The notes under the pieces: generated by a model
Databases searched by the model: none
Seen by the model: the letters and a program-made list of their open reading frames with translations, nothing else
Told to the model about the DNA's origin: nothing
Shown: piece by piece, positions 1 to 64,000 of the stretch
Layout of the letters: every line of letters begins with the position of its first letter
Position numbering within the stretch: the first letter of the stretch is position 1
Assembly (NCBI GenBank): GCA_017525225.1
Contig: JAFXTB010000178.1
Coordinates: 9,660 to 73,659, forward strand
Source of the DNA: Kiritimatiellia bacterium
GTDB lineage: Bacteria > Verrucomicrobiota > Kiritimatiellia > RFP12 > UBA1067
Length of the DNA stretch: 64,000 bases
Reading direction: 5' to 3'
Program-made: the position numbers and the translations under genes

Positions 1-385
1 GCTGGCCGAACGGGTTGGCGTTCTGCGGCTCGACGCCGTAGCGCTGCGCCCACTCCTCGGCGTCGGAATCGGGCTTGGGGTCGTACGCCTCAAGGACGAC
101 GTGCCCCTTGCCTGCGCGCTCATACTCCTTGAGCAGGTCCTGCACCTGGCCGGCGTAGGTCTTCAGGCCCATCGGCATGTCGGCCGAGCTGGAGCTGAAG
201 TAGAACTTGAGCGTGACATCCTCCTCGAGCTTGCCCAGGACGGCCCTGGAGCCCTTGGAGAGCGTGTAGAGCTTCTCGGCGGTGAGGTCCGCGCGGAAAG
301 GCAGGGAGGAGATGATGAGCTCGACCGCGCCGATGACGGCGACCAGCAGAACGAGCCCCAGTGCTCCGTTGAATTTCTTGTTCAT
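1..385 (-). CDS. GldG-like ABC-exporter auxiliary protein, N-terminal part (gene continues past window start)
   Basis: Minus-strand translation from ATG (complement of cat at 383-385) gives MNKKFNGALGLVLLVAVIGAVELIISSLPFRADLTAEKLYTLSKGSRAVLGKLEEDVTLKFYFSSS... This is an N-terminal TM helix followed by sequence resembling the GldG/ABC-type auxiliary component. It lies directly downstream of the ABC-2 permease on the same strand. Confidence 0.5.
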   Translation of the reverse strand, partial: MNKKFNGALGLVLLVAVIGAVELIISSLPFRADLTAEKLYTLSKGSRAVLGKLEEDVTLKFYFSSSSADMPMGLKTYAGQVQDLLKEYERAGKGHVVLEAYDPKPDSDAEEWAQRYGVEPQNANPFGQ

Positions 386-416
386 TTCGTTGATCCTCCA
401 GATTAGTCCGCTTCCG

Positions 417-1160
417 TCACGATGCCTTGCGGCTGTCGGTGACGACCTGCGCCGCGGCGAGCATGAACACCATCACGCCGACGTAGTATCCGATGTCGGC
501 GAGATCCACCACCCCGCGGCACAGTGCGTCGAAGTGGCGCATGAGCGAGCAGGATGCGACGGCGTTCACCACCGAGGCGGGCACGCCCCAGTTGGCGACC
601 GCGTTTATGACGGGGTCGAAACCGATGATGAGCATGGCGAACGACACCGCCAGCGCGATGACGAAGCCTATCACCTGGCTGCGCGAGAGCGACGAGGCGA
701 AGACGCCGATCGCGGTGCACGCGCCGGCGAGCATGAGGCTGCCGACGTATCCGCAGAAGACGGCGCCGAAGTCCGGACTGCCGAGCCATGCCGCCGTGCA
801 GGGCACGGGGAACGTGAGCGCGAGCGCGATGGCGATGAAGGCCCATGCCGCGAGGAACTTGCCTATGAGCGCCTCGCCGAGCGTTATCGGCAGGGTGAGC
901 AGCAGCTCGATCGTGCCGTTGCGGCGCTCTTCGGCCCAGAGGCCCATCGTCGCCGCCGGCACCAGGAGCAGATAGACCCACGGATGCCAGAGGAAGAACG
1001 GCGTAAGCACCGCCTGGCGGCGCTCGTAGAACATCGCGACCCCGAAGGTCAGGAACCCGACCAGCACGAGGAACGCGACGAGGAACACGTACGCCACGGG
1101 CGAGTCGAAGTAGCTCTTGAACTCGCGGGCGAACACAGCCTTGACGTTCTTGAAGTTCAT
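417..1160 (-). CDS. ABC-2 type transporter permease (GldF-like)
   Basis: 247-aa ORF with six predicted hydrophobic helices. ATG at 1160 is preceded by a GGAGG Shine-Dalgarno. It is sandwiched between the ABC ATPase and the GldG-like gene. Confidence 0.7.
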   Translation of the reverse strand: MNFKNVKAVFAREFKSYFDSPVAYVFLVAFLVLVGFLTFGVAMFYERRQAVLTPFFLWHPWVYLLLVPAATMGLWAEERRNGTIELLLTLPITLGEALIGKFLAAWAFIAIALALTFPVPCTAAWLGSPDFGAVFCGYVGSLMLAGACTAIGVFASSLSRSQVIGFVIALAVSFAMLIIGFDPVINAVANWGVPASVVNAVASCSLMRHFDALCRGVVDLADIGYYVGVMVFMLAAAQVVTDSRKAS

Positions 1161-1161
1161 C

Positions 1162-1884
1162 TTACCTTTCCTCCTTCATCGTCAGGTTGCGGAAAACGAC
1201 GTCCAGCTTGCCCGAGGGGTCCATGGAGCGGAGCTTGTCGGGCGTGCCGTCGGCCTTGATCTCGCCCTGGGCGATCACGACGGCGCGCGTGCAGACGGCG
1301 TCCACCTCCTCGAGGATGTGTGTGGAGATGATGATCGCCTTGTCGGCGGCCATCTCCTTGATCATCTGGCGCACCACGAACTTCTGGTTGGGGTCGAGGC
1401 CGTCCGTCGGCTCGTCCATGATGAGCACCTGCGGGTCGTGCAGGATCGCCTGCGCGAAGCATGTGCGCTGGCGGTAGCCCTTGGAGAGCGTGTCGATGGT
1501 CTGCTTCGCCACGGTGGTGAGCTTGGCCTTCTCGATGGCCGCGTCGACCTTCTCCTTCGCCGCCGCGCCGCAGAAGCCGCGGACATTCGCTATGAACGAC
1601 AGGAAGTCCGTGACGGTCATGGACCGGTATGACGGCGCGTTCTCGGGCAGATACCCGAGGCATCTCTTCGCGCCTACGGGATCCTTTATGATATCGTGGC
1701 CGCAGATCTCCGCCGTTCCCGCCGTCGGCGGGATGAACCCGGTGATCATGCGCATGGTTGTGGATTTGCCCGCGCCGTTAGGCCCGAGAAATCCAAGCAC
1801 TTCGCCCTTCTTCACGGTAAAGGAGATGCCTTTCACCGCCTGGAAGGAACCGAAGCTCTTTTTCAGGTTGTCGACCTTGAGCAT
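1162..1884 (-). CDS. ABC transporter ATP-binding protein (GldA-like)
   Basis: Walker A GPNGAGKST, ABC signature LSKGYRQR, Walker B LIMDEPTDGLD and an H-loop are present. ATG at 1884 (MLKVDNLKKSF...) is preferred over the upstream in-frame start at 1992 in the ORF track. Confidence 0.85.
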   Translation of the reverse strand: MLKVDNLKKSFGSFQAVKGISFTVKKGEVLGFLGPNGAGKSTTMRMITGFIPPTAGTAEICGHDIIKDPVGAKRCLGYLPENAPSYRSMTVTDFLSFIANVRGFCGAAAKEKVDAAIEKAKLTTVAKQTIDTLSKGYRQRTCFAQAILHDPQVLIMDEPTDGLDPNQKFVVRQMIKEMAADKAIIISTHILEEVDAVCTRAVVIAQGEIKADGTPDKLRSMDPSGKLDVVFRNLTMKEER

Positions 1885-2051
1885 GTTTCTTGCCTCGTTT
1901 CTTCTATTTGTCCCAGATCCCAGCCAGACCCGAGGGTCTGTCGGGAAAAAACGGCGCATATTATATAAGGAAACGGGGCGTTTGTCTAGCACCCTCTGGC
2001 GCCAGACGTCTTTTTGACGCGATTCCTAACGAATTCTTAACAATGCCGTCC

Positions 2052-2080
2052 TTGCCTTGGACGGTGAAATCATGTACAAT
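2052..2080 (+). promoter_or_regulatory. sigma70-like promoter (TTGCCT-17 nt-TACAAT) for the NYN-domain gene; the -35 sits in the loop of a perfect 6-bp hairpin CCGTCC/GGACGG (2046-2064)
   Basis: Direct read of the divergent intergenic region between the ABC ATPase start (1884) and the NYN gene. Spacing is exactly 17 nt. Confidence 0.35.
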
Positions 2081-2138
2081 ACGGCCTGGTTCGATCAAGC
2101 AAGAAAGGGAGTGGGGGCATGCCAGGCATGCCGATGCC

Positions 2139-2693
2139 GTGACCGTTACCGATATAATCAAGGACGAGCGCGTGGCGCATGTGCGCGAGCTCAAGGCCGA
2201 GGTGGCGCGCCTCAAGGCCGAGCGCGACGAGGCCCGCGCCGCCCTGGCCTCGCTGGAGAGCCATTTCGCGCTGGCGCTCGCCGCCGCGCGCGATGCAGAC
2301 CGTCTGCCTCCGGGCGGCACCATCCTCATGCTCGACGGGTGGAACATCGTGTTCAACTCGAAGTTCCGCGAGGACGATGCCCATGCCGCCAAGCAGCACT
2401 TCATAGAGGCCGTGCGCTCATACGCCCTCGCCCACCCCGACGACTTCACATGGCTCATTTTCGACGGACCGGAGGAGAACTCCTCGGCGGAGGGCGGCTT
2501 CCGCCTCAGCTACACGGGCGGAGACGGCGAACAGCGCGCCGACCGGCTCATCATCGACTATCTGCACCAGTTGCGCATCTTGGGCAGTAAGATTGCCGCC
2601 ACGATTGTCACCAACGACAAGGCGCTGGCGAAAAAGGCCGCCGCATACGGCGCGGCGGTACGTGCAGTAAAGGAGTTCGCCGATGGACTATAG
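2139..2693 (+). CDS. NYN/YacP-like (Rae1-like) predicted RNA-binding nuclease-domain protein with N-terminal coiled coil
   Basis: The C-terminal region MLDGWNIVFN...FDGPEE...QRADRLIIDYL...VTNDKALAK aligns by eye to the B. subtilis YacP NYN domain (LVDGYN...FDA...TADERIE...VATSD). The N-terminal RELKAEVARLKAERDEARAAL looks coiled-coil. Start is uncertain: the ORF-track start (TTG 1890) lies upstream of the predicted promoter, so the in-frame GTG at 2139 was chosen. Confidence 0.55.
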   Translation: MTVTDIIKDERVAHVRELKAEVARLKAERDEARAALASLESHFALALAAARDADRLPPGGTILMLDGWNIVFNSKFREDDAHAAKQHFIEAVRSYALAHPDDFTWLIFDGPEENSSAEGGFRLSYTGGDGEQRADRLIIDYLHQLRILGSKIAATIVTNDKALAKKAAAYGAAVRAVKEFADGL

Positions 2694-3843
2694 CTGCACC
2701 CTCGCGGAAGAGACCCTTCTCGGCACGCTGGAAGGCCTTCTCAAGCATCTTGAAGAACCTGGCGCCAGTGCCCCCAAGGCCCTTGACGGCCTCAAGGTGC
2801 TCGTTGCCGGCAATCGAAGCGGACTCCTGCCGTGCGCGCTCGCCAAGGGAGGCGCGGATGTAACCGTCCACGTCTTCGACTGCCACCATGCTCGCGCGAT
2901 ACGTGAACGCCTCGATGCGGCCGACCTTGCAGGCAAGGTCCGGGTCGCAATCGAACCCGGCATCCCGTCCGGCCCCTACACGCGCGCGTACTTCATGACA
3001 ACCCCGCAGTCCATGACCGGAGAACTCGTACTGGACCAGCTCGAGGACATCCGCACGAACCTGTCCGCCGGCGGCGAACTGGTGGCGGCCTTCGAGGGCG
3101 ATGCCGACGAATCCCTCAAGACGATGAAGAAGGCGTTCGCCCGCGTGCATGTGGAAGGCGTGGTGCAGAACCGCAAACGGCGCAGGAACGGCGGCAGGCG
3201 GCTGGAGACGGTGGCTCTCTTCCGCGCCGTCAAGGGCGAGGTGGACGCTGCCGCGAAGCGGCGTTCTTTCATCGCGGAATGGAACGCGAGCGTGCCTGGC
3301 GGCGAGGCGCGCGCGTTCGTGTCGCTGCCGGGCTGCTTCTGCCACAGGCGCGCCGACATGGGGGGGCTCGCCCTGGCCGAAACAGCGTGCTCGGTCCTGG
3401 AAGACCTCAAGGGCGCCAAGATCCTGGACATGGGCTGCGGGTGCGGATTCGTGGGACTGCTTGTGGCGGACAGGCTGCGTGCCCGGGGTACGGCGGCGCG
3501 TCTCACGCTCCTCGACAGCCACGCCCGCGCGCTCGAGGCCGCGAGAATGAACGCCGAAAGACTCGGCTTCGCCGATGCGCGGCTTGTACTGTCCGATATC
3601 GGCACCGCGGCTGAGGACGACGCCACCTTCGATCTGTTCCTGGGGAATCCGCCGTATTTCGGCGACTGGCGGATCGCCGAAACGTTCGTATCCACGGCGT
3701 TTCGCGCACTGCGTCCTGGCGGCAGGTGCCTCACCGTGGCCAAGAGCGAGGGCGGGCTGGGCGAGATTCAGTCCAGAATCTTCGGAAATGCCGACATCCT
3801 GCGCCGCAGGGGGTATTGTGTATTTTCCTCAATTCGTCATTGA
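2683..3843 (+). CDS. Class I SAM-dependent RNA methyltransferase, RsmC/RlmG-like (two-domain, NPPY motif)
   Basis: SAM-binding motif I ILDMGCGCGFVG and motif IV LGNPPYF. About 190 N-terminal residues form a duplicated MTase-like domain as in RsmC. Overlaps the NYN gene by 11 nt. Confidence 0.65.
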   Translation: MDYSCTLAEETLLGTLEGLLKHLEEPGASAPKALDGLKVLVAGNRSGLLPCALAKGGADVTVHVFDCHHARAIRERLDAADLAGKVRVAIEPGIPSGPYTRAYFMTTPQSMTGELVLDQLEDIRTNLSAGGELVAAFEGDADESLKTMKKAFARVHVEGVVQNRKRRRNGGRRLETVALFRAVKGEVDAAAKRRSFIAEWNASVPGGEARAFVSLPGCFCHRRADMGGLALAETACSVLEDLKGAKILDMGCGCGFVGLLVADRLRARGTAARLTLLDSHARALEAARMNAERLGFADARLVLSDIGTAAEDDATFDLFLGNPPYFGDWRIAETFVSTAFRALRPGGRCLTVAKSEGGLGEIQSRIFGNADILRRRGYCVFSSIRH

Positions 3844-3868
3844 CGCGTACCACTTAATATTCTAAAAT
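3840..3868 (+). promoter_or_regulatory. sigma70-like promoter TTGACG-17 nt-TAAAAT placing the TSS at or within 1-2 nt of the mreB ATG (leaderless or near-leaderless)
   Basis: The -10 ends at 3868 and the mreB ATG is at 3875-3877. No Shine-Dalgarno is visible between them. Confidence 0.4.
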
Positions 3869-3874
3869 ATAGGC

Positions 3875-4906
3875 ATGTTTTCGAAACTCAAAGGTTTCTT
3901 CTCGACCGATATCGGCATCGATCTCGGCACGGCGAACTCGCTGGTGTACATGAAAGGCCGCGGCATCGTGATGCGCGAGCCTTCGGTGGTAGCCATCGAA
4001 TCGAACACCAATCATGTGCTGGCCGTCGGCGAGGAGGCCAAGCGCATGCTCGGCGTGACGCCCAGCAACATCGTGGCGATCCGCCCGATGAAGAGCGGCG
4101 TGATAGCGAAGTTCGACATCACGGAGGCCATGCTGAGCTATTTCATACGCAAGGCGACGCAGCAGCATTTCTGGTCGCGGTATTTCAAGCCGCGGGTGGT
4201 GATAGCGGTGCCGAGCGGCATTACCGAGGTGGAGAAGCGCGCGGTGGAGGATGCGGCGCACAACTCCGGCGCGGGGGACGTTTTCCTGGTCGAGGAGCCC
4301 ATGGCGGCGGCGATCGGGGTCGGGCTGCCGGTATCGGAGCCGGCAGGCAGCATGATCGTGGATATCGGCGGTGGCACGGCCGAGGTGGCTATCATCTCGC
4401 TAGCCGGCATCGTACACAGCTACAGTGCGCGCGCGGCAGGCGATGCGATGGATGATTGCATCATGAACTACATGAAGCGCGTCTACAATCTCCTGATAGG
4501 CGAGCGCACGGCGGAAGCGATCAAAATGGAAATCGGATCCGCGTTCCCAGTCGGCGAAGAGACGACGATGGAGGTACGCGGGCGCGACATCGTGGCGGGA
4601 CTGCCGAAGACGATGACGGTCACATCCGAGGAAATCAGGGACGCGCTGAAGGAACCCGTCAACACCATAGTGGAGGCTGTGCGCATCACGCTGGACCGGT
4701 GCGCGCCAGAGCTCGCGGCCGATCTGGTCGACCGGGGCATCGTGCTCTCCGGCGGAAGTTCCCAGCTGCGCGGTCTCGACAAGCTCCTTTCCCAGCAGAC
4801 GGGGTTGCCCGTCACGTTGGCGGACGATCCGCTTTCGGCCGTGGCCGAGGGAACCGGCATCGTGATGGAGAAGCTTGATTTCCTCACAAAGAGCCGTAGG
4901 CGTTAA
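3875..4906 (+). CDS. mreB: Rod shape-determining protein MreB
   Basis: MFSKLKGFFSTDIGIDLGTANSLVYMKGRGIVMREPSVVAI is near-identical in pattern to E. coli MreB [41 protein letters not shown]. 343 aa with an actin fold. Confidence 0.95.
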   Translation: MFSKLKGFFSTDIGIDLGTANSLVYMKGRGIVMREPSVVAIESNTNHVLAVGEEAKRMLGVTPSNIVAIRPMKSGVIAKFDITEAMLSYFIRKATQQHFWSRYFKPRVVIAVPSGITEVEKRAVEDAAHNSGAGDVFLVEEPMAAAIGVGLPVSEPAGSMIVDIGGGTAEVAIISLAGIVHSYSARAAGDAMDDCIMNYMKRVYNLLIGERTAEAIKMEIGSAFPVGEETTMEVRGRDIVAGLPKTMTVTSEEIRDALKEPVNTIVEAVRITLDRCAPELAADLVDRGIVLSGGSSQLRGLDKLLSQQTGLPVTLADDPLSAVAEGTGIVMEKLDFLTKSRRR

Positions 4907-4933
4907 AGGTGGTCCTTCCTTGCAGGGAAGGAC

Positions 4934-5710
4934 GTGAAGGCAAAAACTGGCATAGTATCGGCGCTGCTCGTTCTGGGCGTCTTTGCCATCTGGGTGGCGG
5001 TTGGAAGGAAGACCGCCGCCGAGGTAGTGTTTCCGGTGGAGAACGGGGCCTGTTGGTTCTCGCGCAGGGTGGTGCACCCGCTGAAGGAGGCGATGGTGCG
5101 TCCGCGCCTCGCCGCCGAGAACCGCCGCCTGCTGGAGCAGAACGCGCACCTTCGCATGGCCCTGGCCGACCGCGACGCGCTCAAGGCCGAGAACGCGCGC
5201 CTCAGGCGGGCGCTGGAATTCTCCGAACGAAGCAGGGGCGAATGGATCGCGGCGCCCGTGCTCAGCCGCGGCGGGACGCTTGGCCTCGGCGATGTGCTGA
5301 GGCTGGGCAAGGGATCCAGCGCCGGCATAAGGAAGGGCGCGGCCGTGGCCGTGCCTGAAGGGCTTGTAGGAAGGGTCTCGGAGGTGTCGCCGCATACGGC
5401 GGAGGTGCGCCTCATAACCGACCCGGAGATAAAGGTCGCCTGCGAGGTGGAGACGGACGGCGGGCCGGTGGCCGCGTTCTGCATCTTCTCGGGCGGGCGC
5501 ATAATGCATTTGAAACGCGATCTCGTTCTGCCTCCACGTGCAAAGATCATCACAAGCGGTCTCGGCGAGGTTTATCCCCGAGGCATCACCGTCGGCTTCC
5601 TGGCACAGGAGACGCACGAGGACGAAACGCAGCTCGAACAGGAGGGAGTCGTCGCGCCGGCGGTAGACTTCCCCGCCTTGGAGGACGTGTTCATCCACCG
5701 TGAAGAGTAA
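4934..5710 (+). CDS. mreC: Rod shape-determining protein MreC
   Basis: GTG start with a GGGAAGGA Shine-Dalgarno, N-terminal TM helix, coiled coil (LEQNAHLRMALADRDALKAENARLRRALEF) and a C-terminal beta-domain. Position is immediately after mreB. Confidence 0.8.
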   Translation: MKAKTGIVSALLVLGVFAIWVAVGRKTAAEVVFPVENGACWFSRRVVHPLKEAMVRPRLAAENRRLLEQNAHLRMALADRDALKAENARLRRALEFSERSRGEWIAAPVLSRGGTLGLGDVLRLGKGSSAGIRKGAAVAVPEGLVGRVSEVSPHTAEVRLITDPEIKVACEVETDGGPVAAFCIFSGGRIMHLKRDLVLPPRAKIITSGLGEVYPRGITVGFLAQETHEDETQLEQEGVVAPAVDFPALEDVFIHREE

Positions 5711-6188
5711 AGCCGTCCAGATCGCAGCCCTTGTGCTCGGCCTCGTGGCCGCGGCATCGATGCAGGATCTATCGCCTGCGGCGATGGGCGTCAAGCCGCC
5801 GCTCGTCGCGATCGTCGTGCTGTTCGTGGCGCTGCGCATGCCCACCCCCTTCTCGCTCGCCACGGCGTTCGTGGCCGGCCTGTTCGTGGACGCCCTGTCC
5901 GGCCGCCCCACGTTCTGTGCCACGAGCCTGATGCCGCTGCTCGCGCTGGGCGTGCGCCTGTACCGCGAGATCCCAGGCGAGAGGTCGATCGCCGCCGTGG
6001 GCGCCGTGGCGGCATCGCTGGGCGCCGTGCTGGGCGAGGCGTGGATCGCGGTATTCGGCTTCGCGACCGGCGATGCCGGGCTGTTCGTCCGCATGTGCGC
6101 CGCAACATGCATCGCGGCCCCCATCGGCGCGATGCTCTTCGCGCTGCTGCCGCACCTTGCGAAATGCATCGGACTGGAGGATGAGTAA
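5700..6188 (+). CDS. mreD: Rod shape-determining protein MreD (polytopic membrane protein)
   Basis: 162-aa multi-TM protein between mreC and the PBP2 gene. Overlaps mreC by 11 nt, and its stop overlaps the mrdA ATG (TAATG). Confidence 0.6.
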   Translation: MKSKAVQIAALVLGLVAAASMQDLSPAAMGVKPPLVAIVVLFVALRMPTPFSLATAFVAGLFVDALSGRPTFCATSLMPLLALGVRLYREIPGERSIAAVGAVAASLGAVLGEAWIAVFGFATGDAGLFVRMCAATCIAAPIGAMLFALLPHLAKCIGLEDE

Positions 6189-7957
6189 TGAGGGTGCACG
6201 CCGGCGCGATACTGGCCCTGCTGGCCCTCTTCACCCTCGGTACCGCCGTGCTGGCGGCATCGCTATACCATGTGCAGGTGGACGACGTCGCGGATGCCCG
6301 CAAGAGGTTCAGGAACCAGGCGACGCGCCGCATAAGCATCCCAGGCCTGCGTGGACGCATCCTCGACCGCAACGGGGGCGTGCTGGCGGATTCCAGGCCA
6401 AGCCACGACATCGCCATCAGGCTAGAATGCTTCCAGCGCTCGGGCGGATGGTCCAACACCGTGGCCGCGGCCGACACCGAGATCGACCGCCTCGCCGCCG
6501 TGCTGGGCCTGCAGCGCACCGTAGCCCGCGAACGCATCGCCCGCCATCTGCGCGATTCCAGCGCGCTGCCCCTTACCGTCTGGCGCGACATAGACGACGC
6601 CACGCTCGCGCGCTTCAGCGAACGGGCGGCGGACTTCCCCGGATTCATCGGCACACTGCGCGCGGAGAGGATATACCCGCACGGCACGTTCGCCGCGCAT
6701 GTGCTGGGCTACACGGGCCGCGGCCGCCCGGATACCGACATGGGCGACACGGTGGTGCACTACTACGAGGAACTGGAGGTCAAGGGGCGCAGCGGGGTGG
6801 AAGGCTACTACGACAGCTTCCTTTCCGGGGCGCCCGGCGAAAAGATCATACGCGTGGACGCGCGCGGTTTCAGGCAGGATGACGGCAAGGTGGAGCGCGA
6901 GTCCGCGCGCGGCCTGGATCTGCGCCTCACGATCGACCCCGCGATCCAGCGGACGCTCGAGGGCGTGCTGGCTGGCGTCTCCGGCGCGGGCGTCGTCCTC
7001 GACCCGCGCGACGGCGCCGTGCTCGCCCTCGCATCGACGCCCGTCTTCAACCCCGACGAATGGCGCCAGCGCTACCGTGAATACCTCGACGACCCGGCAA
7101 GGCCGCTTTTCAACCGCGCGGTGAGCGGACTGTATCCGCCAGGCTCTATCTTCAAGCCGATAACCGCGATGGCGGGCATACTGCGGGCAAAGGTGGACGA
7201 TTCCTTCGACTGGACGCCCGAGGACAAGTTCGACTGTCCCGGCGTGTTCGTGCTGGGCGACATGCGCCTGCACTGCTGGGACCGCTACGGGCATGGTCCC
7301 CTTCCGCTCCGCACCGCGATATCGCGGTCGTGCAACGCCTACTTCTGCAATCTCGGCCAGATGCTCGGCACTAACTCCCTCTTCGGCACGGCGCAGGCCT
7401 TCGGCCTAGGCGCGCGCACCGGCATAGGCCTCAACGGCGAGGCCGCGGGCGCCATCTACGGCACCCCATGGTACGCAGGCCACACGTGCCAGACGTCCAT
7501 CGGCCAGGGCATGCTGCAGGTTACGCCGCTACAGATGGCGGTGGTCTGCGCCGCCTTCGCCAACGGCGGACGCATCTTCACGCCGTACCTGCACCTACGC
7601 GAAGAGGCTGGTCAGCCAGAACCGGTGCGCCGCATAGGCCGGCCGGAGGACTTCGCCGTCGTCCGTGAAGGCATGCGCGACGTGGTGGAGACCGGCACTG
7701 GGCGGCGTATCCGCACACGCGAAGGGGAGAACCGCGTGAAGTACAACATTAAGGTACCGTGCGCTGGCAAAACAGGCACCGCCGAGCGCGGACACGGACG
7801 CAAGGACACGTGGATCATCGCCTTCGCGCCATTCGACGAACCTACCATCGCAATGGCCATTGTGGTGGAGAACGGGGAGTCGGGCGGCAAGACGACAGCC
7901 CCTCTCGCGCACATGGTGTTGGCATCCATCTTCGGCGAGGAGGAGGTGTCGAGATGA
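6188..7957 (+). CDS. mrdA: Penicillin-binding protein 2 (peptidoglycan D,D-transpeptidase MrdA)
   Basis: N-terminal TM anchor and dimerisation domain. Transpeptidase motifs SIFKP (SxxK), SRSCN (SxN) and KTGTA (KTG) are present. Confidence 0.9.
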   Translation: MRVHAGAILALLALFTLGTAVLAASLYHVQVDDVADARKRFRNQATRRISIPGLRGRILDRNGGVLADSRPSHDIAIRLECFQRSGGWSNTVAAADTEIDRLAAVLGLQRTVARERIARHLRDSSALPLTVWRDIDDATLARFSERAADFPGFIGTLRAERIYPHGTFAAHVLGYTGRGRPDTDMGDTVVHYYEELEVKGRSGVEGYYDSFLSGAPGEKIIRVDARGFRQDDGKVERESARGLDLRLTIDPAIQRTLEGVLAGVSGAGVVLDPRDGAVLALASTPVFNPDEWRQRYREYLDDPARPLFNRAVSGLYPPGSIFKPITAMAGILRAKVDDSFDWTPEDKFDCPGVFVLGDMRLHCWDRYGHGPLPLRTAISRSCNAYFCNLGQMLGTNSLFGTAQAFGLGARTGIGLNGEAAGAIYGTPWYAGHTCQTSIGQGMLQVTPLQMAVVCAAFANGGRIFTPYLHLREEAGQPEPVRRIGRPEDFAVVREGMRDVVETGTGRRIRTREGENRVKYNIKVPCAGKTGTAERGHGRKDTWIIAFAPFDEPTIAMAIVVENGESGGKTTAPLAHMVLASIFGEEEVSR

Positions 7958-9105
7958 TACGATACCTGCTGAGGTTCAACTGGGCGCTCCTCGCTTGCGC
8001 CGTGGTGCTCGTGGCGCTGGGCGTGGTGTTCGTGGGCTCGGCGGGTGCGGCGCGTTCGGTGGCGGCGCTCCAGAACGCATGGCGCTCGCACGCCGTGACG
8101 GCGGTCGCCGGGATAGCCATAATGTTCGCGATGGCGGCGGTGGACTACCGCAAGGTGATGGGCTGGGTGGCGGCACCGTGCTTCGCGATCTCCCTCGTGC
8201 TGCTAGTGGTGGTGCTGCTGGCGGGCGCGAAGATCTACGGCGGCCGGCGGTGGCTCTGGTTCTTCCAGCCAAGCGAGGTCGCGAAGCTGGCAGTGATACT
8301 CTTCATGGCGCAGGTGTTCGGCCGCCATGGCGACAGGCTCTGCGGCTTCAAGGGATTCCTCGTGGCGCTCGCCATCCTGGTGCCGCCCTCGCTTCTCATA
8401 CTGGCCGAACCGGACCTCGGCACGGCGCTCGTGCTGGTGCCTACCGCACTCGCGATGCTGCTCGCCGCAAGGATCTGGACCAAGGGCCTCGTGGCAATGA
8501 TCCTTGCGGGGCTGCTCGCCGCCGGTGCGCTGCTGGGCACGGTCAAGGCGGCGGAGGCACAGGTCGACCCCGACGCCCGCGCGCGCATCTACTCGTACCT
8601 CCCGCTGAAGCCGCACCAGCTCGCGCGCATCAGGACGTTCGTCAATCCGGACGCCGACCCGTACGGCAGCGGCTGGAACCTGCGCCAGGCGAAGATATCC
8701 ATCGGCTCGGGATCGCTTGCCGGCAAGGGCATCGGCAAGGGCGAGGCGAAGTTCCTGGGATACCTGCCGCCGAGCGTGTCCATGAACGACTTCATATTCG
8801 CGGTCCTGGCCGAAGAGACCGGGTTCGCCGGATCCGCCACGGTGCTGCTGCTGTTCCTCGGGATGTTCGCGGCAGGCACCTTCACGGCCATCCGATGCGC
8901 CGACGACCGGGGTCGCCTCCTGGTCGTGGGCGTGCTGACTCTTCTGTTCTCCCATACGTACATCAACGTGGCGATGTCCATCGGCCTCATGCCGATCACA
9001 GGGCTGCCGCTGCCTTTCATCAGCGCCGGGAAGACGTTCCTGATAGTGATGTTCGCAGCGCTCGGCATGGTGCAGAGCGTAGCGGTGCATGGGAGGGCGG
9101 AATGA
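7954..9105 (+). CDS. rodA: Peptidoglycan glycosyltransferase RodA (SEDS family)
   Basis: Start MIRYLLRFNWALLACAVVLVALG at ATG 7954 overlaps the PBP2 stop (ATGA). 10-TM FtsW/RodA/SpoVE-like sequence. The ORF-track N-terminal extension to 7759 is rejected. Confidence 0.9.
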   Translation: MIRYLLRFNWALLACAVVLVALGVVFVGSAGAARSVAALQNAWRSHAVTAVAGIAIMFAMAAVDYRKVMGWVAAPCFAISLVLLVVVLLAGAKIYGGRRWLWFFQPSEVAKLAVILFMAQVFGRHGDRLCGFKGFLVALAILVPPSLLILAEPDLGTALVLVPTALAMLLAARIWTKGLVAMILAGLLAAGALLGTVKAAEAQVDPDARARIYSYLPLKPHQLARIRTFVNPDADPYGSGWNLRQAKISIGSGSLAGKGIGKGEAKFLGYLPPSVSMNDFIFAVLAEETGFAGSATVLLLFLGMFAAGTFTAIRCADDRGRLLVVGVLTLLFSHTYINVAMSIGLMPITGLPLPFISAGKTFLIVMFAALGMVQSVAVHGRAE

Positions 9106-9147
9106 CCGTCAAGACCGAAAAACTGTTTTACAACCGAAAGGAATGAT

Positions 9148-10827
9148 ATGTTCAAGAAACTTGTCGACAAGCTGATAGGCTGCCTGCGAGGCAGCAGGCT
9201 AACCCGCGAGATCGTCATAAACGTCGAGCGGCTTGAGACGCGCGTCGCCGTGATGGAGAACGGGCGGCTCGAGGAGTACATGGTGGAGCATCCCGAGGAC
9301 GAGCGCCTCGTGGGATGCATCTTCAAGGGTAGGGTACAGAACCTGGAGGACGACCTTCAGGCCGCCTTCGTGGACATCGGCCTGAAGAAGAACGCCTTCC
9401 TGCACTACTGGGACATGACGCCCGACCAGGACGCCTTCCTGGACGAGGACGACGATGACGACGACGAGGAGGATACTCCCCAGAACAAGGGCGGCCGCCG
9501 CAAGGGCAAGGGGGCCAAGCGCCGCCGCCCCGAACGCCTCACCAACGAGCAGATTCACGAACGCTTCAAGCCCGGCACGGAAATCGTGGTGCAGGTGACG
9601 AAGGGCCCCATCTCCACGAAGGGACCGCGCGTGACCACGAACCTCTCGCTGGCCGGCCGCTACCTGGTGATGATGCCGGGCGCGAAGAACCGCGGCGTCT
9701 CGCGCAAGATCGGCGACGCGAAGGAGCGCGAACGCCTGCGCAGGATACTCGACCGTCTCATGCTGCCCGACGATGTGGGCATCATAGCGCGCACCGTCGG
9801 CATCGGCGCGAAGGGAAGCGCGTTCGCGCGCGACCTGCGCAACCTGCTCGAATCGTGGGGAGAACTCAAGGCCAACATCCGCAACCTGCGCACGCCATGC
9901 TGCGTCTACAAGGAACCCGGGCTGGTGGAGCGGGTGGTGCGTGAATGGCTCACCGAAGACGTAGAGAGCGTCACCATCGACGACGAGAAGACCTACGAGG
10001 ACATGCGCGAACTGACCGCCAAGATAGGCCGCCGCGCCAAGAACAAGCTGCGCCGCTACGACGCGGCGGCGAACGTGTTCGACCACATGGGCATCGAGCG
10101 TCAGCTGGAGGAGGCCTTCCGGCGGAAGGTTCCGCTCAAGGGCGGCGGATACCTCGTGATCGACGAGACCGAGGCGCTCATCGCCGTCGACGTGAACACC
10201 GGCCACCACAAGACCAAGGAGGGCAAGGAGGGCCGCAACAAGCAGGAGGAGTCGATCCTCGAGGTCAACCTAGAGGCCGTGGAGGAGGTCGCCCGCCAGC
10301 TGCGCCTGAGGAACATAGGCGGACTGGTGATCCTCGACCTCATCGACATGAAGAGCAGCAAGCACCAGAAGAAGGTGGTGCGCGCGCTCAAGGACGCTCT
10401 CAAGCGCGACCGCGCGCGCACGAACGTGCTGGACATCTCCAAGCTCGGGCTTCTGGAGATGAGCCGCCAGCGCGTTGAGGAGTCGATCCTCTCCAAGCTG
10501 TCCTCCACATGCCCGTGCTGCGACGGTCACGGCGTGGTGAAGTCGCCGCTGGCGATCTCCATCGAGCTGCAGCGCCAGCTCACCACGCTCCTGCGCCGCG
10601 CCAGCGAGGAGAACCGCCCGTTCGTGCCGAAGATCATCATCGCGCCGGCCGTGCTGCAGCGCCTCCGCACCGAGGATTCCAAGATACTCTCCGAGCTCCA
10701 GTCGCGCTTCAACACGAAGCTCACCTTCGTGGCCGAGCTGCACCGCCATCCGGAATTCTTCTCGATCCAGGACGCGGAGTCGGGAAATGTGCTATACTCT
10801 TCGGGCGGATCCCACCAGTTCCTCTAG
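9148..10827 (+). CDS. rng: Ribonuclease G / RNase E-family endoribonuclease
   Basis: S1 domain near the N-terminus (ETRVAVMENGRLEEYMVE...GCIFKGRVQNLEDDLQAAFVDIG) and the RNase E/G catalytic core (LVIDETEALIAVDVNTG). Contains an extra acidic/basic insert DEDDDDDDEEDTPQNKGGRRKGKGAKRRRPER. Confidence 0.85.
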   Translation: MFKKLVDKLIGCLRGSRLTREIVINVERLETRVAVMENGRLEEYMVEHPEDERLVGCIFKGRVQNLEDDLQAAFVDIGLKKNAFLHYWDMTPDQDAFLDEDDDDDDEEDTPQNKGGRRKGKGAKRRRPERLTNEQIHERFKPGTEIVVQVTKGPISTKGPRVTTNLSLAGRYLVMMPGAKNRGVSRKIGDAKERERLRRILDRLMLPDDVGIIARTVGIGAKGSAFARDLRNLLESWGELKANIRNLRTPCCVYKEPGLVERVVREWLTEDVESVTIDDEKTYEDMRELTAKIGRRAKNKLRRYDAAANVFDHMGIERQLEEAFRRKVPLKGGGYLVIDETEALIAVDVNTGHHKTKEGKEGRNKQEESILEVNLEAVEEVARQLRLRNIGGLVILDLIDMKSSKHQKKVVRALKDALKRDRARTNVLDISKLGLLEMSRQRVEESILSKLSSTCPCCDGHGVVKSPLAISIELQRQLTTLLRRASEENRPFVPKIIIAPAVLQRLRTEDSKILSELQSRFNTKLTFVAELHRHPEFFSIQDAESGNVLYSSGGSHQFL

Positions 10828-10841
10828 GAAAGGGCATACGA

Positions 10842-13142
10842 ATGAAAGCTACCAACCGTCTAGCCGCATACGCCATCTGCGTGATCGCGACCGTCGCCAC
10901 GGCCGCCCGCGCGCAGCTGCTTGAAGATCTGCGCCCCAAGGAGGCGCACAAGAATCCGAAGAAGGCATTCGGCTCCACCGTCGACATCAAGGCCGACTAC
11001 CTCGCGGCCAACAGGCAGACCGGCGAGCTGACGGCCACCGGCCACGTGTCGGCGACCTCGGGCGTGTACAAATTCCTCTCCGACAAGGCCAGCCGCGACG
11101 CTGCCGGCCTGCACGACTTCGGCCAGGACACCCTCTTCACCACGTGCACAAACGAGCTGTGCAACCTGCACTGGCACCTGAAGGGGCACTTCCAGTACCA
11201 GGATGCCACGCTCAAGCAGCACCCGGAGGCCGCCGCCAGGCGCTCCACCACCAACGACGTGCCGCTGGCGGCGTACGACAACGAGGCCATCTTCGTGCGC
11301 GACGCATGGCTGTACTGGTCCGAGATCCCCGTGATGTGGGTGCCCTTCTGGTACTACCCGCTCAACACCAACTACGGCTGGCGCTTCCGGCCCGGATACA
11401 AGTCGCGCTGGGGCGGATACTTCCTCTCGGGATACGTGTACAACATCGTCAACGAGGGCAACCCCGACATGTTCCAGCTCGGAGGCTCCTCCTACCTCGA
11501 CTACCGCACCAAGAACGGATTCGCCGTAGGCCAGACCATCCGCTGGGGCCTCAAGGACCTCGGCACGGGCAAGATCAAGGTGTTCAACGCGTGGGACAAC
11601 GACTACGACCGCTACAACCACCACTGGAGCGACCACCACTACAACTACCAGCACTGGGGCAGCGAGGTCGAGCGCCAGCGCTACCGCGTGCTGCTGGAGC
11701 ACGAGGCCGACTTCACCGAGCGCGACATGCTGCGCCTGCGGGCGCAGTACCTGTCGGACTCGCACCTGCTGCACGACTTCTTCGACCGCCACGAGCGCGG
11801 CGAGTCGATACCCGCCAACGAGGCATGGTACGAGCACCGCGAGAACGACTGGGCGGCGGGATCCTCCATCTCCGGTCCGATCAACCGCTTCTATGGCGGC
11901 ACGGCCCGCCTTCCGGAAGGCTGGCTCGCGGTAGAGCCGCAGCCGGTATTCTCGCTGCCGGTCAACTATGAGTCCCAGACGCGTGCAGGATACCTCAACC
12001 GCCAGTTCGCCGAGTACGGCACGTCAGACGCCATGTACCGCTACGCCCCGTACATCGGATACAACGGCCGCGGCGCAGACTACCAGGCGTTCCGCGCCGA
12101 CTCCCAGCACCGGCTCACGCTGCCGTTCAAGGTGGCCGACACGCTCTCCTTCGTGCCGCGCGCCGGATACCGCGTCACGTACTGGAGCGATTCGGGCGAC
12201 AGGGAGTCCGGCTACACCACGGCCGCCGAGGACGCCGTGGCGCGCCATATCGCGGAGATCGGCTTCACCTCCTCCGCACGGGGATCGTCGTGGCTGACCG
12301 ACGACTGGCGCCACACCGTGGAGCCGTACCTGGACTACTCCCTCCAGCGCGTGAACCTCTCGTCGGGCGCAAAGAACCGCTACTACATGTTCGACAGCTA
12401 CGACCGCTCCATGGACTGGCTTGACCAGTTCGGCTTCGAGGGCCGCGGACTGCCCTACAACTGGCACGGCATCCGCCCCGGCATCCGCAACTACTTCCAA
12501 CACCGCGACGAACGCGGCGTGGTGCGCACCATCCTCGATACCGACCTCTATCTCGCCGTGCCGTTCGAGGACGGAAGCTTCTGGAAGAGCGGCACGCTGC
12601 GCGGATATCCCAAGGACGACGAGGACGGCAACTATCCAACCGACTGCGTGGTGCCGGGCTTCCGCACGCGCTTCAGCCCGTACCGCAACGTCTCCTTCAC
12701 CTCGCGAGTGGAATACGATACCGACAGCAAGAAGGTCGCGTATGCGGACGTCTCGTTCCGGCACCGCCTCTCGGAGAGCTTCTCGTACTACCTCAGCTAC
12801 GCCGGCCGCGACCACCGCGTCTGGGAATACCTCAACAGCGAATACGACCGCTGGAACTACGAGCTGGCCAACATCCTGATGCTGGGCTTCCAGCACTCGG
12901 TGTGCGACTGGTTCGCATGGAGCCCCTTCATCCGCCACGACTGCCGCCGCAGCGAGGTGGAGGAGGTCGGCGCATGGTTCGACTTCCTGACGGACTGCCT
13001 GGGCTACCGCATCGAGTTCGACTACGAGGAATCCTATACCCGCGTGGACGGCTCCAAGCGCGACTCCGACCTGGAGGTCAGCTTCCAGATATATCTGCGC
13101 GCGCTCGGCCCAAGCTCGCTTCTGGATCTCGGGAAATTCTAG
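10842..13142 (+). CDS. lptD: LPS-assembly outer-membrane protein LptD-like (OstA N-terminal domain + beta-barrel)
   Basis: Signal peptide MKATNRLAAYAICVIATVATAARA. An OstA-like N-domain (IKADYLAANRQTGELTATGHV). A large aromatic-rich C-terminal region typical of a beta-barrel (WVPFWYYPL..., many Y/W/F alternations). Start at ATG 10842, not the ORF-track 10509. Confidence 0.65.
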   Translation: MKATNRLAAYAICVIATVATAARAQLLEDLRPKEAHKNPKKAFGSTVDIKADYLAANRQTGELTATGHVSATSGVYKFLSDKASRDAAGLHDFGQDTLFTTCTNELCNLHWHLKGHFQYQDATLKQHPEAAARRSTTNDVPLAAYDNEAIFVRDAWLYWSEIPVMWVPFWYYPLNTNYGWRFRPGYKSRWGGYFLSGYVYNIVNEGNPDMFQLGGSSYLDYRTKNGFAVGQTIRWGLKDLGTGKIKVFNAWDNDYDRYNHHWSDHHYNYQHWGSEVERQRYRVLLEHEADFTERDMLRLRAQYLSDSHLLHDFFDRHERGESIPANEAWYEHRENDWAAGSSISGPINRFYGGTARLPEGWLAVEPQPVFSLPVNYESQTRAGYLNRQFAEYGTSDAMYRYAPYIGYNGRGADYQAFRADSQHRLTLPFKVADTLSFVPRAGYRVTYWSDSGDRESGYTTAAEDAVARHIAEIGFTSSARGSSWLTDDWRHTVEPYLDYSLQRVNLSSGAKNRYYMFDSYDRSMDWLDQFGFEGRGLPYNWHGIRPGIRNYFQHRDERGVVRTILDTDLYLAVPFEDGSFWKSGTLRGYPKDDEDGNYPTDCVVPGFRTRFSPYRNVSFTSRVEYDTDSKKVAYADVSFRHRLSESFSYYLSYAGRDHRVWEYLNSEYDRWNYELANILMLGFQHSVCDWFAWSPFIRHDCRRSEVEEVGAWFDFLTDCLGYRIEFDYEESYTRVDGSKRDSDLEVSFQIYLRALGPSSLLDLGKF

Positions 13143-13848
13143 ACGTCCGCCAGGCGATCCGCACCAGGTCTAACAGCATCCGCGGCGCGTCGCGCATGAC
13201 GCGCAGCGACGATCGTCTGCCGCCGTGCCACTCCACCGGCACCTCCACCACCCTGCCGCCCGCAAGACGGACGAGCGCTATCAGCTCCACGTCGAACGCG
13301 AAGCGGTCGACCACCATGCGGGAGAGGACGGCGCGCATCCGTGCCATGCGCATGAGCTTGAAGCCGCACTGCGTATCGGCCATCCCCGCCACGCCCGCAA
13401 GGCGCACCAGCGCGTTGAAGAGGCGCGAGAGGACGCGACGATGCCATGGAAGCGCCAAGGGGCCCTGCCCCGCCTGCACGTACCTGCTGCCGCATGCCAG
13501 CCACACATCGTCCGCAAGCCCCTCCATGAGCCGCACCACCTCCGTGAGCGGCGCCGATTCGTCCACATCGCTCATCAGCGCAAAATCGCCTTTCGCCTCG
13601 AGCGCGGCCATCCGTACGGCATGCCCCTTGCCGCGGTTGACCTCGCTCCGCAGCACGCGCACCGGCACGTCCCCCGCGTACGGCGGCAGTTGCAGGGTGC
13701 TGGGCGATCCATCGTCGGAGAAGATCGCCTCCACAAGCTCCAGCCCCGCAGCTGCGGCGGCATCCTTCAGCGAAGGCACATGCGCCAGCAAGGCTCGCGC
13801 AAGGTCATGCGATCCGTACACCGGGACTATCAAGGAAAGGGTCGGCAT
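13078..13848 (-). CDS. GT2-family glycosyltransferase (dolichyl-phosphate-sugar synthase-like)
   Basis: LSLIVPVYGSHD...SDDGSPST...SDVDES(DxD-like)...GFKLMRMA pattern typical of GT2 GT-A fold. 3' end overlaps the convergent lptD by about 65 nt. Confidence 0.65.
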   Translation of the reverse strand: MPTLSLIVPVYGSHDLARALLAHVPSLKDAAAAAGLELVEAIFSDDGSPSTLQLPPYAGDVPVRVLRSEVNRGKGHAVRMAALEAKGDFALMSDVDESAPLTEVVRLMEGLADDVWLACGSRYVQAGQGPLALPWHRRVLSRLFNALVRLAGVAGMADTQCGFKLMRMARMRAVLSRMVVDRFAFDVELIALVRLAGGRVVEVPVEWHGGRRSSLRVMRDAPRMLLDLVRIAWRTSRISRDPEASLGRARADISGS

Positions 13849-13879
13849 ATCTTGTAGGCGTAGTGGACCATCATCGTGG

Positions 13880-14293
13880 TCATGCCGAAAAGAACCTCTG
13901 GCCGGCGCCTAGCTCGCGGAAGGCCTCCGGCAGCAGGTCACCGAGATTGGACAGGTCGCGCCACTCGAATTCGATCCAGTCTTCACGAGCGGCGATCTCG
14001 GCATCCGGCGGCAGCGCCAGCTCGTAGACGAGGTTTATCTCCGCATGCGGACTGCCGTGCTGCAGGAATGAATTCTCCACGACACCCATGAACTTACCCG
14101 CATGCGAATCCAGCCCGAGTTCCTCCTTCACCTCGCGGACAAGCGCCTGCCGACCCGTCTCGCCGAACTCGATGTGTCCGCCGGGAAGGTAGGTGGTGGC
14201 GCCGCCCTTGGCGCGGCAAAGGAGCAGCCTGCCATCGCGGATGCATACGCCGCGCGCGATCGTCTCTATTCCTGACAGTTCGTATTCGTTCAT
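13880..14293 (-). CDS. NUDIX hydrolase
   Basis: Perfect Nudix box GGHIEFGETGRQALVREVKEELGL (Gx5Ex7REUxEExGU). Start taken at MNEYELS (ATG 14293). Confidence 0.8.
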   Translation of the reverse strand: MNEYELSGIETIARGVCIRDGRLLLCRAKGGATTYLPGGHIEFGETGRQALVREVKEELGLDSHAGKFMGVVENSFLQHGSPHAEINLVYELALPPDAEIAAREDWIEFEWRDLSNLGDLLPEAFRELGAGQRFFSA

Positions 14294-14404
14294 GGCGGCA
14301 TTATAGCAAACCGCGCCCCCGTTTGGCAACCGCCCGCATCATGGCAAAGTTGTAAGTTGTAAGTGAAAAGAACCTAGCATACTTATGATCGGATCTGTCA
14401 GATA

Positions 14405-14905
14405 CTACGGGAATCGCTTATCGCTTGTGCTACCATAATCCACGATCCACCGCTGTTGCCCCTTAAACAAAAGCCAAAGGGCAGGGATTACCAGCACGAG
14501 ATCACGAACCAGCGCCACCAGCACAGTATCGCCCTCGCCTTCTGCCTCCTTGAAACACCCGCAGGAGATATCCAGACCCCGTATCTGCGCCTGGGCAAGC
14601 GCGACAATAAACATCAAAAGCATCACCAAAGTGGCAAAGGCGGCTTCCCGAGTCCATTTTGTACATATAAACAATAAGCCGGTAAGCAACTCGACCATGG
14701 GCATCACAAGCGCAAAGATTCCCGTTAGGCACGGCGGCAACATGCCATAATTGGCGACAATCGTCTGGAAGGCGCCGGGGTCCGCGATCTTCCCCCACGC
14801 CGAATAGAGGAACATCGCACCCAGCCCCAGACGCAGGCAGGTGTCGATGCAAACGCTTGCAAGCCGTTTCACGGTACGCGGACCTTCCATTTCACTCCAC
14901 CTCAC
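14405..14905 (-). CDS. MauE/DoxX-family membrane protein (conserved CGCF cysteine pair)
   Basis: Four hydrophobic helices and the MauE-type motif ISCGCFKE. Overlaps the upstream thioredoxin-fold gene by 14 nt. Confidence 0.6.
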   Translation of the reverse strand: MRWSEMEGPRTVKRLASVCIDTCLRLGLGAMFLYSAWGKIADPGAFQTIVANYGMLPPCLTGIFALVMPMVELLTGLLFICTKWTREAAFATLVMLLMFIVALAQAQIRGLDISCGCFKEAEGEGDTVLVALVRDLVLVIPALWLLFKGQQRWIVDYGSTSDKRFP

Positions 14906-16088
14906 CTACTTCAGACTCCGCATCGTCATCGTCGTCTTTCGACAGATGCGGATTGGGAACGACACGGACCGTGAACGAACCAGTAGCCGGCGGCAGTTTG
15001 TCCGACGCTCCTCTCGCGGCCACGGACACCCTCCATACACCGGTCGTCATTGGCGTACCTACGATTATCCCGCGTGTCGGAGAGTTGAGTTCCATCCCAC
15101 GCGGCAAACCCTCGCAACTGAATGTTACGGGGTAGGCTTCCGTATTTACCCGCAATGCAAGTTTCTCGCTGTTCCATATCGTCCATTCTACATCCTTCTC
15201 CGGCAGCTTGAGCACAGGCGCCGCACAATCCTCAATGCGGCGGAATACGGCGGCATACCGCCCTTCAGGGTAATGTGAGGCGACCGCCAGCGGATTCATT
15301 CCGTATGCCATCCGCCCATCGGGATACCGCCAACCGACCAGGACCGATCCGGGTTTAGGGGTCGCGTAAAGCCGCACAGCCTTCCCTTCCTTGACAAAAC
15401 GCACATCCGGCGTCATCTTGACCGTTCCCTTTGCGGCCCCCAGATATTCAGCGCCAACAGAAACAGAGAGTTTCGCGGCCTTGACGATCGAAGCGGCCGT
15501 GACGTTCCCTTCAAGCCCTGGCGCACCCTGCACGGAACTCTCCACCGCTCGCATCCATTCAAGCGCCAGCAGCTTTTCCTTGCGTACCCCCATCAGGCCG
15601 TGACGCCCAGGGAAGTTCCGCATTGCCATGGTGCCGTCTTCACGCGTCCAGTACACCCCGACATACGGCACAAGCTCGTTGGCATTGGGCGTAGTCTTCG
15701 CAAGATCGACCGCTTCCTTGCATTCCGACTGCTCCACCATAACGAAATACCAGTTCCGTTTCCGCATCCAGTCCTTCACGGCAACCCCCTTCAGAGCCTG
15801 CTTCAGGCGTACACATAACGTACAGCCCTTCCGAGTCACTACCACCACCACCGGTATATGCGCGGACTCGGCCGCATTGGTGGCCGCGACGAAATTCGAC
15901 GTCCAATCCCCTCGTTGCGCGACGGAACTCTCCTTGGCGTCGGACTGCGCCCGCGCGCCCGACCACGAGACGCGCATGTCCTCGGGGACACGCACGTTGT
16001 TCACGAGGCCAATCGCCACGGACAAGACCGGCAGCGCAATCAACACGCGCCAATCAAGCCCCCACACTCTATACCTTGTCGTCTTCAT
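14892..16088 (-). CDS. Membrane-anchored thioredoxin-fold protein (CxxC) with C-terminal Ig-like domain and acidic tail
   Basis: N-terminal anchor MKTTRYRVWGLDWRVLIALPVLSVAIGLV. The segment VVVVVTRKGCTLCVRLKQAL has a CxxC after a beta-strand, as in thioredoxin-like folds. C-terminal region GLPRGMELNSPTRGIIVGTPMTTGVWRVSVAARG resembles a putative Ig domain. Tail DDDDDAESEVGEVE. Confidence 0.5.
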   Translation of the reverse strand: MKTTRYRVWGLDWRVLIALPVLSVAIGLVNNVRVPEDMRVSWSGARAQSDAKESSVAQRGDWTSNFVAATNAAESAHIPVVVVVTRKGCTLCVRLKQALKGVAVKDWMRKRNWYFVMVEQSECKEAVDLAKTTPNANELVPYVGVYWTREDGTMAMRNFPGRHGLMGVRKEKLLALEWMRAVESSVQGAPGLEGNVTAASIVKAAKLSVSVGAEYLGAAKGTVKMTPDVRFVKEGKAVRLYATPKPGSVLVGWRYPDGRMAYGMNPLAVASHYPEGRYAAVFRRIEDCAAPVLKLPEKDVEWTIWNSEKLALRVNTEAYPVTFSCEGLPRGMELNSPTRGIIVGTPMTTGVWRVSVAARGASDKLPPATGSFTVRVVPNPHLSKDDDDDAESEVGEVE

Positions 16089-16135
16089 CCAGGTGTCATG
16101 AATTTCGCATATTCTAGCACCTCAGACCCCTTTCG

Positions 16136-16924
16136 TCAACCGGCGGCAATTTTCCGTGCGAACTTTCGCCTCAGGAACGCAACGATCTTGCGCGGCCAGC
16201 GCTGGGATTCGAGATGGCGAACCGTCAGCTCCGCGAACGTGAGCCCCTTGGTGCGCACATAGACGTCGAGCAGGCGTTCCGCGACGAAGCCGAAGACGCG
16301 CTTGTCGTATTCGGAATACGACGACACGTCGAGGCGGCGCTCAAGCTCCGAAAGGATGTCGAACAGCCAGGTGCAGTAGCCGTCGAAGACCGGCCGCTTC
16401 ATGACCATCATGTTGAAACGGTGGCCGCTTGTCGACTTCATCACGGCGTCGAAAGCCGCCAGGCAGTCGGGGTGGCGCTCGGCAAGAATCGTGCGCGTCT
16501 CGTCGAGGTCGGCGGCATGGTGCGCATGGACGTACTGCGAATACGTCGTTTCGATGAAATAGTTCCTTTTCTTCGGCAGGAGGACGTTGACCGAAGCGAG
16601 CGCGGCGCACAGTTCCGCGCCGCTCGCCACGCCACGGCGTCCCTTGAAATGGCGGCGATAGTGCACGAGGCCGATGGCCTCGGCGCCCTTCAGGTTCTTC
16701 CATGCCCAGTAGAGCGCCGTAAGCTCGCACCAGCCCTTGTTCTTCGCGCTGATGTTCTCCCCTCCGTCGTCGCGCGCGAAGCCGGGCGGAACCGCCGCAA
16801 CGCCCGAAAGCGCCGCGCCGACAAAGACAGGGAGGTATACCGCGTCCGCAGGCATCGCATACGCCTTGTGGGTCGCGACGACGACTTGCAGATGCTTGTA
16901 GGCGTCAAATGTCGAAAGTCCCAT
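16136..16924 (-). CDS. DUF4422-like putative polysaccharide-biosynthesis glycosyltransferase
   Basis: 262 aa. The motif ELTALYWAWKN...IGLVHYRRHF matches my recollection of the DUF4422 family found in LPS/EPS loci. Not verified by search. Confidence 0.45.
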   Translation of the reverse strand: MGLSTFDAYKHLQVVVATHKAYAMPADAVYLPVFVGAALSGVAAVPPGFARDDGGENISAKNKGWCELTALYWAWKNLKGAEAIGLVHYRRHFKGRRGVASGAELCAALASVNVLLPKKRNYFIETTYSQYVHAHHAADLDETRTILAERHPDCLAAFDAVMKSTSGHRFNMMVMKRPVFDGYCTWLFDILSELERRLDVSSYSEYDKRVFGFVAERLLDVYVRTKGLTFAELTVRHLESQRWPRKIVAFLRRKFARKIAAG

Positions 16925-17110
16925 TCAGCCCTCCCGCCATGAGGCCAACAACCGCTCGTAAACCTCAGCCAATCCGACGCGCGGACGCCACTCGGGCGCG
17001 TCAAGCTTTGCCGTGGCAATGGGCAGGGCTACAACTGCGGGCGCTAGATGGTTGGTTCTCATAACACAATGGCATGTCACGGTTCAAACGGCGAACTCCG
17101 TTTAATTAGT

Positions 17111-18043
17111 TTACCCTGAAAGACCAACCATCTCCACCACTTCGGAACGGTTGCGGCGAATACCTTGCTTATAGTCGCTCCATGCCAGTTTACGGTAGGC
17201 GTTCCCCGCGCGCATTCGACCCGTGATGCTTGCATAAACGCTCTTGGCCAGATTCTTCGCCCGCGCCATGAGCAAGTGGAACCAACCATACTTTGCAGCG
17301 AGCCAGTACTGGTTGCGCGCGTCAAAGTAGCATATCCACGCTCCGGCCTTCGCCGGATTGAACTCTGGATGTTCCACGGTGGAGGTCGTGGTGGCGTAGT
17401 TGTGCCACCCCATACGCGTCACGCGCGTTCCCCACTCGACGTCATCAAAGTGAATGAACACATCCTCCCAGAATCCACATTCCCGAATAGCTTTCTTTCT
17501 GACAAGAAGCGAACATGCCGCAGCAAAATCCACGCGAAAGGTTCTTTTGCCCACATCCGCGAGGCGACTCCCCCTAAGACGCGAGAAGGCGTGTCCAAAG
17601 ATTGGCCAGAAAGTCGCCCCGCATTCAACTATCAAGCCGTTCGCCTGCGGCTTTAAGACCGCCGATCCCACACTGGCCGTATTCGGGTCGCTGGACACAA
17701 GCGCGTCCATGGTTTCCAGTAGACCAGGCAGCGTATCGACGTTTGGTTTCGCATCGTCGTCAAGCAGCCATATACAGTCAGTATCCACATGCTCCCGCAT
17801 AGCGTATTCAACGCCTGCAATGTAGGCGGCGCTACCTCCGCGGTTCTCATCCATGCGGATAACGTGGCAACGCGGTCCCTCCAGCGAACGCAGCCGCGCA
17901 GACAGCACATCTGCGTTTCCATTGTCCACCACGACCAGACGCGCCGTCACGCCGCGCGCGTCCAGCACACCTGGCACGATTCCGAACACATCGTCCCGCG
18001 CATACACCGGAATTACAACCGAGCAGGCGTTCGCTCTTTCCAT
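17111..18043 (-). CDS. GT2-family glycosyltransferase
   Basis: Start MERANACSVVIPVYARDD (ATG 18043). Motifs VVVDNGNAD and WLLDDDAKP (DxD) are present. Confidence 0.7.
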   Translation of the reverse strand: MERANACSVVIPVYARDDVFGIVPGVLDARGVTARLVVVDNGNADVLSARLRSLEGPRCHVIRMDENRGGSAAYIAGVEYAMREHVDTDCIWLLDDDAKPNVDTLPGLLETMDALVSSDPNTASVGSAVLKPQANGLIVECGATFWPIFGHAFSRLRGSRLADVGKRTFRVDFAAACSLLVRKKAIRECGFWEDVFIHFDDVEWGTRVTRMGWHNYATTTSTVEHPEFNPAKAGAWICYFDARNQYWLAAKYGWFHLLMARAKNLAKSVYASITGRMRAGNAYRKLAWSDYKQGIRRNRSEVVEMVGLSG

Positions 18044-18051
18044 GTCACCCC

Positions 18052-19986
18052 CTACCAGCGTTCCTTGCGGCCGAACAGCCGCGAAAAGAACCATCGGACC
18101 GTCCGCCGGAATCCAGAAGACGACAAACGTCCGCGTATTTTAGAAGGCAGGGCCTTTAAGTCTTTGCCTACAGATCTGCACCACCTTCCCCTAGGCAGGC
18201 GCAAGCGGCGCCCTTCCAGCTTTTCTATGCGCCTTTCAAGTTCGTCACACCTCGAATCCGCCATGTCAAAAGCGGAGTACGGACGTCGCTCAGACAGTCC
18301 CCTCTCGATCTCCGCAACCAGCCAGTTGCGACTATCGCGCGCCCCAGTCGCCAATTTCTCGTCCACACGCTCCCAGTCTATCGGCCTTGCAGAATCCAGA
18401 CAGCCGTCAAGTTCCGATATGTCGTACACCATGCGATCCTCGAGACCGAGCATCCGCAGGAGAGACGTGAAGCGGGTCTCTCCGCGTATCTTGTTCACGA
18501 TGGCAAGAAAATCACGGTGGTAGATGATGGCAAAACACATTCCGTGGAAACTGTCCACTATGACAAACCTACTTCCGGCGATATGGGCCAGCCATGTCTC
18601 GGCGGAGGCGTTTTCCAACGTGCGTATCTTCTTCAACTTCCTTCCGGCTCGGTTGGCGTCCACCACCGCCTCCGCCTCCAAGCCCATCCGCTCCGCCACT
18701 CTTGCAAGGATGTCCTCTTTGGCTCCGGAGGGGTCGAGTATGTAGGAGAACAGGTACGGCCTGCCCGAAGGCTTGTCCGGCGCGCGGGAAACCATCTCGT
18801 CGTACTTTAACTTCGGACACAGAAACACTGGGTCGAGCACCCATTTTGCATCGACTCCAAAATCGCGCTTGCACACCTGCACGCCACTGTCTTCGCGCAC
18901 CGAGACCGCATCGAACCGAGAGAGGTAGAACGCCTCCTCCGCGCGATCGTGCTCGCTGCCCCAGATGAAGTCGTGCCCGAACGAACCTGCGTACAGAATC
19001 TTCCTGTGGTTGTCGCGCACATACCCCTGCGCCATGAACTTGCCGAAGATGTTGTAGAGGGAATTGCAGAACAGCTGGTCCGATCCGGTGACGAACACTC
19101 GGCACATACCGTTTACCGCCTTCATGTCCCGAATCGTCGGGAATCGCGGCGCAAGGGCGTGAGCAGGATAGGGCTGGACGGTGAATAGCGGGCATACAAG
19201 GTCCTTCACGCACATGGCGTCGAGCGGACGATCAATCATCAACGCCGAATATCCCATCGCCGTCACCGCCTCGTACAGCGCGTACTGCGTCATGTGGGAA
19301 CCGTAGTTCACACCAAGGTAATTAGCCACCAGACCTACATCCCACATGCCGGTACGCACGTCGTTCACAGCCCGTGAGAACGGCTTGCCCATCCTGCGCA
19401 AGGCGTCGAAACGCGCCATGTCAGCGCCGTCCGCCAGCAGCGACGCGTCGCGGTGAGGACAGGACATGCATTCGGCATCCAAGCCCAGCCCATGTTGTCT
19501 GGCGAATTCGTAGGTTCCCTTGCCGTCACCCCAGAAACGTGGGCCGAAGCTCTCGGGGGGAGCCTGGTCCAACACCTCCTTCGCGCCGGACTTCATCGTC
19601 ACCTGCAGCCGGGTATCAGTCTTCGCGGTAAATTTCTTCGGCGGCAGCACCTTCACATCCGCGATGGAGGAGACATCAAAGTTCCCGGCAAGGAATTCCT
19701 TCAGCGTGGCGCAGGAAGGCAACCCTCCGCATGGCAATGCCCGATAGGAGACTTCGGGCAGTTCCCCGACATCCATCTTGATGCGTTCGATCTCACACGG
19801 ACAGCCTGTCACCTCCACCGACCTACCACCAGACAACGCATGGCGCACGGCATCTGCCGCATTAGAAACATCCGCCCGTACGAATCGCACCGCCGGGGAG
19901 CGCGCATCGAGGGGTCTCTCTGCAAACCGGCACCTAAGATTCGCGTCAAGCGACGCCTCCAGCACAATTGCCTCATGGTCGCTCAT
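18052..19986 (-). CDS. Polysaccharide pyruvyl transferase (WcaK/CsaB family) with about 230-aa Cys-rich N-terminal extension
   Basis: C-terminal two-thirds carries PS_pyruv_trans-like motifs (VANYLGVNYGSHMTQYAL..., FVIVDSFHGMCFAI). The N-terminal extension has CPCE...PCGGLPSC...CMSCPH cysteine clusters. Confidence 0.6.
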   Translation of the reverse strand: MSDHEAIVLEASLDANLRCRFAERPLDARSPAVRFVRADVSNAADAVRHALSGGRSVEVTGCPCEIERIKMDVGELPEVSYRALPCGGLPSCATLKEFLAGNFDVSSIADVKVLPPKKFTAKTDTRLQVTMKSGAKEVLDQAPPESFGPRFWGDGKGTYEFARQHGLGLDAECMSCPHRDASLLADGADMARFDALRRMGKPFSRAVNDVRTGMWDVGLVANYLGVNYGSHMTQYALYEAVTAMGYSALMIDRPLDAMCVKDLVCPLFTVQPYPAHALAPRFPTIRDMKAVNGMCRVFVTGSDQLFCNSLYNIFGKFMAQGYVRDNHRKILYAGSFGHDFIWGSEHDRAEEAFYLSRFDAVSVREDSGVQVCKRDFGVDAKWVLDPVFLCPKLKYDEMVSRAPDKPSGRPYLFSYILDPSGAKEDILARVAERMGLEAEAVVDANRAGRKLKKIRTLENASAETWLAHIAGSRFVIVDSFHGMCFAIIYHRDFLAIVNKIRGETRFTSLLRMLGLEDRMVYDISELDGCLDSARPIDWERVDEKLATGARDSRNWLVAEIERGLSERRPYSAFDMADSRCDELERRIEKLEGRRLRLPRGRWCRSVGKDLKALPSKIRGRLSSSGFRRTVRWFFSRLFGRKERW

Positions 19987-21812
19987 CGCTCCTCCAGCTT
20001 CAAGAACCCGGTCCAGAACTCTCTCGTCGTCATTTCCCGGAACGCATCACGCCAACGTACGTCTACCGCCTTGCGCTCATGTCGCAACCTCCGCACAAGA
20101 TGGAACGCCCTGCGTAATCCCGCGCGCAGCTTGTCACCATTGAAATTCACTGTGTAGGCGTTTCCGGCCTTCGCGCGCAGGAAGGTGACACCGCTGCAGA
20201 GGTACATGTCACGTAGCATCGGTATCCTTCCCTTGTCAAGGACAACAATCTTTGTACGGCCTCCCTGCGGCAGGAAGAGCGTCCAGACGAACAGTCCGCA
20301 TACGATTTTCAACGGGACTTCCATAATTCTTGCGAAAAGCGAACGGCAAGGAGGTGCCTCCGCTACCATTCGGCGCTGCTCATCCGTAAGGGGCACGCAT
20401 TTCTCCTCGTTGGCAAGCGCGTTCATGCGCAGCGACCATGTCGGCTCATGTTCACGAAAGCAGAAGTCCGGCCCGGCCAAAAAGTCTTCAACGCCCTGCA
20501 TTGAACATTCCGCGCTTTCATAGTGTCGCAGCAACAGCAGTTTCACCATGGCAGCGAAGAAACGCGAGGGCGTGGCGATCTTCACGCCGCGCTGTGCCGC
20601 GAAAATCAAGTTGTTGCGCATCCAGAAATACCGCATCGCAGGCGACTGCTTCACAAAGAACGGCTGATGCCACACCGCGAACCCCGCAGGGAACGTAACC
20701 TTGTATCCTCGGTCAATCAATCGAAAATTGAACTCCGCATCATCGTTCTTCAGGAAGTAAGGGAATGAGTATCCAACTTTGCACTCGCGCCAGGCGTCTA
20801 ACGGACACATCCACCACCACCATCCGCCGTAAAGCGGGATCCCGTCATCATCCTCACGAAACACACTCGAAAAATCGCGGGCATCCTTGTTGATGTCGGC
20901 TATCTTCAAAAGTCCCCAGACCTTCTTTGGGGCATCGGGCGATATTCCTGCTCCGCGTTCGTTCTGCGTATACATGTCTTGGTCAAGGCGCAGCATCGTG
21001 GCGTTCACGCAGACGTTGGACTTGATGTAACGGCATGCAAGCCATGCGCGCTCCAATACACCTGTGTGCAACACCAGATCGTCGTCCATCAGCAGGAGAT
21101 GCGTACACGTTTCGTCCTTCTCCGCCAGCATCATTCCGCGCGTGAACCCGCCGCTGCCGCCAGAGTTCACGTTGTGCACGATCTTCACGTCGCCGTCGTC
21201 ACTCTCCTCGAGGGTGTTCCCATTGTCTATCACGAACAGTCTGAACCGCCCCCGCCACTCTTCATCCTCGAACAGCTCCCGGCGCCACCGTTCGATGTTC
21301 GGGAGCACGAAATCCTCGCGCTTGAACGTGCACACGGCCATTGCCAGCTTCGCCTTGCGGCATGGCTCCTCGTCGGTGGAGAACGTTATCCGCCTCAACA
21401 CGGCATCGCCATCTGCCATGAAGCTCAACACGGCCTTCAGCCCGAGGTCTGCCAGAGGAACGGCGCGGAATGCCTTTATCGCCCCCCCCTCCACAGTGGT
21501 TGTGGCCACTGTCCGCCCACTGCCGACCTTGCCTTCCTCTGGCCGATTGTCGTAAGCGATCAAGTCGACACGCATCCGTCCTTCTGCTTCCACAGAAATG
21601 TCGACCGTCTTCAAATCAGTGGAATCGCGCCAGAATTCCGCGTCGAACGCGTTGAAATACGTGTCCGTGCGGCACGTCTGCCCAGTCGTCAGCCGCACCT
21701 CGCACTCCGCCGCGCACAGCTTCCCGTCCGTCCGGAAGTATAGTTCGCCAGGCTGGAAAATGTCGGCCCTCGGGAAAATACATTCTGTCAGCGTGTTATC
21801 TGCCATATTCAT
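19983..21812 (-). CDS. GT2-family glycosyltransferase with N-terminal beta-sandwich-like extension (GlfT2-like architecture)
   Basis: 609 aa. Central GT-A region FVIDNGNT...LLLMDDDLVL (DDD). Size and layout resemble galactofuranosyltransferase GlfT2, which is inference. ATGA overlap with the pyruvyl transferase gene. Confidence 0.55.
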   Translation of the reverse strand: MNMADNTLTECIFPRADIFQPGELYFRTDGKLCAAECEVRLTTGQTCRTDTYFNAFDAEFWRDSTDLKTVDISVEAEGRMRVDLIAYDNRPEEGKVGSGRTVATTTVEGGAIKAFRAVPLADLGLKAVLSFMADGDAVLRRITFSTDEEPCRKAKLAMAVCTFKREDFVLPNIERWRRELFEDEEWRGRFRLFVIDNGNTLEESDDGDVKIVHNVNSGGSGGFTRGMMLAEKDETCTHLLLMDDDLVLHTGVLERAWLACRYIKSNVCVNATMLRLDQDMYTQNERGAGISPDAPKKVWGLLKIADINKDARDFSSVFREDDDGIPLYGGWWWWMCPLDAWRECKVGYSFPYFLKNDDAEFNFRLIDRGYKVTFPAGFAVWHQPFFVKQSPAMRYFWMRNNLIFAAQRGVKIATPSRFFAAMVKLLLLRHYESAECSMQGVEDFLAGPDFCFREHEPTWSLRMNALANEEKCVPLTDEQRRMVAEAPPCRSLFARIMEVPLKIVCGLFVWTLFLPQGGRTKIVVLDKGRIPMLRDMYLCSGVTFLRAKAGNAYTVNFNGDKLRAGLRRAFHLVRRLRHERKAVDVRWRDAFREMTTREFWTGFLKLEER

Positions 21813-21813
21813 G

Positions 21814-23403
21814 TCACCTCAATTCTTCCTTTGACTCTATCGCCTTCGCCACGGCAATGTGGAACCCCGACCTGTCGAGTTCCCTGAAAAAAGTTTCTCG
21901 TCCAGGTGATTTCCGGGTGGGACGTATCAACTGTCCATTCTTGCGCCTCGCCTCCATAAGCGGCACTGCGCGCCAAAGCAACATCGCCTCGCGGATGCGC
22001 GCCATCGCCGCTTCGCCGCGCTGCGTGTTCGGCAACACCAGCGACGTGCCTTTGCCATCCGAGAGCGCCGAGGCTATCTGCGTGCATCCCCAGCAGTCGC
22101 CGAGTGAAATGTCGCCAACGCGTTCAATCCCGGCGTACCTGCACGTGTAGCAGCATTCACGACTCATGACCCCCTTCAGGAAAGCATAATACCAGGCAGA
22201 AGCACCCGCCGGCACGGCCACAGTACCCTCCTCCGTGTAGATCACCGCCGGCGTCGCCCAACCGAACGGTCGCTTGTCTCGGAAATTTACGCCCGTCAGC
22301 TTTCGGCCGGCGGCATACTCCTTCAGGAAAACGTTCCACGCGGTCGCCGGATTAGCGCCGTGGCACACTATGTCCGCGGTCAGGAGATTCTCGTAGTCCC
22401 TCCCCAGGAAGGAGTACAGCCCCGCAATCTGGCATGGACATCCGGTGAAGAGGACCGGCATCCCGGCGTCGAGATCTTTCTTCGCGTCGCGGTACGCGAA
22501 CGCTATTTCGCTTTGCAGGTATTTACTGCCCCGTATGCGGGAAAGGCCAGCCTCGTCCGTAGCGCGAACGAACACGACACGGCTCCAACGCCCATCTGCC
22601 CACGTGGCGCCGTAGACCGAGCCGCCCTGCGCAAACACATCGCGCGCCAAGAGCGAGACCATGCCGCCGGACGAGCTGACGGCGCGCGTGGCGTCGTCCG
22701 CCATGGCCGCATAGGCCCGAGGCACTGGATGGAGCGGCGGCGGATTGACGCATGGGCACGCCTTAAGGCATAAGCCGCAATTGATACATCCATCCTTAAC
22801 TTTCGGGAAGAGGAACCCCTCTGGCGAAGGTTCCATCGCTAGAGCATCCTTCGGGCATTTGTTCGCACACGCTCCGCATCCGGTGCATCGGTCTGGATTC
22901 ACTATCTTCACCGACTTGTCGGCGCCGTCCGGCGGAGCGAGCGTGGCAGGGGGAGTCGGAGGCAGTGCCACGGGCTTCCGCCTGCGCAGTCTGGCTGCGA
23001 CCCTGCTCTTCAGCTTCTTCAGGAGAACTCGCGCCTTCCGCAGGGCACGCCGCCACAACGGCGGGCGTGGCGGCGGCGGATGGGGCCGCGAGACGAAAGC
23101 CTCGAGGAATTCCGGCTCGAGCGTCCTCCCGGAGTCCAGATAAAACACCAGATCCCCAGACGCGTTGAACTTCCCAACGCGGCACATCGCTTCCCTCGTG
23201 CAGCGGCCGAGCCGCAGGATCTTGACTCGCGGATCGCGAGCTGCGTACTCCAAGCAGACGGCGGCGGTATCGTCGGTCGAGCCACCATCGACGCATAACA
23301 CCTCGAAGTCGCGCAACGTCTGACGCCGCAACGAGTCCAGGCACTCGCGCACCTGCCCTCCACAATTTCTCATGGCAACTATCACCGAAACCCTGACCGG
23401 CAT
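21814..23403 (-). CDS. Fusion protein: truncated GT2 N-terminal half + Pro-rich linker + 2x[4Fe-4S] ferredoxin + coenzyme F420 hydrogenase/dehydrogenase beta-subunit (FrhB/FdhB) C-terminal-like domain
   Basis: Residues 1-105 VSVIVAMRN...VLCVDGGSTDDT...YLDSG form a GT2 A-half only. Then a PHPPPPRPPLW...PPTPPATLAPP linker. Then CTGCGACANKCP and CINCGLCLKACPC ferredoxin motifs. Then CHGANP...CYTCRY...DISLGDCWG, typical of FrhB_FdhB_C. Confidence 0.6.
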   Translation of the reverse strand: MPVRVSVIVAMRNCGGQVRECLDSLRRQTLRDFEVLCVDGGSTDDTAAVCLEYAARDPRVKILRLGRCTREAMCRVGKFNASGDLVFYLDSGRTLEPEFLEAFVSRPHPPPPRPPLWRRALRKARVLLKKLKSRVAARLRRRKPVALPPTPPATLAPPDGADKSVKIVNPDRCTGCGACANKCPKDALAMEPSPEGFLFPKVKDGCINCGLCLKACPCVNPPPLHPVPRAYAAMADDATRAVSSSGGMVSLLARDVFAQGGSVYGATWADGRWSRVVFVRATDEAGLSRIRGSKYLQSEIAFAYRDAKKDLDAGMPVLFTGCPCQIAGLYSFLGRDYENLLTADIVCHGANPATAWNVFLKEYAAGRKLTGVNFRDKRPFGWATPAVIYTEEGTVAVPAGASAWYYAFLKGVMSRECCYTCRYAGIERVGDISLGDCWGCTQIASALSDGKGTSLVLPNTQRGEAAMARIREAMLLWRAVPLMEARRKNGQLIRPTRKSPGRETFFRELDRSGFHIAVAKAIESKEELR

Positions 23404-23425
23404 TCCAACGCTCCCTTCCTAGTCG

Positions 23426-24169
23426 TCATGCCTTGTGGAGAAACGCCTGGTACCTCTCGCACACTCCGGCCACGTCGGAGGTGAACTCCATCTGCTTACC
23501 ATGGTTCAGCCACAATATCTTGTTACACAGCTTCTGCACCTGAACAAGCGAGTGGGAAACCAGTATCGTCGCTACGCCGCTGTGTATGATTTCAAGGAGT
23601 TTCTCCTCGCTCTTCTTGCGGAACTCGACGTCACCCACCGAGAGCACCTCGTCCAGAATAAGAATGTCCGGCCGCACCATGGACGCCACCGAAAACGCCA
23701 AGCGGGCTCTCATCCCCGACGAAAGCTGTCGGAATGGACGGCCCTCAAATTCGCGCAGCCCCGAGAAGTCGATTATCTTATCGTATGCGTCATTCATGAA
23801 CTTCCGCGTATAGCCAAGCATTGCCCCGCGCAGATATGCGTTCTCTTTGACCGTCAAGTCCTTGTCGAATCCAGAGGTCAACTCCAACAGCGCCGCAATC
23901 CTTCCATGCACACGTACCGATCCCTCCACCGGCTCCAAGATACCCGAGACCGCCTTGAGCAGCGTGGACTTCCCTGCCCCATTGGCGCCAATAATTCCGA
24001 GCATGTCACCCCTGTTCAATGCGAACGTGATGCCGCGATCTGCCCAGAACTCCTTCGCGCGATATGTACCTGTCAACTTTCGGATGACGAACTCCTTAAG
24101 GCCAATGCCCTTGAAATCCCCTACCATGTAGCGGATTCCGACACCCTTGAGTTCTACGAGCGTATTCAT
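23426..24169 (-). CDS. Polysaccharide-export ABC transporter ATP-binding protein (Wzt/KpsT/TagH family)
   Basis: Walker A GANGAGKST, signature LSSGMRARL, Walker B ILILDEVLSVGD. Adjacent to an ABC-2 permease. Confidence 0.85.
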   Translation of the reverse strand: MNTLVELKGVGIRYMVGDFKGIGLKEFVIRKLTGTYRAKEFWADRGITFALNRGDMLGIIGANGAGKSTLLKAVSGILEPVEGSVRVHGRIAALLELTSGFDKDLTVKENAYLRGAMLGYTRKFMNDAYDKIIDFSGLREFEGRPFRQLSSGMRARLAFSVASMVRPDILILDEVLSVGDVEFRKKSEEKLLEIIHSGVATILVSHSLVQVQKLCNKILWLNHGKQMEFTSDVAGVCERYQAFLHKA

Positions 24170-24172
24170 TTC

Positions 24173-24994
24173 TTAGACGTAATATAGGAATTTGGTATTG
24201 AACTTCTTGTACATAACACTTCCGACAAAGAGGAAAAACAGCGCCCACCCCGCAAGGATGGCATGGTGTCCCAAAGATGGAAATGCTCCGTCAATTGTGA
24301 CCTTGCGGAAGTATGCAATAAACATGTAGATCGGATTGCACATATACACTCTCTTCCAGCTCTCGGGAAATTTCTCTATGGAATACATCACCGCAGAGCC
24401 ATAGAAGAGAAGCCGGGTGAAGACACTCCAAAGGTAGGCCATGTCGCGAAAAAACACGTATAGTGCCGAAAGGACTAGTCCCAACCCAAGATTGAAAAGC
24501 ATAAGAACTACTATCGGATACAAAAGGAGAAGGAAATGCCATCCGAACCGGATTCCGTCAATCGCGCAGAAGCCAAAGAAGACAGCTAGGATGATCAGGA
24601 AGTTCAAAGTCGTTTGCGCCGTTTTCGCGAAAAGGAAAAGGTACTTGGGCACGTTGACCTTGGTGAATATGCTGGCATTCTCCATCAACGACACCATCCC
24701 CCCGCCCACTGCCTCGTTAAAGTACAGGAAGACCACTTGCCCGCAGAAGAGGTAGATGGTATAGTGGGGAATGGACTTGCCGAAGAATTGTCCAAAAACG
24801 AGTTTGAGCACAAGCAGCAAGAGTAGCGGCGAAAGCACGCTCCATCCCATGCCCAGAACCGTACGCTTGTATTTCTTCTTGAAATCGCGCTTGACCAGTT
24901 CCTCGAACAGGAAACGATGCGCCAAAAACACCCTGACCGCGCGGCGGACAGGTGTCTCATTCAACGGAAGGACTTGTCTCCCAAATACTTTCAT
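24173..24994 (-). CDS. Polysaccharide-export ABC-2 permease (Wzm/KpsM/TagG family)
   Basis: 273 aa with six TM helices. ABC-2 family pattern (VKRDFKKKYKRTVLGMGWSVLSPLL). Lower GC (about 48-50%). Confidence 0.75.
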   Translation of the reverse strand: MKVFGRQVLPLNETPVRRAVRVFLAHRFLFEELVKRDFKKKYKRTVLGMGWSVLSPLLLLLVLKLVFGQFFGKSIPHYTIYLFCGQVVFLYFNEAVGGGMVSLMENASIFTKVNVPKYLFLFAKTAQTTLNFLIILAVFFGFCAIDGIRFGWHFLLLLYPIVVLMLFNLGLGLVLSALYVFFRDMAYLWSVFTRLLFYGSAVMYSIEKFPESWKRVYMCNPIYMFIAYFRKVTIDGAFPSLGHHAILAGWALFFLFVGSVMYKKFNTKFLYYV

Positions 24995-25189
24995 TCTACA
25001 TCCAACAACTATTCCCTCAGCGCTTACTAGTATACACCATCCTTGAGGGTATAGTCAAGCCTGTGGCGTCCGCCGTACCCATTCAGAACAGGACATCGCG
25101 GATGTCGATCACCGCGTTGAAGCCCCCCTCCGCCTCGACAATGGGCGCAAGGTGCCCGCTGCAGACGAGCGCCGTCTTCACGACCTTCC

Positions 25190-25262
25190 CCCTTCCCAAG
25201 TGGGATGCGTACGCGCCTGACCTTCTCGACGTTGTAAACAGGAATTATGACGGAGACTTTCG
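25190..25262 (-). pseudogene. Degenerate stub of a GT2 glycosyltransferase gene (only the first ~16 codons recognisable)
   Basis: Minus-strand translation MSKVSVIIPVYNVEKV is the canonical GT2 N-terminus. After that the frame runs into GC-rich non-GT sequence (RRVRIPLGKGEGREDG...) and stops. No continuation was found in other frames. Confidence 0.45.
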
Positions 25263-25271
25263 ACATGGATG

Positions 25272-26111
25272 TCACACCCCGAAATTCGTGAACTTGATCT
25301 GTCGAACAAGAGCCTTGAAATAATCCCGACTCCATATCTTGAGTTCGGAGATATTCTCGATGAACGGCTCCACGTCTTCGCGCGCGGAATTGAAGTCGAT
25401 CGAGTCAATGCGCGCATCAAACGCGGCGACGACGGCCTCCGGGGTGCTTAGATCCACACCTGGCCCGCTTTCCTTCCCACGTTCCACGAGATGCGTCAAG
25501 TCCAGTTCGGCACCTCGCGAGACATACCAGGCCATGTCATACCAGTCACGGCCCTTCACACGGTTCTTCCACTTCCGGAACAACGCCGCGCTTGCCTTGC
25601 CCGCATAAAGACCGGGAAGGTCGTAGATTCTCACCCAGCACGACGACGGACGGACCAGCAGCTTCATCTCCGTATTGAACCTCGGAGGAGGATCAATATC
25701 CACCTCCAATTTCACCTTGGGGCGCTTCTCCGTCGTGAATCCGATGTCATACACGTCGGACGATTCCTTGAGGAATGCGCTCTCGATTGAATTCGGGCGC
25801 CCCTTTCGCTTCGACTTGATCTCAACTTCCCTGCCGGCAAGCCGGAACTCGTCCTTTACCGCTTCAAAGTAGTCCTCAAATGCAAACGATGGATCCGGGG
25901 CTAGAAGCGAAAAATACATATCCTCGGAGAACCTCTCCAATCCATGAAAAAGATGGAGGCATGTTCCGCCATAGAAAGCGGCCTTGGAGAAGAATCCTCC
26001 GCGGGCCAATCCCGCCAACGCAACCTCCTGCATCACCTCGTAGACGGCATTTTCCTTCTCGTTCACGGACTTGACCTTGTACGCCTCAACCATTTCATCG
26101 AACAATGTCAC
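25272..26111 (-). CDS. Nucleotidyltransferase AbiEii/AbiGii-family toxin-like protein
   Basis: 279 aa. N-terminal region (YEVMQEVALAGLARGGFFSKAAFYGGTCLHLFHGLERFSEDMYF) fits the AbiEii/DUF1814 nucleotidyltransferase fold pattern (GGT...D-x-D-like). ATGA overlap with the upstream small gene. AT-richer than flanks. Confidence 0.65.
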   Translation of the reverse strand: MTLFDEMVEAYKVKSVNEKENAVYEVMQEVALAGLARGGFFSKAAFYGGTCLHLFHGLERFSEDMYFSLLAPDPSFAFEDYFEAVKDEFRLAGREVEIKSKRKGRPNSIESAFLKESSDVYDIGFTTEKRPKVKLEVDIDPPPRFNTEMKLLVRPSSCWVRIYDLPGLYAGKASAALFRKWKNRVKGRDWYDMAWYVSRGAELDLTHLVERGKESGPGVDLSTPEAVVAAFDARIDSIDFNSAREDVEPFIENISELKIWSRDYFKALVRQIKFTNFGV

Positions 26112-26578
26112 GTGAATATCCTTTCCAACGCCTTGAACAGGCCGTACTTGCGTCCTGAAGCCGCATAGGCGGAGAAAACGCCTATGTCGGGATTTTCAAA
26201 TGCATCAAAATCAAATCGCACATCATTCTCCAGATACATGCGCAGCGAACGCGGCGACGAGATGCGAAGCCGAGACCGTGAATCGATAAAGTCGCACAAT
26301 GCCTTCTCCGGTCCCGCGACCATCGCTCCATCAACGCTTCTGACGCCGATGGCAAAGGTCGCCACAGGCACTGTACGGTATACAAAGCGTCCAACAGGCG
26401 TGACGAACCGCTTTCCCCGTGCTGTCACCGCCGAAATCGTTTCCACTACGCGGTCTGGTATCAGACCATATTCCGCCAACATCGTCTCGAAAGAAACATA
26501 TGAGACGGACCGTAAAGCAGATTGGCGACCGTTCAGGCGCGGCCCATGTGTCGAACCCTTTTCAGGGACTGTCCCCAA
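26108..26578 (-). CDS. Putative cognate antitoxin/autoregulator of the AbiEii-like gene (AbiEi-like or DUF6088-like; short form)
   Basis: Positional partner overlapping the toxin start by 4 nt. 124-156 aa depending on start: TTG 26578, or ATG 26482 (MLAEYGLIPDRVVETISAV...). The reading frame opens only at 26623, so no longer N-terminal wHTH domain is possible here. Homology is not verified. Confidence 0.4.
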   Translation of the reverse strand: MGTVPEKGSTHGPRLNGRQSALRSVSYVSFETMLAEYGLIPDRVVETISAVTARGKRFVTPVGRFVYRTVPVATFAIGVRSVDGAMVAGPEKALCDFIDSRSRLRISSPRSLRMYLENDVRFDFDAFENPDIGVFSAYAASGRKYGLFKALERIFT

Positions 26579-26588
26579 GTTATTCCAG

Positions 26589-26663
26589 TTTAGTTGACCC
26601 GTAAGTCCGTATTCTGCGCCACTTTAGGGTCAACTAAATCCTATTTTGCAATTTAGTTGACCC
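26589..26663 (-). promoter_or_regulatory. Triple 12-mer operator-like array TTTAGTTGACCC (26589-26600, direct), GGGTCAACTAAA (26627-26638, inverted; embedded in palindrome TTTAGGGTCAACTAAA) and TTTAGTTGACCC (26652-26663)
   Basis: Exact 12/12 matches read directly from the sequence, 10-85 nt upstream of the antitoxin-like gene start on the minus strand. Confidence 0.5.
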
Positions 26664-26776
26664 ATAACCACAAGGATATGCTGCATGGCGATCTGATCTG
26701 TAGGAACCGTCAATCAAGGGGCAGCCGCCTTTCGCCGCTCAGATCATTGAGCCAATCAACCACCCGGTTTATGATG

Positions 26777-29700
26777 TTATTGGATGAATAAAGCGGCGCC
26801 GTTAGGAGCGATCACCCCTTCCTGAATATCGTACCAATCATCGTCTTCTTCATCGTAATAGCTTCCAGACGGCGTGTATAGGAACTGCAAATCAACCGCC
26901 ATCCCGCCAACAACGAAAGTCGCCAGTGCGCATTTGTCATGGACAAAGCGAACCACGGTCGTCGCACTCACCTTTTTCGAGCCAATCTTGCCCGCCAGTG
27001 TCGCAATACCAGTATCGGAAACTTTAATTGACACAGGGAACGATGTCATGCCATAGACACAATATCTGCAGAAAAGACTGTAATCGCCATTTTCCCTAGC
27101 TACCGCCAATTTCTGCGTCCCCAGCTTGCTCAGCAATTTGGCGATGTGTCCGGCACTTGCATTCAGGTATTTCTTCTTGCTGTTCTTGCCGTATGGATTC
27201 CGCACGGCGTACGCCCAGACGATGTCGGTGCACAACCCAGACGACGGCTCTGGCTGGTAAGAGCCTTCAAGAGCCGCCTCGGTGGCGTCCCACGCCAAGG
27301 ATGGTTTGATCGATATCTTCAGCTTCTTCTTCCAGCTGACAAGAGTGGCACTGTAGACACCATCGTCGTCTATGGAAGACCACTTGCTAGCGGCAAATGT
27401 AGTTGATCCAAGCTTGGCCGAAATCTTGCCGTCGCTCTTGACAACCACCTTGAAGACATGCACTTTATCCGTTATGGCAGTGTAGCGGCGTCCAACATCC
27501 TGATTGTCTCCCTCTTCCGAATCGTCATAACCGCAATCCTCACAGTCATCGTCGTCATAATCGTCATCATCGTCATCGTCAGCATCCCATGGCGTAAATC
27601 CATAATACCCTGATGTATACCCGTAACTATGTGCGGCAATCCATGAACTGTCCTTCGAGGCGAAACCGTTAAACGTTCCGACCACCGCCGAAGGCAGGGC
27701 AACGGCCTTGATCTTGATCTTGAAGGTCCTCGACCATCCCCATTTGTTCGTAAGTTTTATCGCCACGGTGCTCGTACCCGCCTTGCGCGGCACCCCGCTG
27801 ATCTTTCCGCTCTTGTAGGCAAGTCCGCTCGGAAGACCGCTCACCTTGACCGTCGCGGACGAACCGGACACGCCGGACATGCCGGGCGTCGCGGTGAGCG
27901 CGAAAGTCTGCTGTACGCCCACGCGCACGGTCACCGTTGCGCCGGACGACGTCACTGTCGTGGCGTTTTCCGCCGACGTGCCGTTTACGCGCGCCGACAC
28001 GGACACGGTGAATCCGGGATTCTTCGCCACGATCTTGATCGTCTTCTTGGCTGTCCCCTTGGAGTTCTTCGCCGTGATCGTCACCTTGGACGTCCCGGGC
28101 TTCTTCGCCTTGCCGGTTATCTTCCCGCCCGAATACTTGAGCCCGGACGGAAGCCCCTTCACCGTTACGGTCGTCTTCTTGATGGTCGACAGCACTGTGA
28201 TCGGAATGCTGCAGGACTGCCCCGGAATCACTGTATAGGAACTATCGCAGTAGATGGCCGGCTTGGGCTTGGGGGCAGGCAGCGTGCCCGCTAGCTCGGC
28301 AGCCACGCGAAAGCCTAGGTTCTCGTAGGTGTCGGACGGGTATACGGTATCCGAGCCGTCCCAGTACCAATATTTCTTGTCATAGCTCTCGCTCCATGAC
28401 GCACCGCACATCATTTTCGATTCGTCTGCGCTGGAATTCGGCCCGACAGGATCCGTGACCGCCTTCGTGACGTTCCATTCCCAATCCAGAGTCCATTCCG
28501 ACACATTTCCATACATGTCGTAGATTCCCCAGGCGTTCGGCGCGTAGGATCCGACCTTCGTATGTTCGCCGTACCCGCCCTTTCCGTCATTCGCGTTTTC
28601 AGGGATTCGTCCGCACGACGTCACGTTAACGGTGCTCCCGCCGCCTGCGCGGAAGGCATACTCGCCCTGCGCCAGCGTGGGCAGGTCCACCGAAACGCCC
28701 GACCGGGCGCGGAGACGTCCGATGAACGAATTCGCATCGACAGTCCTCACCGCCGGCCAGTTGTATGTCCGCACATTGCCGCGAATGGATTCCCACGAAA
28801 CGCGCTCCACTGGGCGCGTATCTCCCCTGTAGCGCGACGGATTCTGCCCCGTCACCAGTTCGTACTGCTTCTGCGTCACCTCGAATACGCCGATGTAGTA
28901 CGGCTTCGTGATCGAGACCTTGTACGAGCCGATGACGGTCGGCACCTCGTTACCATAATCATCCATATCCCAATCTACATCATCCATCATGAAACTGCCC
29001 GCCTCCACCTTCTTCAGCACCAGTTTGGTCGTCTTGTATTCATCCGTCCAGCCGCCGGCGGGAATGGCATCAAGATATGTAACCGGGTATTTCGACGCGC
29101 TCGCGCCTGTCGAGAGATCGATCACGCAATACGTACCAGATGTGGGAGTTGTCGGTGTCGTGCTGGCGTTCCAGTGGGCGTAGTACGTCACGTTACCGGT
29201 AACCTTCGTGGACGTCGATATCTTCGTACCGCCGCTCGCAGCGGTCCACCACCCGTCAAACGTGTACCCGCTCCGCGTCGGCGTCGGCAGCGTCCCGACC
29301 GCCGAACCGCTGGCGACAGACCGCGTCGTGCCGCCGCATCCCCCGTTCGCGTTGAACGTCACCGTGTAATAATCTCCACTACCAGCCAATGTCACGCCGC
29401 TCGCCGGATCGCCAACAAGCTTGAATGCCGAGGAATCAAAGGATGCATACGAACCTTCTGCAACAGAGAACTCCAATCCGGCTTCGCCCAATCCATTCAC
29501 ATGAAGCAATCTAATACTGTAAATCCCAGCAGACGGAAAGCTTACGGTCATCAAATCTGTACTCATTGCTCCACTGGAAGAAGAATGGAATTCACGAGAA
29601 ACTCCAGTGCCACTAATTGTTGCAGAAAATACATCGTCACATCCACAGGCAAAAGTCCATTCTCCGGCCCGTGGAACATATATTGATGTTGTCGCATCCA

Positions 29701-31705
29701 CAACGAAATAATTACTGCCCCCTCCTGGGAAATCCACCATGTCACTTGAGAATTTTATATCTCTGTAATGTCCCAAGCCATAGGCAAATGCAATCTTATC
29801 ATAAGTTTTCGTCACTGGTTCCCCATTCCAGACGGAATGATCGCCAATTGCTTGTAACGCATAAGAATCTGTTTCCTGTAAGCTTTCACCAAGAATATTT
29901 TCCGTGAGATTGTACTGTGTCACCATCCAAAGCCCATTCGCTGGCGGCGTCGTCCCCGCCGTGCCGTCGTACAACGCCTTAACCTCCGCTGCCGACAACG
30001 CACGGTTGTAGATGCGGAGGTCATCTATACTTCCATCAAAACACCCATATTGTGTCTTACCGAGGGAATAATCACCATTTGAGTCAACACTAAGCATAAT
30101 GCATTTGGTTCGCGAACTACTGAGGCCTTCCCTCACAAACACCCCGTCAAGATAGAGTTTGGGCGCACCATTCTCGGAAACGGAAACGACCGCATGATGC
30201 CAACTAGCATCGATTGCCGTCTCATACTTCAAGACTGCCGCCTTGTAACCGCCTCCATGCTCATAAATGTTCAATCCATTTGACCCAGCCTTCAACCCTA
30301 CACCAACATATCCTGAAAGATAAATGTTCGGCTGAGCCGGATAAACCAAAAAGTTCTTGCCATTATAATCAGTCCCACTCGTCGTTTCGCCTTTCAGTAC
30401 AGTAGTTTCGAATGTCTTAAACCAGCATGAAAAAGTAAAAGTGTCCTTGACTAACAGCAGCTCTGATGTCCCGAGCGCAATGTTATTGTCCAACTGATAT
30501 GCGCCGTTTTCCAGCCCATCATGTCCCACTACACAAGTGAGAGTGCCCTCCACCACCAAATGATACCCGTTCCCGCTCGCATCGTTCGCGTTGCCATCAA
30601 ACGGATAGTACGCAACAAGGCCATCGGTCAATGATCTGCCAGCAGGTGCCGCCCCATACTCATAGCATCCGATATCGACCGTACCGTTGGCGATACGGGC
30701 GTTGCCCGCCAAGTCCTTGTCGCTCGTCACATACGAATTGTCGCCCGCATCGATACACGGCGAACCCGCCGTAAGCCGATAGTCACCGTTCGCCGCATCC
30801 ACGAAGTTGGGAGTTGCACTGATATTGCCAGCCCCAACATTCAATGTCGCAACATTCTTTTTTGTCACGCCACCTTGTACACAGCTATATGAGACTGCGG
30901 CCATCGTACCAGAGCTGTACACACTTGAGAATGCATCTATCTGGCTACCTCCATTGTTCCAGACGATGCAGCCCTTCACTTTAACAGTCGCGCCATTGGC
31001 CAATCCAACACCGCCTTGATACCCAAAGAAATCCGTGGAGTCATTGCCATAGATGGTACAGTTGACCAAAGTCATCTCGCCGTCATCACTCTCGACAAAG
31101 ATCGCTCCACCGCAAGCCCACGCAAAGTTATCGTAAAACAGACAGTTTTCCACAAGTACACTTCCTGAAGCACTTGAAATACCACCTCCAAAAGTGCCTG
31201 AATCTGTACGTGGCGTGCCATGCCCGTTTCCATGTATTATGCAGTTGCGGATTGTGGCGCTTGTACGACAGCGCACGCCGCCGCCATAATAGTCATACCC
31301 GTATGAGGAAGGATTCGGCTCTCCAGTGCCGCCCGTAATCTCAAAACCGTCAATGGTCGCCCCGGTCGCATTCTCCATTATCCTTACAGCAGCATATCCT
31401 GACAGTCCATGTACAGTTGTGTTTTTTGCCCCTGAAGCCGACTTGACTTCAACCCTCCTTGAGATTTCAATCCTTTCATTATACGTCCCTGGTGCAACAA
31501 GAATCGTGTCGCCTGCCGACGAAGCATCAATCGCCGCCTGGATCGTCGCCTTGGCGGAAGATTGGCTCGTGCCGGAGTTGTAGTTCGACCCCGTCGAGCC
31601 GTTTACATACCACGTAGTCGCAGATACCATCATCGGCATCAGCAGCACAGCCACGGTCAACTTTTTCAGCATCAACTGGAATACTTTTGAAAATTCTGTT
31701 TTCAT
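26777..31705 (-). CDS. Giant secreted multi-domain surface protein (1,642 aa): signal peptide; pectin-lyase-like beta-helix; LamG/ConA-like; Listeria-Bacteroides repeat; FGE-sulfatase (SUMF1-like) domain; two Ig-like (dystroglycan-type) domains; poly-Asp linker; C-terminal domain
   Basis: Parallel beta-helix repeats NCIIHGN / NCLFYDN / NCTIYGN. LamG-like LVAYYPFDGNANDASGNGYHL. List-Bact repeat SGYTFDGWWTAASGGTKIST. FGE-like VDLPTLAQGEYAFRAGG and GIYDMYGNVSEWTLDW. Ig-like GLPSGLKYSGGKITGKAKKPGTSKVTITAKN, twice. Linker DADDDDDDDYDDDDCEDCGYDD. Confidence 0.8.
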   Translation of the reverse strand: MKTEFSKVFQLMLKKLTVAVLLMPMMVSATTWYVNGSTGSNYNSGTSQSSAKATIQAAIDASSAGDTILVAPGTYNERIEISRRVEVKSASGAKNTTVHGLSGYAAVRIMENATGATIDGFEITGGTGEPNPSSYGYDYYGGGVRCRTSATIRNCIIHGNGHGTPRTDSGTFGGGISSASGSVLVENCLFYDNFAWACGGAIFVESDDGEMTLVNCTIYGNDSTDFFGYQGGVGLANGATVKVKGCIVWNNGGSQIDAFSSVYSSGTMAAVSYSCVQGGVTKKNVATLNVGAGNISATPNFVDAANGDYRLTAGSPCIDAGDNSYVTSDKDLAGNARIANGTVDIGCYEYGAAPAGRSLTDGLVAYYPFDGNANDASGNGYHLVVEGTLTCVVGHDGLENGAYQLDNNIALGTSELLLVKDTFTFSCWFKTFETTVLKGETTSGTDYNGKNFLVYPAQPNIYLSGYVGVGLKAGSNGLNIYEHGGGYKAAVLKYETAIDASWHHAVVSVSENGAPKLYLDGVFVREGLSSSRTKCIMLSVDSNGDYSLGKTQYGCFDGSIDDLRIYNRALSAAEVKALYDGTAGTTPPANGLWMVTQYNLTENILGESLQETDSYALQAIGDHSVWNGEPVTKTYDKIAFAYGLGHYRDIKFSSDMVDFPGGGSNYFVVDATTSIYVPRAGEWTFACGCDDVFSATISGTGVSREFHSSSSGAMSTDLMTVSFPSAGIYSIRLLHVNGLGEAGLEFSVAEGSYASFDSSAFKLVGDPASGVTLAGSGDYYTVTFNANGGCGGTTRSVASGSAVGTLPTPTRSGYTFDGWWTAASGGTKISTSTKVTGNVTYYAHWNASTTPTTPTSGTYCVIDLSTGASASKYPVTYLDAIPAGGWTDEYKTTKLVLKKVEAGSFMMDDVDWDMDDYGNEVPTVIGSYKVSITKPYYIGVFEVTQKQYELVTGQNPSRYRGDTRPVERVSWESIRGNVRTYNWPAVRTVDANSFIGRLRARSGVSVDLPTLAQGEYAFRAGGGSTVNVTSCGRIPENANDGKGGYGEHTKVGSYAPNAWGIYDMYGNVSEWTLDWEWNVTKAVTDPVGPNSSADESKMMCGASWSESYDKKYWYWDGSDTVYPSDTYENLGFRVAAELAGTLPAPKPKPAIYCDSSYTVIPGQSCSIPITVLSTIKKTTVTVKGLPSGLKYSGGKITGKAKKPGTSKVTITAKNSKGTAKKTIKIVAKNPGFTVSVSARVNGTSAENATTVTSSGATVTVRVGVQQTFALTATPGMSGVSGSSATVKVSGLPSGLAYKSGKISGVPRKAGTSTVAIKLTNKWGWSRTFKIKIKAVALPSAVVGTFNGFASKDSSWIAAHSYGYTSGYYGFTPWDADDDDDDDYDDDDCEDCGYDDSEEGDNQDVGRRYTAITDKVHVFKVVVKSDGKISAKLGSTTFAASKWSSIDDDGVYSATLVSWKKKLKISIKPSLAWDATEAALEGSYQPEPSSGLCTDIVWAYAVRNPYGKNSKKKYLNASAGHIAKLLSKLGTQKLAVARENGDYSLFCRYCVYGMTSFPVSIKVSDTGIATLAGKIGSKKVSATTVVRFVHDKCALATFVVGGMAVDLQFLYTPSGSYYDEEDDDWYDIQEGVIAPNGAALFIQ

Positions 31706-31849
31706 CTTCCGTTCTCCTGAGGTAGTTGCAAAACCCCCTCTTTCGCGCCATTCGCGGGCTAGGCCACACAGCCTGACGAAGCCCGCAAAACCACCGCTGC
31801 ACGACTGAAAGGTTCAGCGCATCAATTATGCCAAAATCTCACCTCGGAC

Positions 31850-33070
31850 GCAAGGGGGAAAATGAAGTTTTTCATTTATGGGGAGGGGTAATTGCATTTT
31901 TATCCGTTTTATCCTTGATTTTGTTATGTTATATGCTATACTATAAGCATGAAATCACAAAGCAACCGGCCAGACATCTCCGAAATGCCGCCATACAGGC
32001 TTGGCAGACACTGGATCACAATCCAGGCATACCTCATACCCGGCCTCGAGGACGACATCGGGGAACTCAGCGAGGAGCTGAAGAAGTTCATGGGGATATG
32101 CGAACTGCTCATCGACGAGAAGATGTTCGCCAAGTACCGATGGTGCGGGAACGGGCGTCCGCCGAGCAGCCGCATCAGCCTGTTCAAGGCGTACATCCTC
32201 AAGGCGATGCGCAACTACCCCTACACCAAGACGCTGATCGCAGCCGTGAAGGAATCGCCCACTGTCAGACGACTTTGCGGCTGGGAGTCCGTCGCCGATG
32301 TTCCGGACAAGTCCCAGTTCTCGCGGACGTTCAAGGCGTTCGCCAAGGACGATGTCGGCTCGAAGGCACTTGCCGCATGCCTCACGGAGCATCTCGGCCG
32401 CAACGGCGTCATGCACGGAAGCCACGACTCCTCGGAGATCGAGGCGAGGGAGAAAGGCGTGACGTGCAAGAGAGACGCAAGGGATGCCGAACGTCCGGCA
32501 GAGACGCGCATCGAACGCCAGCAGAGGCAGGACGAGGCGACGAACTTCGCGGAGCTGCCCACGGACTGCGACTGGGGCTGCAAGCGTAACAGCAAGGGCA
32601 AGACAGAGAAGTGGAAAGGCTACAAGCTGCATCTGGTCGTCGGAGACGGGGACATCCCGCTGTGCGCGTTCCTCTCGTCGGCAAGCATGCACGACTCGCA
32701 GGCCATGATCCCGATGATGCAGCGGACGAGCGCGTCGTTCGACTACTTCTACGACCTCGCCGACGCCGCATACGATGCGGCGGGAACGAGGGCGATGTCG
32801 CAGAGCCTGAACCACGTCCCGCTCATCGACGGCAATCCCAGGCGCGGGGAGAAGCAGATCGACGACATAGGCGCGAAGTTCGTCAACATCGTCCCGGCCG
32901 AAGCCGTCCACTACCGCATCCGCACCGGCGTGGAGCGCGTGTTCGGGATGCTCAAGGACTCGCACGGCGGCTGCATGGTCAGGGTACGCGGGCACGAGAA
33001 GGTGTTCCTCCACCTGATGTTCTGCATCCTGGCGAGCGCGGGGAAGGAGACGCGTCCGATCGTCTGATCC
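31850..33070 (+). mobile_element. IS5-family (DDE_Tnp_1, DUF772 N-domain) insertion sequence; termini approximate, inverted repeats not identified
   Basis: Carries the transposase ORF 31949-33067. AT-rich left flank 31850-31948. The right side abuts or overlaps wzx-derived sequence at about 33016. Confidence 0.55.
31949..33067 (+). CDS. IS5-family DDE transposase
   Basis: 372 aa. KGKTEKWKGYKLHLVVGDGDIPLCAFLSSASMHDSQ matches the IS5/IS4 DDE_Tnp_1 signature (compare IS5 ...GKKGKQWYFGMKAHIGVD...ANEHD). Second Asp in DLADAAYD, Glu in RTGVERVFGMLKD. The N-terminal region resembles the InsH/DUF772 domain. Confidence 0.8.
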   Translation: MKSQSNRPDISEMPPYRLGRHWITIQAYLIPGLEDDIGELSEELKKFMGICELLIDEKMFAKYRWCGNGRPPSSRISLFKAYILKAMRNYPYTKTLIAAVKESPTVRRLCGWESVADVPDKSQFSRTFKAFAKDDVGSKALAACLTEHLGRNGVMHGSHDSSEIEAREKGVTCKRDARDAERPAETRIERQQRQDEATNFAELPTDCDWGCKRNSKGKTEKWKGYKLHLVVGDGDIPLCAFLSSASMHDSQAMIPMMQRTSASFDYFYDLADAAYDAAGTRAMSQSLNHVPLIDGNPRRGEKQIDDIGAKFVNIVPAEAVHYRIRTGVERVFGMLKDSHGGCMVRVRGHEKVFLHLMFCILASAGKETRPIV

Positions 33071-33846
33071 ACCGAATTCATCAGGACGCCCGCCACATGG
33101 TTGCCCTTGTGGACGAATGCGAGATCGGCCCTGGTGAAGCATTTTCCCACGACCGCGGCATAGAGGTTGCTGTAGAGCTTGGATACCATCAGCCCTGCCG
33201 TCATCTTCCATCCGAAGGAGAAGAGCCTTCCCGCCGCCGCCCAGGAGAACACAAGCGCAGGACGCCACCGCACGACAAGCTGCCGCGCGATCGTCCCCGC
33301 AAGCCCCCCCGCCACGGACGCCCATACGAGCGACCAGGCGCCAAAGCCGGCGAACGCGAGCGATATGCCGGTAATGTATCTTGCGCCAACCCCGACCCAG
33401 CTGATGCGGAAGCTCAGCTTGAAAAGCATCTTGCGATTCAGTTCCGCAGTCTGCACCCCGTTCACCGCATGGAAGAGAACGGTGATCGCGAGAATACGCA
33501 GCATTGGCACGAGCGAGGGAATCGAATAGAAGCTTGCGACGGCCGGCGCGGCAAGGAAAAGCACGGTGTAGAGGACGGCGGCCACGGTCACGCTGATGTA
33601 GAAGACCGTGTTGAAGTCCGTCTGCGAGGCATCCTTCTTCTGGACCAGCGCATTTCCGAATCCAACGTCGGTGAGTATGTTGGATATCGAGATGAAAACG
33701 GAAAGAAGCGCTACCGTGCCGTAGTCGTCGGGAGTGAGGAGACGGGCAAGGACGAGCGTCACCACGAAGTGCGCCAGCTGGATGCCGAACTTCTCCATCA
33801 GCACCCAGAAGACGCCCCGCGCGACCTTGTCCGTCAGCTTCCCCAC
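33016..33846 (-). pseudogene. Wzx-type polysaccharide flippase (PST/MOP family), 3'-truncated (about 270 of an expected about 480 codons) at the IS junction
   Basis: N-terminus MGKLTDKVARGVFWVLMEKFGIQLAHFVVTLVLARLLTPDDYGTVALLSVFISISNILTDVGFGNALVQKK is a typical Wzx start. Hydrophobic helices continue to ...IGRVSFPALARMQNI. Translation then runs into antisense transposase sequence. No C-terminal half was found on the other side of the IS. Confidence 0.55.
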
Positions 33847-33865
33847 CGCAGGACGTTATCGCGGC

Positions 33866-34855
33866 CTATACGCCCGATGGCGGATAGAACCGCTTGCGGG
33901 CGTCCGCAACGATGTCGATCGCCTTGTTCTGCCTGGCGTCGTTTGACGGCTTGCACATCATCCACGGCGCCATGAGGAATCCCTTGAGGCGCGACGGATC
34001 GATATGCTTGCGGCAGAACTCCACCAGCCCCGGGAAGTTCTCGTCGCAGGCCCACACGCTTCCGCACGGGAGCTGGTCGAACCCGGCCTTGTCCAGCGCG
34101 ATGAACGTCTCGAGGTGTATCTTGCGCTGCGGCGGGATCGTCTCGAAGTCGAACCACTGCCGGTAGTACCAGTTGCTCTGCAGCAGGACCTTGGGGCAGC
34201 GGCGCAGATATTCGTCGCGATGGCGCCAGCAGTAGTCGCTCCAGGCCATCGGGCGCATGCCCGCGTCCTCTACGGTCTTGATGAACCACAGGAAGTCGTG
34301 CCACCACAGTTCGCCGTTGCGCACGATCGCCAGCTCGTTCATCCGCTGGTTGCCGAAATCCTCCTCGTCGTACCCGATGTGGAGGAAACGCGGATGGTCG
34401 AACACCTCGGCGACGTCGCGGATGAGATCGGCGCAGACCTTGTAGTACGTGGGCGTGGATACCATGCGCTCGTACTCGCCCAGCCACGTATCGTGGCATG
34501 CCGAGAAGTTCAGCTTGGGGATCGGCTCCAGGCCGCGGGAGCGGAGCCTGGCAAGCTCGGCCCTGAAGCGGTCCACATCCCAGCTGCCCTTGACGGCCAG
34601 CTCGGGATGGCTGGGATAGATGAGCGCCTCGCCCACGTCTATCATGATCATGTTCAGGCCCTTGTCGGCGGCATGGTCCGTCACCACGCGCCAGGAATTC
34701 GGATCGCAGCGAACATGGTCCGCCACGGACGTGCCCGACAGATAGTCTTCGCTCTTGCCCGGCGGGATGTTGAACGCCCGCTCGCGCGGCGTGTTGTGCC
34801 ACATGTTGTATCCGAAGTGGAGCAGGTCGCCCCATATCAGCCCGTTCTTCTCCAT
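33866..34855 (-). CDS. Hypothetical protein, possible TIM-barrel glycosidase-like (HIGYDEE motif reminiscent of GH20 H-x-G-G-D-E)
   Basis: About 330 aa. Motifs MIMIDVGEAL and LHIGYDEEDFGNQ. A weak by-eye call only; start taken at MEKNGLIWGD. Confidence 0.35.
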   Translation of the reverse strand: MEKNGLIWGDLLHFGYNMWHNTPRERAFNIPPGKSEDYLSGTSVADHVRCDPNSWRVVTDHAADKGLNMIMIDVGEALIYPSHPELAVKGSWDVDRFRAELARLRSRGLEPIPKLNFSACHDTWLGEYERMVSTPTYYKVCADLIRDVAEVFDHPRFLHIGYDEEDFGNQRMNELAIVRNGELWWHDFLWFIKTVEDAGMRPMAWSDYCWRHRDEYLRRCPKVLLQSNWYYRQWFDFETIPPQRKIHLETFIALDKAGFDQLPCGSVWACDENFPGLVEFCRKHIDPSRLKGFLMAPWMMCKPSNDARQNKAIDIVADARKRFYPPSGV

Positions 34856-34941
34856 CGCAGTTGCTCCTTTTTTCTCTGACAACGTTCCTACCTCCGGCGC
34901 CTGTACGCCGACAGGCGATATTATAGCACATTTCCGCCGAT

Positions 34942-37900
34942 TCAGCGCGCAGGAATCGCAGTGCCGTAGCGCTTCACGAAATCGATGCGCGCGAACGCCT
35001 TGTCGGGCTCGTCGCAGGCAAACGACGCCTTCTTCGCTCCGGATAGCGCCGCGAACGGCTCGATCTCGCCAGTCCTGGCGATGCCGGCGTCGGCACCACG
35101 CCGACGCAGCTGCCAGCGTCTGCCATCGCGGCAGGTGAGATACTCCTTCGGGCCGAGCGCGAACGGGAAGTTGCGCGTCTCGTCGCCCACGGAGACCTTG
35201 AACGGGGCGGTCGGGCCGTACACCTCGAAGCCCACAGTCGCGGATTCGCCCGGACGCGCCACCAGCTCGCCCAGATCGTCAAAGCCGCTTGCAGGCGCGT
35301 ACCAGCGCGGCTCTACGGCCTCGTAGGCAAGCCTTGGCTCGGAGCGTGCCGTCATTCCGGGCTTGAGCGCATCGATCTTCTCCCTAAGCGCGAAGGCCGT
35401 CACACGGACGCGCGCAAACGCATCCGAGGAGGTCGTAGCCGAAAAGGCGAAAGCGTTCGCGCCCGGCTTTAGAGAGGGCGTCTCGCCGCGCGCCCGTTCG
35501 ATAGGCCGGCCCATGCGGTCATAGCGCGTCCACCACCCGTTCTCGAACTCCGCGAAATTCCTGGGCGCCATCTTGAACGGGATGTGGAAATCGGCGCCGC
35601 CAACCGAAACGACGGCCCCCTTCGCCATCAGTACGCCGCCCCTGACCGGCAGCATCCTTACGGCGCCGACCTCAACGCACGTCTTCCCGCCCGCAGGTAT
35701 CTCGTTAATGTAGAGGTTGACGGAGGAGACGTTCTTGACGCTGACGCGCGAAAGCGGATAGTCGATCGCCCCGCCCCGCATGTACGGCCAGACATGGTCG
35801 TCGTAGTTCGAATCGCGCTCGCGCAGGCAGAACTCGAAGTAGCGCCAGCCCGTGAAGTCGAGCTTCGCGTAGTGCTCGGACCGGCCCGAGGAATGTTCGC
35901 GCGGGCACTCCAGCTGCACGTTGAGAAGCGCACCCGAGCCATCGCCCTTCACCCACACGCCAAAGGCGTGGTGCGTATCGGGCAGGACGAAATACGGCGC
36001 CTTGTAGGTCTGGGAGACGCGGCTCCACGCGCCCGTGGGCGTTGCGCTGGAGTTCGTCGCCTCGATCCGCACGACGGGGCCGCGCTCGGCGTCGGACGCG
36101 GCCGTCTTCGCCACGGTGACGCCCTTCGCCGCCTTCGCCTCGAACTCCGCCGCCTTCGTCGGATCGAGGATCGTCCGCGCCTTGGGATGGTCGAACCTCT
36201 CGGCGCACTCGAGCATCTCGACGCGCAGCGCGAGCGGCGCAGCGCCATCGGAATCCACGGTCCACTTCGATAGGTCGGCCGATGCGACGCGGTGCTGCGC
36301 GCATACAACCCGCTGCGCGCGCCAGACGCCGTCCGCATCCTGCCGGAGGCGGTACTCCTCGCGCGGACGGCGGAAGCGCGCAAGGGCGTCGTCGGTGAAG
36401 GCCCGCGCCACGCGGAAGCGCTCCCACCAGCCCAGCACGGTCAGATAGCGTACGACGGCGCTCGGCATGCTGTACAGCGGCACGTAGGCGTTGCCAGGAT
36501 CAACCGACATCGCGGTGTCGAACCCGGCGCACATGCGGCCAAGGTACTCATGGTCGTCGACGAAGTATCCGCTCGAGCGCGGATTGTCGAGAAGCGTGCA
36601 CCACCAGCCCATGTTGAGACGCAGGAAGTTTGCCTTCGGACCGTATGCCATGTAGCGCCCGAACCGGCGGTCGAGCGAACGCTTCGGCCCCCAGTAGACG
36701 TAGTCGTTGGCGCCTATGCGCGAATGCCACCACCACGTGGACGGTATCCACAGCGAGTCCTCGTACATGGGCGTCTTGCCGCTGTCGGCCGCAGCCTGCA
36801 GGATCATGCGCGCGAACTTGTCGGTCTTGCGCGGATCGCACGCGAGACCGTCGAGACCGTCAAGGTAGATCTGGTCGAAGCCGCACACGCCGAAGAGATC
36901 GCCCTGTATCTTCGCCATCTCCGCGCCGACGGGGCTGTCGGCGTCAGCAAGGAGCGAATAGAACCTCTGGCGCGGATATACGACGGGCTCCCCTGCGGCG
37001 TGCGGCTCCACCACCGTGCCGTACGCGCCGCGCTTTATGCCGGTGAAGGCGTAGGGGGGCGTCTGCGTGAAGCCGGTGTACTGGATCAGCTCGCCGCCGA
37101 TGCGCACCACGTTGCCGTTGCCGAGGTATGTCATCACTATGTCGTGCTGCGACCACGGCTTCTCCTTCACGACAAGCCGGTCCGTGCCCTTCTTATTGCC
37201 GTCAAGGGCCTCCGCAAGCGTGTAGCGCCGCATCTCCATAGTACCGTCGGTGCAGCGCGGCGCAATCCACGGATCCTTGAAGCTGATGCTCGCGGTGAGC
37301 GTGTGCACGTCGCACTTGAGACCCGCCGCATGTGCCTTGTCGGTGAGCGCCTTGAGGCCCGCCTTGCCTGTGGGGAAGAGGTTGGTGCGCACTTCGTAGT
37401 GCCCGAGCGACTGCCAGCACGAATCCACATGCAGCGTGCCGAAGCCGCCACGCAGGCACAGTTCCACCCAGTCGTCGCCCGTCGCGTCGGCAAGCCCGTA
37501 GCACATGAGGTACGAGCGGCGGCAGTCCTCGGACCCGAGCGACCATGCGCCGCCGTTCTGCGAATGGGGGATTCCCGAGTCGGCCGTCATGGCCTTCATG
37601 GCGTCAAGGAAGCGACCGCGAGGCCCGGCCACTACGGCGAAGCGCACCGCATCTAGCGCCACCTCGCCCGTGGAGGCGGTGCAGAGGATGCCTTCCGCCA
37701 TGTTGGCGATGAACACCCCGCCCTCGTTGTAGATACGCACGCATACCGCGGACGCATCGTCCGAAGCGGCGTTCACCAGCCTGCCCATGTACTTCGTGCA
37801 GACCGGCCTTATGCGCCCCAGCCTGAGCTGCCGGACATCCCGCACGTTGCAGCGAACCACCTCGAAGCGCCAGCCGCCCGCGAACCGCCGTACCGCGATC

Positions 37901-38184
37901 ACCACCTCGCCCGCATCGCCGAAGCCGAACACGAGCCTGCCCTCGGCGTCCTGCGCAAGCGAGACGGGCCTTATCTCGCGCCGCGCCCCTCCCTGCGGCA
38001 CGGCAACCGCCACCACGAACTCGGAAGGCTTCGCGACAAGCTCGCGCCCGGTGTCCCTTTCACGGATCGACACCACCTTGCCGGTGTCGTCGAATTCCAT
38101 GCGCACGAGCTCGTTTTCGAGCGACGGCGCCGCCAATAGCATACCTGCCGCCGCGATGGCGGCAAGGAAGATTCTTCCCTTCAT
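34942..38184 (-). CDS. Large secreted hypothetical protein (1,080 aa), glycosidase-like central region
   Basis: Signal peptide MKGRIFLAAIAAAGMLLAAPS. The long ORF has coding-like composition. The first about 25 nt of the gene and its upstream 31-nt leader are near-identical to those of the adjacent 1,266-aa gene. Confidence 0.6.
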   Translation of the reverse strand: MKGRIFLAAIAAAGMLLAAPSLENELVRMEFDDTGKVVSIRERDTGRELVAKPSEFVVAVAVPQGGARREIRPVSLAQDAEGRLVFGFGDAGEVVIAVRRFAGGWRFEVVRCNVRDVRQLRLGRIRPVCTKYMGRLVNAASDDASAVCVRIYNEGGVFIANMAEGILCTASTGEVALDAVRFAVVAGPRGRFLDAMKAMTADSGIPHSQNGGAWSLGSEDCRRSYLMCYGLADATGDDWVELCLRGGFGTLHVDSCWQSLGHYEVRTNLFPTGKAGLKALTDKAHAAGLKCDVHTLTASISFKDPWIAPRCTDGTMEMRRYTLAEALDGNKKGTDRLVVKEKPWSQHDIVMTYLGNGNVVRIGGELIQYTGFTQTPPYAFTGIKRGAYGTVVEPHAAGEPVVYPRQRFYSLLADADSPVGAEMAKIQGDLFGVCGFDQIYLDGLDGLACDPRKTDKFARMILQAAADSGKTPMYEDSLWIPSTWWWHSRIGANDYVYWGPKRSLDRRFGRYMAYGPKANFLRLNMGWWCTLLDNPRSSGYFVDDHEYLGRMCAGFDTAMSVDPGNAYVPLYSMPSAVVRYLTVLGWWERFRVARAFTDDALARFRRPREEYRLRQDADGVWRAQRVVCAQHRVASADLSKWTVDSDGAAPLALRVEMLECAERFDHPKARTILDPTKAAEFEAKAAKGVTVAKTAASDAERGPVVRIEATNSSATPTGAWSRVSQTYKAPYFVLPDTHHAFGVWVKGDGSGALLNVQLECPREHSSGRSEHYAKLDFTGWRYFEFCLRERDSNYDDHVWPYMRGGAIDYPLSRVSVKNVSSVNLYINEIPAGGKTCVEVGAVRMLPVRGGVLMAKGAVVSVGGADFHIPFKMAPRNFAEFENGWWTRYDRMGRPIERARGETPSLKPGANAFAFSATTSSDAFARVRVTAFALREKIDALKPGMTARSEPRLAYEAVEPRWYAPASGFDDLGELVARPGESATVGFEVYGPTAPFKVSVGDETRNFPFALGPKEYLTCRDGRRWQLRRRGADAGIARTGEIEPFAALSGAKKASFACDEPDKAFARIDFVKRYGTAIPAR

Positions 38185-38215
38185 GTTGTCCTGCCTGTCT
38201 TTCTCTTGTCTGATG

Positions 38216-41200
38216 TCATCTGAAGATTATCACGGTACCATTCACATAGTAGAGGCACAGATCGCCGTCCTCCAGCTTCAGGTTGGCGCTCCAGCCGGGC
38301 CTGAGCGTCGAGGTGTCAACCGACCAACCTGCGAGCGACTGGATATTCGCACCGGCAACAAGGACGTGCCGGCCGACGCGAAGCGCAGCGGGCATCCCGG
38401 TAAAGTGCACCGTGCCGCCGCGCGACATGTCAAAGGAGCCGGTGAACGCGACAGGCGTCGTGGAGCCGTCCGCCGCCACGGCCACATCCAGCGACGCGTT
38501 CGCGGCAAGGATCACAGAACCCTGGACCGTGCCGCCGCCAAGCGTGAGCGAAGACACCGTGACAGGTGCGCCGCCCTCGACGACCAGCGTTCCGCCGCCG
38601 GCGACGGTCAGTGCGCCTAGCGTCGCCGGACGGAATCCGGGCGTGTCCTCGTTGAACCATTTCTTGCGGAGATATGCCTCGATCTCGTACACACGGTTGG
38701 AAGGCAGGGCGTTGTCGCAGATTATCATCTCTGCGAACTGGCCGCCGCCCGTGAGATCGTACGAGCCGCTGTTGCGTGAAGACATCAGGCCATCAAGGCC
38801 GAAACCGTACAGGCTCGACATGGAAACAAGATCGTATGTTCCCGAAAGCCCCGTCGTCGTGGGATTGCAGGCCACCCCATTCAAGTTGAACACGTACGAC
38901 AGCAGCTGGTCGATGCCCATGTATGTCGCGTCGGTACGAATTATGAAGTCTGTCGCCAGGCTGCCGCAATACTCACCTGCACGCGTGATTCCGTAGCCTT
39001 TGTTCATGACCGTGTTGAGCGTCCCCAGAAGAGTGCCGCCACCGTTGGAGGAACCCCACACCGCGAACACGGTATGGTGGCCCTTCGTCTGGTCGATGCC
39101 CATGCTCGAAGAGTTTTTCTTCGATGCGTCGGAGTCCTTGGGATGGGCGTAGACCCTGCCAAAGTCCAGCACGGATCGTCCGTTCAAGGCGTTTTCCGCG
39201 ATGAACGGAAGATTCGTGGATTCGGAACGGAAGAGCGTGGCGTCATGTGCCGTTCCGCTTCCTTTCACGTCCTTCCAGCGCGTGACGGTGTTGACGCCGC
39301 GTACAGCATCGTATGAATAGTCGAAGTTGTCTAGGGAGGATGCATCGTAGCGTGCGAACACGGCATCGTTGGTCGTGAACTGCGGCGGAATGGTCATATC
39401 ACGCGAAACGATGCGCAGCGTGCCGCCCGAGACGGCCAGGGCGGCAGCCGGCACATACGCTTCACCCGCGACCTGAAGCGTGCCGCCACCCGTCTTGGCG
39501 ATCACAGCGGAAGGCAGGATTTCGGTCACGACGGCCGCACTGCCCTCGGGGATGTTCACGATGCCGCCCGAAACCTTGCCGAGCGTATCGCTGTATTTCG
39601 CCGCCGATTCGGACACGTCGGAACGAAGCCACTTGCGCATCAGGTAGCGCGTCACCTGCAGTCTCTCCACCTCGGTAAGCACGTTCGTATAGACTATGAT
39701 CTCGCCAACCGGCTTCTTCACCGTTGCCACGATGCCTTGGTTGCCGTAGGTGAGGTTGAAGAAGAATGCGTCGGCGGCCGGAGGCTTCACACCGGACGCA
39801 GTCTCCGCAAGCGACAACGCGGCCACCACCGGCACGAAACCGTCCGTGGTGATGCTCGTAGTGTACGGGAACTTCCCGGAAGTGGGGATGGCGTCGCGTC
39901 CGTTGACGCGGAACAATCCCTTGGTGATCTCAAGTACACTGCCGGCCCAGGAGAAATACGGTTGTGTGGACGAGTATCGTCCGAACAGGGTGATGTTTTC
40001 CCTGCCGCCGGCGGCGGTGAGGCGCCCACCCGACGTGGCGCCGAGGAAAGGAGCCGCGCCACTGTTGCAGCCATATACCTGGAACACCTCGCGCATGCCG
40101 GCCACCGGCCGGCTCCACACGAGTTCCTCCGTCAGCGCGACTGTGGGGGGTTGCTGGTAGCTCGCAGAGTAATAGCCGTTTGACGTCACCCCCTGCCCGT
40201 TTCCGTTGAAGTACACGTAATGCAGATCCTTCTCGCTGTTGTACTTCAATGCCGGACAGTAGGCGTCCTTGCTAGCGTTCGTGGCGAACATGTAACCGTC
40301 TCCATCGCCCGTCTTACGGATGTCGTCGGCGCGCGCAACGCCCTTCGCGCCACCATCCAGATCCACAAGCGTCAATTTGTTCGTATTCGAGAAGTCCACC
40401 CAGAACGCGGGATTTCCAGGCACCCCAGGCGCGGGCAGTTCCATCGAGATATCGGATTCGCCGCCACCAATCACCACTTCAACTCCGGGCGATATGGCAA
40501 TCCCCGTAAGATCTACGCGCCCAGGCACGTAGAGCCGTCCGGCGCCGGTGAGCGCCGCGCCAGGCTCGATCGAAAAGGCGAAGTTGGCCCTGAAACCCTG
40601 CGCAGGCACGCGGAATGTCGCGCCCGCCGCGATCGAGAGCGTCCCGATTTCGGCGATGTCCGCCCCCGCCGCGTCGTTTACGCCGAACGTGCCCTCCTTG
40701 ACGATTATCGAACCGGTGTTGCCGGCGGAATTCGTCATGCCTGCAAGAAGAGTACCACTCCCCGCCTTCGTTATCTTACCCTTCAGATCGTACAGCTGCT
40801 GGATGACGGCCTGCATGTCGCCTGTGACGGAAAGCCGCGACTCGGCGGTGGCGGTAGGCTGGTCCACAAGGGCGTAGGGAAGGCCAGGCCCTGCTTCGTT
40901 GGGCGAGCTGGAGAACAGGATGTCGCATGTCCCGAGCCGGAATGCCGCACTGAGCCGGACACTGCCGTTTTTTACGGTGTTTTGTTCGTGTATGACGAAC
41001 AGGCCGGGCTTGTAGGACGACGACGTACCGATGGTCGTGTGACGCTTCCATGTCCCTCCGTCGAGAGCAAGCGGGAAGATGTTGAACTTGTCCACCTCCA
41101 CTACGTATTCATCCTCGTCGCGGTGCTTGTTGACAAAGAAATTGAAATTATGGTCCACGGAGTTATTATGCCCGAACGTCCCGATCTCGCGCCTGGCGTG

Positions 41201-42016
41201 TACCTCCACGGAACCGAAGTTGAGACGGAACAGGCCTGTTGCCGTAGCGGGTTCCGAAAGCTCCATCCACAAGCTGTTATATATCCGCTTCACGAAGGTT
41301 CCAGGCTTTATCACGGAATCCGTCGTAGACGTCAGAGGCGCACCGACGACCCATGTGGTCAGGACCGCAAAACCACTCTTCGTCATTGCGAACCTGGAAC
41401 CTTCGGTAAGATAGAAGTCCCATCCGTTCAACGTCTTAATGTCCGCACTGTTCCTGCTCTTCGGTCCGTAGAACATGAGATCGTTGCGATACTGCAGAAT
41501 CTTGTCGATCTTGGAGAAAGTGCGCGTACCGCCAGATACGTCCGACCAGTAGTCGTCGTGGATAGCCACGTTGCCGCCATCATGGATTATGAACGAACTG
41601 CCCGCCGGACACGAAATCGGACCACGAAGATCGATTCCGCCAACAAAGGCGGTTTGGGCGGCAACCTCGAAAGGTCCGCAAATCACCATCTTCATCGTCT
41701 TCTTCTCGTGGCCGGTATGCGTAAGCGTCTCTTCGCTCCAATACCATGTGGAACCTGTACCCTTGATGGATTCCACCGTCACGGGATTGGCGTTCGTGAC
41801 GAACGTATTCACCGCGCTGCTCATGTCGACCGCCACATCCGCGCCGTTCGGCATTCCTGCCGGATCCCAGTTGCCGCTTGCCGCGAAGTCGAGACTGTTC
41901 GAGATAAGATTGGCCTCCCCCGTACCGGATGTGCCGCCGATCCATGTCTTGGGGGTGGTGGCGTATGCAGTGGTGAATGACACCGCAACGGCGGCAAGGA
42001 GAATTCTTACCTTCAT
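38216..42016 (-). CDS. Large secreted hypothetical protein, tandem paralog A (1,266 aa)
   Basis: Signal peptide MKVRILLAAVAVSFTTAYATT. About 60-70% identity by eye to paralog B over the full length, with near-identical central DNA segments. Confidence 0.75.
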   Translation of the reverse strand: MKVRILLAAVAVSFTTAYATTPKTWIGGTSGTGEANLISNSLDFAASGNWDPAGMPNGADVAVDMSSAVNTFVTNANPVTVESIKGTGSTWYWSEETLTHTGHEKKTMKMVICGPFEVAAQTAFVGGIDLRGPISCPAGSSFIIHDGGNVAIHDDYWSDVSGGTRTFSKIDKILQYRNDLMFYGPKSRNSADIKTLNGWDFYLTEGSRFAMTKSGFAVLTTWVVGAPLTSTTDSVIKPGTFVKRIYNSLWMELSEPATATGLFRLNFGSVEVHARREIGTFGHNNSVDHNFNFFVNKHRDEDEYVVEVDKFNIFPLALDGGTWKRHTTIGTSSSYKPGLFVIHEQNTVKNGSVRLSAAFRLGTCDILFSSSPNEAGPGLPYALVDQPTATAESRLSVTGDMQAVIQQLYDLKGKITKAGSGTLLAGMTNSAGNTGSIIVKEGTFGVNDAAGADIAEIGTLSIAAGATFRVPAQGFRANFAFSIEPGAALTGAGRLYVPGRVDLTGIAISPGVEVVIGGGESDISMELPAPGVPGNPAFWVDFSNTNKLTLVDLDGGAKGVARADDIRKTGDGDGYMFATNASKDAYCPALKYNSEKDLHYVYFNGNGQGVTSNGYYSASYQQPPTVALTEELVWSRPVAGMREVFQVYGCNSGAAPFLGATSGGRLTAAGGRENITLFGRYSSTQPYFSWAGSVLEITKGLFRVNGRDAIPTSGKFPYTTSITTDGFVPVVAALSLAETASGVKPPAADAFFFNLTYGNQGIVATVKKPVGEIIVYTNVLTEVERLQVTRYLMRKWLRSDVSESAAKYSDTLGKVSGGIVNIPEGSAAVVTEILPSAVIAKTGGGTLQVAGEAYVPAAALAVSGGTLRIVSRDMTIPPQFTTNDAVFARYDASSLDNFDYSYDAVRGVNTVTRWKDVKGSGTAHDATLFRSESTNLPFIAENALNGRSVLDFGRVYAHPKDSDASKKNSSSMGIDQTKGHHTVFAVWGSSNGGGTLLGTLNTVMNKGYGITRAGEYCGSLATDFIIRTDATYMGIDQLLSYVFNLNGVACNPTTTGLSGTYDLVSMSSLYGFGLDGLMSSRNSGSYDLTGGGQFAEMIICDNALPSNRVYEIEAYLRKKWFNEDTPGFRPATLGALTVAGGGTLVVEGGAPVTVSSLTLGGGTVQGSVILAANASLDVAVAADGSTTPVAFTGSFDMSRGGTVHFTGMPAALRVGRHVLVAGANIQSLAGWSVDTSTLRPGWSANLKLEDGDLCLYYVNGTVIIFR

Positions 42017-42047
42017 GTTGTCCTACCTGCCTTTCTCTTGTCTGATG

Positions 42048-45000
42048 TCATCTGAAGTTGATCACGATGCCGTTCGCATAGGAAATGTGCAGATCGCCGT
42101 CCACCAGCTTCAGGACGGCGCTCCAGCCGGGCCGGAGCGTCGAGGTGTCGACCGACCAGCCCGCGAGCGACTGGATGTTCGCACCGGTCACAAGGACGTG
42201 ATGTCCGGCGCGGAGCGCGGCCGGCGTGCCGGTGAAGCGCACCGTGCCGCCACGCGACATGTCGAAGGAGCCGGTGATCGCGACAGGCGTCGTGGAGCCG
42301 TCCGCCGCCACGGCCACCTCCAGCGTCGCGCCGGAAGCCGTCACCACGTCGCCCTGGATCGTACCGCCGCAGACGAGCGTGGACACCGTGAGGGCGGCCC
42401 CGCCCTCGACTACGAGAGTCGCACCGTCCGCCACCACGAGCCGTCCGAGCGTCGCCGGACGGAACCCCGGCGTATCGGCGCCAAACCACTTCTTGCGCAG
42501 ATACGCCTCGATCTCGCACACCCGGTTGGACGGCAGCGCATTGTCGAATATCATCATCTCCGCGAGCTGCCCGCCGCCGGTGAAGTCGGTTGTGCCGTCG
42601 GTGGTGAACATCAACCCCTCGACGCCGAAGCCACTCAGCGTCGAGAAGGAGACGATGTCGTAGCCGCCGGAGAGCCCCTGCGCCGTCGGATTGCATCCGA
42701 CGCCGTTGAGGTTGAAGGCGTACGTGCCTGGCGTCGACAGCAGCAGGTACGAGTCGCCGCGAGAGATCGCATCCGCCGCCAGCCCGCCGTGGGTGCCGCC
42801 GCGAGAGATGCCGTAGCCGTTGTTCCAGTACGTGTAGAACGCGCCCAGCAGGTTGCCGCCGCCGTTTGCGGATCCCCACACCGCGAGGACGGTGCGGTGC
42901 CCCTTCTTTTGCACGATGTTCATGCCAGAGTCGGACTTCTTGGCGGCCTCGGAATTGTGGGCGTTGCTGTAGAACGGGCCGAAGTCCAGCACGGACAGCC
43001 CGTTGAGGGCGTTCTCGGCGATGAACGGCCGGTTCGTGGAATCATCGTGGAACAGGAAGGCCGGGCGCTCCGTGCCGCCGTTCTTGATGTCGTGCCAGCG
43101 AGTGACCGTCTTGACGCCCCGTTCGGCGTCGTATGAATAGTCGAAGTTGTCGAGGGAAGACGCGTCGTAGTGCGCGAAGAGGGCGTCGTCCGCCGTGAAC
43201 GCCGGCGCCTGCGCCATGTCGCGCGAACGTACGCGCATCGTGCCGCCCGACACCACAAGGACGCTGCCGGGCGCATACGCCTTGTCCACGTAGAGCGTGC
43301 CGTCCCCGGTCTTGCCGAATGTCACCCCGGGCGAAATGTAATCCACCTGGCTTACGCTTCCGGCAGGGACGTTTATCGTGCCGCCCGACACCGTGCCCAG
43401 CGTATCGCTGAACCTGTACGGCTGCTCCGACACATCCGTCGCCAGCCACTTCCTCATCAGGTACCGCGTCACCTGCAGCCTCTCCACCTCTGTAAGCACG
43501 TTCGTGTAGACGATCAGCTCGCCAAGGGGCTTTTTCACCAGCGCCGTTGCATTCTGATCGCTATATGCTGGATTGAAGAAGAACGAATCCGCCGTCGGCT
43601 TTCCACCCGAAGGCCAATCCAGAATCGACATCGCCGCCACCATGGGCATGAAATAGCCCGTATCCACGGTTGTCGTGTACGGAGGCTTTTCGACGGTCAT
43701 GGCGACAGGCCGGTTGTTGACGCGGAACGTCGCGTTGGCGAGCAGCTTGTCCGGCTGCCACGAGAAATAGGCCTCCGCTGTTGAATAGCGCCCGAACACG
43801 AAGGAGTCACTGTCGATGCCGCCTGCATCGACGATGCGGGCACGGGAGGAATGGCCGAGGAACGGCCCCGGGCCGCCGTTGCAGCCGTACACCTGGAACG
43901 CCTCGCGGATGTAAGTGACCGGCTTGCTCCAGACGAGCTCGTCGGTAAGGCCGATCTTCCTGTCGGGGTTGGCCGTCACGCCAGCGCCGCGACCCGCGAA
44001 ATACGCGTAGTGCAGATCCTTGTCGGCGTTGTACTTGAGGAGCGGCCAGTAGGTATCCTTCGCCACGTTCGTGGCGAAGATGTAGCCGTCCCCTGCACCC
44101 GTGCTGCGCACGTCGTCGATGCGCTCGATGCCGATGCCGCCGCCTGCAATCTCAACGAGCGTCATCTTGTTCGTCTGGGAGAAGTCCACCCAGAACGCGG
44201 GATTGCCGGGCACCGCAGGCACGGGCAGTCCCGTGGGGAGGGATGTTTCGCCGCCACCTATCACCACCTCCACGCCGGGCGCGATGTCCACACCAGTCAG
44301 CTTCACGCGCGCCGGCACGTAGAGCCGTCCAGTACCGGCGAGCGCCGCGCCGGGTTCGATCGAGAAGGACGTGGTGGCGCGAAACCCCTGCACCGGCACG
44401 CGGAGCGTCGCCCCCGCGGCGACCGAAAGTCTCCCAATTTGGGCGATGTCTGCCTCCGCATCGTCGTTCACGCCGAATGTACCCTCCTTGACGACTATTG
44501 AACCAGTGTTGCCGACGGAATTCGTCATGCCTACGAGAAGAGTACCGCTTCCCGCCTTCGTTATCGTGCCCTTCAGATCGTACAGCTGCTGGACGACGGC
44601 CTGCATTTCGCCGGTGACGGAAAGCTGCGATTCGGCGGTGGCGGTAGGCTGGTCCACAAGGGCGTAGGGAAGGCCAGGCCCTGCGGCGTTGGGCGAGCTG
44701 GAGAACAGGATGTCGCATGTCCCGAGCCGGAATGCCGCACTGGTCCGGACACCGTTGACGTTTACGGTGTTTTGTTCATGTATGACGAACCGACCGGGTT
44801 TCCAGGCGGATGACGACGTGCCGATGGTCGTACGACGCAGCTTCGTCCCTGCGTCAAGCGGATAGATGGCGAATTTGTCCACCTCCACTGCATATTCATC
44901 CTCGTCGCGGTACTTGTTGATAATGAACTCAAAGTCATGGTCTGTGGAGCCATTGTGCCCGAAAGTCCCGATCTCACGCCTGGCGTGTACCTCCACGTTG

Positions 45001-45830
45001 TCGAAGTTGAGCCAGAATAGCCCTGTTGCCGTAGCGGGCTCCGAAAGCTCCATCCACAGGCTGGTGAACATCCGCTTTACGAAGGTTCCTGGCTTTATCA
45101 CGGATTCCGTCGTAGATGTCAGAGGTGCTCCTACGACCCATGTGGCGGTGACCGAATACCCGCTCTTAGTCTTTGCGAACCTGGAGCCTTCGGTAAGATA
45201 GAAATACCATCCGCGGGGGGAGTCAGCGGCGGTCCTGCCCTTCGGCCCCGTGAACACCACGGCACTGCGATATTGCAGAAGAGAGTTGATCTTGTTGAAC
45301 GTGCGCGTACCGCCTGACACGTCCGACCAGTAGTTGTCGTAGAATGTCACGTTGCCGCCGCTATGGGCAACCAGCATGGAGCCGGACGGACACGTCACCG
45401 GCCCAAAGAAGCCGACTCCGCCCACATACGCGGTCGTGCTTGCGGGAAGTACGAAAGGACAGCAGAAGTTCATACCTTCCGTCCGCACGCCATGACCTGC
45501 GTGCGTAAACGTCTCGTCGCTTATGTACCACGCGCTCGATCCCTTGAGTTTTTCAACCGTCACAGGATAGATGTTTGTGATGAACGGAGTGCCAAGCGAA
45601 GTTATGTCCACATACACGTCCGAGCCGTTCGGCATGCCTGGGGGATCCCAGTTGTCGGCCTGCGCAAAGTTGTACGCAGCCTCCATGTCCCGTTCGCCGC
45701 TTGGAGCGGTGCCGCCGATCCAGACATTGGTGGTCGTCGCCATGCACATGGCTGTCGCGGCGGCGATTCCTGCGGCCATCGTCGCGGACAAGGTACGCCT
45801 TTTCATCGTTCTTGCTGCCATCGTATCCAT
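42048..45830 (-). CDS. Large secreted hypothetical protein, tandem paralog B (1,260 aa)
   Basis: Collinear with paralog A (WIGGT...NWDP.GMPNG.DV.VD...YWSDVSGGTRTF.KI...YLTEGSRFA.TKSG...WVVGAPLTSTT.SVIKPGTFVKR...SLWMELSEPATATGLF.LNF..VEVHARREIGTFGHN). The start may be an internal Met (MKRRTLSATMAAGIAAATAMCMA). Confidence 0.75.
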   Translation of the reverse strand: MDTMAARTMKRRTLSATMAAGIAAATAMCMATTTNVWIGGTAPSGERDMEAAYNFAQADNWDPPGMPNGSDVYVDITSLGTPFITNIYPVTVEKLKGSSAWYISDETFTHAGHGVRTEGMNFCCPFVLPASTTAYVGGVGFFGPVTCPSGSMLVAHSGGNVTFYDNYWSDVSGGTRTFNKINSLLQYRSAVVFTGPKGRTAADSPRGWYFYLTEGSRFAKTKSGYSVTATWVVGAPLTSTTESVIKPGTFVKRMFTSLWMELSEPATATGLFWLNFDNVEVHARREIGTFGHNGSTDHDFEFIINKYRDEDEYAVEVDKFAIYPLDAGTKLRRTTIGTSSSAWKPGRFVIHEQNTVNVNGVRTSAAFRLGTCDILFSSSPNAAGPGLPYALVDQPTATAESQLSVTGEMQAVVQQLYDLKGTITKAGSGTLLVGMTNSVGNTGSIVVKEGTFGVNDDAEADIAQIGRLSVAAGATLRVPVQGFRATTSFSIEPGAALAGTGRLYVPARVKLTGVDIAPGVEVVIGGGETSLPTGLPVPAVPGNPAFWVDFSQTNKMTLVEIAGGGIGIERIDDVRSTGAGDGYIFATNVAKDTYWPLLKYNADKDLHYAYFAGRGAGVTANPDRKIGLTDELVWSKPVTYIREAFQVYGCNGGPGPFLGHSSRARIVDAGGIDSDSFVFGRYSTAEAYFSWQPDKLLANATFRVNNRPVAMTVEKPPYTTTVDTGYFMPMVAAMSILDWPSGGKPTADSFFFNPAYSDQNATALVKKPLGELIVYTNVLTEVERLQVTRYLMRKWLATDVSEQPYRFSDTLGTVSGGTINVPAGSVSQVDYISPGVTFGKTGDGTLYVDKAYAPGSVLVVSGGTMRVRSRDMAQAPAFTADDALFAHYDASSLDNFDYSYDAERGVKTVTRWHDIKNGGTERPAFLFHDDSTNRPFIAENALNGLSVLDFGPFYSNAHNSEAAKKSDSGMNIVQKKGHRTVLAVWGSANGGGNLLGAFYTYWNNGYGISRGGTHGGLAADAISRGDSYLLLSTPGTYAFNLNGVGCNPTAQGLSGGYDIVSFSTLSGFGVEGLMFTTDGTTDFTGGGQLAEMMIFDNALPSNRVCEIEAYLRKKWFGADTPGFRPATLGRLVVADGATLVVEGGAALTVSTLVCGGTIQGDVVTASGATLEVAVAADGSTTPVAITGSFDMSRGGTVRFTGTPAALRAGHHVLVTGANIQSLAGWSVDTSTLRPGWSAVLKLVDGDLHISYANGIVINFR

Positions 45831-45858
45831 GGATGCCTCGCTTTCCTGAAATATCTGG

Positions 45859-47865
45859 TCAACGCGTGAGTATCTCGAATACGGCGAAATCGCCGGGGCC
45901 GAGCCGCCAGGAGAACGCCGCGTTGCCGTCCTCGGCGACGGTCCTGCCCGAGATAAGTTCCGTCACCCTGCCAAAGCGCGGCGCCGAGGGACGCGCCGAG
46001 ATGCGGATGTCGCTGGCCTTCGTTTCGTCCAGCGTCTGCGGGGCGTCGGCGAACTTCGTCACGCCGTCGTTGTTGAAGACGTACAGCCACACATGGCCAT
46101 CCGCGACGGTGAGGCCGAACATGCACCTGCCCTCGACCGCGAACGGGAAGAGATCCTCCTGCAGCGAGGTGAGCGCCGACTCGAGCTTCGGGAAGCGCAG
46201 CTCGCCCGCCGCCACGCTACGCCCATTGCCGGACTTTACCACCCCCTCGAGCATGGCGGAGTCGACGCGCACGACCCTTCCACCAGCGGCCTCGTACTTA
46301 GCAAGGACGGCCTCCCATCCCCTGTCGGGATAGTCACCCGCCACCACGAGCGCCTTGTAGCTCTTCATCACGTCGAGAAGCTGATCAGGCGTCTGGGACT
46401 TCGCATCCGGCACGATGACGTCGTACATGTTGGCGTACGGGGAGTTCCTGAGGCACATCTCGTCGCCCTTCTTGAGCCGCTCGCCGTGCGGGCCGCCCGG
46501 CACGAGCGTGTAGAACACCGCGTCAACGGCCTTGTCGCCCTCGGTATAGCCGAAGCGCGAATTCCCCCACGGGCTGCCGCCCCAGGTGGGATATCCCTGC
46601 GCCAGCGGCACGCACACCGCCACAGGAGAGAAGTGCACGCCGCGACCGGGGTGGCGGCGGGTGAAATCCACGAATTCCGCGTATATCCTGCCGCGCGGCG
46701 AGAAGACCGTCTTGCCTTCCTCCCTGCTCCACATCTTGAGGATGTTCATCCACTCCTCGAGCTGTATGTAGTTGGCCCCGCTGAGATAGGCGAGATAGTG
46801 CGTACGACGGAAGAGCGAGCGCGATATGCCGAACTCCGGCCCGCCGCATCCGATGCGTATGGAGTCGCCTGGATAGACACCCTTGGCCGGACGCTCCTTG
46901 CCATAGTACGGAAGCCACGAGAAATCCTTGTCGGTCTGCGGATATCGGCACACGCTGTCACCAAGGAACCAGCCGTTCGTGGAGAAGCCGTTGACGTACC
47001 CTGCGATGTACCACTCCCATGGCACTCCGAACTGGCGCGAGGCGCCGCGCGTGAACATCGACGAGGGCTGGTAGCGGTACGGACCGCTCGCCGTCGTCTC
47101 CATGCGGATGAGCGACGCGCCCAGGTCGGCCGCCACGTGCAGAGAGTTGAGGTGGGCGTCGAGCACGAACATCTTGCCGCCGAAGTTGCGCTCCTTGCGC
47201 ATCTCGAAGTAGCGCTTTAGCAGGGCAAGCTGCTCGTAGCGGGTCTTCGGCTTCTCGCCGAGGAAGCTGCCCAGCGCCTCCTTGCGCTCCTTGGAATCGG
47301 GACGAAAGTCCCCGTACGTCCCCTTCTGCCCGGCCAGCGCGGAATAGGCGCTGTTGAGGTCGTTGCACCATTCGCTGCATCCGCCGTCGACAACGAGGTT
47401 GGGATGGGCGGCGCGCCATGCGCGGTATTCCTCGAGATCGACCTTCACGGGCGAGCCCCACGTGGACTTGTTGCGCTCGGAGCGCTTGACGAGGAAGAAC
47501 GGGCGGTCCGGCTCCGGGTTGGAGGAGAGTATCTCGCGGTCCGGCGCGCCTTCGTTGAAATAGTCCTTCAGGTGCGACCACACCGCAAGCCCGGTGGATG
47601 GCGGCGGCGGCTTGGCGGCAGCCACGTAGCAGTACGCCACGTCCGTAAGTGCCGGCTCCGCGTTCAGCGCAGGGTTGTCCATCCCGATGGCCTTGCCGCG
47701 CCAGCCGTAGGAGGAATACTTGTTCAGCACGCGCCAGCAGTCGCGGCCCATCGTGACGATCGGCCTGTGGCGCGCCGGTATGTCAAGGCTCTGCCGTGCG
47801 CCGTCTGCGACGCATGCCATCATCGCGACCGATGCAACGGCCGCCATCCAAATCCTTGTCTTCAT
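45859..47865 (-). CDS. Secreted hypothetical protein (668 aa)
   Basis: Signal peptide MKTRIWMAAVASVAMMACVA. Long coding-like ORF. No family recognised. Confidence 0.55.
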   Translation of the reverse strand: MKTRIWMAAVASVAMMACVADGARQSLDIPARHRPIVTMGRDCWRVLNKYSSYGWRGKAIGMDNPALNAEPALTDVAYCYVAAAKPPPPSTGLAVWSHLKDYFNEGAPDREILSSNPEPDRPFFLVKRSERNKSTWGSPVKVDLEEYRAWRAAHPNLVVDGGCSEWCNDLNSAYSALAGQKGTYGDFRPDSKERKEALGSFLGEKPKTRYEQLALLKRYFEMRKERNFGGKMFVLDAHLNSLHVAADLGASLIRMETTASGPYRYQPSSMFTRGASRQFGVPWEWYIAGYVNGFSTNGWFLGDSVCRYPQTDKDFSWLPYYGKERPAKGVYPGDSIRIGCGGPEFGISRSLFRRTHYLAYLSGANYIQLEEWMNILKMWSREEGKTVFSPRGRIYAEFVDFTRRHPGRGVHFSPVAVCVPLAQGYPTWGGSPWGNSRFGYTEGDKAVDAVFYTLVPGGPHGERLKKGDEMCLRNSPYANMYDVIVPDAKSQTPDQLLDVMKSYKALVVAGDYPDRGWEAVLAKYEAAGGRVVRVDSAMLEGVVKSGNGRSVAAGELRFPKLESALTSLQEDLFPFAVEGRCMFGLTVADGHVWLYVFNNDGVTKFADAPQTLDETKASDIRISARPSAPRFGRVTELISGRTVAEDGNAAFSWRLGPGDFAVFEILTR

Positions 47866-47922
47866 GATTCGAGCGCTTTCTTTCTCTCTCTAAAAAAGGA
47901 ACTTAACAATAGCGGAGGTGGG

Positions 47923-48987
47923 TTACTTCGATCCTAGGCTGATGATGCAGAAGGAGACGACGAGCACCACAAGCCCCAGGGCGAGGCTGGCCTTCGTCCT
48001 GCCGCCGGTACCACGCCACTCGCCGGTGAACACGCCTATGAGCGTCGAGAAGAGGATGGTTGTGCCCATCATCACCGCGAAGGAGATGTACTTCATGTCG
48101 CCCATCATCGGCTCGCCGGCCTTCGTGCAGACGAACTGCATCACCCAGATGACGCCTATGGACCCTGCCAGCAGGACGTTCGCGAGATAGCGCCCTGCCC
48201 CGCCAGCCGGCAGGCGCACATAGTCGCCAAAGGTGCGATTCTTGAAGTTCTGCTGCATGCACCATGCAAGCTCCACCACGAACCCGCCCCACAACACCAC
48301 CATTATGACCGGCATGCCGCCCCAGCAGGCCTTCGCGCCCGCTTCCACGGCCATGCGCTCCATCTCCGGCGCAAACTGGAGCCCGAAGTTCATGAACGCG
48401 GAGAACACACCCGCCATGAGCGCCGTCACCACGCCCTTCCTGAAGTCGAACTCCGCCACGGCCTTCTTCTTCTCCTCCTCGGGCAGCTCGTTCTCCTTGA
48501 ACTTGCCGGCCAGGCCCACGAACACGATGCCCACCAGCGAAAGCAGCACGCCCAGAAGGACGATCCTTGCCCCGGAGGTGTTGTAGAGCGAGGCGAAGTC
48601 GAACCCCTGGAAGCGCCCCTCCGCAATCTTCACCACCTTGGGGATGAGCGTAGCCGTGCCAGAGCACACGCCGCATCCGACAGCAAGCCCCAGCCCGATG
48701 CCGAGATAGCGCACCATCAGCCCCCAGCAGAGCGCGCCCACGCCCCACATCGCCCCGCAGGCCGAACACAGCACCAGTACCCGCGTAGGCACCTTGCCCA
48801 CGACGCTCCAGAAGTCAGGCACCGTGAAATAGCAGATCACCGGAGGGCACACTATAAGCCCGATGAACGCGTACACGAACCACCAGCTCTCATACGCCCA
48901 GTTCCTGATGCCGCGCGCCGGCAGCAGGAACGTAGCCCCCGCCAGGCCACCCATGGAAAACACCAGCATGCCAAGAATCGCATCCAT
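47923..48987 (-). CDS. RhaT-family sugar:H+ symporter (L-rhamnose-proton symporter-like), 10 TM
   Basis: About 354 aa from ATG 48987 (MDAILGMLVFSMGGLAGATF). Two 5-TM halves separated by a charged loop (KFKENELPEEEKKKAVAEFDFRKG), as in RhaT/EamA-like transporters. Confidence 0.6.
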   Translation of the reverse strand: MDAILGMLVFSMGGLAGATFLLPARGIRNWAYESWWFVYAFIGLIVCPPVICYFTVPDFWSVVGKVPTRVLVLCSACGAMWGVGALCWGLMVRYLGIGLGLAVGCGVCSGTATLIPKVVKIAEGRFQGFDFASLYNTSGARIVLLGVLLSLVGIVFVGLAGKFKENELPEEEKKKAVAEFDFRKGVVTALMAGVFSAFMNFGLQFAPEMERMAVEAGAKACWGGMPVIMVVLWGGFVVELAWCMQQNFKNRTFGDYVRLPAGGAGRYLANVLLAGSIGVIWVMQFVCTKAGEPMMGDMKYISFAVMMGTTILFSTLIGVFTGEWRGTGGRTKASLALGLVVLVVSFCIISLGSK

Positions 48988-49175
48988 ATCAAACCTGTTC
49001 CAGATCTGCAGCTCCGGCGCGCATGCACGGCGCATGCCGCCCTCTGCGCCACGTATTATACAACCCTTGCGCCCCACCTGTCAATCACCCAGCACCCGGG
49101 GATCTCGTGGATTGCCTTTGCACGGACGCGCAGCTTTGGTATAATACGCACTGACAACAGACAGGAGAAGCGGCA

Positions 49176-50543
49176 ATGAAGGACATCCCCTACAAGACGT
49201 ATCTGACCGAAGACGAACTCCCCGGCGCATGGTACAACATGCGCGCGGACATGAAGGTAAAGCCCGCCCCGCTGCTGAACCCGGCAACGATGAAACCCGT
49301 CACCGCGGACGAGCTCGAGAGGGTCTTCTGCCGCGAGCTCGTGAGGCAGGAGCTGGATGACTCGTCGCAGTTCATCCCCATCCCGGACGAGGTACTGCGC
49401 TTCTACCGCATGTTCCGCCCTTCGCCCCTCGTCCGCGCGTACTTCCTGGAGAAGGCGCTCGGCACGCCAGCGAAGATATACTACAAGTTCGAGGGTAACA
49501 ACACATCCGGTTCGCACAAGCTCAACAGCGCCGTAGCGCAGGCATACTACGCCAAGGCGCAGGGTCTGAAGGGCGTGACCACCGAGACGGGTGCCGGTCA
49601 GTGGGGGACGGCCCTGTCGATGGCGTGCGCGTTCTTCGGGCTGGACTGCCAGGTGTTCATGGTGAAGTGCTCCTACGAGCAGAAGCCGTTCCGGCGCGAG
49701 GTCATGCGCACATACGGCGCGGACGTCACCCCGTCACCATCGATGAAGACAGCAGTGGGGCGGGCCATCAACGCCGCGCATCCAGGTACGACAGGGTCGC
49801 TGGGCTGCGCGATATCCGAGGCCGTCGAGGCCGCCACGTCGCAGGAAGGCTACCGCTACGTGCTCGGCTCGGTGCTGGCGCAGGTGCTGCTGCACCAGTC
49901 GATAATCGGCCTCGAGTCGCATGCGGCCTTCAGGAAGCTCGGCGAAAGGCCCGACGTCATAATCGGCTGCGCGGGCGGCGGATCGAACCTCGGCGGGCTC
50001 ATAGCGCCTTTCATGGGCGAGAAGCTCCGCGGCGAAGCCGACTACCGCATCATCGCGGTGGAGCCGGCAAGCTGCCCCTCCTTCACCCGCGGCAGATATG
50101 CATACGACTTCTGCGACACCGGCAGGGTATGCCCGCTCCAGAAGATGTACACGCTCGGCCACGACTTCATACCGTCCGCCAGCCACGCCGGCGGCCTGCG
50201 CTACCATGGCATGAGCGCCACGCTTTCGGAGCTGTACTCGCAGGGGCTCATGGAGGCGCGCGCCGTGGAGCAGACAAGCGTATTCGCCGCCGCGCAGCAG
50301 TTCGCAAGGGTCGAGGGCATCCTGCCGGCGCCCGAGTCCAGCCATGCCATACGCGCCGCGATCGACGAGGCCCTGCGTTGCAAGGAAGAGGGCAGGTCCG
50401 AGACTATCCTCTTCGGCCTCACCGGCACAGGCTACTTCGACATGGTCGCCTACCAGAAGTTCAACGACGGATCCATGTGCGACTACATCCCGACCGACGG
50501 CGAGCTTGAGCAGAGCTTCGCAAAGCTACCGCCGCAGCCTTGA
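49176..50543 (+). CDS. trpB: Tryptophan synthase beta-subunit-like PLP enzyme, TrpB2 type
   Basis: 455 aa (the long TrpB2 form). PLP-lysine motif NTSGSHKLNSA and the glycine-rich loop GCAGGGSNLGG. Confidence 0.8.
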   Translation: MKDIPYKTYLTEDELPGAWYNMRADMKVKPAPLLNPATMKPVTADELERVFCRELVRQELDDSSQFIPIPDEVLRFYRMFRPSPLVRAYFLEKALGTPAKIYYKFEGNNTSGSHKLNSAVAQAYYAKAQGLKGVTTETGAGQWGTALSMACAFFGLDCQVFMVKCSYEQKPFRREVMRTYGADVTPSPSMKTAVGRAINAAHPGTTGSLGCAISEAVEAATSQEGYRYVLGSVLAQVLLHQSIIGLESHAAFRKLGERPDVIIGCAGGGSNLGGLIAPFMGEKLRGEADYRIIAVEPASCPSFTRGRYAYDFCDTGRVCPLQKMYTLGHDFIPSASHAGGLRYHGMSATLSELYSQGLMEARAVEQTSVFAAAQQFARVEGILPAPESSHAIRAAIDEALRCKEEGRSETILFGLTGTGYFDMVAYQKFNDGSMCDYIPTDGELEQSFAKLPPQP

Positions 50544-50560
50544 CAGGGCGGAACCATACC

Positions 50561-53236
50561 ATGGACGACAGGGAAAAGGACGATCTCAAGGGGCAAAGCG
50601 CGCTATCCCGCGCCTTCCACTCCATCCGCACGCGCTATTCGCTGGCGACCGCGGTGTTCCTTCTGGCGATCCTGGCGATGTTCTACATCGGCGGACGCAT
50701 CGTGCTAGTGCACTTCGTGCGCGACGCCGAAAAGCAGGTGCAGGGCATCGGCATCAACATCGGGAAGCTCGTCAACCGGGATGCCGACCGCCTGCGCCGC
50801 AGTGCCGCCCACGCCGCGCGCAGGTTCGATGGCTTCGTCGCCGAAGGTACCGCCTGCGACACGGTGAAGCTGATGGACGAACTGTTCGGGCCGGACATAT
50901 CGCTCGCGCTGCGCCTCGACGGCAATGGGAAGTTCCTCGAAGGTTGTACATCCGGCGCCGGCGGCGCATTGCGCAGGCTCGCAGTAAGGGACGTGGAGCC
51001 GTATACCCGCAGCTTCGCCGCCTGGGCTACCGGGCAGACTGCCTCCAACGAAGTCCTTTCCGCCGGCCTGATGGACATCGACGGGCGGATGCACTACGGC
51101 GCGCTCGCGCGCTGCCACACCGGCGGCTATCTGCTCATCGGCACCCTCTTCGACATGACCGCCTTCACGGCGCGCATGAACGAAAGCCTTTCCGGCATGG
51201 AGATCCGCGTGCACCAGAAGCCTTCTGCCACCGACATGCCGGTGGCCATAGGCCGCCGACCAGCGGGGACCACCGCACCAAAAAGGCACTCCTTCGGCAT
51301 CATGCCGATGGTGTCGGAGGCTATAAACTTCTATTCCGGAGGATTCTGGGAATTCGGCTCAAGCCCTCTGGAGGCCACCTTCACCATCCGCGACATAGCG
51401 GGAACCCCCCTCTCCGTGATCGCGGTGTCGCTGCCGCGCACCTTCTCGAGCGCCACCTCGGTGGCCCTCAGCCGCCTTACGTTCTTCATCACGATGGCAG
51501 GCATCCTGCTCATCCTGCCGATATTCTGGTTCCAGAGCCAGCTGCTTCTCAACCCGCTCACCCAGATGATCGAGCGCATCCGCCAGGTCGGCGAACGCCA
51601 CAACGATGTAGACTGCCCCAGGCTGGAGTGGTCAGGCAAGGACGAGTTCGCGCAGCTCGCGGTGTCCGTGAACCGGATGCTCGAGACCATCTCACGCAGA
51701 TCGCTCGCCATCGCGCAGAGCGAAGCGCGCCAGAAGGCCATGATCGCCAGCATCCCGGACGGACTCGTCGTGTTCGACCAGCGGCACCGGGCGGTATCGA
51801 TCGTCAAGCAGCCCGACGACGTGCCGCCGATCCCTGGCATGGCGGAGGGTGAACCCCTCTCCGAAGCCGTCTACGGCGAGGACGGCGTCAAGGCCGCCAG
51901 CGAGGCGCTGGACGCCATCTTCGAGAGCGGCGGCACAAGGCACATGCACCTCTCCACCGCTGACGGCGCGGAAAAGACGCGCGAGTTCGAGCTACGCCTC
52001 TCGCGGCTGGACGACTTCTTCGCAATGGCGGCCATCCGCGACACGACCGCGGAGAACGCGGAACGCCGCAGGCTTCGCGCCGCCGAGCTGCGGCTTGTAC
52101 GCGCCCATAAGCAGGAATCGATGGCCCAGCTCGCCACAGGCATCGCGCACGACGTCAACAACGTGCTGGCCGTGGTGCTCAACACGCTCGAGATCACCTG
52201 GATGGACGGCGCGGAGGACGACCCAATCGTGGCATCGGCGCTCGCCACGATCCGCGACGCCGTGAAGCGCGGCTCGGGCATGATGCATGAGCTGATGACC
52301 TTCGCCGGAGAGACCAAGATCGCCCTGCGCCGCTGCGACCCTGCCGAGCTCGCACGCGCATCCAGCAGGCTCACCGAAGGCACGCTGGGGGCAAACGTCA
52401 TCCTCAGCTACGACCTGCCGGTCGGCCTGCCGCCGGTCGATGCCGACCCCGACCAGTTCTGGAAGGTGTTCTTCAACCTCACGAAGAACGCGGCCGAGGC
52501 TATGGCCGGCAGACCTGGCGAGATAACCATCTCGGCACGGGCGTTCGACATGTCCGCCGCCATGGCCACCACATTCACGTCGTCGCGGGCGCTCCAGCCC
52601 GGACCCGGCGTGCTGTTCCTGGTGGCGGACAACGGACCCGGCATTCCGCCGGACCTTGCCCGGCGCATCTTCGACCCGTATGTATCCACCAAGTCGGCAG
52701 GTCGCGGACTGGGACTCGCCATCGTAGCCTCGATCGTCGCCTCGCACGGCGGCGGGATATCGGTGCGGTCCGGCACGATGGGCGGTACCACGTTCAGCAT
52801 ATTCCTGCCGGCCTCGAAGCTTCCGGCCGAGACGGAAGAACCCTCGCCAGCGTCGCCGGAGACGCCCGGCGAAGTGCTGCTGGTGGACGACGACGAGGGG
52901 ATCCGCAAGACTACCGCCATCCTGCTGAAGACATTGAAGCACAAGCCCCTGCTCGCGGGAGATGCAGATACCGCCCTCGCAGTGTTCCGCAGGTTCGCCC
53001 CCAGGCTTTCATGCGTCATACTCGACGCCAACCTCGGCAATTTCGACGCGCTCCGCCTGATACGCGCGTTCCGCCTCGCGAATCCCAACGTGCCTGTGAT
53101 AGTGTCCTCGGGATCTCCGGCCGAGGAGATCGCGGACAGGTTCAAGTCCCAGCCCTACAACGCGTTCCTCGCAAAGCCATACACGCTTGCCGAGCTCAAG
53201 GACGCGCTTGCCCACGCCGCCGCCGCGCGCCGGTGA
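50561..53236 (+). CDS. Hybrid sensor histidine kinase / response regulator (two TM helices flanking a periplasmic sensor domain, HAMP/PAS-like, HisKA, HATPase_c, REC)
   Basis: H-box IAHDVNNVLAVV. N-box FNLTKNAAEAM. G-boxes DNGPGIP and GRGLGLAIV. C-terminal REC VLLVDDDEGIRK...ILDANLGNFDAL. An alternative TTG start at 50540 overlaps the trpB2 stop. Confidence 0.85.
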   Translation: MDDREKDDLKGQSALSRAFHSIRTRYSLATAVFLLAILAMFYIGGRIVLVHFVRDAEKQVQGIGINIGKLVNRDADRLRRSAAHAARRFDGFVAEGTACDTVKLMDELFGPDISLALRLDGNGKFLEGCTSGAGGALRRLAVRDVEPYTRSFAAWATGQTASNEVLSAGLMDIDGRMHYGALARCHTGGYLLIGTLFDMTAFTARMNESLSGMEIRVHQKPSATDMPVAIGRRPAGTTAPKRHSFGIMPMVSEAINFYSGGFWEFGSSPLEATFTIRDIAGTPLSVIAVSLPRTFSSATSVALSRLTFFITMAGILLILPIFWFQSQLLLNPLTQMIERIRQVGERHNDVDCPRLEWSGKDEFAQLAVSVNRMLETISRRSLAIAQSEARQKAMIASIPDGLVVFDQRHRAVSIVKQPDDVPPIPGMAEGEPLSEAVYGEDGVKAASEALDAIFESGGTRHMHLSTADGAEKTREFELRLSRLDDFFAMAAIRDTTAENAERRRLRAAELRLVRAHKQESMAQLATGIAHDVNNVLAVVLNTLEITWMDGAEDDPIVASALATIRDAVKRGSGMMHELMTFAGETKIALRRCDPAELARASSRLTEGTLGANVILSYDLPVGLPPVDADPDQFWKVFFNLTKNAAEAMAGRPGEITISARAFDMSAAMATTFTSSRALQPGPGVLFLVADNGPGIPPDLARRIFDPYVSTKSAGRGLGLAIVASIVASHGGGISVRSGTMGGTTFSIFLPASKLPAETEEPSPASPETPGEVLLVDDDEGIRKTTAILLKTLKHKPLLAGDADTALAVFRRFAPRLSCVILDANLGNFDALRLIRAFRLANPNVPVIVSSGSPAEEIADRFKSQPYNAFLAKPYTLAELKDALAHAAAARR

Positions 53237-53244
53237 ACGCACCG

Positions 53245-54927
53245 CTACGATGCTGCCTTCGCCGCCAGCGCCAGCAGTTCGCGAGCATGCTGCATGACGA
53301 CGCTCGTAAGCTTCGCGCCGCCCAGCATCCGCGCTATCTCGGCCACGCGGTCCTCGCCCTCGATCGGGGCTATGGCGCTGCGGGTGCGCCCGCCGGACGT
53401 CCTCTTCGTGACGGCCAGATGGCGCTCGCCGTACACTGCGCTCTGCGCCAGGTGCGTTATCGCTATCACCTGGTGGTGGCGCGACACCTTCCTCAGCCGC
53501 TCGCCCACGGCCCGCCCGGTCTCACCGCCGATGTTGGAGTCGATCTCGTCGAACACCAGCACGGGTATGTCGTCGTGTCCGGCGGTGACCGTCTTGAGGG
53601 CGAGCATCACGCGCGCCAGTTCGCCGGAGGAAGCGATGTCGGCCAGCGGGCGCGCAGGCTCCCCCGGGTTCGGCTCGAAGCGGAATTCCACGGCGTCGCA
53701 TCCAGTGGAATCCGGAGCCCGCCGGACGAGATCCACGCCGAACGTCGCGCTCAGGAAGCCGAGTCCATGAAGCTCGCGCGTGACAGCCGCCGCGAATCTG
53801 GCGGCCGCCTTGCGCCTAGCTGCGGACAGCGCATCGCCCGCCGCCGCCACCGCCTGCTCGCCCCTGGCGATCTCGCCGGAAAGCTCCTGCATGCGCGCGT
53901 CGCGCCCTTCGAGATCCGCAAGCCGCGCCGCCTTTTGGTCGCGGATGGCGAGGATCTCGGCCACCGTGGGCGCGTACCTGCGCTTGAGCCGCTGCACGCG
54001 CGTAAGGCGGTCATCGAGAGCCTGGAGGGTCTCGGGGTCCGCATCAAGGCGCGAGACGGAATCGGCGACGGCACGCGAGAGCTCCTGCACGCGCGTAGCT
54101 ATGTCCGCGAGTTCGTCGCGCCAGGCGACGGCTGGCTCATGGTAGCGCGCCATCTCGGCAAGCCGCGCATCTGAGGCGGCAAGCGCGGCCGCCGCCGAGG
54201 CGTCGTCCTCCCCCGCCAGCGCCGATGTGACGGCGTTCGCGCATTCGACTATCTCTGCCGCGTGCGCGGCGGCGGCGTGGCGCGCGGGAAGCTCGGTTTC
54301 GTCCTCGTCCGTCAGCTCCACGGCATCGATCTCGTCCACCGCATACCTGAGGCGGTCGCATTCCTCGGCCATGTCGTCGGCATCGCCCTGGAGCGCGACC
54401 AGCTGCGCGCGCATGTCGGCCAGATTCCGCCAGGCCGCCGTGTACTCCGAACGGTCTATCCTGCCGTACGAGTCAAGCTGGTCGCGCTGGAAAGATGTAT
54501 CGAGGAGCGAAAGGTTGTCGCGCGGACCGTGCACGTCCACAAGCAGCCGCCCGAGCGTCCGCAGGGTCTGCACCGTGGTCGATGCGTCGTTCACCCACAC
54601 CCGCGAGCCTCCTGCGGCGGAGATCGTGCGCCGCACGAGCAGCGCGCCATCCTCGCACGGCGGCAGCCCCTGCTCCGAGAGGAGGTCCGCCACTGCGCGC
54701 TCCGCGCCGCCATCAAGGCGCTCGAACACCGCCTCGATGCGGGCGTCCTTCGCGCCGTCGCGCACGGCGGAGGCGTCGGCACGGGCACCAAGCGCAAGCC
54801 CGAGCGCGCCCATCAGAACGCTCTTGCCGGCGCCAGTCTCGCCGGTGATTATGGTAAGACCCTCGACAAACTCCAGTTCGGCCGATTCCACTATGGCAAG
54901 ATTGCTGACTGTCAGGCGCGAGAGCAT
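53245..54927 (-). CDS. recN: DNA repair protein RecN
   Basis: MLSRLTVSNLAIVESAELEF...ITGETGAGKS (Walker A). Long coiled-coil middle. C-terminal signature GGAKLTSVVMQHARE. 560 aa. Confidence 0.9.
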   Translation of the reverse strand: MLSRLTVSNLAIVESAELEFVEGLTIITGETGAGKSVLMGALGLALGARADASAVRDGAKDARIEAVFERLDGGAERAVADLLSEQGLPPCEDGALLVRRTISAAGGSRVWVNDASTTVQTLRTLGRLLVDVHGPRDNLSLLDTSFQRDQLDSYGRIDRSEYTAAWRNLADMRAQLVALQGDADDMAEECDRLRYAVDEIDAVELTDEDETELPARHAAAAHAAEIVECANAVTSALAGEDDASAAAALAASDARLAEMARYHEPAVAWRDELADIATRVQELSRAVADSVSRLDADPETLQALDDRLTRVQRLKRRYAPTVAEILAIRDQKAARLADLEGRDARMQELSGEIARGEQAVAAAGDALSAARRKAAARFAAAVTRELHGLGFLSATFGVDLVRRAPDSTGCDAVEFRFEPNPGEPARPLADIASSGELARVMLALKTVTAGHDDIPVLVFDEIDSNIGGETGRAVGERLRKVSRHHQVIAITHLAQSAVYGERHLAVTKRTSGGRTRSAIAPIEGEDRVAEIARMLGGAKLTSVVMQHARELLALAAKAAS

Positions 54928-54943
54928 GGTGGTACGGCGTATG

Positions 54944-56572
54944 TCAAGGGGCCTTCGGCGCCGTGGCGCGTTCGAAGTATGGCAGGAAGGAAAGCGGCAC
55001 GTTCTCCAGCCGAACCTGCTTCGGACCTTCGATCGTCATGCCGCGCGGATCGGTCCAGGTGCCGGCGGGGAAATCGATCGTCACGGAGTCGTCCGCGGAG
55101 ACGACCGGCGCCACGAGATACTTCGACCCCAGCATGAACTGCTGCATCCGCCGGTTGAAGCCCTGGCCGGGGAACTCGTAGTCCATCGCGCGCAGGATCG
55201 GCTCGCCGGTCTTCGCCGCGTGGCGCGCCTGCTCGAGGATGTACGGCGCGAACCTCATGTGCAGCCTGGCGAAGTCGCGGCAGATGTCGCAGTTCTCGCG
55301 CGAGAGCACCCGCCAGGGGGCGAGCGAGAACTGCATCATCGGCATCAGGGCCTGCAGCGCGCAGGAGCGCACGAACAGCCGCTGGTCTATCCTGTAGCGT
55401 CCGTCCGGCGGGTAGCTTACGCAATCGCCGCCGCCTATCATGTCGGCCACGCAGTAGGGCGAGCCAAGCAGGCCCGACGCCACCATCTCCGGGATGATCC
55501 TACGCAGATCCTCCCATGTGTGGCGCTTGTCCTGCAGGCGCATCACCACCGCCTGGCCGCCCTGGCGCCAACCCGTGCGGAACTCGTTGTAGGGGAAGCA
55601 CCGCGCGAACTTGCCATACGCTGCAAGGTAGTCCACGGGCTCCTGCCCGGGATCGTGGAAGCGGCAGTCCTCGAAGGTCGCCACGTCGCCGGCATCGAAC
55701 TTGAAGCCGTCGATGCCATAGAGATCCTTGAACGTCGTCAGCGCGTCGAGGAAGTAGCCGAACGCCATCGGCTTGGTGAGATCCCACACCGCGCTGCACC
55801 CGCTCCACCAGCGAATCACGGCGGCGGCGGAATCCGCCTTGCGGTGCAGCAGCAGGTCTTTGCCACCCGACGAGGGATGGTATCGCAGGCGCTTGTACTC
55901 GCGGCTGTCCGGCGAGACGAAGTATGCCATCCACACGAGCGACCGGAAGCCCTTGGCATGGATGCGCCCGAACATGCCCGCCGGATCAGGGAAGTCCTCG
56001 GGCTCGAACTTCAGAGAGCCAGGATACAGCTGCCAGCCGCCGTCCATCATGTATACGCCGCACGGGAAGCGGTTGGTGGCGATCTCCTCCGTGTAGGCGT
56101 CCACCGTGCGCTGGTTCACCCCGCGTATGTACAGCTCGATCCAGTTGTTGAACTGCGGCTTGGTGAAGAACTCGTCGGGCGGCGTCTTCCCCGAGAACGG
56201 GAAGTGCGCGGCGGAGGCGGCGAGATACGCCTCCCTCAGCGTGCCGCCCGCAGCGACCGGCTCCACCTTCTCAACTGGCGAGGATACGTGCAGGCATCCG
56301 TTCGAGAAGGCGTACGAGAAAGGACGGTCGCTCCATACGTAGCGGCCTGCGGAGGATACCAGAAGCGGCATCGCCGCGCCCGCAGCGTCGAACCGGGCGA
56401 GATCGACAGGCCGCGTGCGCGCATCGCCGGCGAAGGGCTGCCATGCGCCATGGCCGACCGTGCCGCCATACCATTTCTCGTCGGCCGAGACAGGCTGTAT
56501 GGCGGATTCAAACTGCGCCAAGGCCGCGTATGCGGCCAGCAGCGCCGGAACAAGAACGGCGGCGATCCTCAT
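54944..56572 (-). CDS. Glycoside hydrolase family 31 (alpha-glucosidase/alpha-xylosidase-like), secreted
   Basis: Signal peptide MRIAAVLVPALLAAYAALA. GH31-like catalytic region YMMDGGWQ...GFKFDAGD...WNQ-like pattern. Start at ATG 56572 with a GGAGG Shine-Dalgarno. Confidence 0.65.
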   Translation of the reverse strand: MRIAAVLVPALLAAYAALAQFESAIQPVSADEKWYGGTVGHGAWQPFAGDARTRPVDLARFDAAGAAMPLLVSSAGRYVWSDRPFSYAFSNGCLHVSSPVEKVEPVAAGGTLREAYLAASAAHFPFSGKTPPDEFFTKPQFNNWIELYIRGVNQRTVDAYTEEIATNRFPCGVYMMDGGWQLYPGSLKFEPEDFPDPAGMFGRIHAKGFRSLVWMAYFVSPDSREYKRLRYHPSSGGKDLLLHRKADSAAAVIRWWSGCSAVWDLTKPMAFGYFLDALTTFKDLYGIDGFKFDAGDVATFEDCRFHDPGQEPVDYLAAYGKFARCFPYNEFRTGWRQGGQAVVMRLQDKRHTWEDLRRIIPEMVASGLLGSPYCVADMIGGGDCVSYPPDGRYRIDQRLFVRSCALQALMPMMQFSLAPWRVLSRENCDICRDFARLHMRFAPYILEQARHAAKTGEPILRAMDYEFPGQGFNRRMQQFMLGSKYLVAPVVSADDSVTIDFPAGTWTDPRGMTIEGPKQVRLENVPLSFLPYFERATAPKAP

Positions 56573-56598
56573 GCCAGGGCGTCCTCCACGGGATGCGC

Positions 56599-57507
56599 CT
56601 AGCAGCGCCCCTTGGACCTGAGGAACCAGATGGACCCGCGCACGGAGTCGTAGGACTTCGGGTTCGTCTCGCATTCCACGACGTACCACTTCACGCCGTC
56701 CGCGTCGCTCACGGGGAAGAGCGCGTCCCAGTCAACGCCCTTGCGCGGCTTGCCGTCCGGCAGCGTACCGGGACGGCCCAGAATTCCGGGCGCGCCCTTG
56801 TCGAACACCTCCTTCGCGTGCAGCGACGGGCTGCGCCCCGGGAACTTCCGGAACCATTCGCAGGGGTCGCCGCCCGCCGTGACGGTCCAGCCCACGTCCT
56901 GCTGCATGCAGACGTTCTTCGGCGTGTTGGAGAAGAAGTAGTCCCAGACGGTCGTGCCATGCGTCCGCTCCTGGTGCTCCCACTGGTGGTTGTGGTAGCC
57001 GATGCGGCATCCACGCTTCCCTGCGGCGACCGCCGCCGTGGCGTAGAACTTCACGATCATCTCCCACCATGCCTCGCGCGTACCCTTCCAGTCCTTGCCC
57101 GGACGCATCCCGCCGCCGGGACAGACGATGTAGTCGTTGCCGAAGGCCAGGTTGAAATCCATCGTTTCGTTGATCTTGTCCGGCGCCAGCGCGTCGCGGC
57201 CGACGTGCGTGCCGCAGGCCACAAGGCCTGTGCCATCCAGAATGAACTTGAGTTCCGCCGCCGTGAGGGGCTTCTTGCCCTTCGTGTAGTACCCTGCCAG
57301 CTCCACGCCCTCGTAGCCCATCTTCTTGAGCTCCGCCAGCACGGCAGGCATGCCGACCTCCCAGATCAGCTCGCGCACCGAATAGAGCTGCACGGCTACG
57401 CGGGCCTTGGGACCCGTGCCGCCGAGGCAGCAGCCGTGCATCGCGGCTATCCCGGATGCCGCAAGCGCGGACGAAACGAACGAACGACGTGTGACATTGA
57501 TATGCAT
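56599..57507 (-). CDS. Sugar phosphate isomerase/epimerase (xylose-isomerase-like TIM barrel) with twin-arginine signal
   Basis: Tat motif TRRSFVSSALAASGIAAMHG. VAVQLYSVRE...GYEGVELAG...IGYHNHQWE is typical of the AP-endonuclease 2 / xylose-isomerase-like fold. ATG 57507 with an AAGGAAGG Shine-Dalgarno. Confidence 0.7.
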   Translation of the reverse strand: MHINVTRRSFVSSALAASGIAAMHGCCLGGTGPKARVAVQLYSVRELIWEVGMPAVLAELKKMGYEGVELAGYYTKGKKPLTAAELKFILDGTGLVACGTHVGRDALAPDKINETMDFNLAFGNDYIVCPGGGMRPGKDWKGTREAWWEMIVKFYATAAVAAGKRGCRIGYHNHQWEHQERTHGTTVWDYFFSNTPKNVCMQQDVGWTVTAGGDPCEWFRKFPGRSPSLHAKEVFDKGAPGILGRPGTLPDGKPRKGVDWDALFPVSDADGVKWYVVECETNPKSYDSVRGSIWFLRSKGRC

Positions 57508-57637
57508 GGAAAATCCTTCCTTTGCTTTTGGATGCGTTTTCTGCGTGGCGAAATTATACAAAAACAGGCGGCGGCGTGTCAACATGGACGCTCGCGGTAG
57601 ATGAAAGAAGGCGTGTTCGTCTGGACTATTGCCACGA

Positions 57638-58379
57638 TTAACGAACGGGAGCGGGGCGACCCTGTATCTTGGCGGCCGTGATCTCCGCAATCACCTTCTG
57701 CGCACCGGCCTCGGGATGGATGCCGTCCGAGCTGAAATGGGGCGTCTCCGCGAACGGCACAAGGGGCGTGTACATGTCAAGCGTCTCCGCGCCGACATCG
57801 CGAGCTACCTGTTCGAGATCGTGTTCCATCACGAAGGCGTAGGGCATACCCTTGAAATGATGCTTCTTGCCGGTCGGCCCGAGCTTCGTCCAGATGATGA
57901 ACCTGGGGCGACAGCCGTCATTGGCGAACGACTCGAGCAAATCCACATACAGTTTTCTGAAAAGTCCGCGTTCCAACTTCGCCTTGCCGTCCTCGCTGTG
58001 GATGTACTCGCCCATGTAGGTGCTGGCATCGTTTATGCCGAGGTTGCATACGACGATATCCGGCTTGAACGCGAGCGCCGGAGCGTATTCGTCACGCAGC
58101 CGCCATGCGCGCGGTCTGTCGCCCCGCTTCGTATGCAGATACACGCCCGCACCGGGATCACCGAAGTTGCGCACCTCGTACCGGTCACCGAGAATCCGCT
58201 GGAGCTGGGCGGGATAGCATTCCGCTACACGATTGGTCATGGCTGTGCCGAAGGTGATCGAGTCGCCGATGCAGGCGACCCTGATCTTTTCCGGGGCACT
58301 ATGCCCTTTGGCACCGCAACATCCGGCTGCGGCCATGCATACAGCGGCCACTGCCACCATCCTTAACAACGATTTCATG
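57638..58379 (-). CDS. SGNH/GDSL-family hydrolase, lipoprotein
   Basis: MKSLLRMVAVAAVCMAAAGCCG lipobox-like. GDSIT block I. Later GINDAS... and DGIHP (block V D-x-x-H). Confidence 0.75.
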
Positions 58380-58426
58380 GCGTCTCCTGTCAGAATCACC
58401 CTTCCAAATGAAGGCGGACCCTGTAA

Positions 58427-58456
58427 TTGTACATTACTCTTCAGGGGCGTGTCAAC
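58427..58456 (-). promoter_or_regulatory. sigma70-like promoter TTGACA-18 nt-TACAAT for the SGNH gene; the -35 lies in the loop of hairpin GGGGCG/CGCCCC at the 3' end of the upstream gene
   Basis: Minus-strand read GGGGCGTTGACACGCCCCTGAAGAGTAATGTACAAT. Downstream AGGAGA Shine-Dalgarno before ATG 58379. Confidence 0.3.
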
Positions 58457-60356
58457 GCCCCTTCGCCGCCGGCGGCTTCGGCGATGCGACCCGATGCCAC
58501 AGCGGTTTTTCCAGCTTCTTGTCGGAGAAGAGCATCGGCCAGGCCTCGCGCATGTCATTGGCATGGCGGATGCGGAACTCCTTCAGGCGCGCGGCGGCGG
58601 CACGGAAATCGTCGTCTCCGCCTTTCACGCGGGACTTCTTCAGGAAATCAAGCGTAAGCTTCGCGTGCTCCACCACAAGCTTCACCTCCTCCACCCGCCG
58701 CCGTTGCGCCGGGGTCAGGCCCTGGCAGGAGAGTGCGCGCGCGATGACCTCCAGATCGCCGTCGAGGTCGGCAAAGGAATGCCCTGTATATCCCGCTCTG
58801 GCGAGCTCCCCGTCGTCACGGGCAAGTGCGGAAGCACCACCTTTCATTATGGCGATCCGCGACGCCTCGCCCCGCGAGCGCACCCGCGCATAGTATCTGC
58901 CCATCTCCTCCGCCGCCGGCCCGAACTGGCTGAGGTATTCGCGCTCCACCTCGGCGAAGGTAAGCGTGGGATCGGAGATCACGCGGGCCAGCGCGTAGAA
59001 ATCGAACATCACCACCATCGAGAACGAACGCTTGAAGTTGTCCTCGTCCACCCCGATCATCCCGAGCTTCAGGTTCTCCTTGAAGTCCTCGAACAGATAC
59101 CGTTCGAGGCCGCGAGGCATCGCCCCCTTGTAGCATAGGTAGTTGGGACGCACGAAGTACCTCTTCAGCCCCTTCTCCTGCCATCCCCTGATGAGCGCGT
59201 TCGAATCGTCGTAGATGGACGGCACCACGCCCGCGATGAAGTTGTCCGGGTGCTCGATGCGGTATCTGCGCGGCGGCTGGCGGTAGTTCGCGTAGATGTA
59301 CGCGACGATCTTCACGTCGGGGCGGATCGCGATGGCCTTCTCAGCGATCCTATTCCAGAACCAGACCTGCCTGTCGCTTTTGTCGGCGAGGAAATTCTCG
59401 CCCGGAGCATCGGCGTCCAGCGCCCGGCAGCCTTCACATCGGCAGTGGGTCGTCTGTGAATCCGCCGCGCAGACGTTGATATACTCGTTGGTGCCGCCCT
59501 TCAGCCAGTCGCTGATCACCTGGTTCTGGGTTCCGGGGTTGGAGTAGCAGATGTGCATGTACTTCCCCCTGGACTTCACTGAATGCCCGCGGTTGGTACC
59601 GTGCCACATCGCCAGATACTCCCGGTGGGTATCGTAGAACCTGTCGTTCCACTTGGTGAACGCATGGCCGTAGGAGATGGATGTACGCGTCTGGAGCCGC
59701 ATGCGCCACGTCCACTGCCTGAATGCCCAGTACTCCGGACGCATGCGCGAAAGCGTGAATGCATCCATGAACTCGCTTGGAATGATCTCCAGGTCGAACC
59801 GCTTCTTGAACATGTAGCTCGAGAAGTCTGGACGCTTCTTCGGGCAGGCGCCCACACGTATTTCGCTCTTCTCGAGCGGCGGGTAGAAACGGTATTTCCA
59901 GCCGTCCGGCACCGACACCGTCGTACGGTTCTGGAAGACGATCCCCTCGTCGCCCGGACGCACCCACTTGACGCCCAGCACCTTGTCGAGGAACCCGTAT
60001 ACGGCATAGAGGGAACCACGCCCCCCCTCCCCGGCGGAACGGTCGTCCCCCCAGAAGTAGAGCGTCTTCCCCGACGCGAACGCATGCGACTCCCAGGCCT
60101 TCGCGGCATCCATGCCGGGCGCAACGCGTCCAATGGCGAACTCATAGCCGTCGGTGGCCGGGTGCCGTTCGCCCGCGATGAGCGCCAGATGCTTCTCCAG
60201 CTCCTCCGCCGCCATCTTCTGCGCCTTGCTTTCGGGATCCACCACGGTTATCCGAGCCGTACGCAGATCGATCTCGCCCGCATGCGCGGCGAGCGCCGCC
60301 GCCAGCAGCGCCGAGCACAGGCATTGTACAGCCTTTGCATTCATCTTCATTTTCAT
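58452..60356 (-). CDS. Secreted hypothetical protein, DUF4838-like / GH20-like TIM-barrel candidate
   Basis: Signal peptide MKMKMNAKAVQCLCSALLAAALAAHA. 634 aa. Motif LKLGMIGVDEDNF resembles the HIGYDEE motif of the 33866-34855 protein. Family call is from memory only. Confidence 0.45.
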   Translation of the reverse strand: MKMKMNAKAVQCLCSALLAAALAAHAGEIDLRTARITVVDPESKAQKMAAEELEKHLALIAGERHPATDGYEFAIGRVAPGMDAAKAWESHAFASGKTLYFWGDDRSAGEGGRGSLYAVYGFLDKVLGVKWVRPGDEGIVFQNRTTVSVPDGWKYRFYPPLEKSEIRVGACPKKRPDFSSYMFKKRFDLEIIPSEFMDAFTLSRMRPEYWAFRQWTWRMRLQTRTSISYGHAFTKWNDRFYDTHREYLAMWHGTNRGHSVKSRGKYMHICYSNPGTQNQVISDWLKGGTNEYINVCAADSQTTHCRCEGCRALDADAPGENFLADKSDRQVWFWNRIAEKAIAIRPDVKIVAYIYANYRQPPRRYRIEHPDNFIAGVVPSIYDDSNALIRGWQEKGLKRYFVRPNYLCYKGAMPRGLERYLFEDFKENLKLGMIGVDEDNFKRSFSMVVMFDFYALARVISDPTLTFAEVEREYLSQFGPAAEEMGRYYARVRSRGEASRIAIMKGGASALARDDGELARAGYTGHSFADLDGDLEVIARALSCQGLTPAQRRRVEEVKLVVEHAKLTLDFLKKSRVKGGDDDFRAAAARLKEFRIRHANDMREAWPMLFSDKKLEKPLWHRVASPKPPAAKGR

Positions 60357-60370
60357 CCTTTTCTTGAGGC

Positions 60371-61798
60371 CTACTTCAGCGAGATCATCTCGATGATCGC
60401 GGCGGAGAGCCTGTCGGCTGATCCTGGGGCGAAGATGGTCGAGGTGGTCTCATAGCTGCTGCCGGGTTCGCGCATGGCCTTCTCCGTGGGTATGTATCCG
60501 TAGGAGCCGTTGGTGAGGCACGTGAGGAACGTCACCTTCGCCGCCGCCGACGCCTCCACCTGCCGCTGGAAATCCATGAAAGGCTCGCCAGGCAGCCCCG
60601 CGAAGACGAACACCCCTGGCATGACAATCACGGAGACGGGAATCTCCAGCTCGCCTGGCTCCTTCGCCATCCGCCGAATGCGATGCGCCGCCACTCTGCT
60701 GATCATGGGGGACCGGCCCAGGCTCTCGCCCGCCTCGACCTTCGCCAGCTCCTCCGCCGTAGGTTTGCGCACGGGGACGGCCACATTCCTGTTCAAGCAG
60801 AATATCGGCGCAGGTTTGCAACGCTCCAGCCTGTTCCAGATGGATACGGCGCCCTCTGCCAACTTCCTGCCTATGTGGTCCTTCTTCCAGAACCTGTCGT
60901 CCTTGTGCGCGGCATACAGCGCGGCGATGTCCGGACGCGGCCTCGGCGTATTGTTGCTGTCGCCCTCGCATCCGTTGAAGAACACGCACCGCATGCCGCC
61001 GCCCAGGAGCCTTTCCGTCTCGCGGCGCAACGCACCCGGCCAGTCCGCCGACACGAGCGTGCCGCCGATGTTGTCGGCATGGGTGGCGAATCCCAGCACC
61101 GCTATGTCGCCCTTGCCCTCGCGCCTGAAGCGCAGCACCCGCAGGGTCTCGTCCTGCTTCGCCGCTGGCCCGACAAGCCGTCCCTTCAGATGGGATCCGG
61201 GATTCGTCACCACCTCCCCGTCATCGAGTATGTACCGCCTTATGAATGCGACGCCCGGCACCTGGACGCTTCCAAGCAGTATCTCGGCAGGCGCAAGGTC
61301 GGCCAGAGCATCCTTCGCCGCCGCCACAAGCCTTTCGCCAAGGGTCCGGTCGTAGGAGTCCGTGCCGTCCATCGATATCTCGTAGGCGTCCTTCTCCTTG
61401 CCGACCACCGGGCCTGTATGGCTGTGCGTGCATGCGATATACACGTTCTTGGCGGGAATCCCCGTGGCCTTCTCGATCTGGTGGCGGTAGCGCGTGGACA
61501 GCCCCTTGATCTGCTCGAGGTCGCATGAGACGAGCATGGCTCTGGTGGTGCCGTCGCTGATCACCACGGCGTTGGCCTCCACGCAGTCTGCGACGCCGGA
61601 TGCGGGACGGGAGTCGAAGTACCCGGAAAGCTCGTGTCCAACGGGCGGCGATATGTCCACCCGCGCGAACCCGGCGGAGAAGGACGGATTGGCGCATCCC
61701 TCCGCGTCCCTGATTGCCGGACCGGTTCGCGAGAGCTGTGCCGCGCGGTCGATGGGACACACTGCGGCTAGCATTGCAAGGGCGTTGGCAAGCAGCAT
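60371..61798 (-). CDS. Neutral/alkaline ceramidase-like hydrolase (N-terminal ceramidase_alk-like domain), secreted
   Basis: Signal peptide MLLANALAMLAAVCP. GHELSGY...ACTHSHTGP...FATHADN pattern, as in neutral ceramidases. Confidence 0.55.
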   Translation of the reverse strand: MLLANALAMLAAVCPIDRAAQLSRTGPAIRDAEGCANPSFSAGFARVDISPPVGHELSGYFDSRPASGVADCVEANAVVISDGTTRAMLVSCDLEQIKGLSTRYRHQIEKATGIPAKNVYIACTHSHTGPVVGKEKDAYEISMDGTDSYDRTLGERLVAAAKDALADLAPAEILLGSVQVPGVAFIRRYILDDGEVVTNPGSHLKGRLVGPAAKQDETLRVLRFRREGKGDIAVLGFATHADNIGGTLVSADWPGALRRETERLLGGGMRCVFFNGCEGDSNNTPRPRPDIAALYAAHKDDRFWKKDHIGRKLAEGAVSIWNRLERCKPAPIFCLNRNVAVPVRKPTAEELAKVEAGESLGRSPMISRVAAHRIRRMAKEPGELEIPVSVIVMPGVFVFAGLPGEPFMDFQRQVEASAAAKVTFLTCLTNGSYGYIPTEKAMREPGSSYETTSTIFAPGSADRLSAAIIEMISLK

Positions 61799-61811
61799 GG
61801 CTTCGAACCGT

Positions 61812-62717
61812 CTAGCGCGGGTTGTCGGGAACCGTCACGTCACCAAGCGCATACTGCACCGCATCGAGGATGTGGTGCAGGCGTTCAGGGTCGAGAAACG
61901 CCTTCTTGTCATGTCCGAACGTGGTGTAGAACACGCGGCCCTGCCCCCAGCGGCGACACCAGGACACGGCAAAGTCCTTGTCGGAACGGACCTTGTCGGC
62001 CCCGTTACGCTTCACATACCGTTCGAGCGCCGCGGCGCTTTCAGGGTCGGACATGTCGACCGACAGAAGCACGCGCAGATCCGATCTCCTGTACGGCGGA
62101 GAAGAATGCTGGTACAGCTCATCCACCAGCTTTATCTTCGCGCGGCCGCCGAATGCGGCGTTGAGTGGATGCCCAGGCTCTTCGTTCTGTATCCCCCAGG
62201 TCCCGCCAAAGATCGTCCAGGGATGCCCCCAGAACGCGCCCGCGCACATGCACTGCAGCGCCGGGCAGTCGAACATGCCGTCCACCGCCGAATGGATCAG
62301 CACTATCCCCTTGCCGCCCTTCACGAACGAATCGAGGTTCTGCTCGATGGCTGGGTACGAAGAAACCTTGATGTGCGTAGGATTGTTCATCACCACGGCA
62401 TCGTACTTCGCCAGCAGGCCGGCGTCCGCCAGCACGGCGTAGTCTGCCATGTCGAACCGCCAACCACCCTTGATGCAGGCGCATGTCAGCGCACGGATGG
62501 CGTAGGTGACCGCCTCGCCATGCCATTCGGCGGCATCGTCGGAGGAAATCACCAGCATCTTGTGGGGCTTCTTTGCCGGGGCGGCCTTCCAGGACTCCAC
62601 GTTTGCGCGTATGGTCGGCTCGTCTTCCGGCAGGACCTGCGGGAAGATATGCGGCCGCGGTGCCGCTGCTGCGGCGAATACCGCGCCCACCACCATCGTC
62701 ATCATCAGTCTCTTCAT
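61812..62717 (-). CDS. ThuA-like (trehalose-utilisation / type-1 glutamine-amidotransferase-like fold) protein, secreted
   Basis: MKRLMMTMVVGAVFAAAAA signal. GIVLIHSAVDGMF and FYTTFGHDKKAF are typical ThuA motifs. ATG 62717 with an AAGGAGAG Shine-Dalgarno. The ORF-track start (TTG 62750) lies inside the tandem repeat. Confidence 0.65.
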   Translation of the reverse strand: MKRLMMTMVVGAVFAAAAAPRPHIFPQVLPEDEPTIRANVESWKAAPAKKPHKMLVISSDDAAEWHGEAVTYAIRALTCACIKGGWRFDMADYAVLADAGLLAKYDAVVMNNPTHIKVSSYPAIEQNLDSFVKGGKGIVLIHSAVDGMFDCPALQCMCAGAFWGHPWTIFGGTWGIQNEEPGHPLNAAFGGRAKIKLVDELYQHSSPPYRRSDLRVLLSVDMSDPESAAALERYVKRNGADKVRSDKDFAVSWCRRWGQGRVFYTTFGHDKKAFLDPERLHHILDAVQYALGDVTVPDNPR

Positions 62718-62740
62718 AGCTCTCTCCTTTTTATCCTTCA

Positions 62741-62808
62741 ACCTTCCCAACCCTCACAACCTTCCCAACCCTCACAACCTTCCCAACCCTCACAACCTTC
62801 TCAACCCC
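62741..62808. repeat. 18-bp tandem repeat ACCTTCCCAACCCTCACA x3 plus a diverged partial copy (ACCTTCTCAACCCC)
   Basis: Three perfect units at 62741-62758, 62759-62776 and 62777-62794, plus a partial unit to 62808. It fills almost the whole intergenic space between the Gfo/Idh/MocA stop (62809) and the ThuA start. Confidence 0.9.
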
Positions 62809-64000
62809 CTAGCCACCCAACGTCCAACCGTTGAAGTACACCCCGTCCAGTATCTCGGACGGCATGCCGCCGGTCGTAGGTCTTTCCACCACGGGATCCC
62901 ATCCCATCCGATCCTGCCTGCCCAGCACGCAGGCGTTGGCCAGGTGGCATATCGTGGCGGCGCGGTGGCCCACCTCGGCGTCGGCCGCGGGGCGTTCGCC
63001 GCTGTAGATGGAATCTATGAAATCCATCTCGTGCGAGGCGCGCGACCGGTGCAGATGCACATCCCCTTCCTTGAGATCGCGCCGCTCGTTCCACTTCTTC
63101 AGGAAGTCCGGTCTCTCCAGCCTGCCGCGCTTGACGCATAGGCGGCCCTTCTCGCAATGAAACACGATGCCGTTGCGCCAGGGGAAGTTCTTGTCTGGCG
63201 GATTGTTCACCGCCCGGCCCCGGAACCCGTTCGCGTATGCGATGTCGAAGGAGAAGCTTCCCGGCCAGCTGAACACCTCGTCGCACTCGTCCGAGAACTT
63301 CATGTTCTCTATCGCCACTGGCCCGGAATCGTCCGCGCCGGCTGCCCACTGCATGATGTCGAAATGGTGGGCACCCCAGTCAGCCATCGTGCCGGACCCG
63401 GTACGCGCGTTCCAGCGCCACTGCATCGGCTCGTGGATTCCGGGGATGAAGGCGTTGCCCTCCCAGTGCTTCGCAGGTCCCTGCCAGAGATCCCAGGCGC
63501 CATCTGCGAAGTACGCAGGGGGCGCCTTGCGCGACCTGTCTAGGGCATGCCCCCAGCATCCGCCGCGATCGGTGGGGAAGAACATCTCGCACAGCTCCAC
63601 GCGCCCCATGTAGCCGCTGCGAATCAGCTCGCACGCCACGCGGAACTCCGAAAGCGAGCGCTGCTGCGAACCGCTCTGGAACGTCACGCCCGTCTCCGCC
63701 GCCGTGCGCGCGATTGCACGCCCTTCCGCGATGGCGTGGGAGATCGGCTTCTGGCAGTAGACGTGCTTGCCGGCCCGCATGGCGGCTATTGATATTATCG
63801 CGTGCCAATGGTCCGGCGTGATCACGGCCACGGCATCGATGGAGGGATCCGCCACCACCTCGCGCCAGTCCGCCACCATGCGACAGACGTCGGCGCCGTA
63901 GTGGCGGTCCACCATCTCCTTCACCACGCGGCGTCCGCCGGGCAGCTCGGCCCTGTAGCCGTAGCCCGGCGCATATTCCACGGGGTCGCAGGCCACGACA
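62809..64000 (-). CDS. Gfo/Idh/MocA-family oxidoreductase (C-terminal about 395 aa; N-terminal Rossmann part lies beyond window end)
   Basis: ...VCRMVADWREVVADPSIDAVAVITPDHWHAIISIAAMRAGKHVYCQKP (conserved Gfo/Idh/MocA EKP-like motif). The translated sequence begins mid-domain at the window edge. Confidence 0.8.
   Translation of the reverse strand, partial: VVACDPVEYAPGYGYRAELPGGRRVVKEMVDRHYGADVCRMVADWREVVADPSIDAVAVITPDHWHAIISIAAMRAGKHVYCQKPISHAIAEGRAIARTAAETGVTFQSGSQQRSLSEFRVACELIRSGYMGRVELCEMFFPTDRGGCWGHALDRSRKAPPAYFADGAWDLWQGPAKHWEGNAFIPGIHEPMQWRWNARTGSGTMADWGAHHFDIMQWAAGADDSGPVAIENMKFSDECDEVFSWPGSFSFDIAYANGFRGRAVNNPPDKNFPWRNGIVFHCEKGRLCVKRGRLERPDFLKKWNERRDLKEGDVHLHRSRASHEMDFIDSIYSGERPAADAEVGHRAATICHLANACVLGRQDRMGWDPVVERPTTGGMPSEILDGVYFNGWTLGG

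Follow-up and report, generated by a model that had tools for sequence, protein, structure and literature searches.

A ferredoxin-FrhB reductase bearing half a glycosyltransferase, and its probable pyruvyl transferase partner, in a Kiritimatiellia polysaccharide locus

A 64,000-nucleotide stretch of Kiritimatiellia DNA (the window) contains a 529-aa ORF that joins part of a family 2 glycosyltransferase (GT2) to an iron-sulfur reductase module, in a glycan locus that also encodes a polysaccharide pyruvyl transferase (PvT). The locus raises the question of what the reductase does there and what half a glycosyltransferase is doing on it. A sequence-only reading had described a half-GT2, a di-cluster ferredoxin and an FrhB_FdhB_C domain in a single ORF, and had proposed either a redox partner for ketal-pyruvate chemistry or a deletion that welded two genes. 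The ORF list and Pfam bore out this layout: Glycos_transf_2 matched residues 6-105, the Fer4 dicluster families 167-218, FrhB_FdhB_N (PF04422) 231-300 at 27.8 bits (cutoff 22) and FrhB_FdhB_C (PF04432) 317-474 at 65 bits (cutoff 23.3). The same ORF, letter-identical, was found in assemblies of three separate samples, so that the frame cannot be put down to misassembly. The three other contigs carrying it represent one strain (99.99% nucleotide identity), and a population comparison was uninformative. GC and GC3 are much alike along the whole ORF, junction included, and thus give no hint of a very recent foreign graft. The genes around it, wzm and wzt included, are tightly packed, with intergenic gaps of 3-22 nt or overlaps, and scans for promoters and terminators gave nothing above chance level. 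The 529-aa gene is real and has the architecture first described; the features of the locus are listed in Table 1.

Table 1. Features of the locus, in positions of the window
Feature	Position	Strand	Basis
wzm, ABC-2 exporter gene, upstream	24173-24994	-	Pfam ABC2_membrane
wzt, ABC-2 exporter gene, directly upstream of the 529-aa gene	23426-24169	-	Pfam ABC_tran
Shine-Dalgarno-like AGGAAGGGAG	23411..23420	-	7 nt 5' of the ATG at 23403; read from sequence
529-aa ORF: GT2 half, linker, 2x[4Fe-4S] ferredoxin, FrhB_N/FrhB_C	21814..23403	-	ORF list, Pfam, AlphaFold2 mean pLDDT 91
N-terminal nucleotide-binding half of GT-A/GT2 fold, b1-b4 + a1-a4, residues 1-105	23089..23403	-	PF00535, model pLDDT 88-97, structure superposition
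Degenerate DxD, D90-S91-G92 (DSG)	23128..23136	-	Alignment A1
Linker, residues 106-165, 14 Pro, net charge +15	22909..23088	-	Composition, hydrophobic moment; low pLDDT at 106-116 and 141-165
Cationic amphipathic helix LWRRALRKARVLLKKLKSRVAARLRRRK, residues 116-143	22975..23058	-	muH 0.72; helix predicted at 117-140
2x[4Fe-4S] ferredoxin domain, residues 166-222	22738..22908	-	Fer4 Pfam families; alignment A3
Complete FrhB-type flavin/[4Fe-4S] module, residues 223-520	21844..22737	-	PF04422, PF04432, A3, Foldseek
GlfT2-like glycosyltransferase, 609 aa, between reductase and transferase genes	19983..21812	-	Pfam Glft2_N, GT2, GlfT2_domain3
644-aa PvT with relic FrhB module	18052..19986	-	PF04230 at residues 289-498
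Relic FrhB_C, residues ~30-200 of the 644-aa protein	19387..19899	-	BLASTP, alignment A4; predicted folded
Full-length GT2, 327 aa, downstream in gene string	17111..18094	-	Pfam; 93% identical L004 ortholog

The ferredoxin-FrhB (Fer4-FrhB) module was examined in a family alignment of 39 sequences, query included (A3). Both CxxCxxCxxxCP motifs of the ferredoxin domain are present (C173/176/179/183-P and C206/209/212/216-P), their eight cysteines are invariant or nearly so in A3, and Fer4, Fer4_7, Fer4_9 and Fer4_10 all scored above their cutoffs. The FrhB part contains SSSGG (243-247), SKY (293-295), GCPCQ (321-325), CHG (347-349) and C418/C421. S243-G247, S293-K294-Y295, C324, C347, C418 and C421 occupy invariant or nearly invariant columns, and all family invariants are kept. 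From family knowledge, not from a liganded structure, we take SSSGG and SKY to be the flavin site and C324, C347, C418 and C421 to be [4Fe-4S] ligands. Residues 166-520 were modeled with a pLDDT of 95-99, and Foldseek matched the FrhB-like 8riu_B/8rja_E (E~5e-14), 6qgr_B, FrhB 4ci0_C, 7bkb_E and 7-hydroxymethyl chlorophyll a reductase (HCAR, 5dqr), with E values from 5e-14 to 2e-10. The scores for NCBIfam FpoF and FrhG fell far short of their cutoffs. Against an ortholog from a second lineage (L004; residues 326-527 only, 74% amino acid identity), dN/dS is about 0.16, and this C-terminal third of the module is, by that measure, under purifying selection.

The module belongs to a large family. 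An exhaustive HMMER search returned 7,175 representative clusters at E<=1e-30, mostly fused to PvT. The closest relatives of residues 162-520 are colinear single chains of 750-870 aa, 47-53% identical, that carry Fer4-FrhB and PS_pyruv_trans; the databases label such proteins '4Fe-4S dicluster domain-containing protein' or 'coenzyme F420-reducing hydrogenase beta subunit/polysaccharide pyruvyl transferase WcaK-like'. The clusters come mostly from gut and rumen bacteria. Fusions such as P0002, P0003 and P0007 have the Cys and flavin motifs and the polysaccharide-locus setting in common with the 529-aa protein, which differs in having a 160-residue N-terminal appendage and no PvT in its chain, the latter being a separate gene two positions downstream. 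In the searched literature we found no biochemistry of family members and no paper in which FrhB and pyruvyl occurred together. At the family level, these comparisons strongly support the Fer4-FrhB module as a functional redox partner of PvT, and this part of the earlier proposal stands.

At the present locus the two activities lie on separate chains. The 529-aa protein stops 9 residues past the FrhB module, no PS_pyruv_trans follows in the same chain, and a GlfT2-like gene begins 2 nt on. PvT had been taken for the downstream neighbor; in fact the GlfT2-like gene adjoins (its orthologs are 77% identical in L004 and 38% in the syntenic locus L006) and PvT comes second. The PF04230 match of the 644-aa protein scored 91 bits (cutoff 25.3), 28/28 invariant columns of alignment A7 are retained, and the model has a GT-B-like fold with Pvg1p (5ax7) among its Foldseek matches. 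The Cys-rich N-terminal extension that had been noticed on this protein is indeed present and is homologous to FrhB_C: residues 34-186 pair with 137-275, the FrhB_C part, of the fused Fer4-FrhB-PvT protein P0003 (BLASTP E=3e-7), GCPC motif included. GCPCE, PCGG and FW..GDGKG are kept, and Fer4, FrhB_N and SSSGG/SKY are absent. The canonical CxxC position has no Cys, and both orthologs conserve an ECxxCPH that is out of register. One of these, P0140 (61% identity), shares the architecture of the whole protein, and the two relics are 50% identical with pN (0.36) below pS (0.74). Since the best 50 Foldseek matches listed for the 644-aa model were all GT-B folds, the identity of the extension is drawn from sequence. 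By this homology, it is a relic of the transferase's own FrhB module.

The only intact Fer4-FrhB at the locus is therefore in the 529-aa protein and the only intact PvT in the 644-aa protein, and their nearest relatives are discordant. Fusions whose FrhB is at least 45% identical to the 529-aa protein (n=117) have a PvT just 34% identical to the 644-aa protein; those whose PvT is at least 40% identical to the 644-aa protein (n=55) have an FrhB just 36% identical to the 529-aa protein (r = -0.31). The closest full-length relatives of the 644-aa protein are the complete fusions P0141, P0143 and P0145 (38-41% identity across ~90% of its length). These comparisons indicate that the intact reductase and the intact transferase stem from different sub-lineages of fused genes. 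Simple fission of one Fer4-FrhB-PvT ancestor was rejected on this discordance, and reciprocal domain loss is favored over a single weld. Most likely, the locus would once have carried two fused genes and retained one good copy of each activity. In the syntenic locus L006, wzm and wzt are followed, farther along, by a GlfT2-like gene and a complete Fer4-FrhB-PvT, and a separate FrhB gene is absent. The split layout also occurs in L004, which has the FrhB gene tail, the GlfT2-like gene and the relic-bearing PvT. The L004 and L005 contigs begin inside the orthologous FrhB gene, the one ortholog known, with its N-terminal part outside the contigs, and scans of GTDB genomes and JGI metagenomes for this N-terminus found distant matches only (30-46%); the source MAG apparently does not serve as a species representative.

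The 529-aa reductase probably works with the nearby PvT that lost its own reductase. As for what the pair makes, the reduction of an enolpyruvyl ether is more likely than support of ketal formation because the latter needs no redox step; on this point the earlier proposal of ketal-pyruvate chemistry fared less well. In the MurA/MurB pathway, enolpyruvyl is transferred to UDP-GlcNAc and then reduced to a lactyl ether in a flavin-dependent step. Comparably, PvT would transfer enolpyruvyl from PEP onto a sugar hydroxyl. Electrons would enter via the two ferredoxin [4Fe-4S] clusters and pass to the FrhB [4Fe-4S] cluster and the flavin, which would reduce the enol-ether C=C; the product would be a lactyl (1-carboxyethyl) ether, not a pyruvate ketal. 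HCAR and the ferredoxin-dependent 8-vinyl reductase BciB likewise draw on ferredoxin instead of F420: their Fe-S clusters hand electrons to a flavin, and the flavin reduces a small organic group, which in BciB is a vinyl C=C. HCAR has an FrhB fold like that of the 529-aa protein (E~1e-10), but HCAR and BciB are only 13-15% identical to it in sequence, act on other substrates and lack a fused 2x[4Fe-4S] domain like the present one. FrhB, FdhB and FpoF, the F420-reactive beta subunits of methanogen hydrogenase, formate dehydrogenase and Fpo, have the Pfam domains, fold, and flavin and [4Fe-4S] motifs in common with the 529-aa protein, which differs in lying outside a hydrogenase or dehydrogenase complex and in being encoded in a glycan locus. 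The folds of MurA and MurB are unrelated to those considered here: PvT is GT-B-like (5ax7) and not MurA-like, and FrhB does not resemble MurB. Electrons would come from ferredoxin or Fe-S and not from NADPH. A PEP-derived enol ether that becomes a lactyl group, as proposed here, occurs both in MurA/MurB and with the FbiB nitroreductase domain that reduces dehydro-F420-0 (PMC6801904, PMC6450877).

Published work on polysaccharides of other bacteria bears on this chemistry by indirect correlation. Klebsiella K8, K22, K37 and K66 have pyruvyltransferase genes and yet a capsule without pyruvate (PMC4616057 text and Table S2). The pyruvyltransferase gene is paired with a 'nitroreductase' in K22 and K37 and with a 'coenzyme F420 hydrogenase' in K66 (PMC4616057). 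A title cited in PMC3857182 places 4-O-[(S)-1-carboxyethyl]-GlcA in the K22 capsule. The occurrence of a 234-Da sugar in Campylobacter, suggested to be glucolactilic acid, follows that of a pyruvyl transferase gene in the pgl operon (PMC13232197). The K66 pair, wcqF and HG203, resembles the present genes in being adjacent, separate PvT and flavoreductase genes in a polysaccharide locus; wclZ and HG127 of K22 and K37 show the same pairing, with the lactyl ether in K22, and differ in that the partner is not an FrhB protein. These Klebsiella cps loci are Wzy-dependent and enterobacterial, and they are likened to the present ABC-transporter-dependent locus by gene annotation and not by sequence. 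The K37 capsule reportedly has a lactyl ether as in K22. The K66 capsule is said to contain a lactyl-ether sugar. Against the proposed chemistry, the link between FrhB and lactyl groups depends on this one capsule type, and the partner in K22 and K37 is a nitroreductase.

Overall, we think it reasonably probable that the 529-aa ORF encodes a stand-alone ferredoxin-FrhB reductase with a non-catalytic N-terminal appendage, that the locus arose by reciprocal domain loss and that the chemistry with PvT, as we infer it, is enolpyruvyl-to-lactyl. Another explanation, which we consider rather unlikely, is that Fer4-FrhB acts otherwise, on another pathway substrate such as a keto-sugar, with F420, or in a redox-sensing or structural role in ordinary ketal pyruvylation. 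The chemistry of the FrhB family is varied (F420 reduction, the sulfite reductase Fsr, HCAR), assays of members of the present family are absent from the searched literature, and in P0394 the Fer4-FrhB module is joined to a methyltransferase with no PvT. However, PvT is the dominant fusion partner even though ketal formation from PEP requires no redox step, and the Klebsiella types with PvT and flavoreductase genes have capsules without pyruvate, with a lactyl ether in K22. Use of F420 in particular is disfavored, since neither gut Firmicutes nor Kiritimatiellae are known to make it and the presence of a ferredoxin domain in the chain suggests that electrons enter through Fe-S clusters.

The second part of the question concerns the GT2 half. 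Its PF00535 match (65.1 bits, cutoff 23.3) covers profile positions 1-101 of 168 only, and its model fits the first ~103 residues of 5hea_A (0.7 Å) and of SpsA (1h7q). After residue 105 come the Pro/Arg-rich linker and then the ferredoxin, and the C-terminal acceptor-binding half with the catalytic base is missing. Only ~60 residues separate residue 105 from the ferredoxin and, therefore, the truncation is real. A GT2 C-terminal half or paralog was sought in the other frames and elsewhere in the window and none was found; a simple frameshift hiding the remainder was rejected since no other frame continues the GT2. The domain had been said to end right after the DxD region, and its end does fall just past the DxD strand, although the motif has degenerated. 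In alignment A1, position 92 is Asp in 15/15 other GT2 sequences and Gly in the 529-aa protein, which reads DSG where 5hea reads DSD. G40 stands where SpsA has D39 (D/N in the other A1 sequences, except G in P0135), and R12 takes the position of SpsA Y11 (Y/F/H in the others, with C, K, R or Q in four). By comparison with SpsA, the Y11 and D39 equivalents are presumably nucleotide contacts, the D39-type Asp contacting uracil, and the DxD Asp presumably binds metal. The GT2 half is almost certainly non-catalytic, judging from the cut after strand 4 and the DSG reading of the DxD. Most likely, it is a dead leftover on an intact iron-sulfur/flavin reductase.

Fusion of GT2 to this module is not in itself peculiar to the locus. 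The best 150 representative clusters include six GT2-Fer4-FrhB-PvT and three GT2-PvT-Fer4-FrhB proteins, whose longer GT2 matches reach profile positions 102-144 of 168. A full-length N-terminal GT2 on Fer4-FrhB-PvT thus recurs naturally (P0259, P0260 with an added GT8, P0292, P0348, P0375 and P0403). As in the 529-aa protein, GT2 is N-terminal to the ferredoxin in these proteins; they differ in that the GT2 match runs to profile positions 116-140 of 168 and the ferredoxin has ~300-450 residues N-terminal to it, with PvT after. The DxD is intact in P0259, P0292 and P0375, which were checked, and P0348 reads NGND, in contrast to the DSG of the 529-aa protein, where GT2 stops at residue 105. Relatives with the fusion and an intact, full GT2 therefore exist as distant homologs (36-49% FrhB identity), but none is orthologous and the domain boundary is unmoved. 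For the structure model we used alignment A6, in which the triple fusions form the bridge, in place of a combined alignment (A2) that wrongly matched GT2 sequences to the FrhB region. A word-index query of residues 1-164 gave only weak GT2 matches (<=43% identity), none with FrhB; it also missed the protein itself, so this negative is weak, and the exhaustive HMMER run superseded it. The half-GT2 fusion is a single-lineage variant of a known, uncharacterised protein type.

The GT2 half may be the remnant of a P0259-like GT2-Fer4-FrhB-PvT ancestor, or it may come from a GT2 gene that lay upstream and was joined to the reductase gene through a deletion. P0259 (1190 aa) is the best non-self match, with 49% identity in the FrhB module. 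Descent from a triple fusion is suggestive only, because the GT2 half is 39% identical to that of P0259 and 38-43% identical to some stand-alone GT2s. The proposed deletion that welded two genes fits the truncation and the loss of key motif residues, but the recurrent full GT2 fusions and the reciprocal loss make for a history richer than one weld.

A selected function for the appendage must also be weighed. The linker had been called Pro-rich and is so, and residues 106-165 have no similarity to any other part of the window. The hydrophobic moment of its helix is the highest within the 529-aa protein, and this basic amphipathic helix may keep the reductase at the membrane, the site of ABC-transporter-dependent glycan assembly. 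The GT2 half and linker could be a repurposed domain that docks the GlfT2-like enzyme or the relic-bearing PvT, tethers the protein to the membrane, or retains some nucleotide-sugar binding and so presents a UDP-linked substrate to the reductase. The good Shine-Dalgarno at the ORF start means that the appendage is probably translated. The half-GT2 is a self-contained b1-a1...b4-a4 unit and is predicted to be well folded, but its high pLDDT is driven by the alignment of full-length GT2s and does not imply that the half alone is stable. The helix and linker charge also agree with a retained role, as do the amphipathic tails that end the fused relatives and that the stand-alone reductase lacks. 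GT2 beside Fer4-FrhB is recurrent, so physical coupling may matter. However, all three of the best-conserved nucleotide- or metal-contact positions are substituted, and no second half-GT2 fusion was found among the best 150 representative clusters or the best 120 word-index matches. We consider repurposing to be unlikely, somewhat more so than another role for Fer4-FrhB.

A leftover GT2 half could also be bypassed altogether if translation of the reductase started internally near residue 161-167, leaving the fragment as an in-frame untranslated or separately translated pseudogene remnant. The start Met of the homologs pairs with A161 (MDKNIKIV vs ADKSVKIV), GTG codons lie in frame at V145, V164 and V167, and a junction in frame by chance has a probability of one in three. 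We find this explanation improbable: on inspection of the sequence these GTGs have no Shine-Dalgarno-like site at proper spacing while the ATG at 23403 has one, no stop codon separates the GT2 and reductase parts in the ORF list, and the position of the ancestral ATG is now GCC. That the whole ORF is a decaying, functionless chimeric pseudogene, as its one truncated and mutated domain and its single-lineage architecture might suggest, is scarcely credible given the preserved Fer4-FrhB invariants, the low dN/dS against the 74%-identical ortholog fragment, the open frame of 529 codons in a closely packed gene string and its place as the sole intact reductase module at a locus whose PvT lost its own.

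Under the preferred explanation, a stand-alone reductase with a non-catalytic appendage, the half-GT2 is probably evolutionary debris and the oddity itself is modest. The locus is a natural dissection of a very abundant family, with reductase and transferase on two chains. Each gene keeps only the module that the other lost, which argues that the two activities are obligatorily coupled. The locus also illustrates the remodeling of polysaccharide gene clusters by mosaic recombination and by complementary loss of domains. More tentatively, and with less confidence than in the reading of the locus itself, Fer4-FrhB and PS_pyruv_trans, fused or split, could be a general ferredoxin-dependent route to lactyl-ether sugars in bacterial glycans, represented here by a two-chain enzyme whose relic FrhB_C, GT2 half and helix would act as docking or tethering elements. 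The locus also bears on an old gap, the origin of the lactyl-ether sugars in many O-antigens and capsules. Such ethers are established chemically for E. coli O58, O124 and O150, and other bacteria that make them include Butyrivibrio fibrisolvens, Proteus and Nostoc; S. boydii 17 and E. coli O124 have two glucolactilic-acid genes, wfeP and its partner. If the general route is real, Fer4-FrhB and PvT would form a MurA/MurB-like pathway made of unrelated folds.

The sequence-only reading had placed half of a GT2 domain, a di-cluster ferredoxin (Fer4) and an FrhB-like C-terminal domain in a single ORF and had named a domain search as the check. All three were detected by Pfam in the 529-aa ORF, above the curated cutoffs: Glycos_transf_2 at residues 6-105 (profile positions 1-101 of 168 only), 4Fe-4S dicluster families at 167-218, FrhB_FdhB_N at 231-300 and FrhB_FdhB_C at 317-474. 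The identical protein was found on contigs of three different samples, which represent one strain (99.99% nucleotide identity); an assembly artefact therefore does not account for the reading frame. The sequence AGGAAGGGAG lies 7 nt before the ATG, which itself follows the wzt stop by 22 nt. The ORF belongs to a tight minus-strand gene string (wzm, wzt, 529-aa ORF, GlfT2-like glycosyltransferase, 644-aa polysaccharide pyruvyl transferase [PvT], GT2 and DUF4422) that resembles an ABC-transporter-dependent glycan locus. The PvT, previously described as the immediate downstream neighbor, is actually the second gene downstream, after the GlfT2-like gene. The 529-aa ORF represents a truncated form, confined to a single lineage, of a multi-domain family that is recurrent but uncharacterised.

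Features of the glycan locus and its surroundings in the window
Feature	Positions	Strand	Basis
DUF4422 protein	16136-16924	minus	
644-aa PvT	18052-19986	minus	
GlfT2-like polymerising glycosyltransferase	19983-21812	minus	
Fused ORF, 529 aa	21814-23403	minus	ORF list and Pfam
AbiEii-type nucleotidyltransferase toxin, 279 aa	within 25272-26578	minus	PF08843
1642-aa protein	26777-31705	minus	Beta_helix, Laminin_G_3, Flg_new, FGE-sulfatase (precomputed Pfam)
DDE_Tnp_1/DUF772 transposase	31949-33067	plus	

The Fer4-FrhB module of the 529-aa protein is intact. Across 39 family members, query counted, the eight ferredoxin cysteines, SSSGG, SKY, C324, C347, C418 and C421 were invariant or nearly so. 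The module was modeled at a pLDDT of 95-99, with structural matches to FrhB-like subunits of F420-reducing complexes, FrhB, FdhB and plant HCAR, and the PDB sequence matches of the protein include the N-terminal part of Fsr. An ortholog fragment covering residues 326-527 only was 74% identical, with a dN/dS of ~0.16, and at least the C-terminal third of the module is under purifying selection. Residues 162-520 share 47-53% identity with the N-terminal 360 residues of 750-870-aa proteins that continue into PS_pyruv_trans.

When 1.84 billion representatives were searched exhaustively with HMMER, 7,175 clusters matched at E<=1e-30. Most of the best 150 carry an N-terminal Fer4-FrhB followed by PvT; counts from length and match columns gave ~27 stand-alone proteins of ~340-480 aa and ~36 in which the module lies inside the chain. 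Of these 150, 23 were scanned with Pfam, which showed GT2-Fer4-FrhB-PvT (P0259, P0292, P0348, P0375 and P0403, and P0260 with an extra GT8), GT2-PvT-Fer4-FrhB (P0291, P0295 and P0393), PvT-Fer4-FrhB (four examples and P0390), GT4-Fer4-FrhB-PvT (P0296), Wzt-like ABC_tran-Fer4-FrhB-PvT (P0281) and methyltransferase-Fer4-FrhB (P0394). Since GT2-Fer4-FrhB occurs in several relatives, GT2 ahead of the module is recurrent. Orthologs with the same fusion and an intact GT2 had been set as evidence against the proposed domain boundary; such fusions do recur, but as distant homologs, and the GT2 match of the 529-aa protein is still shorter, ending at profile position 101 compared to 116-144 of 168 in GT2-bearing fused relatives, except P0295 (102). 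No second half-GT2 fusion was found among the 150 best clusters or the 120 best word-index matches. Among the relatives compared by sequence, only this strain combines a truncated, mutated GT2 with the lack of a PvT after the module. In other organisms, Fer4-FrhB is joined to many different partners (P0281, P0296, P0394, P0358 and P0276), including a Wzt-like ABC ATPase, a GT4, a methyltransferase and a second relic FrhB_C; another fusion is a 1782-aa protein with three PvT stretches and an epimerase-like region. Within glycan loci, Fer4-FrhB acts as a highly mobile module.

The GT2 half is dead as a glycosyltransferase. It was said to end right after the DxD, and the domain is indeed truncated, after strand 4 and one helix, but the motif itself is degenerate. 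In an alignment with 14 GT2 relatives and SpsA, the second Asp of DxD is G92, giving DSG, whereas 15/15 others have Asp; the alignment to PDB 5hea agrees (DSG compared to DSD). G40 is D or N, and R12 an aromatic residue, in most other aligned sequences; G40 aligns with SpsA D39, a residue in contact with uracil. AlphaFold2 modeled residues 1-105 as b1-a1-b2-a2-b3-a3-b4-a4 (pLDDT 88-97), and this model overlays the N-terminal ~103 residues of GT-A enzymes at 0.7-1.0 A. This confidence derives largely from the alignment of full-length GT2s and, thus, does not prove that the half is stable alone. Neither a GT2 continuation in other frames nor a paralog of the half within the window was found.

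The anticipated Pro-rich linker between the GT2 half and the ferredoxin was confirmed at residues 106-165, with 14 Pro and a net charge of +15. Within it, LWRRALRKARVLLKKLKSRVAARLRRRK has the top amphipathic moment of the protein (muH 0.72) and is predicted by AlphaFold2 as a helix flanked by two low-confidence stretches. The start Met of homologs aligns with A161 (MDKNIKIV compared to ADKSVKIV), so everything upstream of residue 161 is an addition to the ordinary N-terminus; no ribosome-binding site was found for in-frame GTG codons near that residue. By default, we read this appendage as tolerated baggage. Another possible explanation is that the strongly cationic modeled helix serves as a membrane tether or docking element. 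Fused relatives have amphipathic tails after the PvT domain, and the 529-aa stand-alone reductase has no such tail.

The PvT domain of the 644-aa protein is intact by Pfam, family invariants and predicted structure. Its Cys-rich N-terminal extension, also noted earlier, is homologous to FrhB_C: residues 34-186 align to that part of fused proteins (E=3e-7). This relic retains GCPCE, PCGG and FW..GDGKG and is predicted to fold; the protein has no ferredoxin, FrhB_N or flavin motifs. The canonical CxxC position holds no Cys, and an off-register ECxxCPH is kept in both orthologs. The closest full-length relatives are complete Fer4-FrhB-PvT proteins (P0141, P0143 and P0145; 38-41% identity over ~90% of length). 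P0140, an ortholog at 61% identity, has the same truncated architecture. Its PvT domain is 68% and its relic 50% identical, with pN (0.36) below pS (0.74) for the relic; the constraint that retains the relic is thus relaxed but still real.

Contig L004, from the related lineage carrying P0140, shares the order of the window (FrhB-gene tail, GlfT2-like, relic-PvT, GT2 and DUF4422) and, therefore, the split layout is older than the divergence of the two lineages. Between window 14892-21812 and L004:620-7563, identities were 93% for GT2, 92% for DUF4422, 77% for GlfT2-like, 63% for a 398-aa protein and 61% for PvT; such sharp gene-to-gene differences in divergence indicate recombination within the locus. 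In the more distant syntenic locus L006, wzm and wzt are followed by two inserted genes, the GlfT2-like gene and, last, a complete Fer4-FrhB-PvT of 779 aa; a separate FrhB gene is absent there. An AAA_21/RloB pair (OLD/Abi-like defence module; L006:5941-7874) sits between wzt and the GlfT2-like gene, at the position of the FrhB gene in the window.

Where the FrhB of a fusion reached 45% identity or more to the 529-aa protein (n=117), identity of its PvT to the 644-aa protein was only 34%; where the PvT reached 40% or more to the latter (n=55, P0141 included), the FrhB was only 36% identical. Across fused proteins, the two identities correlate at r = -0.31. The pattern supports a history in which two fused genes of different clades were once in one locus and then underwent reciprocal loss. 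The clade-A copy would have retained the reductase while its PvT and the greater part of its GT2 disappeared, and the clade-B copy would have retained PvT and lost the ferredoxin and flavin half. An earlier suggestion was a deletion that welded two genes; the truncated, mutated GT2 agrees with a deletion, but the discordant ancestry points to reciprocal loss between two fused genes. The GT2 half could have come from a triple fusion like P0259, the best non-self match to the 529-aa protein (39% over GT2 residues 1-105 and 49% over FrhB), or from a GT2 gene that was resident behind wzt; at 39%, P0259 is no closer to the half than some stand-alone GT2s are. Simple fission of one fused gene is disfavored because the nearest relatives of the two intact modules are discordant.

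Within the polysaccharide locus, wzm and the giant surface-protein gene flank the AbiEii gene and a 156-aa ORF upstream of it; the two overlap by 4 nt, the ORF had no Pfam match, and together they resemble a type IV toxin-antitoxin module. The 1642-aa protein contains a striking poly-Asp/Cys stretch, DADDDDDDDYDDDDCEDCGYDDSEEGDNQD, and the GC content of its region is ~0.50-0.55 compared to ~0.64 in the flanks. The transposase adjoins a Polysacc_synt (flippase-like) gene, according to the gene calls of contig L001, and the edge of a low-GC glycan island (~14-32 kb, GC 0.50-0.61) may be marked by an IS element. Together, the GlfT2-like gene and DUF4422, which has been linked to galactofuranosyl transfer, hint at a glycan containing galactofuranose.

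The proposed redox partnership with the PvT is supported at the family level, where the reductase is recurrently fused to PvT, but ketal pyruvylation from PEP itself requires no redox chemistry. A role beyond ketal formation is proposed because thousands of lineages join a flavin/Fe-S reductase to PvT. For adducts derived from PEP, the redox reaction with a precedent converts an enolpyruvyl ether into a lactyl ether by reduction, as carried out by MurA/MurB and the FbiB nitroreductase domain (on dehydro-F420-0); BciB and HCAR are FrhB-family enzymes that reduce a vinyl or hydroxymethyl group with electrons from ferredoxin. By analogy, the chances are roughly even that PvT and Fer4-FrhB make a 1-carboxyethyl (lactyl) ether. 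PvT would form an enol ether from PEP, electrons would run from the two ferredoxin clusters through the FrhB cluster to the flavin, and the flavin would reduce the enol-ether C=C.

In the searched literature, no paper mentioned FrhB together with pyruvyl. Klebsiella K8, K22, K37 and K66 have pyruvyltransferase genes and capsules without pyruvate (PMC4616057), and the partner gene is annotated as 'nitroreductase' in K22/K37 and 'coenzyme F420 hydrogenase' in K66 (PMC4616057, Table S2). According to a title cited in PMC3857182, K22 carries 4-O-[(S)-1-carboxyethyl]-GlcA. A 234-Da Campylobacter sugar, for which glucolactilic acid has been proposed as the identity, correlates with a pyruvyl transferase gene of the pgl operons (PMC13232197). 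Two glucolactilic acid genes are genetically defined in Shigella boydii 17 and E. coli O124. The literature on these bacteria fits the lactyl-ether proposal. 'Another glycan' in the K22 title is presumably K37, and the link of K66 to the model is based partly on its capsule structure, which probably includes a lactyl-ether sugar. The main interest of the locus is that reductase and transferase appear to have been naturally separated through reciprocal domain loss, and the testable lactyl-ether hypothesis would extend to the Fer4-FrhB/PvT family as a whole.

Follow-up and report, generated by a model that had tools for sequence, protein, structure and literature searches.

A probable relic of an AbiE toxin-antitoxin cassette, with a truncated antitoxin gene and a substituted toxin active site, in a glycan-biosynthesis locus of a Kiritimatiellia bacterium

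In this study, a pair of overlapping genes related to the AbiE toxin-antitoxin (TA) system was analysed in a 64-kb stretch of Kiritimatiellia DNA (referred to below as the window). The locus likely represents a canonical AbiE cassette that has decayed recently and is probably no longer active, and not a new antitoxin type. What has been left there probably amounts to 1.31 kb (26534-25222) of an abiEi-abiEii-GT2 cassette that circulates in the glycan-biosynthesis loci of rumen Kiritimatiellia. It is read as a relic fragment rather than as an intact inserted module because (i) the toxin carries the substitution D66Y, (ii) the adjacent GT2 glycosyltransferase gene is reduced to a stump of 15 codons and (iii) the antitoxin AbiEi is truncated. 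The features on which this reading is based are listed below by their position in the window; related loci used for comparison are designated L001, L002 and so on.

26627-26663, no strand assigned: perfect 37-bp palindrome GGGTCAACTAAAT-N11-ATTTAGTTGACCC, within the DNA replacing the 5' end of abiEi
26589-26600, minus strand: third half-site, GGGTCAACTAAA(C), 26 nt past the palindrome
26535-26588, minus strand: junction filler, dissimilar to intact abiE loci and holding the TTG (26578) that opens the 156-aa ORF
26503-26534, minus strand: out-of-frame remnant of abiEi codons 67-77 (…VANLLYGPS), located by alignment
26501-26502, minus strand: 2-bp insertion (CA) compared with L001 and L002, placed after codon S77 and before Y78
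26108-26578, minus strand: upstream ORF, 156 aa from TTG 26578 or 124 aa from ATG 26482
26108-26500, minus strand: abiEi C-terminal domain, in frame, corresponding to Y78-T207 plus the stop codon
25272-26111, minus strand: abiEii, 279 aa, GTG start, full length
25914-25916, minus strand: abiEii codon 66, TAT (Tyr), at the second Asp of R60-x-S62-x-D64-x-D66; GAT in L005 and L001
25222-25266, minus strand: 5' stump of the GT2 glycosyltransferase gene, 15 codons (MSKVSVIIPVYNVEK), defined by homology to L005 and L001
25083-25221, minus strand: 3' stump of a PF01637-type ATPase gene (…VVKTALVCSGHLAPIVEAEGGFNAVIDIRDVLF-stop), approximately 140 nt, tblastn E 2.4e-4
25029-25058, minus strand: sigma-70-like promoter, TTGACT-18-TATACT, 5' of the ABC-2 permease gene

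The two minus-strand ORFs overlap by 4 nt (GTGA at 26108-26111), which confirms the two-gene arrangement described in the initial annotation. An in-frame TAA at 26624-26626 shuts the upstream frame, and both the limit of that frame (26623) and the size given earlier for the partner (124-156 aa) are correct. The start of the small ORF was placed differently by each of three gene callers, giving lengths of 112 (NCBI), 124 and 156 aa, and database protein P0001 is exactly the 124-aa form. In the NCBI MAG the pair is represented by proteins MBR4654921.1 and MBR4654922.1, where the toxin carries the annotation AbiEii/AbiGii family and the small ORF is listed as a hypothetical protein. The module has indeed a lower GC content than the window (0.543 vs 0.618), as had been observed, but this is not specific to the module, because the entire tract 23426-31705, comprising wzt, wzm, the module and a giant gene, has a GC content of 0.531 (0.483 for wzm by itself).

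The placement of the module in a glycan locus also holds. Downstream of it are genes for an ABC-2 permease, an ATPase, a GT2, a Glft2_N protein and a pyruvyl transferase, and the closest relatives (L001-L003, L005, L009 and L022) are likewise found in glycan loci; more distant relatives occur in housekeeping contexts. The sigma-70-like promoter at 25029-25058 marks where the following transcription unit starts, outside the module. On the other side, the upstream neighbour of the antitoxin remnant is a 1642-aa gene. A search of a phage collection yielded one distant match only, and plasmid matches did not exceed 50% identity, so that neither collection provides evidence for a phage or plasmid origin of the pair.

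Comparative analysis indicates that the short partner is a truncation product, i.e. a canonical AbiEi of about 207 aa minus its front third. The small ORF matched positions 55-186 of the 192 positions of the PADLOC AbiEi profile PDLC02230 (E 6.6e-33). The match begins only at position 55, in agreement with the earlier remark that the N-terminal wHTH is missing; the C-terminal (antitoxicity) domain is present. No Pfam family, the AbiEi domains included, gave a match in the small ORF protein. It had been suggested that the partner may be a minimal or distinct antitoxin, e.g. a DUF6088-like one, and this suggestion did not survive: DUF6088 (PF19570) gave no match at E<=1 for either the 156-aa or the 124-aa form, and the partner appears instead as a shortened 207-aa AbiEi whose counterpart is found in the 92%-identical locus L005. 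The sole DUF6088 match was a chance-level one (E 0.3) located in the wHTH of a distant homologue, P0041.

The length distribution and the conservation of the family agree with truncation. Nearly all of the 120 best homologues of the small ORF are 204-216 aa long, and the few shorter ones, all of them from contigs of less than 1.8 kb, are presumably incomplete because their contigs stop there. The remnant shares 97.7% identity with residues 77-207 of the AbiEi of L005 (207 aa) and, in the family alignment, keeps every invariant AbiEi column from L85 to D174. Also retained is the GLIPDRV region, which aligns with the D85-E86-I87 loop of the S. agalactiae protein, and the family profile matches the S. 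agalactiae AbiEi structures PDB 6y8q and 9hlo. The full-length AbiEi of L005 covers positions 3-186 of the PADLOC profile and has a sub-threshold AbiEi_4 wHTH match at residues 32-55; P0041, a more distant member of the family, scores above the AbiEi_4 gathering cut-off.

The truncation could be followed at the nucleotide level. Homology to L005, L001 and L002 begins abruptly at abiEi codon 67 (26534), and codons 67-77 are then read out of frame until the CA insertion at 26501-26502 shifts the frame into that of the annotated ORF; in the comparison with L005, the same block shows a net 2-base gap. The wHTH is missing because of the recombination or deletion breakpoint at codon 67 combined with this 2-bp frameshifting insertion. 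The first 25 or so residues of the 156-aa ORF are consequently junk originating from non-homologous DNA, since homology starts only at codon 67 and is followed by the CA frameshift. A tblastn search of the 64-kb window with the full-length AbiEi as a query revealed no trace of AbiEi residues 1-66. One candidate for an N-terminal remnant, 'VVDWLNDLSGERRLPLD' just past the stop codon of the upstream gene and resembling 'QRDWLKRLG…', was rejected as a chance similarity, given DNA identity at background level and the null tblastn result.

The toxin gene is complete, and its product was correctly described in the initial annotation as AbiEii-like. In profile searches it matched Pfam PF08843 with 93.3 bits (cut-off 22.5; E 2.9e-26; residues 31-253) and PADLOC PDLC02293 with E 5.7e-100 (positions 2-269 of 270). 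With motifs I-IV defined as in PMC3985639, a 26-sequence alignment showed that motif I (Y47-G48-G49, of which G48 and G49 are invariant) is intact, as are motifs III (K172, R179) and IV (R188-D189-W-Y-D192), both in invariant columns. Motif II (R…DhD), whose two aspartates coordinate Mg2+, is incomplete: R60, S62 and D64 are present and position 66 is occupied by Tyr. The substitution is a single change (GAT -> TAT) in a column that contains Asp in all 25 aligned relatives. Among 124 toxin sequences scanned, D-x-D was found in 115, and 4 of the 9 exceptions are the window locus itself. Toxins P0235 and P0147 carry G or A at the same Asp, and the contigs of both end within abiEi.

The spacing of the motif R60-F-S62-E-D64-M-Y66 equals that of R63/T65/D67/D69 of the S. 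agalactiae toxin, in which D69 is the equivalent of Y66, and PDB proteins of the DUF1814 group align there with RFSEDLDF and RFSTDLDF. S. agalactiae AbiEii is no longer toxic when either Asp is replaced by Ala (D67A, D69A) or even by Glu (D67E, D69E), and GTP binding is lost when D67A and D69A are combined (PMC3985639). By analogy, the AbiEii of the window is expected to be catalytically dead and to have lost its toxicity; the growth-inhibiting NTase activity is predicted to be lost because of D66Y.

Both edges of the abiE fragment adjoin parts of another genetic unit. On the left, the region 26535-26776 shows no relation to intact abiE loci, and the window lacks the original 5' flank of abiEi, including the TGGTAAAAT element common to L001, L005 and L009. 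The replacing DNA contains the palindrome and the additional half-site, i.e. three half-sites where 0.06 would be expected by chance. An exact-arm search of GTDB genomes detected the palindrome in four rumen Kiritimatiellia/Verrucomicrobia MAGs and in one unrelated enterobacterium. In L018, L019 and L020 it is placed directly 5' of a PF01637-type ATPase gene, and in L021, which has the same palindrome-plus-half-site layout as the window, it adjoins a 5'-deleted ATPase gene. Two roles for the palindromes were considered and rejected, namely (i) AbiEi operator boxes, as the palindromes are absent from intact abiE loci, and (ii) a terminator, as there is neither a T-run nor a terminator call; their recurrence 5' of the ATPase gene elsewhere speaks against both. 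No Rfam family matched the palindromes, and an AbiEi-type promoter of its own, with AbiEi-box inverted repeats, was not encountered upstream of the remnant.

On the right, homology to L005 and L001 stops at 25222, within the microhomology GAGAAG. The GT2 stump, like the toxin substitution D66Y, had not been recorded in the initial annotation. The adjoining stump (25083-25221) encodes a homologue of the C-terminal end of a 485-aa PF01637-type ATPase (L020, L018, L021) and shares 86-90% DNA identity with short stumps located 5' of abiEi in L005 and L022. The ATPase stump of L022 is not joined to GT2 and reads …GCCGAGAAGGTCAGGCG…; because it continues there without GT2, the GT2/ATPase joint of the window can be placed in GAGAAG. 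The segment that begins with the palindrome and ends with the ATPase stop codon is 1581 nt long in the window versus 1561 nt in the intact L020. Since both flanks belong together elsewhere, the abiE fragment is located within a destroyed ATPase unit, flanked by the 5' palindromes and by the ATPase 3' end. Judged by these alignments, both ends of the fragment are demonstrable recombination joints.

The sister loci represent different states of the same cassette. L005, which shares 92.4% DNA identity with the window over 26534..25222 and whose contig encodes P0243, a member of the toxin's 90%-identity cluster, contains a 207-aa AbiEi (MHELQKDWLKRLGEAPFG…), an AbiEii with RFSEDMDF (both Asp residues) and a complete GT2. 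L001-L003 are intact and co-directional, with the order KpsS-abiE-GT2-pyruvyl transferase-Glyphos_transf, and the intact abiE of L009 is located, also co-directionally, between genes for UDP-glucose dehydrogenase and Stealth/Glyphos_transf. In L022, abiEi is joined to the ATPase stump at approximately codon 89, and abiEii has an in-frame deletion of 357 nt (119 codons) with an 8-nt microhomology and a replaced C-terminus, D66 being intact; this locus is an independent, further-decayed copy. At least five assemblies share the state of the window, with its two joints, CA insertion and Y66; among them are the independent assemblies L006 (99.97% identity over 3.4 kb, three samples), L007, L008 and the NCBI MAG. 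The toxin of L008 additionally carries I235S at an otherwise invariant column.

In sum, abiEi codons 1-66, which comprise the whole wHTH, and the native upstream region have been replaced by unrelated DNA with a clade-specific palindrome array, the CA insertion disconnects codons 67-77 from the remaining frame, and the GT2 gene is cut after 15 codons and joined at GAGAAG to the ATPase 3' stump. A conceivable path to this structure is the integration of a circularised abiE cassette at the 3' end of the ATPase gene, with a subsequent deletion of the main part of that gene together with the start of abiEi. The remaining ORFs would no longer constitute an autoregulated TA, Abi or addiction module, and the loss of the autoregulating full-length antitoxin could have been tolerated because the toxin is presumed to be catalytically dead. 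A scan with an E. coli-type consensus, which may not apply in this organism and which flags no promoter in the intact L005 either, detected neither a sigma-70-like promoter nor a terminator between the 1642-aa gene and the remnant. Transcription of the remnant would occur at most by read-through from the 1642-aa gene.

AbiE of S. agalactiae and Lactococcus lactis was published as a type IV TA/abortive infection system (Dy et al. 2014, PMC3985639), and a recent proposal assigns it to type VII (Arrowsmith et al. 2026 preprint, 10.64898/2026.01.19.700257). The pair in the window resembles AbiE in being bicistronic with a 4-nt overlap, in encoding a DUF1814/PF08843 Pol-beta-type NTase toxin with motifs I, III and IV, and in the homology of the antitoxin C-terminal domain, and the intact sister loci encode two-domain antitoxins of about 207 aa. 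Unlike AbiE, it lacks the wHTH and the native upstream region, contains a frameshifting 2-bp insertion and has Tyr in place of the second catalytic Asp of the toxin. The DUF1814 fold and the active-site motif RFSxDxDF are shared with the M. tuberculosis MenT toxins (MenT3/Rv1045 and MenT4; PDB 6y56 alignment). MenA1 of M. tuberculosis is a short antitoxin without a wHTH; in contrast to it, the short partner in the window is the C-terminal part of a COG5340-type AbiEi that became short by truncation. The matches of the pair to PADLOC models attest to homology with abortive-infection phage defence only.

Degenerate or orphan TA loci are chromosomal TA remnants with inactivated toxins. This category fits the locus best, with no notable difference: the toxin has a point mutation in its active site, the antitoxin is truncated, and the pair is situated in a recombination-prone variable region in which stages of decay are represented by the intact L005, the window and L022.

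The substitution pattern of the remaining ORFs is less expected for a relic. The dN/dS values between the window and L005 are 0.106 for the toxin and 0.072 for the antitoxin C-terminal domain (CTD). When polarised with L001, toxin substitutions amount to 11 non-synonymous and 17 synonymous on the window branch versus 6 and 11 on the L005 branch, and in the CTD there are 0 non-synonymous and 2 synonymous substitutions on the window branch. By these L001-polarised counts, non-synonymous changes are not in excess on the window branch, in either the toxin or the CTD. A positive signature of relaxed selection is absent, which counts against the relic reading and makes a continued function of one or both ORFs conceivable. 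The lesions may be recent, or a degree of constraint may still act; if the module is inactive, its inactivation would be evolutionarily recent, because dN/dS is still low.

If constraint does persist, a dead toxin may be accompanied by a stand-alone, non-autoregulated CTD-only antitoxin that is still expressed and that selection retains for anti-addiction or immunity, to neutralise AbiEii of incoming glycan cassettes or mobile elements. This would account for the undamaged CTD, with its low dN/dS, its lack of non-synonymous changes on the window branch and its retained critical loop region, and closely related abiE cassettes are indeed in circulation among the glycan loci of this clade. The C-terminal domain of S. 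agalactiae AbiEi alone suffices for antitoxicity, and few AbiEi contacts involve the wHTH (PMC3985639; bioRxiv 10.64898/2026.01.19.700257). However, the remnant has no identifiable start or RBS, as reflected in the disagreement of the gene callers, its native upstream region is gone and the scan found no promoter-like site. Moreover, truncated AbiEi proteins as published are unstable (PMC3985639), a recent event explains the low dN/dS equally well when there are just the two CTD substitutions on the window branch, and the CTD itself erodes further in L022. We therefore regard such a gene as unlikely; if it were real, it would be a natural instance of the in vitro result that the CTD is sufficient.

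Quite unlikely, too, is a working TA pair in which the Y66 form of AbiEii retains enough activity for toxicity and a non-autoregulated, CTD-only protein neutralises it. The experimentally proven neutralisation by the CTD alone (PMC3985639), the full-length toxin ORF with motifs I, III and IV, the low dN/dS of both genes and the preserved 4-nt overlap, which would permit translational coupling, are all compatible with it. Nevertheless, even the conservative replacement of Asp by Glu at the equivalent position abolishes toxicity (PMC3985639), and none of the 25 aligned relatives has dispensed with this Asp. In addition, the current model ascribes neutralisation to antitoxin-induced auto-phosphorylation, which itself depends on the active site, and the short partner is a product of truncation and not a family of its own.

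The possibility that the partner represents a separate family of small antitoxins, similar to DUF6088 or MenA1, which evolved without a wHTH, is very remote and, as far as the alignments can tell, already refuted: wHTH-less antitoxins of DUF1814 toxins exist (MenA1) and the Pfam AbiEi domain is absent from the window protein, but there is no DUF6088 match, the identity to residues 77-207 of a canonical AbiEi is about 98%, codons 67-77 survive out of frame, and PADLOC AbiEi profiles are matched over their C-terminal two thirds only. Equally improbable is an origin of the truncation, D66Y and the unusual flanks in a chimeric metagenome assembly or a consensus error. The source is a MAG, and the short contigs of L007 and L008 both break off at 26601 and 25054, which points to branching of the assembly graph at repeats, but the sequence across all junctions was recovered in the window, in L006 (from its three samples), in the NCBI MAG and from further samples, and L007 and L008 hold all of the lesions (left breakpoint, CA insertion, Y66 and GT2/ATPase joint) on single contigs.

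The interpretation of the locus as a decayed AbiE cassette has consequences for the annotation of this family. When a short partner of AbiEii is found, truncation should be excluded before a new antitoxin family is claimed, and here it is demonstrable base by base. An annotation based on HMMs only would score the locus as AbiE despite the missing catalytic Asp and DNA-binding domain. The joints show microhomology-mediated rearrangement at a recurring palindrome/ATPase unit, and L005 (intact), the window and L022 (more decayed) form a three-stage series of TA decay in the exchangeable glycan loci of rumen Kiritimatiellia.

Rumen Kiritimatiellia/Verrucomicrobia MAGs share a recurrent, clade-specific 37-bp palindrome, composed of 13-bp arms (GGGTCAACTAAAT) and an 11-nt spacer, in which the arms are often lengthened to GACTTTA…TAAAGTC. 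Some copies stand alone, whereas others form tandem pairs separated by 26 nt or are accompanied by an additional half-site; directly downstream lies a gene encoding a ~485-aa PF01637 ATPase with an HTH. The palindrome looks like a putative operator or a recombination-prone cassette boundary. The sites, together with 3' stumps of the ATPase gene, are as follows (L018–L021, contigs from other genomes; L005, the intact sister locus of the abiE relic; L022, a separate relic):

Window 26589-26663, palindrome site
L018 2268-2304, palindrome site
L019 715-814, palindrome site
L020 2993-3029, palindrome site
L021 6953-7028, palindrome site
Window 25083-25221, ATPase 3' stump
L005 132-207, ATPase 3' stump
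L022 779-921, ATPase 3' stump
L021 6641-6925, ATPase 3' stump

Because the palindrome-linked ATPase gene has repeatedly been cut down to such stumps beside abiE or glycan genes, and this in different genomes, we suggest that glycan-locus borders harbour a hotspot of illegitimate recombination, of which this gene is a marker.

Two 1548-nt contigs from independent metagenome assemblies (L007 and L008) each correspond to window 26601..25054 and end at the identical two positions, the first break falling at the third palindrome half-site and the second within a promoter-like site (25029-25058) upstream of wzm. These shared breaks suggest strain-level variation or repeats at both borders. An independent relic of the same abiE cassette, decayed further, was identified in L022 (920-1806; ERZ28653651 scaffold_23013). 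Its abiEi is truncated at about codon 89, its abiEii has lost 119 codons in frame at an 8-nt microhomology, and Glyco_transf_61, IspD and LicD genes follow.

In the window, the abiE relic, wzm/wzt and the gene of a secreted-looking 1642-aa protein (26777-31705, minus strand; GC of 0.534, similarly low) form one 8.3-kb low-GC tract. This protein comprises beta-helix, LamG, Flg_new and FGE-sulfatase domains, plus an acidic D/E-rich run. Adjoining the Glft2_N and pyruvyl-transferase genes is a 529-aa fusion protein (21814-23403, minus strand) whose N-terminus is GT2-like and whose C-terminal domain is of the FrhB/FdhB type; it also has a proline-rich linker and 4Fe-4S ferredoxin motifs. Such an architecture is unusual for a glycan locus.

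A conserved TGGTAAAAT(ATGCRCAGATAAA) element may serve this AbiE subfamily as an extended -10 or as an operator; intact loci have it some 35-50 nt ahead of the abiEi start, and the window lacks it. Its positions, and those of distant subfamily members, are:

L001 ~925-950, element
L005 ~245-270, element
L009 ~7337-7351, element
L011 7378-8834, distant AbiE
L012-L014 7390-8840, distant AbiE

The distant members (about 68% identity) lie outside defence islands, as tight co-directional insertions in housekeeping gene arrays. One directly precedes a DNA_topoisoIV-domain (ParC/GyrA-like) gene, and a GyrB-like gene lies another 5 kb or so upstream. Another directly precedes an rsgA-like GTPase gene and follows an rpsP-rplS-trmD array at a distance of about 3 kb.

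Among about 120 toxins of this AbiEii subfamily, the catalytic DxD is altered in 5 further proteins: Gly or Ala replaces the second Asp in P0136, P0147, P0222 and P0235, and Asn the first in P0130. Inactivation of AbiEii toxins at the DxD appears to recur in nature. In both examined contigs of DxD-substituted toxins abiEi runs off the contig end.

Follow-up and report, generated by a model that had tools for sequence, protein, structure and literature searches.

A repeat array beside truncated abiE genes in a Kiritimatiellia contig: a very probable relic of the control region of a PDC-S27-type ATPase gene

The abiE genes and the repeats in the window

The window, by which we mean the whole stretch of 64,000 nucleotides analyzed from a Kiritimatiellia bacterium contig, carries two abiE genes on its minus strand, with three copies of a 12-mer and a gene for a large surface-type protein lying upstream of them (Table 1). 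The abiEii toxin gene is apparently intact. The abiEi reading frame is truncated at its 5' end and encodes the C-terminal (antitoxicity) domain only; it opens with a TTG at 26578-26576, at the junction filler listed in Table 1, and the gene caller places the start at an ATG at 26482, yielding 124 aa (P0001). A Pfam search of this AbiEi-like ORF gave no match. Relatives of the protein are ~207 aa long, the closest being P0002 (83% identity), and compared with them the gene is without its first ~67 codons, which are those for the winged helix-turn-helix (wHTH) domain. This N-terminal wHTH is the DNA-binding part of characterized AbiEi proteins (PMC7319586), and because it is absent, the truncated AbiEi cannot bind the repeats. 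Furthermore, a 2-bp insertion at 26502-26501 puts abiEi out of frame relative to its relatives.

A DNA alignment with three P0002 loci (L001, L002, and L004) detects homology only downstream of ~26530 and none upstream of this breakpoint. The upstream regions of all three loci are unrelated to the repeat-bearing DNA of the window, and the upstream region and flanks of the full-length abiEi ortholog in L001 contain no 12-mer at ≤3 mismatches. The 12-mers of the window occupy the place of the missing abiEi coding sequence, in DNA that is unrelated to abiE loci. An insertion scar, with the missing 5' piece of abiEi residing elsewhere in the window, was considered and rejected, as only spurious antisense matches (16.9 kb and 43.7 kb) were obtained.

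Table 1. Features of the window around the repeats, with positions counted from its first nucleotide
Feature	Positions	Strand	Basis
Surface-type protein gene, 1642 aa	26777-31705	-	Beta_helix, Laminin_G_3, Flg_new, and FGE-sulfatase domains
Segment shared with the intact ATPase locus L132	26578-26731	-	blastn against L132 3246-3398, 91.6% over 154 nt
Array site 1, GGGTCAACTAAA on the minus strand	26652-26663	-	exact 12-mer; alignment with site 1 of L132 and the standard arrays
A-rich 13-nt spacer within inverted pair 1, TTGCAAAATAGGA	26639-26651	-	13-nt length invariant across arrays
Array site 2, TTTAGTTGACCC on the minus strand, followed by the conserved extension TAAAGT	26627-26638	-	exact 12-mer; array alignment
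26-nt segment separating the inverted pairs	26601-26626	-	consensus nAAAGTc...gA.TT.. in 11 arrays
Array site 3, GGGTCAACTAAA on the minus strand, last site surviving	26589-26600	-	exact 12-mer; array alignment
47-nt junction filler with the palindrome GGGACAGTCCC (26575-26565)	26531-26577	-	no homolog in L132, the abiE loci, or any fetched locus
abiEi ORF, 5'-truncated, 156 aa from TTG	26108-26578	-	PADLOC AbiEi E = 6.6e-33, profile positions 55-186 of 192
abiEii toxin gene, 279 aa, apparently intact	25272-26111	-	Pfam AbiEii 2.9e-26; PADLOC AbiEii 5.7e-100, full length
1.31-kb abiE/capsule-locus patch	25222-26530	-	blastn against L001 1170-2476, 80% over 1310 nt
Glycosyltransferase gene-start fragment, MSKVSVIIPVYNVEK, at the far end of the patch	25222-25266	-	translation; alignment with the L001 GT2 start
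ATPase 3' remnant, last ~40 codons and stop	25086-25208	-	tblastn with L132 ATPase residues 436-475, 43%, E = 4e-4

The three 12-mers are real and highly non-random. The sequence TTTAGTTGACCC is exact at 26589-26600 (+), 26627-26638 (-), and 26652-26663 (+), with no fourth exact copy in 64 kb; at ≤2 mismatches it has eight matches in the window against 1.72 expected, a number reached in 0 of 100 shuffles. Both the direct-inverted-direct order and the gaps of 26 and 13 nt, as given by an earlier sequence-only reading of this DNA, are confirmed. The spacings of 2.5 and 1.2 helical turns offered in the same place were calculated from the gaps, and the actual center-to-center distances are 38 and 25 bp; the two sites in the same orientation are 63 bp apart, or 6.0 helical turns. 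Similarly, TTTAGGGTCAACTAAA had been called a palindrome, yet complementarity is confined to its outer 5 + 5 nt (TTTAG/CTAAA). Similarity among the repeats continues past the 12-mers, in a direct 22-mer (86% identity) and in two sets of inverted arms, one of 18 nt (89%) with a 14-nt loop and one of 13 nt (100%) with an 11-nt loop, and the ends of the 26-nt segment (TAAAGT...GACTTAC) are outward extensions of sites 2 and 3. Across the region, the window agrees at 100% identity with four additional metagenome contigs from the same organism.

Further searches of the region returned little. No match was found by blastn of 26535-26776 against plasmids and phages, and a single-site scan of viral contigs produced singletons only, which we judge to be at chance level for a 15-base pattern. 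The Rfam covariance-model search gave a chance match only (E = 0.99). The terminator scan of 26000-27200 found 0 terminator-like sites, and no T-run follows either potential hairpin on the minus strand.

The four-site array and its ATPase gene in other loci

A scan of 185,579 species genomes with the pattern site-N10-40-inverted site identified two other loci, L129 in a Kiritimatiellae MAG from yak rumen and L130 in a MAG labeled 'uncultured Verrucomicrobia'. A metagenome scan for an inverted site-N8-20-site added 21 more, with a gap of exactly 13 nt in 21 of 21. Beyond the window, exact 12-mers are present in 24 other rumen Kiritimatiellae-type loci, normally before an ATPase gene, so that the motif turns up apart from the abiE module to which it had been assigned. 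Outside the arrays, the fetched loci contain only chance-level matches of the site at 2 mismatches. With one array in 64 kb and two loci in 185,579 species genomes, the motif does not behave as a dispersed repeat of the REP, REPIN, or MITE kind.

The standard array reads site-13 nt-inverted site-26 nt-site-13 nt-inverted site, with site starts at +0, +25, +63, and +88. It thereby consists of two inverted pairs, GGGTCAACTAAA-N13-TTTAGTTGACCC, placed 63 bp apart. Each site stretches outward to ~19 nt (TTTAGTTGACCCnAAAGTC), and the 13-nt centers are A-tracts when read towards the promoter, with the consensus nnGAAAAAnnnnA. Over 11 non-redundant arrays the mean pairwise identity is 96-100% for the four sites, just 53-57% for the 13-nt spacers, 57% for the 26-nt middle segment, and 28-37% for the flanks; the site figure is biased by the search, which demanded one exact pair per locus, though the other pair is nearly always exact too. 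The array is also found at L159 and L160, two loci reached via the protein and not via the motif. The L159 array is exact; in L160 the geometry is unchanged, and three of the four sites differ from the 12-mer by 1-2 mismatches.

A sigma-70-type promoter follows, with a TTGCnT -35 element located 9 nt past site 4 and a TATCAT/TATAAT-like hexamer 17-18 nt further on. Downstream of the -10 element come a GGAGG ribosome-binding site and the ATG of a 476-aa ATPase. The suggestion that TTGAC within the sites doubles as a -35 element does not hold in these intact loci, given the separate TTGCnT; nor does it hold in the window, where no promoter-like site was found on the gene (-) strand in 26579-26776. 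A sigma-54 reading of the conserved TTGC was rejected by eye, since a -10 hexamer stands 17-18 nt downstream of it and the preceding sequence is unlike a GG -24 element.

Array, promoter, and ATPase gene recur as a unit in at least six different gene neighborhoods at 70-78% nucleotide identity, and the homology between these neighborhoods begins at site 1. In L146 and L150 the array sits between divergent genes. The examined flanks of the other array loci contain abiE in no case, and an ATPase gene or its remnant adjoins the array in most of them. No second gene consistently linked to the array or the unit was found among the loci examined.

The ATPase begins with MF(V/I)GR(Q/K)EQL and matches Pfam ATPase_2 (PF01637), with weak matches to ArsR/TrmB-type helix-turn-helix families (HTH_5, HTH_20, TrmB) at residues 253-300. 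PADLOC assigns it to the candidate defense gene PDC-S27 (E = 6e-70 to 5e-75), the product of which is described as a fusion of ATPase and PD-(D/E)xK nuclease (PMC12988326). The protein has more than 7,500 homologs. PDC-S27 is abundant in archaea and rumen genomes and is a candidate without experimental validation (PMC12988326, PMC13356809). The AlphaFold model (pLDDT 90.9) displays an AAA+ domain, then a helix-helix-helix-strand-strand segment, and then a C-terminal α/β domain. The middle segment, approximately residues 262-316 of the model, is read as a winged helix. A sequence search against the PDB gave no match; the closest folds to the model are the ATPase_2 protein 2qen, STAND/NLR proteins, and Orc1/Cdc6 proteins, including the DNA-bound 2qby.

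The ATPase ORF has been lost repeatedly with retention of the array (L139/L141, L136, L135/L138, L144). It is cleanly gone from L139/L141 in comparison with L134/L129, and an internal deletion in L136 relative to L149 leaves 16 nt and 55 nt of the ends of the gene. L130 retains three sites and a C-terminal fragment of the ATPase. Arrays that outlive their ATPase may mean that relics are simply common, or that the array has a role of its own.

A mosaic history of the locus

Against this background, the window has a composite structure. The segment homologous to L132 begins with a 68-nt leader, continues through sites 1-3, and covers most of the second 13-nt spacer; within the array stretch the differences between window and L132 number 0/36 in the sites and 16/51 in the spacers (Fisher p = 1e-4). 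For sites 1-3, both the site sequences and the 13- and 26-nt gaps of the ATPase-type array are present. The homology ends where site 4 should begin; site 4 is missing, and its expected place, 26575-26564, holds GGGACAGTCCCT. The promoter (TTGCnT -35 and -10), the ribosome-binding site, and the ATPase ATG are also missing, with the junction filler and the abiE patch in their stead. The minus strand, on which all features of Table 1 lie, is the promoter-oriented strand of the ancestral unit.

The abiE patch is cut at both ends. It starts at ~codon 68 of abiEi, takes in the whole of abiEii, and breaks off at codon 15 of a family-2 glycosyltransferase gene, in agreement with the gene order abiEi, abiEii, Glycos_transf_2 in L001, a capsule-type locus. 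Beyond the patch, 25208-25089 matches positions 439-474 of the 475-position ATPase family profile (E = 1.5e-4). No other of the 1347 six-frame segments of the window gives a match, and this one ends, like the protein, at a stop codon. The remnant is short (~40 aa, E ~1e-4), and its position and strand are those predicted for the downstream gene of the array.

The simplest reading of these alignments is that site 4, the promoter, and the ATPase gene up to ~codon 435 gave way to an abiE fragment and the 47-nt filler, and that the array would be older at the locus than abiE and without relation to it. The 12-mers are very likely sites 1-3 of the four-site array of a PDC-S27-type ATPase unit and not a part of abiE. 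The fuller account, in which an array of an ATPase unit was overwritten by an abiE patch and has the ATPase as its putative binder, we regard as probable. As the -35, -10, ribosome-binding site, and ATG have been replaced, the window represents a truncated relic and not a working unit. With neither promoter nor cognate gene in cis, its array is most likely non-functional, and could at most act as a decoy for an ATPase paralog whose gene lies elsewhere. With five identical copies of the locus available, the perfect sites of the window are compatible both with a recent event and with continued selection, which might come from binding of a paralog in trans.

What binds the array

The identity of the binder is approached through diverged members of the family. 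ATPases at 64-65% identity have the same array geometry and other site cores. The elements kept across clades are the inner CTAA(A/T)-N13-(A/T)TTAG and a -35 element just past the last site; two-pair arrays in the diverged clades have their pairs 62-63 bp apart, and the outer AAAGT is kept in L152 and L156 as well. The core is TTTTCTTCTAAT in L156-L158, where the L156 pair reads AACTTTTCTTCTAAT-13-ATTAGAAGAAAAGTT, and an array of the same type in L152 has 25-nt arms with a 13-nt gap. In L154 the core is CCGACTAAA, with the pair GACTAAA-13-ATTAGCGG. Contig L152 encodes two ATPase paralogs, each with a different array; the further ATPase_2 paralog has the core GGTTCACCTAAT, arranged as GGTTCACCTAAT-13-ATAGGTGAACC in both pairs. 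The start of the predicted recognition helix varies with the site class, being GKLSK with GGGTCAACTAAA, GSYAR with TTCTTCTAAT, and GNYTR with CCGACTAAA. Because site sequences and recognition-helix start differ together, the array is most likely the operator of the ATPase itself. From linkage and co-variation, we lean toward the ATPase as the protein that binds it.

The first proposal for these repeats was an autoregulatory operator of the adjacent AbiEi antitoxin, overlapping its promoter. The sites do lie directly 5' of the abiEi-like ORF, and characterized AbiEi proteins repress their own promoters through inverted repeats. The idea looked attractive because the geometry matches that of the Rv2827c promoter of Mycobacterium tuberculosis, a member of the AbiEi family, with its four 23-bp repeats, 13-bp gap within pairs, and 4 bp between them (PMC7319586); the agreement holds for array sites of 23 bp (12 + 11), which divide the 26 nt into 11 + 4 + 11. 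This is a resemblance and not evidence of homology. Inverted-repeat pairs with short fixed gaps (~23-bp repeats) are present in the window and are on their own not diagnostic of AbiEi. The Rv2827c operator and PabiE of S. agalactiae share with the array the multi-site inverted repeats beside a defense or toxin-antitoxin gene, and are bound by monomeric winged-helix proteins (PMC7319586). Those operators, however, overlap the abiEi -35/-10 and transcription start and are bound by the AbiEi N-terminal domain (PMC7319586), whereas the standard array ends 9 nt upstream of the ATPase -35 and has no linked abiE in the other loci with examined flanks, most of which have an adjoining ATPase gene or remnant. 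In the window, AbiEi has lost its wHTH, both ends of the abiE patch are truncated, and the gene strand offers no promoter-like site; the full-length orthologous abiEi loci are without the motif. We consider an AbiEi operator next to impossible. What survives of the sequence-only reading is a multi-site operator at a defense-type gene, with sites at 96-100% identity against 53-57% for spacers; its owner (very likely the ATPase, not AbiEi) and its current function have to be revised.

Three further explanations take the array as a real element and dispute its nature or its binder. The inverted 12-mers could act as nucleic-acid structures (an RNA hairpin, terminator, attenuator, DNA cruciform, or REPIN-like element) and not as protein sites. 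The direct-inverted-direct order permits two mutually exclusive hairpins (1:2 and 2:3), the RNA fold has a 14-bp stem (z = -2.8 on the minus strand, -2.2 on the plus strand), and the arms co-vary between clades. Yet there is no U-run after either hairpin, no terminator in the scan, and no Rfam match, and the array need not be transcribed at all, given that it lies upstream of the ATPase promoter and between divergent genes in L146 and L150. One sequence is common to all four sites and is itself conserved, not just its pairing; the double variants L144 and L151 are non-compensatory; and the copy number is not high, with one array in 64 kb and two matches among the species genomes. These observations make a structural role very unlikely and point to sequence-specific protein-binding DNA. 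Equally improbable, in our estimate, is the end of a mobile element or a recombination site, with transposase or recombinase sites and the truncated neighbors as insertion scars. Breakpoints do fall at or beside arrays in the window, L130, and the ATPase-deleted loci, and the unit is found in many different gene neighborhoods, but the array has no linked transposase or integrase gene, and no second array or terminal repeat lies at the other end of the unit. The site order inward from the truncated gene is opposite in the window and L130, the missing abiEi N-terminal fragment is not elsewhere in the window, and the distance from array to promoter and ATG is fixed. Finally, the array could be an operator of the ATPase promoter that is bound by another trans-acting factor, such as a host, anti-defense, or defense-island regulator. 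The location of the sites upstream of the -35, as with activators, would suit such a factor, as would the arrays that outlast ATPase loss and the relic sites of the window, which are still perfect without an ATPase in cis. Against it, the site sequence shifts with the ATPase clade, even between paralogs on one contig, which would require one co-evolving regulator per paralog, with no second gene consistently linked; moreover, the ATPase has a predicted winged helix of its own, whose recognition-helix start differs by site class. We hold a separate regulator to be unlikely.

If the ATPase is the binder, each site of its own array would be occupied by one protomer through the winged helix. A cooperative, DNA-bending assembly would be favored by the A-tracts and by the six-turn (63-bp) phasing, and because the last site abuts the -35 element, occupancy may set the transcription of the ATPase gene itself. 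We think that repression is a more likely outcome than activation. All array sites are upstream of the -35, an unusual placement for a simple repressor, and this position leaves room for activation.

BrxR/CapW-type WYL regulators are separate small winged-helix proteins with inverted-repeat operators before phage-defense genes. In our case, by contrast, the putative binding protein is the effector-like ATPase, and it is provided with four long sites. Archaeal Orc1/Cdc6 proteins (e.g., PDB 2qby) resemble the modeled ATPase in that a winged helix comes after the AAA+ module (Foldseek E ~5e-8), and their origin boxes are likewise repeated inverted recognition elements around A/T-rich DNA, beside their own gene. 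The ATPase differs from them by an extra C-terminal region, its A/T-rich centers are just 13 nt long, and a replication role is without support; the fixed distance of the sites from a sigma-70 promoter suggests transcriptional control. As to PDC-S27, the gene after the array matches its profile, and the domain composition of that family is ATPase_2 with PD-(D/E)xK (PMC12988326). PDC-S27 is defined by the protein alone, of which ~40 C-terminal codons survive in the window. In the open-access literature, we found no account of a cis-regulatory array accompanying PDC-S27 or ATPase_2 genes.

What is new here is a family-wide, paralog-specific four-site array before PDC-S27-type ATPase genes, together with the mosaic history of the locus. 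A plausible but wrong annotation is removed, in that the abiE genes are a doubly truncated fragment within another candidate defense gene and the repeats of the window are very probably the leftover control region of that gene. The repeated deletion or replacement of the ATPase beside the array (the window, L130, L136, and L139/L141) implies fast turnover at such loci. The dependence of the array sequence on the paralog offers a cheap experimental handle on the DNA bound by each protein, on specificity residues, and on gene control. A bolder proposal, which we consider doubtful, is that PDC-S27-type ATPases are sequence-specific DNA binders, each assembling on its own paralog-specific four-site array in an Orc1/Cdc6-like manner, and that the array belongs to the defense mechanism itself and is more than an autoregulatory operator. 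If this were true, the array could serve for nucleation or parking and keep the nuclease inactive on self DNA as long as there is no infection, or it could act as a self-marker; orphan arrays such as that of the window would persist because paralogs still use them.

The abiE fragment and its junction

The abiE fragment in the window shares 80% identity with the capsule-locus arrangement of comparison loci L001-L003. Its abiEii toxin gene is apparently intact, the antitoxin is reduced to its C-terminal (antitoxicity) domain, and this truncated abiEi' lacks a recognisable promoter. Relative to full-length abiEi genes, a 2-bp insertion shifts the reading frame, and the remnant is therefore open back to a TTG within the junction filler. 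This TTG is a candidate start; gene callers place the start at an ATG that yields the 124-aa AbiEi-like protein P0001. The filler itself matches neither parent sequence nor any fetched locus, and contains the perfect palindrome GGGACAGTCCC.

Features of the abiE fragment and adjoining junction in the window
Feature	Position	Strand	Description
abiEi'-abiEii fragment	25222-26530	-	1.31 kb, both ends cut; extends from abiEi codon ~68 as far as glycosyltransferase gene codon 15
Start called for abiEi remnant	26482		ATG
Insertion in abiEi remnant	26501-26502		2 bp
Junction DNA (filler)	26531-26577		47 nt
Palindrome	26575-26565		Perfect
Candidate start of abiEi remnant	26578 (26576-26578)		TTG

Variation of the array and loss of the ATPase gene

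Contig L152 carries three tandem ATPase_2 genes. Two of the three are accompanied by four-site arrays (1300-1500 and 4190-4360) of identical geometry and different site sequence, of the TTCTCCTAAT type in one and the GGTTCACCTAAT type in the other; the middle paralog is shorter and has a different short palindrome, TTGTATAGTACAA. The distance between the inverted pairs also varies, being 85-86 nt rather than 63 nt in L131 (1413-1534) and L146 (856-978), and only a single inverted pair is present in L142, L150, L136, and L140.

Several lineages have lost the ATPase ORF through independent deletions, with the array and, in some, the promoter left in place (L139/L141 versus L134/L129; L136 versus L149; L130 6700-7030). 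These deletions beside persisting arrays suggest that the candidate defence ATPase gene is frequently lost.

Polysaccharide-locus neighbourhoods

On contig L159, a further ATPase-nuclease family shares the polysaccharide-locus neighbourhood of an intact array-ATPase unit: two AAA-ATPase_like/PDDEXK_9 genes (7562-10221) lie a few kb downstream of the unit, past glycosyltransferase genes.

Capsule or polysaccharide biosynthesis/export loci, marked by ABC2_membrane/ABC_tran, glycosyltransferase, and Capsule_synth genes, repeatedly contain or adjoin the abiE module as well as the ATPase unit (window 23426-24994; L001 and L159 neighbourhoods). Such loci may thus be landing sites for defence genes in these rumen bacteria.

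Follow-up and report, generated by a model that had tools for sequence, protein, structure and literature searches.

The joint between a one-ended IS1182-like element and a wzx fragment in a Kiritimatiellia bacterium points to short-homology deletion

Introduction

How did the transposase gene of an insertion sequence (IS) and a polysaccharide flippase gene come to end inside one another? This question is raised by a 64-kb stretch of DNA from a Kiritimatiellia bacterium, which we analysed as a whole and refer to as the window. In its middle, a plus-strand transposase ORF of 372 aa (31949-33067) and a minus-strand wzx-like ORF of 311 aa (32911-33846), the N-terminal part of a Wzx/MOP flippase, overlap by 157 nt on opposite strands, and each terminates in the other's antisense DNA. 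An earlier note on this DNA read the arrangement as an IS5-family insertion that truncated wzx and was accompanied by a deletion, and it offered two alternatives for the transposase C-terminus: either the right terminus of the IS lies inside the last transposase codons, or the transposase borrowed its stop codon from flanking DNA. Here, we locate the joint between the two genes to within four bases, define what is missing on either side of it, and consider how it arose. We find that IS insertion, followed by a short-homology deletion reaching from inside the IS to the middle of wzx, is the best explanation of the locus and very probably the correct one.

Results

Both ORFs are chimeras

The transposase ORF encodes the Pfam domains DUF772 (PF05598, E=4e-11) and DDE_Tnp_1 (PF01609, E=1.5e-12), and its Y-2-R-3-E-6-K signature, read from the alignment, is complete (Y322-R325-E329-K336). 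Its nearest relatives (P0002-P0011, 80-89% aa identity) are 376 aa long and end in ...HLMFGILVIAAQKLIGIAQSIC, whereas the window protein ends in ...HLMF followed by CILASAGKETRPIV and departs from the relatives after F358 (position 33022). Residues 1-358 are native; residues 359-372, with the sequence CILASAGKETRPIV, and the stop codon are read from the antisense strand of wzx (33023-33067), and the native last 18 codons are missing. The stop at 33067 is where the earlier note had placed it, and of the roughly 17 terminal codons that it assigned to wzx DNA, the alien origin stands while the count falls to 14. Its second alternative is thus the one that holds, since the last 14 codons and the stop are wzx-derived. 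The loss includes a C-terminal HLMFG(I/V)L segment that is kept even in ISUnCu17, at 36% overall identity. The window transposase retains its full catalytic core, and it has probably lost its activity. A promoter-like site on the plus strand (31915-31942; TTGATT-16-TATACT with a TG extension) lies 6 nt before its ATG, and the counterpart of this site in the full-length copy L001 reads TTGACT-17-TATAAT.

The identification of the minus-strand ORF as a truncated wzx, already proposed from the letters alone, is borne out by domain models and by alignment to an intact ortholog. Polysacc_synt_3 (PF13440) matches residues 32-276 with E=3e-72, covering profile positions 1-245 of 293; Polysacc_synt (PF01943) matches with E=1e-28; and NCBIfam MOP flippase models (478-492 positions) also match, to about position 280 only (coverage 282 of 478). 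More than 100 flippase relatives have full lengths of 497-510 aa. The nearest intact Wzx, P0122 on contig L010, is 499 aa long and shares 95% aa and 92.7% nt identity with the window ORF, and its gene aligns to window positions 33845-33019 only, ending at codon N276. The wzx remnant thus spans 33019-33846 on the minus strand, with a GTG start at 33846 and codons 1-276 of an expected 499, and it is followed by an alien tail of 35 codons and a stop, read from transposase-gene DNA in antisense (32911-33018). The early end of wzx homology had been recognised previously and put at about 33016; the alignment to the intact L010 gene moves it to 33019. A complete Wzx comprises two transmembrane lobes in about 500 aa; the homology of the window protein ends at residue 276 of 499. 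Because the lost C-terminal part comprises 223 residues (45%) with at least five hydrophobic segments, we predict that the flippase fragment is non-functional.

The insertion sequence retains one end

Independent full-length copies of the element, compared with one another, are about 1,634 bp long (L001, 1533-3166) and are flanked by 17-bp inverted repeats (IRs), GAGGCAGTTGCAAAACC. In the window, the repeat at 31719-31735 (plus strand; GAGGTAGTTGCAAAACC) matches both ends of these full-length copies and is the sole match to the IR in the 64 kb, which sets the start of the element at 31719 rather than at about 31850, as had been thought. The same edge is given by L019, a copy in a rumen MAG with 92-94% nt identity, whose alignment to the window begins exactly at 31719. 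At the other end, six copies (L001, L002, L003, L005, L006 and L007) align at about 90% nt identity up to 33022 and show none beyond.

What is kept is therefore an IS1182-like remnant of about 1,304 bp (31719-33022, plus strand), from which the right-hand ~335 bp are gone. In full copies, this part contains the right IR, a conserved 58-aa antisense ORF and the last 18 codons for the transposase. BLAST of the 64-kb window for the IS 3' part and the 58-aa ORF returns nothing, no right IR is present in the window with 3 mismatches allowed (nor within 33000-33100), and the window contains no second copy of the IS. The missing right IR, last ~335 bp and 58-aa ORF together define the window element as a one-ended remnant of 1,304 bp. 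The earlier note reported no terminal inverted repeats at all; this is correct for the right end and is superseded for the left, and the comparison with other copies, from which both termini were hoped for, fixes only the left one because the right one is missing. An inverted-repeat search inside 31600-33400 finds no flanking IR pair. The window IR is recognisable only through comparison with other copies. With a single terminal repeat, the window copy is, judged from its structure, an immobile, one-ended element that cannot be mobilised, whatever the state of its transposase.

The joint lies in short homology shared by both parents

A three-way alignment, in which the window is set against the IS (L001, L005 and L004) and the reverse complement of the intact L010 wzx, resolves the recombination joint to 33019-33022. 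IS-specific bases end at 33018, wzx-specific bases begin at 33023, and the four bases between them, GTTC, are common to both parents. The parental match extends somewhat further around the joint, to 10 of 12 positions and to 22 of 31 positions in a 31-nt patch (71% identical). Among random position pairs, a 10/12 match occurs at a frequency of 9.5e-5, and a 22/31 match was seen in 0 of 200,000 trials (<5e-6). The joint corresponds to IS position ~1299 of 1634 and falls inside transposase codon 358.

Since the joint lies inside short shared homology and not at a terminal repeat, it points to a scar of short-homology illegitimate recombination rather than to an end made by transposase. The first of the two alternatives offered earlier, an IS right terminus inside the transposase codons, does not survive this comparison, as full-length relatives run on for about 335 bp to a clear right IR. 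Nor was wzx truncated by the insertion itself: the joint is no IS terminus, and a later recombination removed the right end of the IS as well. The suggestion that a deletion was involved is upheld, in that the right ~335 bp of the IS and the 3' 45% of wzx are both gone.

These features also bear on a reading in which the IS entered wzx directly and a transposase-mediated adjacent deletion followed, or in which the IS is complete and ends inside the transposase codons. Deletions adjacent to IS elements are reported to be common (PMC11708052). Such deletions begin at an intact IS terminus, whereas here the joint lies inside the transposase gene, the terminus has been lost along with ~335 bp and 18 conserved codons, and the sequence at the joint is unlike the IR; for a complete IS, every full-length relative would have to be explained, as each extends to a right IR. 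We consider either version of this reading hardly credible, and retain short-homology recombination as the source of the joint.

The joint recurs in independent assemblies

IS elements are classic points of breakage and mis-joining in metagenome assemblies, and the joint could in principle be a chimera of an IS contig with an unrelated wzx contig. Three recorded contigs encode precisely this 311-aa chimeric protein. One of them, L008, derives from a different sample, matches the window at 99.985% identity over 12.9 kb and contains the identical joint; another, L009, comes from a third sample and carries the identical joint with 15 differences over 5.2 kb. The L009 contig ends inside the IS, and 12 of its 15 differences cluster near that end, which might be taken to favour mis-assembly and is also what would be expected if the sample holds further IS copies. 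The three assemblies derive from different samples within one study and were produced by one pipeline. The identical joint in assemblies from different samples argues against an assembly artefact, and because exact identity between the parents spans just 4 bases at the joint (10/12 around it), far below any assembler k-mer, a k-mer assembler would have had no reason to create it. An assembly chimera is accordingly a very improbable account of the joint.

A proposed history of the locus

We propose a history in two steps. In the first, an IS1182-like element would have inserted so that 13 nt separated its left end from the ATG of the neighbouring giant gene (described below). At about 1.63 kb, it would have been bounded by 17-bp terminal repeats and would have encoded a 376-aa DDE transposase and, towards the right end, a small antisense ORF. 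In the second, RecA-independent short-homology recombination would have joined IS position ~1299 to wzx codon 276, so that a single deletion took out the last ~335 bp of the IS together with the final 223 codons of wzx and whatever lay in between. After this deletion, each ORF would read the other's antisense strand up to a chance stop. Because we found no 'before' state of the strain, we can only infer the order of events and the size of the deleted interval.

The gene order of relatives gives some indication of what has changed. In every relative with an intact wzx, an FrhB-like/pyruvyl-transferase gene comes next, its start overlapping the wzx stop, and it is followed by capsule-synthesis and glycosyltransferase genes. 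In the window, by contrast, the IS remnant comes after the wzx fragment, and the giant gene after that. Beyond the giant gene, the minus strand carries genes for an AbiEii toxin (25272-26111), an ABC-2 permease (24173-24994) and a GT2-FrhB fusion (21814-23403), with more glycosyltransferases and a pyruvyl transferase further on; these genes are only ~28% identical to those after wzx in the relatives. An ABC-transporter-type polysaccharide cluster is found downstream of the locus. Contig L010 cannot reveal what was deleted, since it has only the 5' 827 nt of wzx in common with the window, and the flanking genes differ on both sides.

The deletion could alternatively be only apparent: an inversion or some other rearrangement would have produced this joint along with a second one that unites the missing halves elsewhere in the genome. 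We have nothing positive in favour of this; the window reaches only ~32 kb to each side, and a reciprocal product lying outside it would leave the same local picture. Within the 64 kb, neither missing part has left any trace: BLAST finds no wzx 3' half anywhere in the window, in line with the earlier failure to find one there, and none of the genes that lie downstream of wzx in L010. Moreover, since wzx and the giant gene have the same orientation, a simple deletion is sufficient. We regard an inversion or similar rearrangement as quite improbable, and a single deletion following IS insertion as the preferred account.

The element is IS1182-like

The earlier assignment to the IS5 family is imprecise: the DDE_Tnp_1 and DUF772 domains are shared with that family, but the IS5 models fail and the nearest annotated relatives belong to the IS1182 family. 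The best NCBIfam model is IS1182 (NF033551), with 92 bits against a cut-off of 270 that is not reached, and the IS5 models all score below their cut-offs as well (NF033581, 69/140; NF033580, 37/110; NF033579, 22/140; NF033578, 15/275). A tblastn search of a plasmid collection gives full-length relatives annotated only as IS1182 family or ISUnCu17 (32-37% identity, 94-97% coverage), with no IS5-annotated relative among the plasmid matches; a BLASTP comparison with ISUnCu17 gives E=1e-76. Given an IS1182 model as the best match, IS1182-annotated relatives and ISUnCu17-like IRs, we class the element as an undescribed IS1182-like (ISUnCu17-like) IS, and not as IS5 proper. No target duplications or direct repeats are seen around L001, L002 and L004, which are three complete copies only, with no empty sites for comparison.

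An outward promoter-like motif faces a giant gene

Beside the left end of the IS lies a minus-strand gene for a giant surface protein of secreted type (26777-31705; 1,642 aa), in which beta-helix, Laminin_G_3, Listeria-Bacteroides repeat and FGE-sulfatase domains are recognised. Its start region (31703-31718) comprises an ATG at 31705-31703 and an AGGAG Shine-Dalgarno sequence, and only 13 nt, read directly, separate this ATG from the left IR, where a gap of about 240 bp had been reported. The true start of the giant gene could also be 31672, since the first codon of a paralog, L015, corresponds to M12. We found no ortholog of the giant gene that would show its native upstream region: the best relative, P0241/L015 (78% nt), is paralog-like and has an unrelated upstream region, and a JGI metagenome scan gave relatives at no more than 46% identity.

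Within the IS, a sigma-70-like promoter motif on the minus strand faces outward toward the giant gene (31825-31853; TTGCGT, 17 nt, (TGg)CATAAT). All 10 copies of the element, representing 8 distinct sequences, contain TTGC[A/G]N and nAnnnT separated by exactly 17 nt, at 88-107 nt from the left end, and the 17-nt spacer sequences diverge widely among the copies. Conserved hexamers at a fixed spacing, with divergent spacers between them, suggest a functional outward promoter. Conservation of the motif is confined to a close clade (~71-95% aa identity to the window); in a more distant relative, the P0047 type (L032-L041; 48% identity), both the -10 element and the start-codon-adjacent pattern are missing.

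The left end of the IS also tends to lie close to gene starts. In 5 of 9 independent copies with a left flank, a long outward-facing ORF has its start codon at a distance of 10-28 nt from this end. These are the window copy (13 nt; 1,642 aa), L004 (19-28 nt; at least 193 aa, running off the contig), L017 (10 nt; 231 aa), L018 (28 nt; 847 aa) and L019 (27 nt; at least 914 aa, running off the contig). All of them but L004 are defective, transposition-dead remnants that have kept their left end. L042, L044 and L016 do not show a left end just before a start codon, and the L001 copy sits within a different IS. With these exceptions among the 9 copies, and with the relative at 48% identity, start-adjacency is a tendency (5/9) and not a rule.

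The conserved outward motif and the start-adjacent copies make the motif a candidate promoter, and they make an influence of the IS on giant-gene expression plausible, as the earlier note had supposed. A scan for consensus terminators gives only weak intragenic matches in the stretch from the wzx remnant to the giant gene, so giant-gene transcription could instead come from read-through of the wzx operon; Rfam identifies no known RNA family in 31400-34000. That the left-end motif, or wzx-operon read-through, now drives the giant gene is a possibility that we regard as less likely than not.

Discussion

Neither decayed IS copies nor scars of short-homology deletion are rare, and our overall assessment is that this locus represents the ordinary decay of a new IS1182-like element, with nothing unexpected for specialists. 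Its immediate consequence is for annotation: the two ORFs are pseudogene chimeras, formed from a one-ended IS remnant and a wzx fragment, and should not be recorded as a 372-aa transposase and a 311-aa flippase. The scar is in addition a clean natural case of a short-homology deletion that took both an IS end and part of a polysaccharide locus. The locus has probably lost a Wzx-dependent polymer.

The IS clade is common in ruminant-gut Kiritimatiellae-type assemblies, and its outward motif and frequent position before gene starts could matter for surface-protein expression. In a more far-reaching model, the clade would act as a portable promoter, the window remnant would have been kept for driving the giant gene (perhaps together with wzx read-through), and the deletion would be a selected switch of surface structures in a ruminant-gut Kiritimatiellae lineage, which also abolished the Wzx-dependent polysaccharide. 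We regard this combination as unlikely. The portable-promoter reading is the only part of our findings that could be of wider interest if confirmed.

Outward promoters carried by IS elements are known, as in ISAba1 upstream of blaOXA or ampC and in IS10 pOUT. The window motif resembles these in forming a conserved -35/-10 pair near one IS end, directed outward, with the IS directly upstream of a gene; it differs in being a candidate promoter, limited to a close clade. Inactivation of a surface-polysaccharide locus by a mobile element likewise has a familiar counterpart in E. coli K-12, which is rough through an IS5 insertion in wbbL (rfb-50). There, an intact IS sits in the gene, whereas in the window parts of IS and gene alike were lost to a secondary short-homology deletion.

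IS5 and IS1182 are sister groups, and the window element shares with the IS5 family a DDE_Tnp_1 domain with the Y-2-R-3-E-6-K signature and an N-terminal DUF772 domain. It differs from that family in scoring below the NCBIfam cut-offs. No 3-4-bp target duplication is visible around the three complete window-clade copies, and none is reported for IS1272, an IS1182 family member (PMC5678879). The closest named relative is ISUnCu17 of Aeromonas caviae pKAM643_2 (WP_031943491.1), whose transposase is 389 aa long compared with 376 aa in the window clade and is 36% identical end to end. The two share the Pfam pair DUF772 and DDE_Tnp_1, and the ISUnCu17 terminal repeats, GAGCCTCTTGCAAAA, resemble the GAGGCAGTTGCAAAACC of the window clade. 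They are set apart by an identity of only 35-37% and by source, the window-clade copies coming from ruminant-gut Kiritimatiellae-type contigs, and the window copy itself, unlike ISUnCu17, is a one-ended remnant. The conserved 58-aa antisense ORF and the outward promoter-like motif are features of the window-clade element.

Decay of the IS1182-like element

Decay of this IS1182-like insertion sequence is common. Copies in Kiritimatiellae and Lentisphaerae-type MAGs have lost about 350-560 bp internally while the two termini, or no less than the left-hand 580 bp, survive, as in the database contigs L017 (2783-3850), L018 (2778-3920), L019 (2772-3904) and L020 (1-177). Further database proteins, such as P0040 (271 aa) and P0078/L017 (380 aa), join the N-terminal part of the transposase (74-94% identical) to unrelated sequence, which in P0040 includes an AraC-type HTH domain; chimeric ORFs arising from broken copies are therefore not specific to the window.

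Full-length copies conserve a 55-58-aa ORF that runs antisense to the transposase gene and overlaps its stop codon (minus strand of L004, 1937-2113; L005, 1190-1366; L042, 2637-2804; and L043, 2828-2995). The core of this small ORF, YRLGSHWQTIQRSLFPEWERE, resembles transposase residues 16-37 (12/22 identical, pair E=6e-7), and it could be either a regulator or the relic of an inverted duplication. It is missing from the window copy, which lost it through its deletion.

Gene context of the window copy

The remnant lies at the edge of a block of lower G+C (49-59%, window 24000-31999) that holds the giant surface-protein gene, followed by AbiEii and ABC-2 genes, while the adjoining wzx-side region reaches 60-67% (32000-38000). 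This contrast, together with the position of the remnant, suggests that the block may be a horizontally acquired segment. The giant protein itself combines an unusual mix of domains (beta-helix, Laminin_G_3, Listeria-Bacteroides repeat and FGE-sulfatase) and carries a strongly acidic run, DADDDDDDDYDDDDCEDCGYDDSEEGD, around residue 1480 (window about 27200-27300).

Upstream of wzx lie four co-oriented minus-strand ORFs of 338 aa (33866-34882), 1080 aa (34942-38184), 1266 aa (38216-42016) and 1260 aa (42048-45830). A Pfam scan of the first three returned no match. Across about 1.6 kb of DNA, the genes of 1266 and 1260 aa share about 75% identity and are thus tandem paralogs, and the 1080-aa gene is represented by a 1091-aa variant in L009, the contig from another sample that has the same IS-wzx joint. 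Elsewhere in the window, a 529-aa ORF (21814-23403, minus strand) fuses a GT2 glycosyltransferase domain with 4Fe-4S and FrhB_FdhB domains, whereas in relatives the FrhB-like module forms a fusion with a pyruvyl transferase.

Signals and surroundings of the element ends

The stretch that separates the left repeat from the outward promoter motif (window 31737-31800 and its equivalents in alignment A4) folds into a hairpin at a constant position in every copy, but the stem sequence differs among copies: the window has AGGC/GCCT, L001 has GCAAGC/GCTTGC and L004 has CAAGTC/GACTTG, for instance. These stem differences look like covariation, and the hairpin matched no Rfam family. Downstream, a transposase promoter-like site places its -10 element just 6-7 nt ahead of the ATG, both in the window (31915-31949) and in other copies (L001, about 1722-1758); given this spacing, the transposase mRNA may be leaderless or nearly so.

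At the opposite end, an ATG-started ORF begins 2 nt past the right repeat in two copies (at L004 2213-2218 and L017 3850-3855); it is 351 aa long in L004 and 96 aa long in L017. In L004 the element almost wholly fills the space between two divergent genes, an arrangement reminiscent of the structure-replacing insertion described for IS1272.
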